Below are positions 1 to 37,195 of a stretch of 37,195 bases of DNA, piece after piece (position 1 is the stretch's first letter; each line of letters begins with the position of its first letter). The position numbers and the translations under genes were made by a program. Below the pieces are notes generated by a model. The model was not told the DNA's origin. It made no database searches and was given only the letters and a program-made list of their open reading frames with translations. The DNA is from a virus (taxonomy: Duplodnaviria; Caudoviricetes). The stretch lies in IMG/VR virus record IMGVR_UViG_3300032335_000219, positions 1 through 37,195 of that record; one strand, 5' to 3'.

Positions 1-924
1 GTTGGTCTTTATGCTGGCAGTCAGGCTGCTGGTTCTATTGCTGGTGCCATGGGTGGCAACAAAGATGAAACTGATACCTCTGGCATGACTCAAGCAGAAC
101 TTGATATGGCTAATGCCGTTGCTGCTGCTAACGCTGCAGGACTTGATGTTAACTCACTTATTGCTAGTCCAGCAGGAACACAGTTAAACCTTAATGCTAA
201 TAACCTTCCAGCATTTATGGCTAAGTTTGGTCAATCAACCGCTGGTTTTGTTGGCATTGGTAATGTTGGAATTTTTACTGGTGTTGAAATTGACAAAGAA
301 ATTCCACGCCGTAAATTTGGTGGCACACTTACTGTTCCTACAAAAGAATTAGTGCAACTTCCAGATTGGAACAAAAGATTTCCAGTAGATGCAGCAGGAC
401 TTGCTTCTACAAAACAAAAGTTTGTTGATGCAGGCGTACTTGCACCTACAGATGGAATAGATAAAATTAAAGCAGCATGGGAAGCCTATGGCAAGATGTC
501 ATTAGAGTATAGCCGTGCTGGTCATAATGTTAGTCCATGGGAATTGCTTGCTCTCCAAAAGGGTCTAAGTGGTAGCGGAAGTCAAACTACTACAACTATT
601 GATGTAAGCCCTATTGCAGAAGCAGATATTAAAAATACTGCAAAAAAACAACTTGCTGTATCACTTGGCTTGGCTAATATTGATGATGCAATGTACAAAG
701 ATATTGTTTCTATTGTTCGTAAGAACGAATCTAAACGCCCTACTAAAACAGTACGAACAACCACTGGAAATACTACAAAGGTTAAAACAACACCAGGTTA
801 TGGCACATCAGATGTGCTTGCTGATGTTGAGGAATATGCTAAGAAAGACCCACGGTATGCAGAGTTTCAAACAGCAGATGTGTTTGGCAATGCAATGATT
901 AAAGCGTTAGGACTTAAAGCATAA
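1..924 (+). CDS. Hypothetical virion-associated protein, 5'-truncated
   Basis: Frame is open from base 1, so the ATG at 49 is probably internal. Stop overlaps the next ATG (TAATG). Lies in the structural block. Confidence 0.7.
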   Translation, partial: VGLYAGSQAAGSIAGAMGGNKDETDTSGMTQAELDMANAVAAANAAGLDVNSLIASPAGTQLNLNANNLPAFMAKFGQSTAGFVGIGNVGIFTGVEIDKEIPRRKFGGTLTVPTKELVQLPDWNKRFPVDAAGLASTKQKFVDAGVLAPTDGIDKIKAAWEAYGKMSLEYSRAGHNVSPWELLALQKGLSGSGSQTTTTIDVSPIAEADIKNTAKKQLAVSLGLANIDDAMYKDIVSIVRKNESKRPTKTVRTTTGNTTKVKTTPGYGTSDVLADVEEYAKKDPRYAEFQTADVFGNAMIKALGLKA

Positions 925-1922
925 TGGAATTTAAAAACGGTATTCTTTACTCAAACGGTCAACCATTTACTGGTTCATACGGTGGCAAAACTTACAAGTC
1001 TGGACTTGAATCAACAGAAGCGCCACCAATGGCTACATGGATTATTACTGCGCTTACAACTATTCCAGAACTTAATGCCGTTTATTCAAAGGTAAGAAAC
1101 GCAGACGGTTCATTTAAATATGATGCTGCAACCATTGCCACAATGATTAACGACACTGAGTGGTACCGTTTAAACGGACCAACAGTGGCTCAAAAACTTA
1201 TTGACCGCATTAAAGGCGGAGAGAATAATTACCGTGAAGGTGTTAATGAGTTTCGTCAAGTAGCATCAAAGGTTGCTACAGAACTTGGTTTAGATGCTTC
1301 TGACCCAGCAGTGTCTAGTTACATATCAGCCTTAGGTGAAAACGCATATTTACATAGTTGGTCGCCAACACAACTTGAAGGTGTTATTACAAGTAACACT
1401 GAAATAGTTAAAAAAATTAAAGGTGGATTGTATTCAAAACAAGCAAGTGATATTGCTGATTATGCAAACACAATGGGCACTGTTGTATCTGCTGGAGATA
1501 TGACAAATTATACACAGCGCTTGTTAGGTCTTACTGATAAAAATGGTGTTCGTGTTCGTTCATCTGTTGATGATATTAAAGCAGAGATTCGTAAAAACAC
1601 TGCTACTAAGTACGGTGTCTTTGCTGACCAAATTAACGCTGGTGTAAGCCTTTGGGATTTAACATCTAACTATCGCCAAAAAGTTGCAGATAAATTAGAG
1701 GTTGACCCTGACACTATTAAATGGGATGACCCACTATTTAAAGATGGAAAGATTTTTCAATCTGTTGACCCTAAAGACCCAAGCAAGATTATTGCTCGCC
1801 CACTATGGGAAGCAGATAAAATGATTATGGCTGATGAGCGTTGGCAGTATACAAAAAATGCTGATGCACTGTATATGGGTTATGGCAAAGCAATGTTAAC
1901 TAAGTTTGGGAGGGTCGCATAG
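924..1922 (+). CDS. Hypothetical virion (possibly internal/ejection) protein
   Basis: 332-aa ORF coupled to both neighbours; no motif recognised; function inferred from position only. Confidence 0.6.
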   Translation: MEFKNGILYSNGQPFTGSYGGKTYKSGLESTEAPPMATWIITALTTIPELNAVYSKVRNADGSFKYDAATIATMINDTEWYRLNGPTVAQKLIDRIKGGENNYREGVNEFRQVASKVATELGLDASDPAVSSYISALGENAYLHSWSPTQLEGVITSNTEIVKKIKGGLYSKQASDIADYANTMGTVVSAGDMTNYTQRLLGLTDKNGVRVRSSVDDIKAEIRKNTATKYGVFADQINAGVSLWDLTSNYRQKVADKLEVDPDTIKWDDPLFKDGKIFQSVDPKDPSKIIARPLWEADKMIMADERWQYTKNADALYMGYGKAMLTKFGRVA

Positions 1923-3304
1923 TGGCAGTTCCAGATAAAGCAAAACCTGATACCGCTGTTAGAGTTCAACCTGGCGATACACTTAGTGCTATTGCTAAAG
2001 CCAATAACACTACAGTAAGTCAAATTATTGCCTTAAACCCAAAGTTTACTTCCGACCCTAAGTATAACGGCGGTAATACAATATTTAGCAATACTCTTGT
2101 AAACATTAAACCTGCTACACCTACTTCTTCACCCATCAATACAACTGGACCATTTAATCCACAAGGTGGTGTAGGTACAACACCATACGGTCCGACTGCT
2201 ACTACACCAACAACTACTACACCAACTACTACCACTCCAACCACAACTACTCCTACTACTACAACACCTACTACCGTTACGCCAAGTGGTGATGGTTCTA
2301 ATACAAATACAGGTGCTGGTGTAAGCCCTACTCAGGTAGATGGCGGAGGAGCCACTGGTGGCATGCCAGGGGGTGCTACAGGGTTCTCTGGGGGTTTTAC
2401 CCAGGCTGACATTGATAAGGCATTTAAGGCGGGCGAGGCAGCAGCAGCCAAGGTTGCAGCAGATAATATTTATGCCAACAAGGTTAAGGCTTCCGATAAG
2501 TTAGTTACTCTTTTTAAGGCTCAAGGTATTGATGACCCTGGGTTTGCTAAATTTATTAGCGATAACATTATGAACGATGTATCTGAGGCACAAACACTTA
2601 TTGACATTTATGACCAACCAGTATACAAATTACGCTTTCCTGGTATGGAAGCATTGCGTAAGAAAAACCGTGCAATTACAGAAGATGCATATATTAAAGC
2701 AGAAAACCAAATAGTTCAAACATTAAGGTTTTTTGATTTACCAGTTGGTTTCTACGATAACCGCACTATGCTTGGTTCAATCATTGGTAATGAGGTATCA
2801 CCTAAAGAAGTACAAGATAGAGCACAGGCTGCACAAGATTTGGTTAAGGCTACTAATCCAGAGATTCGCACAGCCCTTAAAGAGTTCTATAATATTAGCG
2901 AAGGTGATATTACTGCCAATTTCCTTAATGGAGATTTGGCTGGACCATTGCTTCTTAAGCAAGCACGAGCAGCAGAAATTGCTGGTATAGCAAAGACAGC
3001 AGGCTTTAGTAGTTTTGCAAAGGCAGAAGCACAAACTCTTGCTGAACAAGATGTTTACAAGAATATGAGTTTAACTGATTTAACTACTGGCATTGGTAGA
3101 GCAGGTACACTTGCTGCTACACAAAGCAGACTTTCTTATCTTGAGAATCAAACTTACTCAGATAGAGAAGCATTACAAGCAACTCTTGAATCTGACCAAC
3201 AGGCAATCCTTGCATCACAACGCAGAGCAGCCCGTGAAACCGCACGCTTTAGCGGTAGCAGTGGATTAAGTTCTGGTTCATTAAAACAATCTAGCGGAAT
3301 ATAA
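1922..3304 (+). CDS. LysM-domain virion protein with Pro/Thr-rich linker
   Basis: N-terminal VRVQPGDTLSAIAKANNTTVSQIIALNP fits LysM; (PTTTT)n follows; helical-looking C-terminal region. Confidence 0.85.
   Translation: MAVPDKAKPDTAVRVQPGDTLSAIAKANNTTVSQIIALNPKFTSDPKYNGGNTIFSNTLVNIKPATPTSSPINTTGPFNPQGGVGTTPYGPTATTPTTTTPTTTTPTTTTPTTTTPTTVTPSGDGSNTNTGAGVSPTQVDGGGATGGMPGGATGFSGGFTQADIDKAFKAGEAAAAKVAADNIYANKVKASDKLVTLFKAQGIDDPGFAKFISDNIMNDVSEAQTLIDIYDQPVYKLRFPGMEALRKKNRAITEDAYIKAENQIVQTLRFFDLPVGFYDNRTMLGSIIGNEVSPKEVQDRAQAAQDLVKATNPEIRTALKEFYNISEGDITANFLNGDLAGPLLLKQARAAEIAGIAKTAGFSSFAKAEAQTLAEQDVYKNMSLTDLTTGIGRAGTLAATQSRLSYLENQTYSDREALQATLESDQQAILASQRRAARETARFSGSSGLSSGSLKQSSGI
2192..2283 (+). repeat. 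Degenerate 15-bp coding repeat encoding about six PTTTT units
   Basis: PTATTPTTTTPTTTTPTTTTPTTTTPTTVTP with varied synonymous codons. Confidence 0.9.
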
Positions 3305-3310
3305 AAGAAT

Positions 3311-3396
3311 CCCCACCCTGATACACCAGCCCAGGGGGGCGTAAAAGCCTGGTAGCAATAGCCGACATAGTTTCCCCGAATTATGCCGAGGATTGC
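3311..3396 (+). promoter_or_regulatory. Structured leader (pseudoknot plus hairpin) upstream of scaffold/capsid genes
   Basis: CCCTG 3316-20/CAGGG 3332-36; loop ACCAG 3325-29 complementary to CTGGT 3349-53; second stem GCAAT 3355-59/ATTGC 3392-96 and CATAGTT 3366-72/AATTATG 3379-85. Confidence 0.5.
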
Positions 3397-3426
3397 GAAT
3401 ACAACTAACGAAAGGGAGATAGGTAG

Positions 3427-3894
3427 ATGGCTACCAATTATGATGATGATGACTTCTTTGATGAGGACAATGAGCCTCAGGATGTTGTCAAACAACTACG
3501 CAAGGTAAATCGTACGCTTGAAAAGCGTTTGAAAGAACTTGAAGTAGAGTCAACAACTCTAAAGAATCAAACTCGTCAGCGCACCGTAAAGGATGTACTG
3601 ACAGCAAAGGGTGTCAACCCAAAGGTTGCAGCGTTCATACCTCAAGATATTGAAATTACTGAGGAAGCAGTTTCTAACTGGCTTAATGAATATGGCGATG
3701 TATTTGGTGTTAAGCAAGAGTCACAAGAAGGCGAGAGCCAGGCTCAGAACCCTGCACTACAAGCACAAAAGCGTATCAATGAAGTTGTATCAACAGGTAC
3801 TCCACCAGGAGTAGATGAAGATTCACTAGCAAAGATTTTAAACGCTAAGAGTGCTTCGGAACTCAGTGCATTACTCGGTGTTTCAGTTCAATAA
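3427..3894 (+). CDS. Capsid scaffolding protein
   Basis: Acidic N-terminus, coiled-coil character, directly upstream of the major capsid gene; SD AAGGGAG. Confidence 0.75.
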   Translation: MATNYDDDDFFDEDNEPQDVVKQLRKVNRTLEKRLKELEVESTTLKNQTRQRTVKDVLTAKGVNPKVAAFIPQDIEITEEAVSNWLNEYGDVFGVKQESQEGESQAQNPALQAQKRINEVVSTGTPPGVDEDSLAKILNAKSASELSALLGVSVQ

Positions 3895-3927
3895 CTTAAA
3901 CTACCAATCACCAGGAGGTGAACCCAC

Positions 3928-5097
3928 ATGGCATACACAGATTCGTCAGCACTCGCTGGCTTAGTCAAAACAGCGTATGACCGCTATGTAGAGTTTGCGC
4001 TTCGTTCACAGCCACTGATTCGTTCAGTAGCCGACAAGCGCCCTGCTCAACAGGCAATGCCAGGTTCAAGCGTTGTATTCTCAATCTATAACGACTTGGC
4101 ACCAGCAACAGCATCACTCTCAGAAACAACTGACCCAGATGCAATAGCACTGTCAGATGTAACAACAGTTTCTGTAACACTTAACGAGTACGGAAATGCA
4201 TCACTTGTAACACGCAAGTTGCAACTGTTCTCACTATCCGATGTTGACCCTGCAGTTGCAGACATCATCGCTTACAACATGGCTGACTCACTAGACAGAC
4301 TTGCAATGAACACACTTCGTTCAGGCGACAATGTTATTTACGGTGGCTCACGCACATCAACTGCAACAATCACATCATCAGACACAATCACTGCGGCTAA
4401 TATCCGCCGTGCTGTGGCTAAACTTCGTTCAAACAAGGCTGTTCCTCGTGAAGGTTCACTTTACTGGACAGGTATCCACCCAGAAGTTTCACACGACCTT
4501 CGTGCCGAAACTGGCGTTGGTGGATGGAACGACATGCACAAGTACGCAGAAACTGGCACAGGTAATTTCTGGGCTGGTAACATCGGAACTTACGAAGGTT
4601 CTTTCTTTGTTGAAACACCTCGTATGTACCGTGGCGTAGATGGTGCAGACCAGACAGCACTTGCTACAACAGCAGTAACTGTTGCTGGCGCATCAGGTGG
4701 ATTTACACTTGGTGTTGCTTCTTCATCTGTAGTTGCTACTTCTGCAGAAGCAGGAGATAAGATTTCAGGCACAGGTATTGCATCTGGCGCATTGATTTCT
4801 TCTTTGGTTACAGTTGGTTCAACAACAACAATTACTGTAAACACTGCACACACTGCAGCGGTTACAGCAACAACTGTTATCACAGTAACTCCAGAAACAC
4901 CTGTTTACCGCACAATTATTGCTGGAAAGCAAGCATTGGCTGAGGCAGTTGCACAGGAGCCAAATGTTGTCATCGGTCCAGTTACTGACAAGTTGCTTCG
5001 TTTCCGACCAATCGGTTGGTACGGCGTACTTGGCTTTAGCCTTTACCGTCAGGCAGCCCTTTACCGCATTGAAACTGGTTCTTCAATCGCTGGTTAA
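3928..5097 (+). CDS. Major capsid protein (N4-gp56-like, HK97 fold) with inserted domain
   Basis: Strong SD AGGAGGTG; motifs VTLNEYGN, IHPEVSHDLR, GNIGTYEG, DKLLRFRPIGWYG; strongly biased codons. Confidence 0.9.
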   Translation: MAYTDSSALAGLVKTAYDRYVEFALRSQPLIRSVADKRPAQQAMPGSSVVFSIYNDLAPATASLSETTDPDAIALSDVTTVSVTLNEYGNASLVTRKLQLFSLSDVDPAVADIIAYNMADSLDRLAMNTLRSGDNVIYGGSRTSTATITSSDTITAANIRRAVAKLRSNKAVPREGSLYWTGIHPEVSHDLRAETGVGGWNDMHKYAETGTGNFWAGNIGTYEGSFFVETPRMYRGVDGADQTALATTAVTVAGASGGFTLGVASSSVVATSAEAGDKISGTGIASGALISSLVTVGSTTTITVNTAHTAAVTATTVITVTPETPVYRTIIAGKQALAEAVAQEPNVVIGPVTDKLLRFRPIGWYGVLGFSLYRQAALYRIETGSSIAG

Positions 5098-5107
5098 GTA
5101 ATTGTAG

Positions 5108-5140
5108 TAGAGGGGGCAGGTTCGCTTGCCCTCTCTCTAC
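5108..5140 (+). terminator. GC-rich hairpin after the capsid gene (terminator or 3' stabiliser)
   Basis: AGAGGGGGCAGG-TTCG-CTTGCCCTCTCT stem-loop; no clear U-tract. Confidence 0.55.
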
Positions 5141-5158
5141 ACCAATAAAGGAGAAACA

Positions 5159-5431
5159 GTGGCAGAGTATTTATTTGTAACACCCAGTGTTGAAGAAACA
5201 CCTATGGGCTGGCACCGACTTCTTGAGCGTTATTCTATTGCTCGTGGCGTAACAGTAATGATGATAGATGGCATGTATTCTTCCTATCGCTACCCAGCAC
5301 AAACTGAAATTGCAACAGCAACAGAAGTATACTTAGGTGGGCGTAGATATATTATTGACGAGGCAACCAAAAATCGCCTTACCAATCCAACAATCGGTGG
5401 CAACTACGGAGATTACATAACAGAATTATGA
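5159..5431 (+). CDS. Hypothetical protein
   Basis: GTG at 5159 follows SD AAGGAG; the track start at 5126 lies inside the hairpin. Confidence 0.7.
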   Translation: MAEYLFVTPSVEETPMGWHRLLERYSIARGVTVMMIDGMYSSYRYPAQTEIATATEVYLGGRRYIIDEATKNRLTNPTIGGNYGDYITEL

Positions 5432-5700
5432 ACCTACATCAAAAACAAACACACCCAGAATTTGTTGAAGGTTGCTTTGGTTGTAAATTAGGAACACTTC
5501 AACTATCATCTGGCGATGCTGCAGGTAATAAAAATATGTCCCAAAAGAAATGGGATGCAGAATTAAATCTTTACAAGTCTGCTCGTGAACAAGGTATACA
5601 ACCAGCAGGCACCTCTACTAGATTAGTACAAAAAGCAATAGATGATTCAAACAAAGTAGGCAAAGCCTACGATGCAAACACTAATAGTTTTAAGGGGTAA
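5428..5700 (+). CDS. Hypothetical protein with H-x4-H and CxxC motif
   Basis: ATGA overlap; HQKQTHPEFVEGCFGCK. Confidence 0.7.
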   Translation: MNLHQKQTHPEFVEGCFGCKLGTLQLSSGDAAGNKNMSQKKWDAELNLYKSAREQGIQPAGTSTRLVQKAIDDSNKVGKAYDANTNSFKG

Positions 5701-5702
5701 AC

Positions 5703-6407
5703 ATGACTGCCATCGTAGGTATTCAGGGAAAAGGCTGGGCAGTAATAGCAGCAGATTCCATGACTACCTATGATGACAAACCGTACTATGCAAAAGGTAT
5801 GGATAAAGTTATCAAAAAAGGTGACTATGTATTTGCTTTCTCAGGCGATGCCATTGCAGGCAACATAGCAAACTTTCTTTGGACACCACCTAAAATTATT
5901 AAATCAATATCAATAGATGTATTTATGCAGACCAAAGCCTTACCCTCTCTGCGTGAAACTATGAAAGATAATGGATACGAACCAGATACTGTTAAAAATC
6001 CAGATGCTGGTTTTGATGCTCTTATCTGTTTAAACGGAATCATTTATGAAGTAGACCAGGATTATCTCTGGTCACGAGATGACCGTGGCTTATACGCAGT
6101 TGGTAGCGGAGGAAGCCTAGCCCTTGGCGCATTAGCCACTGGCTTTAGTAAGAACTCTATTAAGGCAGCAGAGTTTGCTGCTCGTAGAGCAATCAAGATT
6201 TCTGCCGACTACAACATAAGCGTTGGTGGAGATGTCAAAGTAATCACACAAAGGGGAAACACAATGCCAGCAATGAAGAAAAAAGCAGTATCACCAGCAA
6301 TGAAAAAGAAGGCTTATGCAATGGCTGAAAAGGCTGAGTCAAAATCTGCAAAGGCTAAAGAAATGAAAAAAGGCATGTCAATGCTTATGAAGAAGAAAGG
6401 CAAGTAA
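5703..6407 (+). CDS. Proteasome-beta/HslV-like Ntn hydrolase with Lys-rich tail
   Basis: M-T-AIVGI...VIAADS N-terminal Thr motif, K at the expected position, SGD, AVGSGG, AIKISADYNISVGG. Confidence 0.8.
   Translation: MTAIVGIQGKGWAVIAADSMTTYDDKPYYAKGMDKVIKKGDYVFAFSGDAIAGNIANFLWTPPKIIKSISIDVFMQTKALPSLRETMKDNGYEPDTVKNPDAGFDALICLNGIIYEVDQDYLWSRDDRGLYAVGSGGSLALGALATGFSKNSIKAAEFAARRAIKISADYNISVGGDVKVITQRGNTMPAMKKKAVSPAMKKKAYAMAEKAESKSAKAKEMKKGMSMLMKKKGK
6264..6407 (+). CDS. Small Lys/Met-rich basic protein from an in-frame internal start
   Basis: SD AAGGGG 6251-56 before ATG 6264; abrupt composition change to MPAMKKKAVSPAMKKK... Confidence 0.55.
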   Translation: MPAMKKKAVSPAMKKKAYAMAEKAESKSAKAKEMKKGMSMLMKKKGK

Positions 6408-6530
6408 ATGTGTGCAGTATGTGGATGTGGAACGACAGTAGTAAATCAAGATGACAATTATGGAACAATTAACCCGTATGGCATCACTGCCCCTGAGGTC
6501 AATAATCCAACTACTCTTGGTGGAAAGTAA
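6408..6530 (+). CDS. 40-aa peptide with N-terminal MCxxCGC (not in ORF track)
   Basis: MCAVCGCGTTVVNQDDNYGTINPYGITAPEVNNPTTLGGK; starts right after the previous stop with SD AGAAAGG. Confidence 0.65.
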   Translation: MCAVCGCGTTVVNQDDNYGTINPYGITAPEVNNPTTLGGK

Positions 6531-6539
6531 AGAAAACAA

Positions 6540-6797
6540 ATGTCAGACCCAAGACTAAAGCGAGCAGGAGTATCAGGTTTCAATAAACCTAAGCGTACAC
6601 CGAGCCATCCAACAAAGTCACATGTAGTTGTGGCTAAATCTGGTGACCAGGTTAAAACTATTCGCTTTGGTCAACAGGGCGTTAGTGGAGATAAAACTCC
6701 AACAGCAAGACAAAAATCATTTAAGGCTCGCCATGCAAGCAATATTGCCAAAGGCAAAATGAGTGCAGCGTATTGGGCAGATAAGGTGAAATGGTAA
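6540..6797 (+). CDS. Conserved-type small basic phage protein
   Basis: KTIRFGQQG...RQKSFKARH...SAAYWADKVKW pattern; function unknown. Confidence 0.75.
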   Translation: MSDPRLKRAGVSGFNKPKRTPSHPTKSHVVVAKSGDQVKTIRFGQQGVSGDKTPTARQKSFKARHASNIAKGKMSAAYWADKVKW

Positions 6798-6961
6798 TGG
6801 CTAAGAAAAAAGAAGTATGGGATAAACCAAACCCTAAGAAAAAATCTACACCTTTGTCACCTACTGCTAAAGCATCTGCTAAGGCTGCTGCTAAAAAGGC
6901 TGGCAGAAAATACCCCAATCTTGTGGACAACATGAGAGCAGCACAAAAGAAAGGCAAGTAA
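6797..6961 (+). CDS. 54-aa Lys/Ala-rich basic protein (not in ORF track)
   Basis: MAKKKEVWDKPNPKKKSTPLSPTAKASAKAAAKKAGRKYPNLVDNMRAAQKKGK; TAATG coupling; fills the gap exactly. Confidence 0.75.
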   Translation: MAKKKEVWDKPNPKKKSTPLSPTAKASAKAAAKKAGRKYPNLVDNMRAAQKKGK

Positions 6962-6963
6962 TT

Positions 6964-7239
6964 ATGGCTACAGGTTATGCAGGCTCCACACTCGTTGCTG
7001 AGTTAAATAGACTTGCCAATTCTGGCACATACCCAGACCGTACTCTTTTCCTAGATGCACCAGGTGCAGCCAATAAATGGGCTGGCACTACTGGTAAAGA
7101 TTTACTAGGAGCATTGAACTACAAGGCTAGTTCATCTCGCCAACCAAATAACTTTAAAGGTTTAAACGCAGTATGTAATGAACTTGCTAGTACAACTGAC
7201 AAGTCTGCAGTATCAGCCCTAAGGAGCATAGACCTGTGA
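6964..7239 (+). CDS. Hypothetical protein
   Basis: 91-aa ORF with SD, GTGA overlap with the next gene. Confidence 0.7.
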   Translation: MATGYAGSTLVAELNRLANSGTYPDRTLFLDAPGAANKWAGTTGKDLLGALNYKASSSRQPNNFKGLNAVCNELASTTDKSAVSALRSIDL

Positions 7240-8159
7240 GCACTCTTGAACAACTTACTGACCGTGTAGATACACTTTTACATGGCTACAGTTTAAACAT
7301 GGAATCAACCACATGGTTAACTGGCGCTATCACAACTACAACCCAAACAACTATTTCTGTTTATGATTCTAATGTTGTAAGCCGTGGCTTTATTCAAATT
7401 GATGATGAAGTTATGTATGTTACCTCTACAAATAACATTGACAATACCCTCACCCTTGCACCATGGGGTCGTGGTCAGCGTGGCACTGGAGCAGCAACGC
7501 ATGACAACTCATCTAAGGTAATGGTAGCCCCACTGTTTCCTCGTTTTGAAATTAAGCGTGCTATTAACGACACACTCAATGCAATGTATCCAGATATATT
7601 TGCTATTGGTCAATACCAGTTCCCATTTATTGCTGCTCGTACAACTTATGATGTTCCAGATGTAATACAAAATATTTTGTCTGTAACTCACCATGTTATT
7701 GGTCCATCTCAAGAGTGGTTACCAGTTCGTGCGTGGCAATTAGATAGAACAGCAAACCCAGCACAATACGGTACAAACGGTGCATTTGGACATACCCTTG
7801 GTATCTACTCACCAGTAGTTCCAGGTCGTATTGTTAATGTGGCTTACTCAAAGCGCCCAACACTTTTTGACATTACACAATTACCATCAGTTACACAAGA
7901 ATACTCAACGGTAACTGGCATGCCTGACTACTCAGAAGATGTAGTTATTTATGGCGCAGCCTTTCGTATGATTTCTTTCTTAGACCCATCACGCCTTGGC
8001 GCACTATCTGCAGAAGCAGATGTGCTTGATAACCAGCGTGGAGCACGAAGTGGTGAGAACGCATCACGCTTCTTGTTCAATGTTTACAACACTCGTCTTA
8101 AGGAAGTGGCGGAGAACCAACGCCGTCAGTTCCCTATTCGTTCACACTATCAGAGATAA
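7236..8159 (+). CDS. Putative head-tail adaptor / tail tubular protein
   Basis: Position, size and an adaptor-like N-terminal helix; contains an IDDEVMYV...RGQRGTGAATH insert. Confidence 0.5.
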   Translation: MSTLEQLTDRVDTLLHGYSLNMESTTWLTGAITTTTQTTISVYDSNVVSRGFIQIDDEVMYVTSTNNIDNTLTLAPWGRGQRGTGAATHDNSSKVMVAPLFPRFEIKRAINDTLNAMYPDIFAIGQYQFPFIAARTTYDVPDVIQNILSVTHHVIGPSQEWLPVRAWQLDRTANPAQYGTNGAFGHTLGIYSPVVPGRIVNVAYSKRPTLFDITQLPSVTQEYSTVTGMPDYSEDVVIYGAAFRMISFLDPSRLGALSAEADVLDNQRGARSGENASRFLFNVYNTRLKEVAENQRRQFPIRSHYQR

Positions 8160-8171
8160 GGTAACCCCACC

Positions 8172-9833
8172 ATGGCAGCAGGCGACCCAGGCGCACTCAA
8201 GCGGAACTTTTCCGCCACAGCAATCGAAACAACGCTCGTTAACTCTATTTCATCAGCAGCAACTGGCGACACAACTACAAGCGTTTCTGTTGTATCTGTC
8301 AGTGGTTACCCTGCTGCTCCATTTACACTTATCTTTGCACCAGATACCAACAAAGAAGAAGTTGTTACCTGTATATCTGTAGTTGGAACAACACTTCAAG
8401 TTGTTCGTGGTCAAGACTCAACCCTTGCAGTTGCTCATACCGCTGGTACATCTGTACGCCATGGTGTATCTGGTCGTGACTTTAAAGAAGAACAGACTCA
8501 CATTGCAGCCCGTGGCTACGATGCTGACTCAGGTATTCTTTCTAACGCTTCACAAACACATGTTCATGGACTTCAAACTGGCGATGGTTCAGTAGTTGGC
8601 TCTACTCAATCAGTAACACTAACTCGCAAGACTCTTACAACACCAACTATTAACGGCGCTACCATTAGTGGTGCCTTTACATCTACTGCCACAATTACTG
8701 GTGGTACTGTAACCGCTGCAACAATCACAAGTTCAACTGTAACAAGTTCTACAATTACATCTGGAACTCTTGGTTCAAACCTTGCTGCTGGCGGATTTAA
8801 AATTACTGGACTTGGTACACCTACAACTACTGGCGATGCTACAACCTATGAATATGTAAACTCAATTCTTGGTTCATCAACCTCTGCTAGCATCTCTGCT
8901 GCCTCTGCTGCAGTAAGTGCTACATCTGCTGCAACCTCAGCAACTAGCGCAGGAAATAGTGCAACAGCATCTGCTTCAAGTGCAAGCGCTGCAGCAACTA
9001 GCGCATCTTCTGCTTTAACATCACAGACCGCTGCAGCCACCAGTGCTACAAGCGCTGCTGCCTCAGCAACGGCTGCTGCTACTAGCGCTACAAGTGCTGC
9101 TGCCAGTGCTACCGCTGCTACTACTTCTGCTACATCGGCTGCTGCTAGTGCTACTACTGCTGCTGCTTCTGTTGCAACGATTGCAGCCAGTGCAACTGCT
9201 GCTGCCACATCTGCTACTTCCGCTGCAGCATCAGCAACCGCTGCAGCAACATCCGCTGCTAGTGCTGCTACATCAGCAAGCACAATGGCTGCAAGCGTTA
9301 CTGCTGCTGCTACATCAGCAACAAGTGCTGCTGCCAGTGCAACGGCTGCAGCAACAAGTGCTACTAGCGCAGCGACAAGTGCATCAAGTGCATTGACTAG
9401 CCAAACCGCTGCAGCAACTTCTGCTACTAGCGCTGCCACTTCTGCATCATCTGCTTTAACAAGTCAAACAGCAGCAGCAACATCTGCAACCAGTGCTGCA
9501 ACAAGTGCATCAGCAGCAGCAGAAACTTATGACAACTTTGATGACCGTTACCTTGGCGCTAAAACAACTGCCCCAACGGTAGATAACGATGGCAACCCAC
9601 TTATTGTTGGTGCTATGTATTTCAACTCCGTAACTGGAGTTATGGGAGTATGGTCAGGTAGTGCATGGGTTGCAATCAATACAACCAGTTCTTACTCAGC
9701 ACCTACCATTGGCTCAACACTTATTTCATCTGGAACAACGGTAACAACTCTTAATGGCGTTGTTGACATTGTTCTTACTGGACCAGGAAGTATCACAGAC
9801 GAACTAACCCTGCTTCTTATGGAAGCAATTTAA
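8172..9833 (+). CDS. Tail fibre-like protein with Ala/Ser/Thr repeats
   Basis: N-terminal VRGQDSTLAVAHTAG module, about 210 aa of ATSATSAAASA repeats, then FDDRYLG...DNDGNPL...GAMYFN. Confidence 0.75.
   Translation: MAAGDPGALKRNFSATAIETTLVNSISSAATGDTTTSVSVVSVSGYPAAPFTLIFAPDTNKEEVVTCISVVGTTLQVVRGQDSTLAVAHTAGTSVRHGVSGRDFKEEQTHIAARGYDADSGILSNASQTHVHGLQTGDGSVVGSTQSVTLTRKTLTTPTINGATISGAFTSTATITGGTVTAATITSSTVTSSTITSGTLGSNLAAGGFKITGLGTPTTTGDATTYEYVNSILGSSTSASISAASAAVSATSAATSATSAGNSATASASSASAAATSASSALTSQTAAATSATSAAASATAAATSATSAAASATAATTSATSAAASATTAAASVATIAASATAAATSATSAAASATAAATSAASAATSASTMAASVTAAATSATSAAASATAAATSATSAATSASSALTSQTAAATSATSAATSASSALTSQTAAATSATSAATSASAAAETYDNFDDRYLGAKTTAPTVDNDGNPLIVGAMYFNSVTGVMGVWSGSAWVAINTTSSYSAPTIGSTLISSGTTVTTLNGVVDIVLTGPGSITDELTLLLMEAI
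8880..9525 (+). repeat. Low-complexity coding repeat with 7/14-aa periodicity
   Basis: Repeated AATSATSAAASATA and SASSALTSQTAAATS units. Confidence 0.85.
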
Positions 9834-9848
9834 GAAAGGTAGTAACTA

Positions 9849-10163
9849 ATGGCTACAACAACCAAGGCTATTGCTCGTACAGCAGCAGCCACATCAAGCA
9901 CAACCCTATACACGGTGCCGACTACAACAACTATAACTGTTGTATCAAACATTGTGTTGGCTAACGCAGCAACATCTGCATCAACAGCAACTATTGCTTT
10001 TGATGGCGTAACGATTGTTCCTGCTGTATCTATCCCTGCTAACTCTGTAGTTGGCTTTGATATGAAGCAGGTTATTCCTGCTAACGCAACACCTAAGGTA
10101 ATTACTGGCTTTGCATCTACAACTGCTGTGTCAATTCACATCAGTGGAGTGGAGATTTCCTAA
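9849..10163 (+). CDS. Small beta-rich virion protein
   Basis: SD AGAAAGG; TLYTVP...ISGVEIS pattern typical of fibre-associated small proteins. Confidence 0.7.
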   Translation: MATTTKAIARTAAATSSTTLYTVPTTTTITVVSNIVLANAATSASTATIAFDGVTIVPAVSIPANSVVGFDMKQVIPANATPKVITGFASTTAVSIHISGVEIS

Positions 10164-11770
10164 TGGCATTTAATACATTTCCTTCCAAAGGCGGAATCCC
10201 ATCAGGTAACACTGCTGGTCGCCCATCAAATCCTGCTATTGGCGACACTTATTACAATGGTCAAGTAGAAGCATTAGAAATTTACAATGGTACAACTTGG
10301 AAAGTAGTAAAAAGTGAAGGTTTCCCACCTGATGCACCAACAATTTCTAGTGTAACAGACTCATCAACATCTCTTGCTTATTCTTCAACCGCTGGAACGC
10401 TAGATGTTGTTTTTGTACCAGCAGCAACTGGTGGCACAGCAACTCAATACAATGCATACACCACAGTAGGTGGACATAGTGGTTTTACAACAGTAGGAAA
10501 TACTGTAACAATTACTGGATTAACACCTGGCACTGCTTATAGTGTATATGGTAATGCTGCAAATGGTAGTGGAACTTCAACTAATACAGCCACTGCTAGT
10601 CCAGTAACTCCAACAACATTACCTGAAGTTAGAACTATTGGAACTGCAACAGCATCAACTTCTTCTAATGCAATAACAGTAAGTTGGACTAATGCAAACA
10701 ATGGTGCTAAAAACCTTTCGGCTATTACTATTACCCCATTTCTTAACGGAACAACTGCTGCTACTTCTCGTACAGCAGCAACAACAAGTTCTACTTCTTA
10801 CACATTTACAGAAGGTCAATTAACTGGTAACGCTTCTTATACTTTTAAAGTAAAAGCAACTAACGCTAACGGAACTTGTGCTGATTCAACTGCTTCAAAT
10901 TCTGCAACAATGCCAAATTTAGTTGTTGCTGACATTATGTTAGTTGCAGGCGGAGGCGGTGGCGGTGCATCATACGGTGGTGGAGGTGGTGCTGGTGGCT
11001 TTAGAGTATTAAATAGTTCATTAACTGCTGGAACCTCTTACACAGTTACTGTCGGTGCAGCAGGAGCAGCAGTTAGTGGTACTTACCCAAATGTCAATCG
11101 AGGCGGTAAAGGCGGAAACTCATCTTTTTCTGGTAGCGGATTTACTACAATATCTGCAACTGGTGGCGGTGGAGGTGGAGCCTGGAACGTACAAACAAGT
11201 GGCGGTACTGGTGGTTCAGGTGGCGGTGGAACTTTAGAAACTTCTGCTGGTGGAGTGGGTAATGAAGGTGGTTACACTCCAGTAGAAGGTTACAACGGCG
11301 CAACCAGTATTTCTGGAACGGCTTATGGTGGCGATGGTGGTGGTGGTGCTGGTGGAGAAGGAATACAGGCTACAAGTTCGCAGCCTGGAAATGGCGGTCC
11401 TGGAACAAGTGCTTATTCTTCTTGGGGTGCTGCAACTTCTTCTGGACAAAATGTAAGTGGAACATATTGGTACGCAGGTGGCGGTGGCGGTGGCTATCGT
11501 GTTAGTGCTGTTGGTGGTAACGGTGGTGGTGGTAACGGTAATGGTGGCATTGGTTCTGGTGGTGGAGTTTCTGGAACTACAAACACTGGTGGCGGTGGAG
11601 GTGGCGGTGGAGGAGATGGTGAAACAGGCTCTGCTGGTGGTTCAGGTTTAGTAATTATTAGGTTATCAGGTTCTGTAACCGCAGCCTCAACTACTGGTTC
11701 ACCAACTCGTTATGAAACTGGTGGATACACCTATTACAAATACACAGGAAATGGGAGTGTAACTTTCTAA
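10163..11770 (+). CDS. Fibronectin type III plus glycine-rich domain protein (putative adhesin/fibre)
   Basis: Two FN3-like repeats (ITGLTPGTAYSV; YTFKVKATNANG) and a C-terminal VAGGGGGG...GGSGLVIIR Gly-rich domain. Confidence 0.8.
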   Translation: MAFNTFPSKGGIPSGNTAGRPSNPAIGDTYYNGQVEALEIYNGTTWKVVKSEGFPPDAPTISSVTDSSTSLAYSSTAGTLDVVFVPAATGGTATQYNAYTTVGGHSGFTTVGNTVTITGLTPGTAYSVYGNAANGSGTSTNTATASPVTPTTLPEVRTIGTATASTSSNAITVSWTNANNGAKNLSAITITPFLNGTTAATSRTAATTSSTSYTFTEGQLTGNASYTFKVKATNANGTCADSTASNSATMPNLVVADIMLVAGGGGGGASYGGGGGAGGFRVLNSSLTAGTSYTVTVGAAGAAVSGTYPNVNRGGKGGNSSFSGSGFTTISATGGGGGGAWNVQTSGGTGGSGGGGTLETSAGGVGNEGGYTPVEGYNGATSISGTAYGGDGGGGAGGEGIQATSSQPGNGGPGTSAYSSWGAATSSGQNVSGTYWYAGGGGGGYRVSAVGGNGGGGNGNGGIGSGGGVSGTTNTGGGGGGGGGDGETGSAGGSGLVIIRLSGSVTAASTTGSPTRYETGGYTYYKYTGNGSVTF

Positions 11771-12144
11771 TGGCACACTTTGCTAAATTGGATGAGAACA
11801 ACATAGTCCTTGAAGTACATGTTGTAAATAATGATGCGCTTGACCCAAACAATGAAGAAGCAAGCGGTATTGCTTTTTTAACAGAGTGGTCAGGTGGTTA
11901 TTCAAACTGGAAACAAACTTCTTACAACGGAACTTTTCGTAAAAGATACGCTAATAAAGGAGATAAGTATAACCCAGATTTTGATGTATTTATTACACCA
12001 TCCCCTTTTCCATCTTGGAAATTAAATTACACAACCTTTGAGTGGGAAGCACCTATTGCCAAACCTCAAGCAATTAACGGTTATGCGTGGAGATGGTCTG
12101 AATATAATAAAGAGTGGGTTCAAGTAGCAATACCTACAGCGTAA
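11770..12144 (+). CDS. Hypothetical partner of the Gly-rich protein
   Basis: MAHFAKLDENNIV...WKQTSYN...RKRYA...FITPSPFPSW; TAATG coupling. Confidence 0.75.
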   Translation: MAHFAKLDENNIVLEVHVVNNDALDPNNEEASGIAFLTEWSGGYSNWKQTSYNGTFRKRYANKGDKYNPDFDVFITPSPFPSWKLNYTTFEWEAPIAKPQAINGYAWRWSEYNKEWVQVAIPTA

Positions 12145-12149
12145 TCTGT

Positions 12150-12177
12150 ATCCCTGAGCATGGATTAAAACTGCTCA
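12150..12177 (+). ncRNA. H-type pseudoknot motif, copy 1
   Basis: ATCC/GGAT stem, loop CTGAGCAT, TGAGCA pairs with TGCTCA 12172-77; covarying copy at 32449. Confidence 0.6.
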
Positions 12178-12208
12178 ACTTTTATGTCTTAATACCTAAG
12201 GAGATACA

Positions 12209-14239
12209 GTGGCTAGTCGTTCACCCGATATATCCGAGCGCACGATAATTGATTTATCTGGTCGCCTTTCTACATACTATGATTTAAGCGGTAACGCCTT
12301 TGACATGGCTATTGGTGGCTTGCCATTTATTATGGCAGTAACAGATAGCACTCCATATAAGCGACAGACTGCAGAGTTTCGTGTTCAGCGTGTAGACCAG
12401 ATGCGTGACCCAGGTGAGCACACCCTTGGTGGCTCAGGCTACTGGACTCGTGCTCAATCATCATGGCACTATGGCGAGGGTGTTCTATTTGCTGAGCCAA
12501 TGGAAGGTAATGAGAACGAAGTTCGCTTTCGCTACCGTGATTCCTATGGCATAGATGTCTGGACTCCAGGCGAGATAAGCCTAATTAAAAGAAGCAGCCT
12601 TGTTCAGGCTTTTACTGGAGCATGCAAGGTAGATACAGGTGCCAGTACAGCAGGTGTTGCTTTCCTTGTTGCCACTGATTTAGCACCACGCACATCACAA
12701 ACTACAGCAATGTACAAGATTACAAGTTCAGGCACATCTACAGCCTTAGTTAACTACTCATCTATTAGCAATGAAACAATCCTTGATACCACATCTGATG
12801 GTACATACCTGTATGTGGCTACAACTGCTGGCATCTACGATGTCAGATTATCTGATGGCACAACACATAAACATTATGCATACGATTCTTTAACAGCAGA
12901 ACATGTGGCTCTTAAGTATGTTAAAAGCCGTATTATTGCTGCATTGAAATTTACCAACGGTACTTATGCAGCCTATGAACTTACCTTTGCTAGCAAAGGT
13001 TCTGGTGCTGCCGTTGATATTAAACCAACAATGAACGCTGCTAGTGGAACTATTATCAATGGCTCAACCATCATGCCAATAAACTGGGTGTGGGAAGGAA
13101 TAGCAGAAGGAACCAACGCCATCTACATTGGTGGTTATGCTGGTGACCACTCTGCTATCTTTAAATTAGGAGTAGATAATACTGGTGCCCTTGGCACTAT
13201 TGTTACTGCTGCTACTATGCCACGAGGCGAAATTGTTTTATCTCTTTACTCATACCTTGGCACCTTCCTTATGGTTGGCACAAACAAGGGCGCTCGCATT
13301 GCAACACTAGAACAAAATGGTGACATGACATACGGACCATTGGTATTCCATAATGAAAACGGTGTCTATGACTTTGAAGGGCGTGACTCTTACATCTGGG
13401 CTGGCAATACTAACCAAGTAAATACTAACTCAGGCACTACACGCATTAACCTTGGTCAGCCACTTACTCTTATTGGATATGCTCAACCTATTTCTAGTGG
13501 CGTATATGCTCGTGCAACGGATGCTTATGCAGATGGTATTTTTGGGCAAGTAAATGGTGTTCGTATCTTAGGTGCTAATAATCAAGTTGCCTTTGCAATC
13601 AATGGTTCAGGTATTTGGCTACAACATCCAACAGAGTTGGTTGAATCAGGACAAATCCGTACTGCTCGTATTCGTTATGACACCATGGAAAACAAAGCAT
13701 GGAAGCGTATTCGTGTTCGTACCACCAATGACATAGCAGGTGGTGATATTGAAATATTTAAAATTGGTCCAACAACAGACACTGTTATTACTACGCTTTA
13801 TGAAGGCAATAGCACTACTGCTGATATTGATTTAGGTGATGCATACATAGTAGCAGGACCAGATGCATCGTTTAAACTTACCCTTACCCGTAACTCTACT
13901 AGCGCAACCACTGGACCAGTAGTAGTAGGTATTGCTGTTAAGGCTTTGCCAACACCTACTCGTGCTCGTGTGTTACAGATTCCATTGTTCTGTTACGACA
14001 AAGAAACAGACAAAACAGGTAACATGATTGGCTACGAAGGCTATTCAAGAGAGCGTTTAAACGCACTAGAAACTATTGAAGCCAACGGACAAACAGTTAT
14101 TCTTCAAGACTTTAACCAAGGTGGAGAGCCAACCGAAGTCATTATTGACCAAGTTACCTTTACTCGCTCTACCCCTGCTAACCGTAACTACACAGGCTTT
14201 GGTGGAATCATCACACTCATTGCCCGTACTGTCGTATAA
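12209..14239 (+). CDS. Putative tail nozzle/tubular protein (beta-propeller-like)
   Basis: 676 aa, beta-rich, last structural gene before lysis; SD AAGGAG with GTG start. Confidence 0.55.
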   Translation: MASRSPDISERTIIDLSGRLSTYYDLSGNAFDMAIGGLPFIMAVTDSTPYKRQTAEFRVQRVDQMRDPGEHTLGGSGYWTRAQSSWHYGEGVLFAEPMEGNENEVRFRYRDSYGIDVWTPGEISLIKRSSLVQAFTGACKVDTGASTAGVAFLVATDLAPRTSQTTAMYKITSSGTSTALVNYSSISNETILDTTSDGTYLYVATTAGIYDVRLSDGTTHKHYAYDSLTAEHVALKYVKSRIIAALKFTNGTYAAYELTFASKGSGAAVDIKPTMNAASGTIINGSTIMPINWVWEGIAEGTNAIYIGGYAGDHSAIFKLGVDNTGALGTIVTAATMPRGEIVLSLYSYLGTFLMVGTNKGARIATLEQNGDMTYGPLVFHNENGVYDFEGRDSYIWAGNTNQVNTNSGTTRINLGQPLTLIGYAQPISSGVYARATDAYADGIFGQVNGVRILGANNQVAFAINGSGIWLQHPTELVESGQIRTARIRYDTMENKAWKRIRVRTTNDIAGGDIEIFKIGPTTDTVITTLYEGNSTTADIDLGDAYIVAGPDASFKLTLTRNSTSATTGPVVVGIAVKALPTPTRARVLQIPLFCYDKETDKTGNMIGYEGYSRERLNALETIEANGQTVILQDFNQGGEPTEVIIDQVTFTRSTPANRNYTGFGGIITLIARTVV

Positions 14240-14252
14240 GGAGAACCATGTA

Positions 14253-14456
14253 ATGACACCTGAAAATTGGGCTGGACTAATCGTATCTGTAATAGCAATC
14301 GCAACTGCGTTTGCTGCCACCGTTAGATGGTTAGTCAAGCATTACTTGTATGAACTTAAGCCCAATTCAGGCACAAGTTTAAAAGATAATGTTAATCAAT
14401 TAAATGAAAAAGTTGAATTTTTAACAGAGTTAGTATTACAATCACTAAAAAAATGA
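14253..14456 (+). CDS. Single-TM coiled-coil membrane protein of the lysis cassette
   Basis: MTPENWAGLIVSVIAIATAFAATVRWLV...LKPNSGTSLKD; SD AAGGAG 14238-43; the track start at 14076 overlaps the previous gene. Confidence 0.75.
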   Translation: MTPENWAGLIVSVIAIATAFAATVRWLVKHYLYELKPNSGTSLKDNVNQLNEKVEFLTELVLQSLKK

Positions 14457-14551
14457 GTAATGATATTGATTGGGAATACCAAAACAAGTTAAGAGAACAG
14501 TGGTTAAAAGATAATCCAAATGCTGACTATCAAGGATGGATGTCAATATGA
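14453..14551 (+). CDS. 32-aa peptide (not in ORF track)
   Basis: MSNDIDWEYQNKLREQWLKDNPNADYQGWMSI; ATGA overlaps at both ends. Confidence 0.6.
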   Translation: MSNDIDWEYQNKLREQWLKDNPNADYQGWMSI

Positions 14552-15045
14552 GTCAAGTTGATGACTTCTTAGCAGTAGCACAAAAGGAAGTTGGCACAGT
14601 AGAAAAACCTGTAAATAAAACTAAGTATGGTGCATTTACTAAGCATGATGGTCAACCATGGTGTGGTTCATTTGTTATGTGGTGTGCTGCTCAAGTTAAA
14701 TTAAAACTACCTAACCTTGTCTTTACTCCAGCAGGTGTAGCAGGATTTCAGGGCATGGGTGCATGGAGCAACGCAGCCACGGCATCACCTAAGCCTGGCG
14801 ACATTGTGTTCTTTGACTTTGTTGAAGGTGGTAATCCAGTAGACCATGTAGGTATTGTGCTTAAAGATAACCTTGATGGAACTATTACTACCATTGAAGG
14901 CAATACGACACCCGAAAAAAAGAAGGGTTCTGAGCGTAATGGTGGTGAAGTAGCCATTAGGATTAGAGCGTACAAGAAAGACAACAAACGAAAACTTGCA
15001 GTGTTTGCTGCGGGTTTTGGTAAACCGAAATGGAGCAACAAATGA
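14548..15045 (+). CDS. CHAP-domain endolysin
   Basis: PWCGSFVMWC catalytic Cys, PGDIVFFD, HVGIV catalytic His, TIEGNT. Confidence 0.9.
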   Translation: MSQVDDFLAVAQKEVGTVEKPVNKTKYGAFTKHDGQPWCGSFVMWCAAQVKLKLPNLVFTPAGVAGFQGMGAWSNAATASPKPGDIVFFDFVEGGNPVDHVGIVLKDNLDGTITTIEGNTTPEKKKGSERNGGEVAIRIRAYKKDNKRKLAVFAAGFGKPKWSNK

Positions 15046-15254
15046 AAGACCTAATTGAAAAACTAAAGGACCCAAAGACTAAAGCAGCCTTTAAGTCCTA
15101 CCTTCGTGCAGTTCTTGCATCTGCTGTCACCATGGGCATTGCCCTTGCTGCTGATGTAGCACCACAATATGCAATTTTAATTGGTTCACTTGCCGCACCT
15201 GCCGCAAAGTGGGCAGACAAAACAGAAAAAGAATATGGACTAGGTTCCAAGTAA
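15042..15254 (+). CDS. Putative holin
   Basis: Two hydrophobic segments, charged C-terminus, coupled to the endolysin by ATGA. Confidence 0.65.
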   Translation: MKDLIEKLKDPKTKAAFKSYLRAVLASAVTMGIALAADVAPQYAILIGSLAAPAAKWADKTEKEYGLGSK

Positions 15255-15273
15255 CAAACAGTTTAAACAGATT

Positions 15274-15306
15274 AGCCCCCTCGCTTTTTTAGCGGGGGGC
15301 TTTTTT
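15274..15306 (+). terminator. Intrinsic terminator ending the late operon
   Basis: AGCCCCCTCGCT/AGCGGGGGGCT stem followed by a T6 run. Confidence 0.85.
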
Positions 15307-15699
15307 GCTTTCCCAATCTTTATTTTGTTGGGTCTTTAAGCGATGGCAGTTAGCACATAGTGTCTGGAGGTTATCTGGTTCATTATTTAAATGGTTGCCA
15401 TCTATGTGGTCAACATCTAATTGACTGCGGTGTTCTGCAACAAAGCCACACAATTCACAGTAATCTTTTTTATTTTTAAATTGACTAGAACGATACAAGT
15501 TATATTTATTTCTACAAGACCACCCATATTGTTTCTTCTTTAATCTTGCGGGTCCACATACTGCACAGATACCCCACCGTTTAACTGGATTCTTTAGGAG
15601 CAATCTATGTTGCTTAGGCTTATCCCCCTGTTGAATAGAATCCACCAGTTTTAAATATGGCAGGTGTTGCGGTCCATACTCTCTGCATAGAAACACCAC
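15289..15699 (-). CDS. HNH endonuclease (start uncertain)
   Basis: CELCG...LDVDHIDGNHLNNEPDNLQTLCANCH plus an upstream CAVC; the true start is probably downstream of 15699. Confidence 0.85.
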   Translation of the reverse strand: MVFLCREYGPQHLPYLKLVDSIQQGDKPKQHRLLLKNPVKRWGICAVCGPARLKKKQYGWSCRNKYNLYRSSQFKNKKDYCELCGFVAEHRSQLDVDHIDGNHLNNEPDNLQTLCANCHRLKTQQNKDWESKKAPR

Positions 15700-15787
15700 A
15701 ACATACTGGCAATCTTTCTTCGCCTATTTCAAAAAATAATTCTTGAGTAGAAGAACACACTACACATTTAAAATCATAAATCGGCAC
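15620..15787 (-). CDS. FmdB-family zinc-ribbon protein (not in ORF track)
   Basis: MPIYDFKCVVC...PVCCGVSMQRVW...IFKTGGFYSTGG, 55 aa, GTG start. Confidence 0.8.
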   Translation of the reverse strand: MPIYDFKCVVCSSTQELFFEIGEERLPVCCGVSMQRVWTATPAIFKTGGFYSTGG

Positions 15788-15923
15788 GGCTGTTAACCAA
15801 TCTTTTCAAGGTGTTTAAACGCCTTAGTCTGGCTTGCTGTTCCCGTACTACACCAAGTTTAAACGCAACTTTGTATAGTAGGAATTGCTCAATCGCAAAA
15901 ATCAGTATTAAAAGTATTTTCAT
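15774..15923 (-). CDS. 49-aa membrane-anchored basic peptide (not in ORF track)
   Basis: MKILLILIFAIEQFLLYKVAFKLGVVREQQARLRRLNTLKRLVNSRADL; bridges the two neighbouring genes. Confidence 0.5.
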   Translation of the reverse strand: MKILLILIFAIEQFLLYKVAFKLGVVREQQARLRRLNTLKRLVNSRADL

Positions 15924-16164
15924 TATCATCCACTGGCGTAGGTACAGTCACTAATGCTCCACAGTCAGCACACTTAGCATCGGTAAACCATAGGCTAATC
16001 TCATTATCTTCAAACATGCATCCGACTTGAAAGACAAGGTGCCCACAGTTAAGGCATACACTTGAGGGAATACCACGCAAGTTCACTATTAGCGGTGGCT
16101 TCGCTCGGCTCTTGAGGAGCCTCGCTATTACACCCTTACGCTGCACGAACAGGAGTCTAATCAC
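15889..16164 (-). CDS. Zinc-finger hypothetical protein
   Basis: CLNC...CADC motifs. Confidence 0.7.
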   Translation of the reverse strand: MIRLLFVQRKGVIARLLKSRAKPPLIVNLRGIPSSVCLNCGHLVFQVGCMFEDNEISLWFTDAKCADCGALVTVPTPVDDNENTFNTDFCD

Positions 16165-16180
16165 TGTTTAAATTACATGT

Positions 16181-16210
16181 GTGTAATTCTGTTTCGGCGT
16201 GTCGTACAAT
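16181..16210 (+). promoter_or_regulatory. Putative promoter of the replication operon
   Basis: GTGTAA-N18-TACAAT; overlaps the dyad AATTACA-N4-TGTAATT 16171-88; shares TGTAATTCTGTTT with the 27.68 kb promoter. Confidence 0.5.
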
Positions 16211-16255
16211 AGAGCAGACTTCGTGTAGTAATCTCCTCTATTGAAAGGAAGATAA

Positions 16256-17110
16256 ATGACACTTGAACAAGTAACAGGTAAGAATTATGTTAGTCACTCA
16301 GCCCTAAATACATGGCTTAGTTGTGGCTGGCAGTTCTACCTATCACGAATACAGCATGTTCCTGAACAACCATCATACTGGTTAGCAGGGGGCAAGGCAG
16401 TACATGAAGGCACAGAACTTTATGACCGCCTATACCATGGCACTGACAAACAAGATACCTTCTCAGCACGAGGTGCATTTGAAGGTGCGTGGGAACTCAA
16501 CTACAAGGCTGCAGATAACGGCATGGAGTGGAGAGCAGGTGGGCGTGCAACCAAGGCGTATCCAAACAAAGAGGATGCTGCTTGGTGGCTTGAGGCTGGA
16601 CCTAAAATGATTGATTTTTGGGTGCAGTTTCGTCAAGATAGTGGCTTTACTATGTATCAGTTACCTGATGGTAGTGAGGCTATTGAAACAGAACTTAATA
16701 AGGAGGTTGGAGGAGTGCCTATCAAGGCGTTCCTTGACCGACTAATGGTTGCACCAACAGGTGAGTTGATTATTGTAGACATAAAGACAGGTAGTAAACC
16801 ACCTGCTGGTCTAACTCAACTTGGTATCTACGCAATTCTTGTAGAGAAAATCTTTGGTGTTCGCCCTACCCTTGGTTCATACTTTATGGCACGGACTGGG
16901 GAACTAACCCAGCCTGAAAATTTAGACCGTTACACTGAGTCACGACTTGGTTCATGGGCTAAAGGCTTTGAGTTAGCCATGGAAAATAAAATCTTTATCC
17001 CATCAGTTGGCTTCATGTGTGGCACATGCTCAGTTAACAGTGCGTGCTATGCAGTTGGTGGTAAAGACTCTCACCTCTACCCTGAAATACCTATAGGAGA
17101 AAACAAATGA
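16256..17110 (+). CDS. PD-(D/E)xK RecB/Cas4-like exonuclease
   Basis: SHSALNTWLSC, GKAVH, FLDRL, IVDIKTG, QLGIY, C-terminal CxxC...C. Confidence 0.88.
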   Translation: MTLEQVTGKNYVSHSALNTWLSCGWQFYLSRIQHVPEQPSYWLAGGKAVHEGTELYDRLYHGTDKQDTFSARGAFEGAWELNYKAADNGMEWRAGGRATKAYPNKEDAAWWLEAGPKMIDFWVQFRQDSGFTMYQLPDGSEAIETELNKEVGGVPIKAFLDRLMVAPTGELIIVDIKTGSKPPAGLTQLGIYAILVEKIFGVRPTLGSYFMARTGELTQPENLDRYTESRLGSWAKGFELAMENKIFIPSVGFMCGTCSVNSACYAVGGKDSHLYPEIPIGENK

Positions 17111-17505
17111 GCATGAACGAAGCAGCAATTCAGATTAACTTCAAGACAAAGAAAGATGGCATGTTGATTAACCTTCGTGCCAACGATGCCATTGAACTTG
17201 ATGGCTTACTAGACAGTCTAACTCAACGCCTTGCAGCGTTGATTGACCTTGAACAAACTGTTGAAACAATGGCAACACCAGCGCAATCACAAGCAATGGC
17301 TGCTATTACTCAATCATTTCCTAATGCAACACCAGTACAAGGATATAAGCCAGCAGGTGCACCAACACCTGAGTGCACTTGTGGTGGTGGAACAATGCGT
17401 TTAGTTCCAGCAGGTATCGCTAAGGCAACTGGTCGCCCATACAAGGGCTTCTATGCATGTCCAAAACCACAAGGACAGGCTTGCCAAAACAAGGTATCTG
17501 CATAA
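17107..17505 (+). CDS. Hypothetical protein with C-terminal zinc ribbon
   Basis: CTCGG...GRPYKGFYACP...C; lies between nuclease and helicase. Confidence 0.7.
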   Translation: MSMNEAAIQINFKTKKDGMLINLRANDAIELDGLLDSLTQRLAALIDLEQTVETMATPAQSQAMAAITQSFPNATPVQGYKPAGAPTPECTCGGGTMRLVPAGIAKATGRPYKGFYACPKPQGQACQNKVSA

Positions 17506-17508
17506 CAC

Positions 17509-18306
17509 ATGCGCCTACTCAGCCGTGCTATTAAGACAGCATCACAAGGTGGTGCAACGCTTCCAGTTGTGTGGCAATCTCTTGCTGCTCAACAAATAGC
17601 AATCCGTTACGGCGAGGTAAGCATGATTGCTGGACCGCCAGGGGCAGGTAAGTCAACACTTGCTTTGTCCTTGGCAGTCCGTGCAAAAGTTCCAACTCTT
17701 TATATCTCAGCAGATACACACTCCCACACCATGAGCCTTCGTTTACTTGCTCTGCTTACAGGCAGACAACAACAAGATGTTGAGCCATTGATGGAAGCAG
17801 ATAGGGATTGGGCAGCACAAATGCTTAAGCCTGCTGACCACATTATGTGGGAGTTTGATTCATCACCAACGCTTAAAGATATTGAAGATGCAGTTCTTGC
17901 ATCTCGTGAACGCTTAGGTGAGGATGTGCGTTTAATCGTATTAGATAACGCAGTAGATGTGACGATGGATTCTCAAGATGAGTGGGGCGGATTGCGTACC
18001 TTAATGAAAGAACTTAAATGGTGGGCTAGAGAAACTGGAGCAGCGGTAGTTGTGTGTCATCACACCAGCGAAGGCGTGCCAGGAAATCCATGTCCTCCAC
18101 AAAAAGCACTGCATGGAAAGGTGGCACAGACTCCTTCTCTAATACTTACTGTTCATAATCAAGTTTCTACAATGGGTGTATGTGCAGTTAAAAACCGTTA
18201 CGGTCCAGCAGATGCTACTGGTGGTACACCAGTGTGGTTGTCGTATGAACCAGCATCAATGCAAATCAATGATGTTATTTCATACGAACCAATGCAGTTA
18301 GTTTAG
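17509..18306 (+). CDS. DnaB/RecA-family helicase
   Basis: Walker A GPPGAGKS, LYISAD, LIVLD, VVCHH, VKNRYGP. Confidence 0.88.
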   Translation: MRLLSRAIKTASQGGATLPVVWQSLAAQQIAIRYGEVSMIAGPPGAGKSTLALSLAVRAKVPTLYISADTHSHTMSLRLLALLTGRQQQDVEPLMEADRDWAAQMLKPADHIMWEFDSSPTLKDIEDAVLASRERLGEDVRLIVLDNAVDVTMDSQDEWGGLRTLMKELKWWARETGAAVVVCHHTSEGVPGNPCPPQKALHGKVAQTPSLILTVHNQVSTMGVCAVKNRYGPADATGGTPVWLSYEPASMQINDVISYEPMQLV

Positions 18307-18314
18307 GAGAACAC

Positions 18315-18632
18315 ATGTGGGAACTTACAGTAGTTGAAAATGCAGGAGAAATTCCAGCATCAAGAATTAAGGATGAGATTGCGGTAGAAACTAAGCCACT
18401 CCTTATAGATATAAAGGCGCAGTTAATGCTGATGCCTAAGACACTCGTATACACCGTTGGTTGGAGGGCACTTGTTTGGCAAAATAAAGAAACTGGTCGG
18501 TTTAAAGACATCACCGATGAAGAATACGAAGAATACACTAGAACTGGCACTATCAATTCAGCCTCATCAACTGGCACAGATAGTGGAAAAGTTAGACCTT
18601 CCGATGGAGGTGAAGGAAACACTAAAAAGTGA
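18315..18632 (+). CDS. Hypothetical protein
   Basis: SD AGGAG before ATG 18315. Confidence 0.65.
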   Translation: MWELTVVENAGEIPASRIKDEIAVETKPLLIDIKAQLMLMPKTLVYTVGWRALVWQNKETGRFKDITDEEYEEYTRTGTINSASSTGTDSGKVRPSDGGEGNTKK

Positions 18633-18882
18633 GATACCTCAAGTCCTAGAACGGATGGAGGATGTCGCTAAAAAGATTTATGACCCTCAACAAATATGGT
18701 TGGAGTCAATGCAGTTTGCTGATTATGTAACTCAATTAGCAAAACATCTAAACGAGGACCATGGGCGTGAGTGTATTGATGAGATAGTTGAACAGTTAAT
18801 TAACATGTCTAACTCGTTTAAACAAATGGGAGAGAACGCACTACGGGTTCTTGATGAAGCAGAAGGAGAGCACAATGGCTAA
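18457..18882 (+). CDS. Hypothetical helical protein (start uncertain, possibly 18517)
   Basis: Fills the gap to the next gene; overlaps the tail of the previous ORF. Confidence 0.6.
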   Translation: MVGGHLFGKIKKLVGLKTSPMKNTKNTLELALSIQPHQLAQIVEKLDLPMEVKETLKSEIPQVLERMEDVAKKIYDPQQIWLESMQFADYVTQLAKHLNEDHGRECIDEIVEQLINMSNSFKQMGENALRVLDEAEGEHNG

Positions 18883-19606
18883 CAGTAATCAGGAAACATT
18901 ATCTCTTGGTTGGTGTGATAACGGTATGGTAGATGGCAAGTTTGCCGAAGGTATTATGTACACCACGGTGACTGCACCTACTCATAAGATGGCAATTAAC
19001 AATGCTATCCGTGTTCAAGGTAATCAAATTGGCAGACAACGCCAAGCGTTGCTCGACATGTGGTATGACAAAGTAAAGACAGACTGGTTGTTATGGGTTG
19101 ACTCTGACATTGTGCTTACTACTGAGGTGCTTGGCATGCTATGGAAGATAGCCGATAAGAACACCAAGCCAGTTGTATGTGGCACTTACTTTATTTCCAA
19201 GCAAATGGAATCTTCATTGATGCAACCTATGCCTGCTTTGTTTACCGAGATTAGTGAGTTTGAAATTAAATACTTACACCCACTACCTAAGGATGAAGTA
19301 GTAAAGGTTGACTGTGCTGGCTTAGGTCTTACCCTGATGCATCGCAATGTTGTTCCCAAGTTGCGTGCTATCTCACCTGATTACTCGGTCTTTGCCGAGA
19401 AGGAAGGGCTAGGAGATAAGTATATTGGTGAGGACATTGTGTTCTTCCGTAACTTAAAGAAGGCAGGCATTGATGTGTATGCACATACTGGTGCCGTTGT
19501 TAAACACATGAAGCGATTTGCTTATGATGAAAATTATTATGCGTTGTATTGGCAGGCTGCAGCAGCAGCAGAGAGGCAAACAAATGGCGAGCCAACAGCA
19601 AAGTAA
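18875..19606 (+). CDS. GT-A fold glycosyltransferase (GT2-like)
   Basis: WLLWVDSDI (DxD), GLGLTLMHR, GEDIVFF, VKHMK; SD AAGGAG before 18875. Confidence 0.8.
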   Translation: MANSNQETLSLGWCDNGMVDGKFAEGIMYTTVTAPTHKMAINNAIRVQGNQIGRQRQALLDMWYDKVKTDWLLWVDSDIVLTTEVLGMLWKIADKNTKPVVCGTYFISKQMESSLMQPMPALFTEISEFEIKYLHPLPKDEVVKVDCAGLGLTLMHRNVVPKLRAISPDYSVFAEKEGLGDKYIGEDIVFFRNLKKAGIDVYAHTGAVVKHMKRFAYDENYYALYWQAAAAAERQTNGEPTAK

Positions 19607-19949
19607 CAAGCGTAGAGGTGCATCGTTTGAGATAGACCTGGCTGATTGGTTTATGCAGCAGGGTTTAAACGCTCAACGCTTACCTCGTGCTGGTCGTAAT
19701 GACATCGGTGATGTATTTCTACCAGCAACCAATGACATCTATGTGATTGAAGCCAAGGCTCCACGCAGAGATGGCAAGGTAGACCTATCAGGTTGGTTGC
19801 GTGAAGCACACCTTGAAGCAGATAACTACCGTAAGTCTAAGAACATGAAGGTAACACCAACCCCATTGGTAATTATTAAGGCATCTAACAAAGGAATTGA
19901 GGATGCCTATGTTGTTCAAAGACTGGGTGATGTCCTTGCAAAACTCTAA
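19584..19949 (+). CDS. Holliday-junction resolvase-like PD-(D/E)xK nuclease
   Basis: NKRRGASFE...DIGDV...VIEAK. Confidence 0.75.
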   Translation: MASQQQSNKRRGASFEIDLADWFMQQGLNAQRLPRAGRNDIGDVFLPATNDIYVIEAKAPRRDGKVDLSGWLREAHLEADNYRKSKNMKVTPTPLVIIKASNKGIEDAYVVQRLGDVLAKL

Positions 19950-20307
19950 ACATGACATCGTTAAAGTTCTTGAACATTATGGATTTGAAATACCACATGG
20001 TAGGCGTGGGTGGTTCACACTGCGTTGCGCTTTCCATGGTGATAGAGTTAAGTCAGCCCGTTTAAACATAGACAACGGTGGGTTTCGTTGCTTTGGTTGT
20101 GAGATGGCTGGTGATGTTTATTCATTGATTATGAAACGAGAAGGAGTTGGGTTTAATGAGGCTAAGCAAATCGCAGAAAGAATTACTGGCGAGAGCAACG
20201 GAGAATTACGAAAGAAACCTAACGGAGATACTTCCGTATCTGACGAGCAGAGGTATCACAGAACAGACCGCTCGTATATTTCGCCTCGGCTTCGTAAGAG
20301 AGCCTGA
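19930..20307 (+). CDS. Primase zinc-binding (CHC2) subunit
   Basis: CAFHGD...SARLN...FRCFGC...GDVYSLIM. Confidence 0.85.
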   Translation: MSLQNSKHDIVKVLEHYGFEIPHGRRGWFTLRCAFHGDRVKSARLNIDNGGFRCFGCEMAGDVYSLIMKREGVGFNEAKQIAERITGESNGELRKKPNGDTSVSDEQRYHRTDRSYISPRLRKRA

Positions 20308-20773
20308 GATTGGACATGAACCTTACGCTGGTAAGTTAGCAATCCCATACCTAACACCAACAGGAGTCATTGATATAAGGTTCCGCAGTTTAAACGCTGA
20401 TACGGGTCCGAAATATATGAGCAGACCAGGGGCAACAACACACATCTTTAACATCAATGCATTGGGCGATGATACAGATGTCCTTGTTATATGTGAAGGT
20501 GAACTTGATACCGTTGTTGCTACACAAGCAGGCTTTAGTGCAGTTGGTTTGCCTGGGGCTAACAACTGGAAATCTTTTTATTCTCGTGTGCTTGCTGACT
20601 GGGCAAAGGTTATCTTGTTATGCGATGGTGACAATGCTGGTCGTGAAATGGCTAAGCATTTAAGTAGAGAACTAGACAATGTATTCCCTGTGTTTATGCC
20701 TGAGGGTCAGGATGTTAACGATGTCTACCTAATGGAAGGCGCAGATGGATTGCGTAAGAGGGCAGGCGTTTAA
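20156..20773 (+). CDS. Primase TOPRIM subunit
   Basis: YLTSRGI, AIPY, ICEGELD, DGDNAG, DVND; own SD AAGGAG 20141-46. Confidence 0.88.
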   Translation: MRLSKSQKELLARATENYERNLTEILPYLTSRGITEQTARIFRLGFVREPEIGHEPYAGKLAIPYLTPTGVIDIRFRSLNADTGPKYMSRPGATTHIFNINALGDDTDVLVICEGELDTVVATQAGFSAVGLPGANNWKSFYSRVLADWAKVILLCDGDNAGREMAKHLSRELDNVFPVFMPEGQDVNDVYLMEGADGLRKRAGV

Positions 20774-20775
20774 AC

Positions 20776-21165
20776 ATGATGGTAAAGAACTCGTCTTTTG
20801 ATTTAGACTTTGGATTTGGTCGCAAGGGCGAGCAATTAGTTGAGGCTTTACTAACAGAAGGTAAGACAGTTGAGGTCAAGCGTGACCGCAAATGGTGGAG
20901 CACGAACAACATTTATGTAGAGGTTGAGTGTTGGTTTAACAAGAGCAAATCATGGGAGCCATCGGGCTTGATGGTTACGACTGCGGAATACTGGGCATTT
21001 GTATTGGAGCGTGGTGTGATTATGGTACCCACTGACCATGTGCATCATGCAATTAAAGAGTTTGGCAGGGAAATAACCTGCGAGATACCACCTAACTGGA
21101 GCAAGGGTTATCTAATTACGGTAGAAGATTTAATGGCAGCAATGAGGATACTTAAAAATGGATAA
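20776..21165 (+). CDS. Putative PD-(D/E)xK-like nuclease
   Basis: FDLDFGFGRKGE...VEVKRD...NIYVE...PSGL...AEYW. Confidence 0.55.
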   Translation: MMVKNSSFDLDFGFGRKGEQLVEALLTEGKTVEVKRDRKWWSTNNIYVEVECWFNKSKSWEPSGLMVTTAEYWAFVLERGVIMVPTDHVHHAIKEFGREITCEIPPNWSKGYLITVEDLMAAMRILKNG

Positions 21166-21808
21166 CGATAAAGAATTATTATGGGAAACCGTATACAAAG
21201 TAGCACGCCTTAGTGCCACACGATGCGTGCGTATTCATCGCCACCTTGTAACGGCAGATGATGTGTTCCAACACCTAAGCCTTTGGGCAGTAGAACATTG
21301 GCACAAGATTGAGGAGTGGGAAAGTCAAGACTCATTGGTGTTTAAACTTAAGCGCACCTTTAACAATGAGTCGCAGAAGTTTGCCAGTAAAGAGCGTGCA
21401 TACAAGAGTAAATCTGTACCCTCTGATGCTTTCTATTACACACATGAGATACTTCAAGAGTTGCTTAAAGATGTATGGCACTATGAGCAGTGGGTACAGT
21501 CAGCAACACCTAGTGATGGTGAGTTCATTAGTAAATCAAGTAAGCCAAGTGAAGGCATGAACCGTGAGGCTATGTTGTCAGATGTTAGCGGCGCATTACA
21601 GCGTTTAAACGAACAAGACAAACTTCTCCTGCGGCGTAGGTTTGATGGCGGTGGCATGGACTTTGATGCACTCGCTATTGAATACTCGGTTAGTGATGAA
21701 GCCTTGCGTAAGCGTGTCAGTCGTGCACTTACCAAGTTGCAAGAAAGATTGGGTGGAGAACAACCTCAATGGAACAATCGTAGATATAGGAAACCTGATA
21801 ATGATTAG
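21158..21808 (+). CDS. Sigma-70/ECF-like factor with region-4 HTH
   Basis: DDVFQHL region-2-like segment; ALQRLNEQDKLLLRRRF...LAIEYSVSDEALRKRVSRALTKL. Confidence 0.75.
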   Translation: MDNDKELLWETVYKVARLSATRCVRIHRHLVTADDVFQHLSLWAVEHWHKIEEWESQDSLVFKLKRTFNNESQKFASKERAYKSKSVPSDAFYYTHEILQELLKDVWHYEQWVQSATPSDGEFISKSSKPSEGMNREAMLSDVSGALQRLNEQDKLLLRRRFDGGGMDFDALAIEYSVSDEALRKRVSRALTKLQERLGGEQPQWNNRRYRKPDND

Positions 21809-21962
21809 ACCCAAGTACCAACGCATGAAACCATGGAACTTAATAGGACTCCCGTTGTATTATATTGGTATCTGTTTAAACGATATTGGATACTACATCT
21901 ATGTAGCAGGTGATAAAATAATTTGGTATAAGCGCAAACAGATTGGATACACAAAGAAATGA
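21801..21962 (+). CDS. 53-aa hypothetical protein
   Basis: MIRPKYQRMKPWNLIGLPLYYIG...; overlaps the previous stop; ATGA to the next gene. Confidence 0.55.
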   Translation: MIRPKYQRMKPWNLIGLPLYYIGICLNDIGYYIYVAGDKIIWYKRKQIGYTKK

Positions 21963-22063
21963 GTGAGAATAAAATAGATGTTAAATGTTTTCATTGCTCT
22001 AAAGAATTTTATGTAGAGGAATCATCAGTAAGAACACCCTACTATTGCTGGAGTTGCAGATGA
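21959..22063 (+). CDS. 34-aa zinc-ribbon peptide (not in ORF track)
   Basis: MSENKIDVKCFHCSKEFYVEESSVRTPYYCWSCR; ATGA overlaps at both ends. Confidence 0.7.
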   Translation: MSENKIDVKCFHCSKEFYVEESSVRTPYYCWSCR

Positions 22064-22593
22064 TTATAGGTTTGAGTGGGTACGCACAGTCAGGTAAAGA
22101 TACAGTTGCTGAACTGTTGTGTTTAAATTATGGGTTCAAGCGTATATCTTTTGCATTACCTATGCGTGATGCGGTCTATACACTCAACCCAATAGTTGAA
22201 GGTGGCAATCGTGTTTCTGATTTAGTAGATGAGTATGGTTGGGATATAGCCAAGGCGGTTCCTGAGGTACGCAGATTACTTCAAGTGTTTGGTACTGAGG
22301 TAGGTCGCAATCTATTTGGTGAAACCTTTTGGATTGACCAAGCGTTTAAACGAGCAGAAGAATACCAACGAGTAGTGTTCTCCGATGTGCGCTTTCCTAA
22401 TGAAGCAAAGGCTATTCAACAAAGAAGCGGTGATGTGTGGCGTATCAATAGACACAATCACACTGCAGTTAATGGACATACATCAGAGCATGCAATGGAT
22501 AACTTTATGTTTAAACATGTTATCTATAATGATGGAACGCTTAATGATTTATCTGATGAAGTGTTTATGCTTGCTAAACAATTAAATTTGTAA
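22060..22593 (+). CDS. Deoxynucleoside monophosphate kinase
   Basis: IIGLSGYAQSGKDT, SFA, RRLLQVFGTE, DVRFPNE, HTSE. Confidence 0.9.
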   Translation: MIIGLSGYAQSGKDTVAELLCLNYGFKRISFALPMRDAVYTLNPIVEGGNRVSDLVDEYGWDIAKAVPEVRRLLQVFGTEVGRNLFGETFWIDQAFKRAEEYQRVVFSDVRFPNEAKAIQQRSGDVWRINRHNHTAVNGHTSEHAMDNFMFKHVIYNDGTLNDLSDEVFMLAKQLNL

Positions 22594-22594
22594 A

Positions 22595-22685
22595 ATACAG
22601 AAGCCCTCTCGCAAAGACTGGAATCCGCAAGAGGGCTTTTGTATGCTCACCTATCCTATACTTCCCCTTTATAGGGCAGGTGAGC
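22595..22685. ncRNA. Twin long hairpins at the convergence of the + and - operons (terminator and/or small RNA)
   Basis: 18-bp stem 22595-612/22627-644 with loop AAAGACTGGAATCC; 16-bp stem 22645-660/22670-685 with loop CTTCCCCTT. Confidence 0.6.
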
Positions 22686-22697
22686 GGTCTTACTGTA

Positions 22698-23042
22698 TCA
22701 CATTGCAATCCCTCGTGGGTCAGACACCTGTATGTTCAAGAGTCTGCGTGCTTGTGCCCTACGAAATGGCGTAGTGCCACCCCATATCCCACTCTTTTCA
22801 TGGACTAACCCCCACTCCAAACACATCTGCATAACTGGGCACTCCACACACATGCGAGCAAACAATCTTTCCTCCTCAGGTGTGAAGATGTCTTTGTCGG
22901 GGTAAAACAATTCAACATCTAACCCCTTACATGCAGCCTTCTCAGTTAGTTCGGGATTCCATCGCAGTTTAAACGCATCAAATCCCTTACCTCGGTAGCG
23001 AGCCTCTCTTGTTTCCATAATTCGGTGGTGTTTAATCTCCAT
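22698..23042 (-). CDS. whiB: WhiB-family Fe-S transcription factor
   Basis: AACKG...FYP...CVECPVMQMC...GIWGG; four Cys plus G(I/V)WGG; ATG 23042 overlaps the upstream stop. Confidence 0.93.
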   Translation of the reverse strand: MEIKHHRIMETREARYRGKGFDAFKLRWNPELTEKAACKGLDVELFYPDKDIFTPEEERLFARMCVECPVMQMCLEWGLVHEKSGIWGGTTPFRRAQARRLLNIQVSDPRGIAM

Positions 23043-23479
23043 TAGTACCAATTCTTGGCTAAGTGATGAGCGTAGGCTCTGCATATACCACGAGTCTTGC
23101 CATATTTTCTTTCGATATAAGCAAGCCCAGCATCTACTTGTCTAAACCCATTAAGTGTAGGTTTCATATCTATATTTACCCAAGTTTCAGGCATGAGTTG
23201 TGCTATACCTAACGCACCACTTGATTTGTTGCGTGCCTTTGGTCGCCAGTTGCTCTCCTCTGTCCATAATTCAAAGAGGCATGGGTACTGCTCAAGTTTA
23301 TCTTGCTTGATTAGTTCATTGATTGCGTACTGTTGATACACATTGTCATAGTATGCAACCACTTGTCCTTGTGGTTGGTGTCCGTTTATCTGCACCCTTG
23401 GATTAAATACTAGAAAGATTCCAAGAACAACAACCGTTGCTATCCATATTCGTGCATGCGGGTGTATCTGTTTAAACAT
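23042..23479 (-). CDS. Membrane-anchored lytic transglycosylase (SLT-like)
   Basis: N-terminal TM segment; EESNW...ARNKSSGALGIAQ...GLAYIERKYG...WY. Confidence 0.85.
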   Translation of the reverse strand: MFKQIHPHARIWIATVVVLGIFLVFNPRVQINGHQPQGQVVAYYDNVYQQYAINELIKQDKLEQYPCLFELWTEESNWRPKARNKSSGALGIAQLMPETWVNIDMKPTLNGFRQVDAGLAYIERKYGKTRGICRAYAHHLAKNWY

Positions 23480-23834
23480 ATTCTGCCTCCAGTTTCACAC
23501 GGTTTCCACACACTCGTTTAATAAATGCGAGTATGTCTTGAGGTATATCTGTGTCATTACCTTCGGCATCTGTCATGCCCACCACAATCATGTTGCCCAC
23601 AATCTTGGGTGCGTTGCCAAACATAAACGAGAGTGCGCTCGCTACTGAATTGAAAGAGAGTTGTTTAAGTAATCCCTCCTCATTTACATAGCCTTGGCAT
23701 ACACCATCACCAAAGAAATCGTACATACCAATGGGTTCAATCAACCCATCAACGGCAGTCTGCATGTCGGAGAGTTGTTTAAACTCCTTCTCCTCGTATG
23801 TCCCATCTGTGTATAGCACTGCACCTTTAGCCAT
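23472..23834 (-). CDS. DUF3846-like protein
   Basis: MQTAVDGLIE...YVNEEGLL...N..AS...IVGNMIVVG. Confidence 0.7.
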   Translation of the reverse strand: MAKGAVLYTDGTYEEKEFKQLSDMQTAVDGLIEPIGMYDFFGDGVCQGYVNEEGLLKQLSFNSVASALSFMFGNAPKIVGNMIVVGMTDAEGNDTDIPQDILAFIKRVCGNRVKLEAEYV

Positions 23835-24010
23835 TAGTTGTGCCAACCTTCCTTGAGTACACCGTTCTCGTACTCTCTGCCTACCTTATAGAGTTCACCG
23901 AGTTTATTTATTTCCTCGCTGATTTTATTAAGAAATGATTTGCGCTTATCACTGTCTAAGTGCGACACCATTTCCTCTGTGATTTCACAACGCCATATAG
24001 TCTGACTCAT
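23834..24010 (-). CDS. 58-aa hypothetical protein (not in ORF track)
   Basis: MSQTIWRCEITEEMVSHLDSDKRKSFLNKISEEINKLGELYKVGREYENGVLKEGWHN; TAATG coupling at both ends; SD AAGGGGAG. Confidence 0.75.
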   Translation of the reverse strand: MSQTIWRCEITEEMVSHLDSDKRKSFLNKISEEINKLGELYKVGREYENGVLKEGWHN

Positions 24011-24210
24011 TAGTTGCTCCCCTTTAGTTCAGCAAGTGTTTGTTCAAGCAGGGCTATGCGTTCAGCCCTGTTTAAACGAGGTGTGATTCCATACTTTAAC
24101 TTGGCTGCTTTTAATACCGCCTCGTATTCATCGGTGTGATTAGCAATAAGTAATTGAGTTGCCTCATACTTTGCCTTGGCGTACATGTTAGTTGAAGCAC
24201 TAGCAGCCAT
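24010..24210 (-). CDS. Hypothetical helical protein
   Basis: TAATG coupling; upstream AAAGGACTGG. Confidence 0.7.
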   Translation of the reverse strand: MAASASTNMYAKAKYEATQLLIANHTDEYEAVLKAAKLKYGITPRLNRAERIALLEQTLAELKGSN

Positions 24211-24464
24211 TAAAGCACCAGTCCTTTCATCATGTTGTTAAGGTCAGCCAGTGCAAGGTCGTCTGCGTTGTACTTGCAGCCGTCAATAGTTGCCTTGTTC
24301 TCTAGCCCTGCAACCTTAACCCAATCACGATAAGGCTTGACTCCTTTATAGTCCTTCATAAATAAGCAAGCGCTTAGGTATAGGGCATAGTCGTTGTTAA
24401 TCCACAACGCAATGTTCCAAGTGTTACGGTTTTTCCAACCGTTGTATGTGGTTTCTTTACTCAC
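24210..24464 (-). CDS. Conserved-type phage early protein (YNGWxNxxTW family)
   Basis: [21 protein letters not shown]; GTG start at 24464 or 24473. Confidence 0.75.
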
Positions 24465-24636
24465 GACCAACACCTTCTTTCATACATTTTGCACACACTT
24501 GGTATGCATCTATATCACCTTCGTTGCCATGATAATCAGGTCTAAGGTATTCGGTAGTTGCTTTCTTATTGCACCATGCACACAAGCCGATGCGTGTACC
24601 CCATACTGGGGTGGGTTTAGAAGTTGTTAAGGTCAT
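24457..24636 (-). CDS. 59-aa zinc-finger protein (not in ORF track)
   Basis: [25 protein letters not shown]...[15 protein letters not shown]. Confidence 0.65.
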
Positions 24637-24793
24637 GGGTTTCCACCTGCTTGTTTAGTTGGCGTACTCGTTGGCGTAGATAAGCGTTCTGTCCATTGAG
24701 TGTGATGTTTTGTTTGATTGCTAATCCCATTACGGTTAGCGCACCCAATAGGGCGATGATTGTGGCGATGATGTCGCCAGTTCCTAGATACAT
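24617..24793 (-). CDS. 58-aa TM plus coiled-coil peptide (not in ORF track)
   Basis: MYLGTGDIIATIIALLGALTVMGLAIKQN...LRQRVRQLNKQ; preceded by AAAGGACTGG and a promoter. Confidence 0.7.
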   Translation of the reverse strand: MYLGTGDIIATIIALLGALTVMGLAIKQNITLNGQNAYLRQRVRQLNKQVETHDLNNF

Positions 24794-24834
24794 ACCAGTC
24801 CTTTGTTTAGTGTAGCGGTGTTGCTACATGTCCG

Positions 24835-24863
24835 ATTATTCAGGAGGCACCAAGTAAAGTCAA
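24835..24863 (-). promoter_or_regulatory. Housekeeping-sigma-type early promoter
   Basis: TTGACT-N17-AATAAT with an AT-rich upstream tract. Confidence 0.65.
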
Positions 24864-25080
24864 GGATATTTGAAAAGATTTTTAAATTATTTATTTGTTT
24901 AAACAGTTTCACCACATGATGCGGTGAAACCTATTCTACCATGGCTGTCAAGTGTATGTTTAAACATGATGACATGCCAGACCCACCACCACCGCCTCCA
25001 CCACCACCAATGTTTAAACAAAGTTCTTGCATGGCACTGAAGATGGTTGTTTAAACGCTTGAAGATGCCAGACTGAGGGC

Positions 25081-25117
25081 AAATAAAAAACCCCCGCATT
25101 AGCGGGGGTTGTTTATT
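25081..25117 (-). terminator. Intrinsic terminator after the amidotransferase gene
   Basis: CCCCCGC/GCGGGGG stem; T6 run on the - strand, weaker T-run on +. Confidence 0.85.
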
Positions 25118-25124
25118 CTATTGT

Positions 25125-25928
25125 TTAGAATAGATGTGTGTCGTAATAACTAGATGTTTGTGAGTGCTCACTGTAATCATCGTAATACTTTGAGCGCCAG
25201 TTGTTTGTATACACCTGTTTAAATGGTGTGAAGTTCTGATGCTCCACAATTTTACCGTTCTTAATCTTGAAGTATTCACCCTCATCTGCATCGTGAACCC
25301 AGTCAAGAGTTGAGTCCAGCATAATCGCTGCGTTCTCAATGGTCTGCTTGGTTGAACCGTAAACCAGCGAACCTGATTTAGTTTGTGCAATCCATAGCGG
25401 TGATGAATTGATGCGTGCTAAGTGCAATGTGTTGCCCTTGCCTTGTTCAATCCAAGCCAGTGCTGCGGTGCCTTGTACACGAGAGAGTGCCTCGGCAATA
25501 GGCGCATTAGTAAATGCAATCAATGCAGCCACTGCCTCACTGTCAACCTGACCAATGCGAGGAACCTTTAACTGTTTAAACAACGCAACATCGTTGCTGA
25601 TGTGTCCGTTGTGAGTGAGTACGATTTTGCCACGAGGAATTGGGTGGTTGTTATCGTTTACTTTTGGGTCGCCTTGTGTAGCCCAGCGAGTGTGCAAGAT
25701 TGCAGTTGTAGCGCCAGCGCATGCACGCTTGCCCGCTTCGGTCTTAATGAACCGAGTCGCATCTACTGCAGCCTTGGTGATAACCCTCTTGCCTGTGCTT
25801 GGGTTAATCCATGCCACACCAGTGGCATCTTGACCACGATGTTCAATGTCCAGCAGCATCTGTGCTGCTAGGTCTGTTTGATTCTGATTGTGCTTAGGGT
25901 TTAAGCAGAAGCCAGCGATTCCACACAT
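25125..25928 (-). CDS. Class II (Ntn) glutamine amidotransferase
   Basis: MCGIAG, HRGQDATG, HTRWAT, NNHP, HNGHISN, VDSE, SPL. Confidence 0.92.
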   Translation of the reverse strand: MCGIAGFCLNPKHNQNQTDLAAQMLLDIEHRGQDATGVAWINPSTGKRVITKAAVDATRFIKTEAGKRACAGATTAILHTRWATQGDPKVNDNNHPIPRGKIVLTHNGHISNDVALFKQLKVPRIGQVDSEAVAALIAFTNAPIAEALSRVQGTAALAWIEQGKGNTLHLARINSSPLWIAQTKSGSLVYGSTKQTIENAAIMLDSTLDWVHDADEGEYFKIKNGKIVEHQNFTPFKQVYTNNWRSKYYDDYSEHSQTSSYYDTHLF

Positions 25929-25964
25929 AATTTATTTCTCCAGTCTGTAGTAGTTAATAAGTGA

Positions 25965-25973
25965 ATTGTACCA
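25965..25973 (-). promoter_or_regulatory. Extended -10 element
   Basis: TG-G-TACAAT about 37 nt upstream of the amidotransferase ATG. Confidence 0.5.
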
Positions 25974-25976
25974 CAC

Positions 25977-26063
25977 CTACTTGGTGAGGTAATACCATGC
26001 CCATGTTCCAGCAATAAGCATGACCAGCAATAAAGCCCGACCATCAAAGATTGACATGTCCAT
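25977..26063 (-). CDS. 28-aa membrane peptide (not in ORF track)
   Basis: MDMSIFDGRALLLVMLIAGTWAWYYLTK; starts 2 nt after the previous stop. Confidence 0.5.
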   Translation of the reverse strand: MDMSIFDGRALLLVMLIAGTWAWYYLTK

Positions 26064-26065
26064 GT

Positions 26066-26236
26066 TTAAACACCAACCCAGTTCTCATCTACGAATTGCA
26101 AACTATCGTTTGCTTCGTATCCTTCGCCAGCCTCTAATGAAGCCAGCCCTAATTGCAAGGCTTCGGCTTCGGTTGATGCCTCTACCTTTACCTCGTACCA
26201 AGTTGTCGCTTTACGCTGCACCCGATAAGTTTTCAT
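26066..26236 (-). CDS. 56-aa acidic hypothetical protein (not in ORF track)
   Basis: MKTYRVQRKATTWYEVKVEASTEAEALQLG...; preceded by GAAAGGACTGGAA. Confidence 0.75.
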   Translation of the reverse strand: MKTYRVQRKATTWYEVKVEASTEAEALQLGLASLEAGEGYEANDSLQFVDENWVGV

Positions 26237-26285
26237 TTCCAGTCCTTTCGTTTAAACGGTACCGAGGATTTCCCGATTCCGTTTG

Positions 26286-26331
26286 TGCCTGCCGAGGGGA
26301 TTGCACCCTCGCTTGCCCACTAGGGGCAGGC
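26286..26331 (-). ncRNA. tRNA-like structure lacking an anticodon arm
   Basis: 7-bp stem GCCTGCC/GGCAGGC plus A, 5-bp stem GAGGG/CCCTC with 7-nt loop TGCAATC, connector with TAGTGG. Confidence 0.55.
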
Positions 26332-26338
26332 TGCCTGC

Positions 26339-27088
26339 TTAGCCTTGGATTGAGGCTGCTCGGTCTTTGAGATATTGACCTGTCTTTGGGTCAAGATTAC
26401 CTGCAAGCATCAAGATGTTTAGCAGGGATTCGCACTTGTTTAAACGGTCATTGATTCCGAGTTCGTCAAGTGTGATTAGTTTGGTGGCTGAATAATCTTT
26501 GAAGGCATCAATAAACTTTGCCCATGCCACTGCTTTGGTGCCATTTAGGGTGCCTTGGTGCACTCTAATCTCAAGTGTGCCATGGCGCCCGAAAGATTGC
26601 AGATTGAAAGATTGGTAACGGTCACCGTTGATGTCGGAGATTTCACCGTTGCGGATTCTTTCAACATTGCGGTCTATATTTTGCAAAGTTGGAACCTTGC
26701 AGTATGAGTTGTTTAAACGGCTTGGGGCAACCAGTGCACCGATTGCCTCGTGCACAAGATTCCAGTTCAAATACCACTGGGCAACATGGTCAAGGCTTAG
26801 TGCTGCTGCACCGATGTGAACATGGAAGCCAGTGGTGCGGTCAACCTTGCCACCTGCTGAAAGAAGCAGACGGGCAACGGTTGATGCCTCGTTTAAACGC
26901 TCCTCGCCAAGGATTGGAGATACAACCTCGGCACCTCGGACTGAACCGTCATAAACGCTTGACCAAGATTCGTGGATTTGGTGTTGATTGCGTGGCTCGA
27001 TGCACTCGATGCCTCCACGATTTAGCGCTGCAGATGCAGCACTGGTTGAAATACCAGCGACCTCAAATTCCAGTCCGTAAGTAGTCAT
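26339..27088 (-). CDS. Putative amidoligase (COOH-NH2 ligase, glutamine-synthetase fold)
   Basis: YGLEFE, DGS, EVVSP, TGFHVH, R....YC, DRY..FN, GTLEIR, GTL. Confidence 0.88.
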   Translation of the reverse strand: MTTYGLEFEVAGISTSAASAALNRGGIECIEPRNQHQIHESWSSVYDGSVRGAEVVSPILGEERLNEASTVARLLLSAGGKVDRTTGFHVHIGAAALSLDHVAQWYLNWNLVHEAIGALVAPSRLNNSYCKVPTLQNIDRNVERIRNGEISDINGDRYQSFNLQSFGRHGTLEIRVHQGTLNGTKAVAWAKFIDAFKDYSATKLITLDELGINDRLNKCESLLNILMLAGNLDPKTGQYLKDRAASIQG

Positions 27089-27618
27089 TAGTTAGCCTCC
27101 ACAAGTGCGATATTGCAAACTGGGCAGATTGGAGCGCCAAGGTTTACAAGTGTGGAGCGAGAGATTCTTGCGATGTAGTTATCGTTTAAACATGCAACCT
27201 TGATTAGTCGGGTTGTCTGCTTAGGTGCTGCAGCGATTTCTAGTGCTGCATGAGGATATGAGCCAAGGCGCTCAAGGATTGGCAGTGCCCATGAAGGCAG
27301 GGTGTCCAGTGGCTTTGCAACGCTTGGTGCTGCATTTCTCCAGTTGCCACTTTGGGCAATTTGAAGCAGTGGGATTATTGCTGCAGCGACTTTTGATGCT
27401 GCATCAACGGTTGGTGAAATAAAGATTTCAGCAGTGAAATCTTGTGAAGCAGTTGGTGGCACTACTGCAGCCACTGCAGGCTTGCGACCTACTTTTGGAG
27501 GGAAGCCACAAGATAGGCGAATTGCTGCCTCCTCATCACCTCCGCCACTGATATTTCTAGCGATTGAAGGCTTTGCAGCAGATGCAAACGCTGCTAGCCA
27601 TTGCTCACGATTTCTCAT
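27088..27618 (-). CDS. SprT-like protein lacking HExxH
   Basis: REQWL, RLSCGFP, EIFISP, LGSYPH, KQTTRLIK, PICPVC; ATG 27618 with SD GGAG preferred over the track start. Confidence 0.65.
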   Translation of the reverse strand: MRNREQWLAAFASAAKPSIARNISGGGDEEAAIRLSCGFPPKVGRKPAVAAVVPPTASQDFTAEIFISPTVDAASKVAAAIIPLLQIAQSGNWRNAAPSVAKPLDTLPSWALPILERLGSYPHAALEIAAAPKQTTRLIKVACLNDNYIARISRSTLVNLGAPICPVCNIALVEAN

Positions 27619-27663
27619 GATGTTGCTCCGTTTCCAGTCGGTGTGGATTGTTCCACTGGGATA

Positions 27664-27692
27664 AAGGTAAACGAGTTTAAACAGAATTACAA
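27664..27692 (-). promoter_or_regulatory. Putative first early promoter with GTTTAAAC in its spacer
   Basis: TTGTAA-N17-TACCTT; spacer ttctGTTTAAACtcgtt. Confidence 0.55.
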
Positions 27693-27697
27693 GCACC

Positions 27698-27902
27698 CTC
27701 TAAAACCATTAATTTATACTGACTTTAGAGGGTTTAAACGATTGTTGGTTGGTTGGATTGCCTCCGATTATTGAAGCAGTGGCAAGTGGCAAATAAATAT
27801 ATTACTGGCGAGTAATGCTCTAAAGTCATTGATTTATACTGGTTTCAGCGATGTGCAATAGTGGCGATGCTCTAAAGTGATATTAAACAACTGACTTTGG
27901 CG
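27698..27902. repeat. Three imperfect 33-bp dyad repeats
   Basis: 27698-730, 27818-850, 27870-902; consensus CTCTAAAGTCA-N11-TGACTTTAGAG. Confidence 0.75.
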
Positions 27903-28196
27903 TATTACTGGTGAGTAGCATTTCGGGGCTATTCGTAGGGCTGCCACATTGTGAGATGTCCGTATCACATAGTGAGATGCCATTGCGATGCCTGCGGTTA
28001 GCAGTCGCTAGTGGTGAGTGCTAAGTCGGGGCGATGCCTTGCAGTTTAAACAAGGCTGCTGCGATTACTGGTCGGGGCGGATATGACACCGAGCAGCGAG
28101 TCAGCGCCAAGCCAGCGCATAGTCCTGCCAGCACCTAGCGCTGCCAGCCAGTGCAGCAAGTGCAAAGCAGTTTAAACGCCAGCAAAAAGCCTGCAA

Positions 28197-28535
28197 TGTT
28201 TGACCCCAGGTTTTTAAATATCTGTGTGTCTGTGTGTCTGTGTATCTACACACATAACTTTGATAGCCCTGGGGTACAAACATAGGCTTTGACCTGCGGT
28301 TATACCTGAATAGGTATACCGCTGCAAAAATACTTTGCAAATAAATGTCCAATAAGTGTCCGTTGGACACCTAATAGTATATGTAGGGCAAAACAATATG
28401 TGCCCTACGACAAAAGCATTTAGGATGCCTTAGGCATCCCCCTAGTAATTGCCCTAACCTACGGCTTCCGCCTTGGGGCTACAGCCTACGGTTAGGAAAG
28501 GATTAACTGCAATGCTTCCATAAGGTCGCATTGCT
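28197..28535. repeat. Cluster of inverted repeats upstream of terminase (candidate terminus/packaging/late control region)
   Basis: IRs at 28197-210/28268-282, 28356-370, 28383-408, 28423-439 and further stems to about 28535; short (TGTGTC)n tract near 28223. Confidence 0.6.
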
Positions 28536-28544
28536 ACTACGCCT

Positions 28545-30407
28545 ATGGAAAGAAAAAGAACTACTGCTGCATCCCATAAGTCAGATGCCATAAAAAAGCA
28601 GATTATAGATTTTCTCATGCAAGGCTACTCGGTCCAACGAGCAATGGATGCCGTTGGGAGAAGTGTCAAGACTTACGAGTATTACCGTAAGACAGACCCT
28701 GAGTTTGCTGCAGGTATAGACAAACTGCGAGCATTGACCGCTAGAGGTGAGATAGGCGGTCCGACCCAAGAGGTACCACCTTTTGATGATTTCTCTTTAA
28801 AATATCTTGGGGTACAAGTATTTGAACATCAACGCCATTGGATTGATTTATTAGAGTCCAGAGTGCCTACGAATGTTCACCCTTCAATCATTTACGAGCC
28901 AGGCGATAAAGACCTGCTTATTGTAAACACTCCCCCCGAACATGCTAAGTCTACGACTATTACAGTCAACTATGCTGTTTACCGAATTTGCCAAAACCCT
29001 AACATCCGAATCATGGTTGTTTCTAAGACCCAGGCTATGGCGCAAAAGTTCCTGCTCTCCATCAAGAACAGACTCACCCATCCTCGTTATCAGGACTTAC
29101 ACCTCGCCTTTGGACCTCCAGGCGGATTTGAAAAGAACTCTGATTCGTGGAAGCAGGACTTAATTTACCTATCATCAGAATCTCGTGACTCTGGTGAAAA
29201 AGACCCAACGGTTCAAGCCATTGGTATTCGTGGACATATCTACGGTGCCCGTGCTGACTTAATCATCATGGATGACTGTGTTGACCATACCAACGCCCAT
29301 GAGTACGAAAAACAGATTGACTGGATTCAATCAGAAGTTATGTCCCGTATAGATAACGATGGCGGAAAATTACTGGTAGTGGGCACAAGATTACGCCCCA
29401 AGGATTTATATTCCGAACTCCGTGACCCCATGCGTTATCCCGATGAAACTTCTCCTTGGACTTACTTCGCTCAACCCGCAGTATTGGAGTTTACAGATGA
29501 CCCTGCTGATTGGGTTACTCTTTGGGCAAAAACGAATATGCCCCCAGTGTCTGGTAATGGTACTCCAGATTCTGAGGGACTCTACGACAAGTGGACAGGC
29601 ACGGCGCTCAATCGTAAACGAAGTCGCATGTCACCCAACTTGTGGGCGATGGTTTATCAACAACAACAGGTACATGAAGATAGCGCTTTCCCGCAGGATT
29701 CAGTTAAAGGCGTTATTAACGGCGCTCGCAATATTGGCATCATCCCGAAGAATAAGGCAGGCAACAGACTTGCTGGGATGGATGGGCTTGTTGTGGTTGC
29801 TGGGCTTGACCCCGCCATGGCTGGGCATACCGCTGCTGTCTGTATTGGTGTGGATGTATCTACTCAAAAGAGATATGTGTTGGATGTGTCGAACAAACAA
29901 GGCATGAAGCCTGATGAGATAAGAGAATTGATTAAAGACTGGACAGACAAATATTCAATTTCTGAGTGGCGTGTTGAAAAAAATGCATTTCAAGCAATGT
30001 TAACTCAGGACCGTGAGGTACGAGAATACCTACAAGCAAGGGGTGCGATACTTAAGGAACACCATACTGGAAACAATAAATGGGATACTGACTTTGGTGT
30101 CGCATCCCTTACAACATTGTTCCATGGTTATGAAGAAGGCTTAAACCTTATTGAGTTCCCATCTACGCATCAGTCCGAAGGATTAAAGGCTCTTATTGAG
30201 CAACTAATTACTTGGTACCCAGAAGCCCCACGAAGTCAAAAGACAGACTGCGTTATGGCACTTTGGTTTACTGAATTAGCAGTACGAGATAGAGTCGCAA
30301 CCGCAAGCAACTTTGCTCGCAATCATAGTTACACAAATATGTTTCAAACAAAATATGACAAAAGCCAGCAAGTCACCGTTAACTTGAGTGATTACGCATA
30401 CAACTAA
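28545..30407 (+). CDS. terL: Terminase large subunit with N-terminal HTH
   Basis: PPEHAKS Walker A variant, GARADLIIMDD, VVGTR, YQQ, GLDPA, VEKNAFQ, DCVMALW. Confidence 0.93.
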   Translation: MERKRTTAASHKSDAIKKQIIDFLMQGYSVQRAMDAVGRSVKTYEYYRKTDPEFAAGIDKLRALTARGEIGGPTQEVPPFDDFSLKYLGVQVFEHQRHWIDLLESRVPTNVHPSIIYEPGDKDLLIVNTPPEHAKSTTITVNYAVYRICQNPNIRIMVVSKTQAMAQKFLLSIKNRLTHPRYQDLHLAFGPPGGFEKNSDSWKQDLIYLSSESRDSGEKDPTVQAIGIRGHIYGARADLIIMDDCVDHTNAHEYEKQIDWIQSEVMSRIDNDGGKLLVVGTRLRPKDLYSELRDPMRYPDETSPWTYFAQPAVLEFTDDPADWVTLWAKTNMPPVSGNGTPDSEGLYDKWTGTALNRKRSRMSPNLWAMVYQQQQVHEDSAFPQDSVKGVINGARNIGIIPKNKAGNRLAGMDGLVVVAGLDPAMAGHTAAVCIGVDVSTQKRYVLDVSNKQGMKPDEIRELIKDWTDKYSISEWRVEKNAFQAMLTQDREVREYLQARGAILKEHHTGNNKWDTDFGVASLTTLFHGYEEGLNLIEFPSTHQSEGLKALIEQLITWYPEAPRSQKTDCVMALWFTELAVRDRVATASNFARNHSYTNMFQTKYDKSQQVTVNLSDYAYN

Positions 30408-30421
30408 GATAGGAGGTGAAC

Positions 30422-32236
30422 ATGGCACTTACCGTTGAAGAAATTAAGAACTATTATGACCGCTATCGCCGTATGTACGATGACCGTGACCAGCGCATGA
30501 ATCAAGTTCTCCAAGTTCGTCAAGGCAAGATGCGAGATGTTTACCCAGACCTTTTCCCCGATGGTCCTTTTGAGAATCCTATCGTGGCAAATATGGTAGA
30601 TATTGCTGCCCGTGATATTGCAGAAGTTATTGCACCTTTACCATCGTTTTCATGTACTTCAACATCTATGGTTTCAGAAACAGCCCGTAGAAAGGCTGAC
30701 AAGCGTGGAGAAATCGTTAACGGTATTGTTAACTTCTCTGACCTACAGACCCAGATGTTTAATGCTGCAGACCGTTATGTAACCTACGGTTTTGTACCAG
30801 CACAGGTTGAAATTGATATTGATGAGAGCATGCCTCGCATTAAATTCTTTGATTCATTAGGAAGTTACCCAGTTATTGACCGTTATGGTCGTGTAACTAT
30901 GTTCTTCCAACGCATGAATAAGCCAACAGAAGAACTAATGGCTAAGTATCCAGAACTAGCGCACTTAATTTACGATAAAAACAATACGACAACTGTGTCC
31001 GAGATTGTTCGTTTCCATGATAAAGACCAAGATGTCCTATTCATGCCACAGAAAAACAATCTTGTTCTTGAGCGTGCCAAGAATATGATGGGCGAGTGCA
31101 TGATTCGTGTTGTACAACGACCTTCATTAGATGACCAATCCCGTGGTCAGTTTGATGATGTACTGGCTATTCAAGTTGCTAAGGCACGCTATGCCTTACT
31201 TTCACTTGAAGCAGCAACCAAATCAGTACAGGCACCGATAGCGATGCCTTTAGATAGTCAGGAGTTAGCCCTTGGACCTGATGCAATTATGCGCTCCAGC
31301 AAGCCTAATGAGATTCGCAGAGTCCCACTTGAACTTCCTAGCAATGTGTTCGCACAGCAATCAGTTCTTGAGCAGGAACTCCGTTTAGGTAGTCGTTTCC
31401 CAGATGCCAGAACAGGTAATATGGATGCTTCCATTATTACTGGTCAAGGCGTTAAGGCTCTTATGGGTGGTTTTGATACACAAATCAAGACTGCACATGC
31501 AATGTTTGCTCGTGCTTTTACTGAATTGTTAGCACTTGCTCTTAAAGTTGATGAAAAAATCTTTGGTAATCAAGAAAAAGAACTTAAAGGTGTGTATAAC
31601 GGTACTCCTTACAACCTTAAGTACAAGCCAGAGCGTGATATTAGCGGTGATTACACCGTTGATGTGCAATATGGCTTAATGGCAGGACTTGACCCTAACC
31701 GTGCATTGGTCTTTGGACTACAAGCACGAGGTGATAAGTTAATTTCTCGTGATTTCCTACGCCGTCAAATGCCTTTCTCTTTCAATGCAACACAAGAAGA
31801 AGAAAAAGTTGAAACAGAAGAACTGCGTGATGCTATGAAACAAGCAATCGCTTCTTATGCACAAGCAATACCTGCCCTTGCAAGTCAAGGACAAGACCCA
31901 TCCGACATCCTACGCAAACTTTCGTATGTAATTAGTGCTCGCCAAAAAGGAACTGCTATTGAAATAGCAATCCAAGAGGCGTTCCAACCACAGAATCCCA
32001 CACCTGCTGCAGCCCCAGGCTCAGTAAGTCCCGAATCTATGGGCATGCCAAGTGAGAGCGCAGCAGGTGGAGGGCAACTTCCAATGGGCATGAGCGAAAC
32101 TGGTCGTATGCAAGGCGTTGCACCTGGACAAATTATGCCTGGTGGTCGCCCCGATGTTCAATCACTTCTCGCTGGTTTAAACAACCGTGGAGATGCAAAC
32201 TTACAAGCCACAGTCGCACGCAGAGTGCCGTTCTAA
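30422..32236 (+). CDS. Portal protein
   Basis: About 600 aa directly after terL, SD AGGAGGTG, low-complexity C-terminal tail. Confidence 0.85.
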   Translation: MALTVEEIKNYYDRYRRMYDDRDQRMNQVLQVRQGKMRDVYPDLFPDGPFENPIVANMVDIAARDIAEVIAPLPSFSCTSTSMVSETARRKADKRGEIVNGIVNFSDLQTQMFNAADRYVTYGFVPAQVEIDIDESMPRIKFFDSLGSYPVIDRYGRVTMFFQRMNKPTEELMAKYPELAHLIYDKNNTTTVSEIVRFHDKDQDVLFMPQKNNLVLERAKNMMGECMIRVVQRPSLDDQSRGQFDDVLAIQVAKARYALLSLEAATKSVQAPIAMPLDSQELALGPDAIMRSSKPNEIRRVPLELPSNVFAQQSVLEQELRLGSRFPDARTGNMDASIITGQGVKALMGGFDTQIKTAHAMFARAFTELLALALKVDEKIFGNQEKELKGVYNGTPYNLKYKPERDISGDYTVDVQYGLMAGLDPNRALVFGLQARGDKLISRDFLRRQMPFSFNATQEEEKVETEELRDAMKQAIASYAQAIPALASQGQDPSDILRKLSYVISARQKGTAIEIAIQEAFQPQNPTPAAAPGSVSPESMGMPSESAAGGGQLPMGMSETGRMQGVAPGQIMPGGRPDVQSLLAGLNNRGDANLQATVARRVPF

Positions 32237-32253
32237 AAGGGAGGAGGGTAACC

Positions 32254-32445
32254 ATGGCAAATACAAGTACAGCAAAGTATCCAAACAACCAACCTGGTAA
32301 GGCATCAAAGCCTGCTAATCAGGGTGGTTCAGCAAAGCCAAATGTACAACAGCCTACAAACTTCGGTATGCCAAAGGCTTCAAAGCCTGGCGCATCCGTA
32401 ACAATGTTCACAGCACAACCAAAGGGAACAAACGGCTCAAAGTAA
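32254..32445 (+). CDS. Small Lys/Pro/Gly-rich basic protein
   Basis: SD GGAGG; internal KASKP repeat; no acidic residues. Confidence 0.7.
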   Translation: MANTSTAKYPNNQPGKASKPANQGGSAKPNVQQPTNFGMPKASKPGASVTMFTAQPKGTNGSK

Positions 32446-32448
32446 GCC

Positions 32449-32478
32449 TTAAACCTGAGTAAGTTTAAAAACTGCTCA
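32449..32478 (+). ncRNA. H-type pseudoknot motif, copy 2
   Basis: TTAAAC/GTTTAA stem, loop CTGAGTAA, TGAGTA pairs with TGCTCA 32473-78. Confidence 0.6.
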
Positions 32479-32518
32479 CTAATTTTAAATACTGACCTTA
32501 AATGGAAAGGAGATGCAC

Positions 32519-32989
32519 ATGGCGGTAGAAAACCGTGGCGGTAATCGCCCAACTGCAGGACAAAATAACTATGCTGTTTCAGCAACAGGTGGTAGTGGAA
32601 ATGCAGGCACACAAGGCGCAAAGGCTATGACAGGTGGCGAATATGGCGAAAATCAAGCCATGATGGAAATGCAAACATCAGCACCTATGAACGCTTCTCC
32701 TACTTTCGCAGCAACTCCTTCTATGAGTCGCACACAGTCAGCCCCAACTGGACAACAAATTGTTCCGTTAGATGCACCAACACAACGCCCAGATGAACCA
32801 GTTACTACTGGTATTGATGTAGGCGAAGGTGCTGGTAGCGAAGTTATGTACGCAAAAGACCAAACTCTGGCAACAGAGGACCGTCAGCGCATGATTACTG
32901 CATTGCCAACGCTTTCAATTCTTGCAGAATCTCCTTCCGCTTCTAACGCCTTCCGCAATTATGTTCGTTATTTGCGGAGCGTTCTTTAA
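32519..32989 (+). CDS. Hypothetical virion-associated protein
   Basis: RGGNRP...YGE...PTQRPDEPVTTG..GEGAG; SD GAAAGGAG. Confidence 0.7.
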   Translation: MAVENRGGNRPTAGQNNYAVSATGGSGNAGTQGAKAMTGGEYGENQAMMEMQTSAPMNASPTFAATPSMSRTQSAPTGQQIVPLDAPTQRPDEPVTTGIDVGEGAGSEVMYAKDQTLATEDRQRMITALPTLSILAESPSASNAFRNYVRYLRSVL

Positions 32990-35900
32990 TGGGTTTCTTA
33001 GATAATTTAGGTAATTGGGCAGAAGGTCAAGTCAAAAATTTTGGTAACGAAATTGGATTGGCTGTTCTGGGAAATGATATTGCCTCCGTTGCAACTAATG
33101 ATAAATCTTGGGCAGCGGATGCATTTCAAATAGCAGGAGATGTATTTAAAACTGGTATTACTGCTACAACCTATGTACCCCGTAAGGCACTAGGTGCAGC
33201 ATTTAATGATGTTCTTCTTCCAGTTGCTCGTACTTCTTACAATGTTGGTGGTAAGTATGTTCGTGAACCATTGTCTGCAGGATTACTTGGCTTAGCAACT
33301 AATGATTGGCAACAGTCTTGGAATCAGCGTGGTGACATTTCCGCTGGACAGGCTGCTGCATATTTGCAATCACGCTTTGACCCAACTAAGTCAGCGCTTC
33401 GCATGGACTTTGATATTTTTGACCCAAATGACCGTAAGGTTTTTGATACTAACTGGGAATATCGCACACTATCAGGTGCCTATGACACCTTCTTTTCAAC
33501 AGTAACCGACCCACTGGGTAAAGTTGCTAAGGCTGGTGCACTTGCTCGTAAGGCTCTAGTTTTACAGCCATTAGGTGCAACTGATGCAGGTATAGCACAA
33601 TTAACTAAAGATTTTTTAATACCAAGAAGCACACGCAATGTAACTATTCTTTCACCACAAACCCTTGCTACAAAAATCAATGAGGGTCGTGATGTAAATG
33701 GTGGACTTTACAATAGCATGGATTGGTTTGCTAAAAACGATAAGTTAGCAATCCGTAATCACCCTATGGTTGCAGCATCTAACGATGCAGATACTCTTTC
33801 ATACCTACTTGGTGAAGTAAAGACTACAGATGATGTAGCAGATGTATTACTTGCTACTGCAGTTAAAGACACAGAAGCAATGGCTCGTTTAGTTTTAAAG
33901 CGTAAAGACATGGCTTTTGTTATGGATAAGTTAAAGCCAGTATCTCAACTTGATAAACAAGTTATTGATAATATTCCAACCAATGGTATTGTTGATGATG
34001 TAAATGTTCTTGATGCTGCTACAGCACTTGTTGATAATGCTATGAACGACCCTTATATTAAGTATTTAACAGATTTAAACAAAAAAGGTCTTGATTTAAC
34101 TAAGCGTACATTTGGTACTGCCGCAACTCAGCGTGGTTCTATCCGTGCTGCTGAACGCCAAACATCTCGTGCACTTGGTGAAACACCATCACCAAATTCA
34201 TACCCAACGCTTGGTATTTTTCAACCAACTAAGTATCACCCAGTAGTAGCAGTAGTTAACTTTGCAGAACGATGGGCTGGAGAACGCCCTGCTGGTTATT
34301 TCAATGCTAACGATTCTGATTCATTTAATGAAATGAAAGCCTTTGGTGGCATGCTTAGCCGTATTGTAGGCAATAATGCTGCTGCTCCTATTGTTGCTCG
34401 TCATTATGATGATTTTATTACAGCAGGAGATATACCTGAGGCTCGTGCTCGTGTAGCCACATCTTTTGAAGATTTAGCAGTTATGCAAATTAACAAAACA
34501 CTTGGTCTTTCTGATGAAACTGGCAAGTATATTTGGGATGCATATAAAGGTCGCCGTAAGACAGCAATGGATTCAGTGCGTGACCGTAAGTTCTTAATGA
34601 CTAACGATGACACTATTCTTAAGATTCCTTATCTTGAACGCCAAGGTGCTAACGCACTACCAATGGTTGACTTGGAAAACTATGCCCGTGTTCTTAAAGA
34701 GAACAGTGGTTTAATTAAGGCTATTGATGGCAGCCATGGCATTGTTGACCCAGATGCAGCAAAATACACCGCTGGAATACTTAACGATATGTGGAAGGCT
34801 TCCGTACTTCTACGCCTTGGTTACACAGTGCGAAATATTAGCGAAGCATCTATGTCTATCCTTGCTAAAGGTTATGGTTTAGTTGCTGCCTCAGAATTAA
34901 GCACCGAAGGTGTTAAGAAGTGGTACAACAACCGTGTAATTGGTATTGACCGTCTAACAGATAAGACTCTTGTAGCAAAAGGTTTGCGTGAAGATTCAAT
35001 TAAACTTCGTCAGGAACTAGCAAGCGTTCAACAAGACCGTGCTCAAATTGCTAGTTTAAACAAAGACATTGATGAACACATGGCTGGTGTTGAACTTGCA
35101 TTTAAACGAGGACAACTAACAGAAGAACAAATGCTTGAGTTCTTAGATGTTTCCTCATACCGTACTGGCGAGTTTTTATACCATGGTTCACCAACTGGAC
35201 TTCGTGGTTTAAACACTAACCGCCCATTGGCGATGAGTTACTCAGCAGAAGTAGCAGAAAAATATGCTGATGCTGGCATGCGAACCATCTCAGCAACTGA
35301 GATTCAAAAGCGTTTAACTGGTACTGCTGGTCGTCTACCTAAAAACATTGAACTTGCTCCTGGCGCAGATATTGGAACACCAGAAGTATTTGCACAAATG
35401 CCAGCAAGTGAATTTAAAAATGTTGAACAATGGGTTACAGGCGTAGCAGGTATTGAACAAAATATTTTACGAGGACAAGCCTGGGATGAAATTACTGGTG
35501 AATTAGAAAAATTAAATCCTGATTCTGAGCGTTGGGTAAAAGAATTAGAACGCACCATTAAGCGTTCTGTAATTAACAAACCAACAAAAGTTTATCGTAT
35601 TACAGACAACATGGCTTTTTACAGAACACCAGTTGGTGGGATTGTTGACGAACCAGCATTTGTTGCTACAAGTAAAAATGCTGACATACCTACATCCCGT
35701 AATTTTTATCTTGAAATTAAATTACCAAAAGGTCACCCTGGTTTAGACATTAAAAGAACTTACAATGATGCGCTTACCAGCAAAGCAGCCGACCCAAGAA
35801 CTCTTGGTGGATATAATGATGCAATGCGAGAAGCAGAAGTTTTGCTTCCACCTGGAAGTAAGTTTAAAATTATATCTCGTACTCAAGCAGACCCAGAGGG

Positions 35901-37195
35901 TAGAACACCAATAAGAGTTGTTGTTGAAGCCATACTTCCAAAGAAGGCTCAACTTCGTCAAGCATCTGGTGGTTTACAAACCATTGCTGCGGATATGCGT
36001 GAAGGTTTTATTAACACTATTGCCAATGGCAATCAAGTAGAACTTCTTAATCCACAAACTGGTACATGGCGTGCTATTGACCCAGCATCTATTTCTCAAA
36101 GACTATTAGTTGAAGGTAAGTTCCGTATCCGTAAGCCAGGAAACCAGGGACAGATTCTTCACTCTAAAGTATTTGGTACTCCAGTAGACCTTCGTTCTAA
36201 TAATGGAACAAAAGTTAGACTTGGTTTAAACGATTATCCAGAACTTAAAAAACTTGGTCTTGATGCCCGTAAGCCAGATTCTTGGAAAGGTAAAGAACAA
36301 GAATTATTTGATTGGATGCGTGCCAATGGTGTTGGTAAGTTAACACTTCCAGATACTAAGGCTAATGGTCGTTCTACTGTTTTAGTTGACCCAACAATGG
36401 TTGAAACTGCAAACAACAAGCCAACTCAAATGCTTGCAAAGCGCCAACTTGATGCTATCCGTAACACTCGTGCAGTAACAAGTAATCAATCTAAGGTTCT
36501 CCAAATAATTCAGTCAACCGTTGAAAACGGTGGCGGAACATTTAAGTTTATGACTGGTGATGTGCCACAAGGTGGCGTTGCCGTAGCGGTTCGTGGTGGT
36601 ACTTTCCAGTATAGCCTTGATGCAGCCAAAGCAAACCCTGAATCAATGGCTCAGCAACTTGCTGAACACATTGAAAATACTATTGGTAAATTCTCAGAGG
36701 CTGACCATTTTGGAACTTGGGTTGCACCTGCAGAAGATGGTACTATGCATATCTGGGCTGAACCAGTCAATGTAATGACGAATCGTGCAGAGGCTATTAA
36801 GTTTGGCAAAGTCAGAAACCAAAAGGCTGTCTTTGATTTAGATACTTTTGAAGAAATTAAAACAGGAGGAACAGGCGATGTCGGAGCAAGCGAAAACTTT
36901 GCATTGGGTCAAGGCACAAAAGCCGTTCGGTCAAATGTCACCAGAGGAACGCAAGGCGTACGCCCAGAACTTAGCGAATCAAATCGTGCAGCAAGCCTTA
37001 GCGAACTCGCAACCCGTATCGGAAACGGAAAATATCCAACCGATGGCATAGTTAATCTTGTCCGTGAATTATCGGATAGAGATGCTCTTGTTAGAGCAAA
37101 CCATGAAAACTTACTTGCCCGTCTTGATGCTCGTGTTGTTGAAGAAACTCGTTTAAACGCACCAAAAGAAATGCTTGGCACTGGTATGCGTAGAA
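32989..37195 (+). CDS. Large multidomain virion protein, >1400 aa, 3'-truncated (absent from ORF track), with ADP-ribosyltransferase domain(s)
   Basis: ATG 32989 overlaps the previous stop; frame 1 stays open to the window end (MGFLDNLGNWAEGQ...EMLGTGMR). Confidence 0.92.
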   Translation, partial: MGFLDNLGNWAEGQVKNFGNEIGLAVLGNDIASVATNDKSWAADAFQIAGDVFKTGITATTYVPRKALGAAFNDVLLPVARTSYNVGGKYVREPLSAGLLGLATNDWQQSWNQRGDISAGQAAAYLQSRFDPTKSALRMDFDIFDPNDRKVFDTNWEYRTLSGAYDTFFSTVTDPLGKVAKAGALARKALVLQPLGATDAGIAQLTKDFLIPRSTRNVTILSPQTLATKINEGRDVNGGLYNSMDWFAKNDKLAIRNHPMVAASNDADTLSYLLGEVKTTDDVADVLLATAVKDTEAMARLVLKRKDMAFVMDKLKPVSQLDKQVIDNIPTNGIVDDVNVLDAATALVDNAMNDPYIKYLTDLNKKGLDLTKRTFGTAATQRGSIRAAERQTSRALGETPSPNSYPTLGIFQPTKYHPVVAVVNFAERWAGERPAGYFNANDSDSFNEMKAFGGMLSRIVGNNAAAPIVARHYDDFITAGDIPEARARVATSFEDLAVMQINKTLGLSDETGKYIWDAYKGRRKTAMDSVRDRKFLMTNDDTILKIPYLERQGANALPMVDLENYARVLKENSGLIKAIDGSHGIVDPDAAKYTAGILNDMWKASVLLRLGYTVRNISEASMSILAKGYGLVAASELSTEGVKKWYNNRVIGIDRLTDKTLVAKGLREDSIKLRQELASVQQDRAQIASLNKDIDEHMAGVELAFKRGQLTEEQMLEFLDVSSYRTGEFLYHGSPTGLRGLNTNRPLAMSYSAEVAEKYADAGMRTISATEIQKRLTGTAGRLPKNIELAPGADIGTPEVFAQMPASEFKNVEQWVTGVAGIEQNILRGQAWDEITGELEKLNPDSERWVKELERTIKRSVINKPTKVYRITDNMAFYRTPVGGIVDEPAFVATSKNADIPTSRNFYLEIKLPKGHPGLDIKRTYNDALTSKAADPRTLGGYNDAMREAEVLLPPGSKFKIISRTQADPEGRTPIRVVVEAILPKKAQLRQASGGLQTIAADMREGFINTIANGNQVELLNPQTGTWRAIDPASISQRLLVEGKFRIRKPGNQGQILHSKVFGTPVDLRSNNGTKVRLGLNDYPELKKLGLDARKPDSWKGKEQELFDWMRANGVGKLTLPDTKANGRSTVLVDPTMVETANNKPTQMLAKRQLDAIRNTRAVTSNQSKVLQIIQSTVENGGGTFKFMTGDVPQGGVAVAVRGGTFQYSLDAAKANPESMAQQLAEHIENTIGKFSEADHFGTWVAPAEDGTMHIWAEPVNVMTNRAEAIKFGKVRNQKAVFDLDTFEEIKTGGTGDVGASENFALGQGTKAVRSNVTRGTQGVRPELSESNRAASLSELATRIGNGKYPTDGIVNLVRELSDRDALVRANHENLLARLDARVVEETRLNAPKEMLGTGMRR
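35400..35940 (+). other. R-S-E clade ADP-ribosyltransferase domain (VIP2/C3/Alt-like) within the large protein
   Basis: KVYR (R 35596), EPAFVATS (S 35671), LEIKLPKG, REAEVLLPPGSKFKI (E 35830, E 35836). Confidence 0.88.
36878..37051 (+). CDS. Possible nested out-of-frame gene, 57 aa
   Basis: AGGAGG at 36864-69, ATG 8 nt later; MSEQAKTLHWVKAQKPFGQMSPEERKAYAQNLANQIVQQALANS... Confidence 0.4.
   Translation: MSEQAKTLHWVKAQKPFGQMSPEERKAYAQNLANQIVQQALANSQPVSETENIQPMA

Follow-up and report, generated by a model that had tools for sequence, protein, structure and literature searches.

Selected copies of an eight-base-pair palindrome in a lake phage are tied to the gene of a zinc-ribbon protein, likely an undescribed kind of phage repressor

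Organization of the array

The window analysed here is the whole of a 37,195-nucleotide virus record (Duplodnaviria; Caudoviricetes; IMGVR_UViG_3300032335_000219). It contains 43 exact copies of the palindrome GTTTAAAC, one at each start position listed in a first-pass annotation. The features discussed below are as follows.

1168..15864, no strand: nine sparser copies (1168, 6028, 7160, 7291, 13870, 14055, 15261, 15813, 15857) in structural, lysis and small leftward genes
18816..28177, no strand: dense array, 29 copies at a mean gap of 334 bp, in the replication genes and leftward early arm
24835..25110, minus strand: block between genes that contains copies 24897, 24958, 25012 and 25049 as well as two promoter-like sites and a terminator
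24863-24835 and 24962-24933, minus strand: the promoter-like sites of this block, the latter overlapped by copy 24958
25089-25110: the terminator of this block
27088..27618, minus strand: P0001, SprT-like, 176 aa, the likely reader of the word and first gene of the early arm
27091..27264, minus strand: C-terminal zinc ribbon of P0001, residues 119-176; Q134, T136, R137, K140 and R151 are conserved in word-bearing carriers
27664..27692, minus strand: predicted promoter of the reader gene (TTGTAA, a 17-bp spacer with copy 27675, TACCTT), assigned by eye and below the scan threshold
27846..28100, no strand: putative genome ends (terminal repeat), by analogy with phage FlowerPower
28170..28177, no strand: last copy of the dense array, 375 bp upstream of the terminase gene
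32175..37158, no strand: five sparse copies (32175, 35054, 35207, 36224, 37151) in the portal gene and a large virion-type gene

As the annotation had reported, 29 copies lie in 18816-28177 and none in 7.3-13.8 kb or 28.2-32.1 kb, and clustering of this strength (29 copies in 9.4 kb) was matched by one of 20,000 random placements. Spacing within the dense array is more even than random (CV 0.62 vs 0.95, P=0.005), and even spacing was also found in 10 of 12 relatives; helical phasing did not reach significance (P about 0.07 at 10.5 bp). The five copies in 32175..37158 are the least conserved among relatives, and the helicase/exonuclease operon of the window (16256-18306), with its promoter region, has zero copies. 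At 24.9-25.1 kb, four copies cluster next to AT-rich sequence and an inverted repeat.

Selection on the word

The earlier estimate of about one expected copy, made at a rough 42% GC, agrees with an order-2 Markov model (1.26 copies; measured GC 43.4%), and one-mismatch words are indeed rarer, since the 24 such words sum to 25 copies vs 43 exact ones. The G...C flanks occur on 43 of the 73 TTTAAA hexamers in the window. The enrichment survives a codon-preserving null, in which synonymous codons were permuted within genes 1,000 times: 32 copies lie in genes, vs 3.7 +/- 1.6 under the null and a maximum of 9. These intragenic copies make up 32 of the 43, and some were obtained even at the cost of amino-acid changes. 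Where the protein permits the word, it is used equally inside the core (19/23) and outside it (13/16); the core is dense because it holds far more permissive peptides (22 vs 4.0 expected) and more non-coding sites (11 of 29 vs 14.5% of positions, P=0.0017).

When density was mapped in related phages, the sites proved to be conserved in place. The whole site was retained in 867 of 1,053 alignments to relatives with the same word (82%, vs 25% for neighbouring in-frame 8-mers) and in 36 of 470 alignments to relatives with another word (neighbouring 8-mers, 13%), the aligned loci being related and some lying on one contig. The copies of GTTTAAAC in this lake phage are selected DNA sites. The AT-richness of the word and its compatibility with frequent peptides, RLN and FK among them, would suit a mutational or compositional by-product of codon bias or of methylation-driven repair. 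However, the codon null, the conservation of 82% vs 25%, the disappearance of sites from relatives in which the gene has been exchanged and the occurrence of the word in genomes of 63-71% GC make such an origin scarcely credible.

The word and the early arm are exchanged together

Forty relatives spanning WhiB to terminase were compared. Twenty-one have a P0001-type gene together with GTTTAAAC, and 18 have a paralog at the same place together with another word, TGWCTTAAK; the recognition residues of the paralog are KGRNTN where the P0001 type has KQTTR. The remaining relative keeps a P0001-type gene but uses GTCTAAAC, in a genome without TTAA. The sister word is asymmetric and polar: in the replication genes 161 copies are sense and 4 antisense, and in the last two rightward genes the polarity is reversed (115 antisense, 19 sense). 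Integrase is absent from five complete relatives.

Because the whole early arm is swapped, this comparison alone does not single out the reader gene, and GATase and amidoligase follow the same pattern (21/21 vs 0/18). Both were rejected as readers since they are missing from distant carriers: when 38 window proteins were tried on 32 distant loci, the reader protein gave 21 matches and these two none. The sigma-like HTH gene (21158-21808) and WhiB were rejected because each occurs in both word types.

The annotation had proposed a selected site for a phage or host protein, or alternatively a signature of the host similar to HIP1. The codon null, the conservation in place and the tracking of one gene support the phage protein, and the host part of the proposal is not supported. 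HIP1 (GCGATCGC) of cyanobacteria is chromosomal and holds methyltransferase targets (PMC6604393). It resembles GTTTAAAC as a selected, iterated palindromic octamer within coding sequence, a likeness that would favour a host signature or a decoy that ties up a host defence protein. Unlike HIP1, GTTTAAAC is tied to a gene of a mobile element and gives way to another word once this gene has been exchanged. Moreover, the word is not common to phages of the same, inferred, host group: relatives that use the other word share the tail (up to 100%), holin (99%), endolysin (97%) and the absence of AGCT and GATC, which, like GGCC, CGCG and CCGG, occur nowhere in the window. The cultured Planktophila phage E7 has the same restriction-site avoidance and 1 copy of the word. 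A scan of a genome collection with the terminase yielded three contigs in proteobacterial bins; they are probably misbinned and were left out of any count of the word in host chromosomes. Among hosts in Actinobacteria and Proteobacteria alike, the word goes with the gene; four EB phages on Microbacterium foliorum have zero copies. We therefore consider a host origin of the array very improbable.

Distant and cultured carriers

When loci were chosen by the word alone, the domain was present in 24 of 34 enriched loci vs 0 of 42 non-enriched loci (Fisher 3.5e-12), and three more enriched loci have it elsewhere in the record (27/34). Among enriched loci without a nucleotide match to the window, 16 of 25 have the domain; none of the three long non-enriched records searched for it does. 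The word exceeds expectation in all 11 named carriers of the QxTR ribbon (4 to 40 copies), and an array was found in none of six named carriers with an altered ribbon. Records with a homolog number at least 164 for phages and 74 for plasmids, and plasmid pUT1 has 5 copies of the word vs 0.04 expected, none of them upstream of the reader gene. Genomes of Arthrobacter cluster AZ and Microbacterium EH/Zeta1847 hold 15-22 copies of GTGTAAAC/GTTTACAC. In Microdon, 40 copies are evenly tiled, structural genes included (CV 0.54), and the sites of R26L are likewise evenly spaced. Bas97 encodes its own CI-like repressor.

Across the 41.6 kb of the complete genome G014 there is not one TTAA, and the array is retained as GTCTAAAC. 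All six nearly TTAA-free carriers use GT[CG]TAAAC, and all seven TTAA-tolerant carriers use the palindrome. This pattern of sequences suggests that the one-letter change in the word may be an escape from TTAA restriction in which the array was kept.

The likely reader protein

In its structural model, P0001 combines an N-terminal zincin-like fold, in which HExxH is replaced by IIPLL, with the C-terminal zinc ribbon; an HTH plus Stoperator domain is absent. The best structural matches are zincins with Z values of 4.5-5.4, in the middling range; they include 6mdx (Z 4.6, rmsd 4.4, 89 aligned) and Wss1, 5xbn (Z 4.5), both likewise middling. HExxH has been lost in P0001 and its lineage and is intact in most distant carriers, and a 55-aa ribbon-only form in relatives accompanies full arrays. 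P0001 has no Pfam match at E<=1, and sister-type paralogs match PF10263 at E 1e-5. Comparison of the ribbon with solved structures gave no DNA-binding match (best Z 3.1), a sequence search of solved structures with P0001 gave nothing credible, Foldseek gave no match at E<=0.001 for the whole model or the ribbon, and the Atlas matches were all under 0.8; together these results exclude no known fold. We are highly confident that P0001 is the reader of GTTTAAAC.

Placement at predicted promoters

The copy at 27675 does lie in a predicted promoter spacer, and copies do form stop/start junctions at 20768, 23470 and 26064, as the annotation had claimed; all promoters considered here are predicted from sequence. 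A sigma-70 scan of the window found fewer promoter-like sites than shuffles (18 vs 27), and our promoter calls are therefore grounded in how relatives compare. In 25 of 28 family members, the 100 nt before the reader gene contain a copy, in varying registers, where about 24% would be expected. A copy also sits immediately before the gene in 9 of 11 named carriers, and carriers with just 4-6 copies place one there. In cultured Zeta1847, a layout of the type TTGC..-word-TATGAT occurs nine times in the register seen in the window. Among distant IMG/VR carriers, only 3 of 16 show a copy in the 110 nt that precede the gene. The word is tied to the reader gene and to promoter positions.

In Streptomyces phage FlowerPower, the terminase is preceded, at a distance of about 0.7 kb, by a terminal repeat of 253 bp, and by analogy it is plausible that the edge of the array lies near a genome end. 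The data are contigs, and no end is visible in any of them; RNA contigs of relatives span both early and structural genes and provide no ranking. A copy lies 350-400 bp upstream of the phage's own terminase gene in 8 of 12 relatives. The stop of the array beside the putative genome end, and the four copies by the AT-rich stretch and inverted repeat, would fit a mark for entry, replication origin or packaging, whose reader would be P0001 or a different phage protein. However, the word is found alike in carriers of the cos type, in those with terminal repeats and in plasmids, although their genes for replication and packaging are unrelated, and carriers with 4-6 copies keep one before the reader gene; a role in DNA handling is thus improbable.

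Proposed repression and its alternatives

We think it fairly probable that the main job of the reader protein is repression, and, a little less firmly, that the array consists of the operators of this phage-encoded repressor together with intragenic roadblocks. P0001 is likely an undescribed, non-HTH kind of phage repressor, with the copies of GTTTAAAC as its putative binding sites. The zinc ribbon would bind the word, probably as a dimer, because the preferred word is a palindrome and its variants are single-letter only. Where a copy lies within or next to a predicted promoter, it would prevent initiation, that of the reader's own gene included, and the evenly spread intragenic copies would damp read-through of early and replication genes. 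In this integrase-free phage, such a protein would likely turn the early arm off after entry or maintain a carrier state without integration. Against repression, the intragenic majority and the tiling of Microdon exceed the needs of promoter control; pUT1, the rarity of upstream copies in distant carriers, the integrase-free relatives, the CI-like repressor of Bas97, the copy-free helicase/exonuclease operon, the reversed polarity of the sister word in two genes and the lack of a solved DNA-binding match to the ribbon point the same way.

The same reader could instead tile the DNA, on its entry or during replication, at intervals of a few hundred bases; this protective mark would block host DNA-tracking defence enzymes or, with an intact HExxH, bring the protease to host proteins stuck on phage DNA; the copies at promoters would then merely tune the reader's own level. 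In favour of such a mark are the regular intervals seen in the window, 10 of 12 relatives, Microdon and R26L, the 32 of 43 copies placed in genes even at amino-acid cost, the 74 plasmid records with a homolog, the excess of copies in pUT1 away from the gene, and the resemblance of the zincin fold, at middling scores, to DNA-protein-crosslink proteases (6mdx, 5xbn). However, the lineage has lost HExxH and ribbon-only forms occur with full arrays, and proteolysis is therefore dispensable; furthermore, the multi-promoter placement in Zeta1847/AZ, the polar sister word and the frameshift in Liebe described below point to transcription. Protective tiling is accordingly doubtful in our judgement. 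Equally tentative is a broader proposal of widespread self-marking by phages and plasmids. In it, a small zinc ribbon would read an 8-bp word repeated every few hundred bases and either silence the DNA or dock a protease for the removal of host proteins; reader and word would be exchanged jointly, and a change of one letter would let the word avoid host restriction. If true, the ribbon would define a new class of sequence-specific DNA-binding proteins, and mobile DNA would have a new means of tagging itself, more than one further repressor.

Comparison with known systems

The proposed repression by P0001 can be compared with that by the L5 gp71-type repressor of Cluster A mycobacteriophages, which has more than 20 genome-wide sites, some in promoters; these asymmetric 13-mers, located in promoters and in short gaps between genes, are recognized by a monomer with an HTH plus Stoperator domain (PMC9283540). 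Here too, more than 20 sites (43) are tied to the gene of one phage protein, some overlap promoters, predicted in our case, and the sister word, the only polar one, is asymmetric and mostly follows transcription. Unlike those sites, GTTTAAAC is an 8-bp palindrome and mostly intragenic, the window's phage is without integrase, and the likely reader is a zincin-like protein with a zinc ribbon and without an HTH. The Cluster A sites halt elongation of transcription and their repressor confers immunity; for the present word, the comparison of Liebe with Maureen bears on this indirectly. Establishment regulons of pLS20-family conjugative plasmids provide fast, brief expression after entry and have repeated regulatory sequences upstream of operons (PMC8708921). 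The same logic, with no claim of homology, is proposed for the early arm; unlike the early-arm sites, the pLS20-family sequences lie upstream of operons.

SPRTN and Wss1 are DNA-protein-crosslink proteases, and to our knowledge sequence-specific site arrays are not part of their biology. They share with P0001 a zincin-like N-terminal fold, by weak structural matches, and a C-terminal zinc-binding part, but the catalytic motif is lost in P0001. The SprT-like proteases of AZ and EH/Zeta1847 are full-length homologs of P0001 (31-38% identity) with the same QxTR ribbon, and they differ from it in that P0001 is without HExxH.

In our literature search, no paper was found on this pairing of word and protein, and none with GTGTAAAC or GTTTACAC; an occurrence of the word in PMC5587285 is a chance match in a promoter table. 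A family annotated as 'SprT-like protease' or 'transcription elongation protein' gains a predicted binding word and is a proposed non-HTH repressor. In an abundant family of lake phages, reader and word are swapped together and the array outlasts restriction pressure through a one-letter change; the swap and the apparent restriction escape constitute a natural experiment in protein-DNA co-evolution.

Cultured temperate phages

Phages of AZ and EH form turbid plaques or lysogens, yet their immunity repressor is unidentified in the parts of the two reports cited here (bioRxiv 10.1101/2025.05.26.655371; PMC7302621). The cited part of the cluster AZ preprint predicts a SPRTN-like protease as one of four repressor candidates and names no site (bioRxiv 10.1101/2025.05.26.655371), and that of PMC7302621 states that a repressor had not been identified. 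The same protein may be the immunity repressor of several of these cultured soil phages, the temperate AZ/EH. The question of their immunity is now testable, with a gene, a site and a clear-plaque mutant (Liebe) predicted. Liebe is listed as clear-plaque and Maureen as turbid, plaque types that are second-hand (bioRxiv 10.1101/2025.05.26.655371). Besides three further base differences between the two genomes, the reader gene of Liebe carries a one-base insertion that leads to a stop after 22 codons.

Selection on the word

The first-pass annotation listed 43 exact copies of the palindromic word GTTTAAAC, and every position was confirmed, with 29 copies inside 18816-28177; an order-2 Markov model predicts 1.26 in the window. 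Under a codon-preserving null, in which synonymous codons were permuted within each gene, 3.7 +/- 1.6 copies were obtained in genes versus the 32 present. GTTTAAAC is used at 32 of the 39 window places where the protein sequence permits it, with equal use in the core (19/23) and outside the dense part (13/16). Moreover, the dense part contains 22 permissive peptides where shuffled proteins would give 4.0. Non-coding DNA, at 14.5% of positions, is reached by 11 of the 29 copies in that part. Therefore, selection acts on the word at silent sites genome-wide and additionally on amino acids in the core. Core copies are spaced more regularly than random (CV 0.62, P=0.005), as was also observed in 10 of 12 relatives tested.

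Two words and one gene

A search with the helicase gave 80 relatives' loci. In one group of them GTTTAAAC ranks first; in another, TGTCTTAA-type words do, and copies of GTTTAAAC are few or absent; the second group's word was defined as TGWCTTAAK. The complete genomes G009, G013 and G014 contain 42, 1 and 0 copies of GTTTAAAC. The annotation had proposed a selected site, and its positions are indeed conserved: window sites are intact in 867 of 1053 first-group alignments (25% for adjacent in-frame 8-mers); the second-group figures are 36 of 470 and 13%. The alignments are not independent, the loci being related and some coming from one contig. In 32 of 44 second-group alignments at position 20060, the same codons hold that group's word instead.

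The genes concerned are arranged as follows.
27088-27618, minus strand: first leftward-arm gene, 176-aa SprT-like zinc-ribbon protein (predicted reader)
Leftward arm: WhiB, transglycosylase, GATase, amidoligase
Rightward replication block: exonuclease, DnaB-like helicase, primase, sigma-like HTH, dNMP kinase

Across 40 loci spanning WhiB to terminase, the reader gene is present in 21/21 GTTTAAAC loci, and 18/18 TGWCTTAAK loci have a paralog at the same place, with the ribbon KGRNTN versus KQTTR; locus L137 combines the reader gene with a third word. The whole arm is exchanged between groups, and GATase and amidoligase are split identically to the reader gene. Groups of either word share tail, holin and endolysin up to 97-100% and avoid restriction sites alike, which argues against the HIP1-like host signature, or any host cause, that the annotation had allowed.

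Loci were also picked in IMG/VR by the word alone (two GTTTAAAC copies 25-55 bp apart; 130 stretches in 5 of 64 collection parts; 79 loci with flanks, 3 duplicates removed) and searched for the ribbon with a profile made beforehand. Among further-enriched loci, 24 of 34 had the ribbon, against 0 of 42 among the others, and it was present in 16 of the 25 enriched loci having no nucleotide match to the window. It lay elsewhere in the record for 3 more enriched loci (5 records searched); none of the remaining seven contigs exceeds 13.5 kb, and 0 of 3 long non-enriched records contained the ribbon. When 38 window proteins were compared with 32 distant loci, the reader protein had 21 matches. GATase and amidoligase, with none, were rejected as the word's partner.

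Every named phage or plasmid with the QxTR ribbon (11 of 11) has more copies than expected (0.04-2.1).

Copies in named carriers
MaGuCo 15; Maureen 17; Emotion 17; Zeta1847 22; Venkman 34
Microdon 40 (50 kb read); R26L 11 (40 kb read)
ep3 4; Persinger 4; Bas97 6; plasmid pUT1 5

No array was found in six carriers of altered ribbons (Dismas, FlameThrower, BubbaBear, Armstrong, CN1, phiAsp2) or in FlowerPower and E7, both without the ribbon domain. The array is real and selected, and its reader is very likely the zinc-ribbon SprT-like protein that the phage itself encodes. Our literature searches found no paper pairing GTTTAAAC with such a protein.

Two altered-ribbon genes were recorded separately.
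BubbaBear (L309), 33106-33264: ribbon-only 52-aa gene of the altered type, as in EB phages; no iterated word found
Actinoplanes phage phiAsp2 (L169), 25056-25811: third ribbon type, accompanied by a TGAAGTGTCA-containing repeat in 14 copies, of which one is directly upstream of the gene
The phiAsp2 repeat could be a promoter repeat or a further reader-word pair.

In the predicted model of the reader (pLDDT 83.8), the N-terminal domain is zincin-like (best Z 4.5-5.4, including Wss1 and 6mdx), and the C-terminal ribbon has no clear match among solved structures. The word accompanies the ribbon and not proteolysis, because HExxH is replaced by IIPLL in the window lineage and a ribbon-only 55-aa gene occurs in three relatives with arrays of 15-40 copies.

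TTAA avoidance in L137's genome (G014) was predicted from its changed word: 0 TTAA occur in 41.6 kb, with ~68 expected. G014 retains 29 copies of GTCTAAAC/GTTTAGAC in 21.9 kb around the arm and has no doubly changed palindromes. GT[CG]TAAAC is used by all 6 carriers having no more than one TTAA, and the palindrome GTTTAAAC by all 7 TTAA-tolerant ones; for Zeta1847 and Microdon, the TTAA expectation is low in any case. Given this retention of one-letter variants, with double variants absent from G014, the array must be needed, and the predicted reader likely tolerates one altered letter.

Promoter placement and probable repression

Of 28 family members, 25 have a copy in the 100 nt preceding the reader gene (~24% expected from array density). 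Its place varies: in the promoter spacer, over the -10, slightly downstream, or in the gap separating the ribosome site from the start codon. In the window it occupies the 17-bp spacer of a predicted promoter, TTGTAA...TACCTT, a layout occurring 9 times in Zeta1847; in AZ phages the word directly follows a -10-like hexamer. Even the few copies of ep3, Persinger and Bas97 (4-6) include one ~20 nt before the gene.

According to the AZ preprint (bioRxiv 10.1101/2025.05.26.655371), no immunity repressor is known and the SprT-like gene is one of four candidates; Liebe, with a one-base insertion in this gene, forms clear plaques and Maureen turbid ones. Since the insertion ends the reading frame after 22 codons, Liebe is close to null, as in a classic clear-plaque repressor mutant. 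In PMC7302621, Zeta1847, Floof and Percival are described as forming turbid plaques, with no repressor identified in them, and most other Microbacterium phages as forming clear ones; the four EB-type genomes covered here carry the altered ribbon and lack the word.

The array most likely works like an operator/stoperator system, its copies being predicted operators, although a palindromic 8-mer and a predicted reader without an HTH place it outside that family. The operator or roadblock array proposed by the annotation is supported as to selection, phage gene and promoter placement. However, most copies are intragenic and evenly tiled, and the window's helicase operon has none. Protective tiling of phage DNA, instead of operator function, is the serious rival. 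Also against repression, Microdon's tiling continues through structural genes, only 3 of the 16 distant IMG/VR carriers have a copy immediately before the gene and pUT1 has none there, and the family has no integrase (neither tyrosine integrase nor serine recombinase in the five complete relatives searched). The polarity of the sister word TGWCTTAAK likewise counts against repression: it flips in the sigma-like and dNMP kinase genes, ~1.2 kb short of the convergent junction.

TGWCTTAAK is asymmetric and polar, and often fused to the ribosome site (TTAAGACAGGAG). It is oriented with transcription 161 to 4 in replication genes and 485 to 149 in the early arm, and in this resembles stoperators.

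Further elements were observed.
L125, 8679-9320, minus strand: sister system, SprT-like paralog with intact HExxH; equivalents in 18 relatives
27697-27730: inverted repeat CCCTCTAAA...TTTAGAGGG between copies 27675 and 27732, upstream of the reader promoter; conserved in many relatives
24880-25090: intergenic block with four GTTTAAAC copies, CCA repeats, an AT-rich stretch and inverted repeat GTTTCACC...GGTGAAAC at ~24906-24932; could hold a small RNA or origin
Arthrobacter phage Emotion (L307), 4451-44988: seven exact copies of GTTTCACGTGAAAC, which we take to be the actinobacterial parS consensus

With these copies, and reported turbid in the preprint (bioRxiv 10.1101/2025.05.26.655371) though it has no integrase, Emotion may persist as a plasmid using host ParB.

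Genome, likely host and inferred ends

The window covers 37 kb of a phage genome of roughly 40 kb that carries genes for terminase, portal, capsid, tail and lysis. Its terminase is ~50% identical to Streptomyces Beephvirinae, e.g., FlowerPower, and 47% to Planktophila phage E7, which shares the gene layout and likewise lacks AGCT, GATC, GGCC and CCGG. Because of this match, the host is likely an acI-type freshwater actinobacterium, drawing also on PMC10202952 and PMC6802176. Most sequencing runs containing the stretch are metagenomes from lakes or fresh water; contigs of one run, which possibly represents the sample of origin, span 13629-26767 (18 differing letters) and 26820-31934 (14). By analogy with FlowerPower, whose 253-bp terminal repeat precedes the start of the homologous terminase by ~0.7 kb, we infer ends near 27.85-28.1 kb, with the leftward arm as the early end.

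AGCT, GATC, GGCC, CGCG and CCGG are wholly absent from 1-37195, and ACGT and TCGA nearly so, an avoidance partly common to most relatives; in relative L066, none of AGCT, GATC, GGCC and CCGG is avoided, and its 11 kb contain no array. Residues 844-975 of the large virion-type protein encoded at 32989-37194 form an ADP-ribosyltransferase domain (Pfam ADPrib_exo_Tox), and PMC6802176 reports freshwater phages with such domains.
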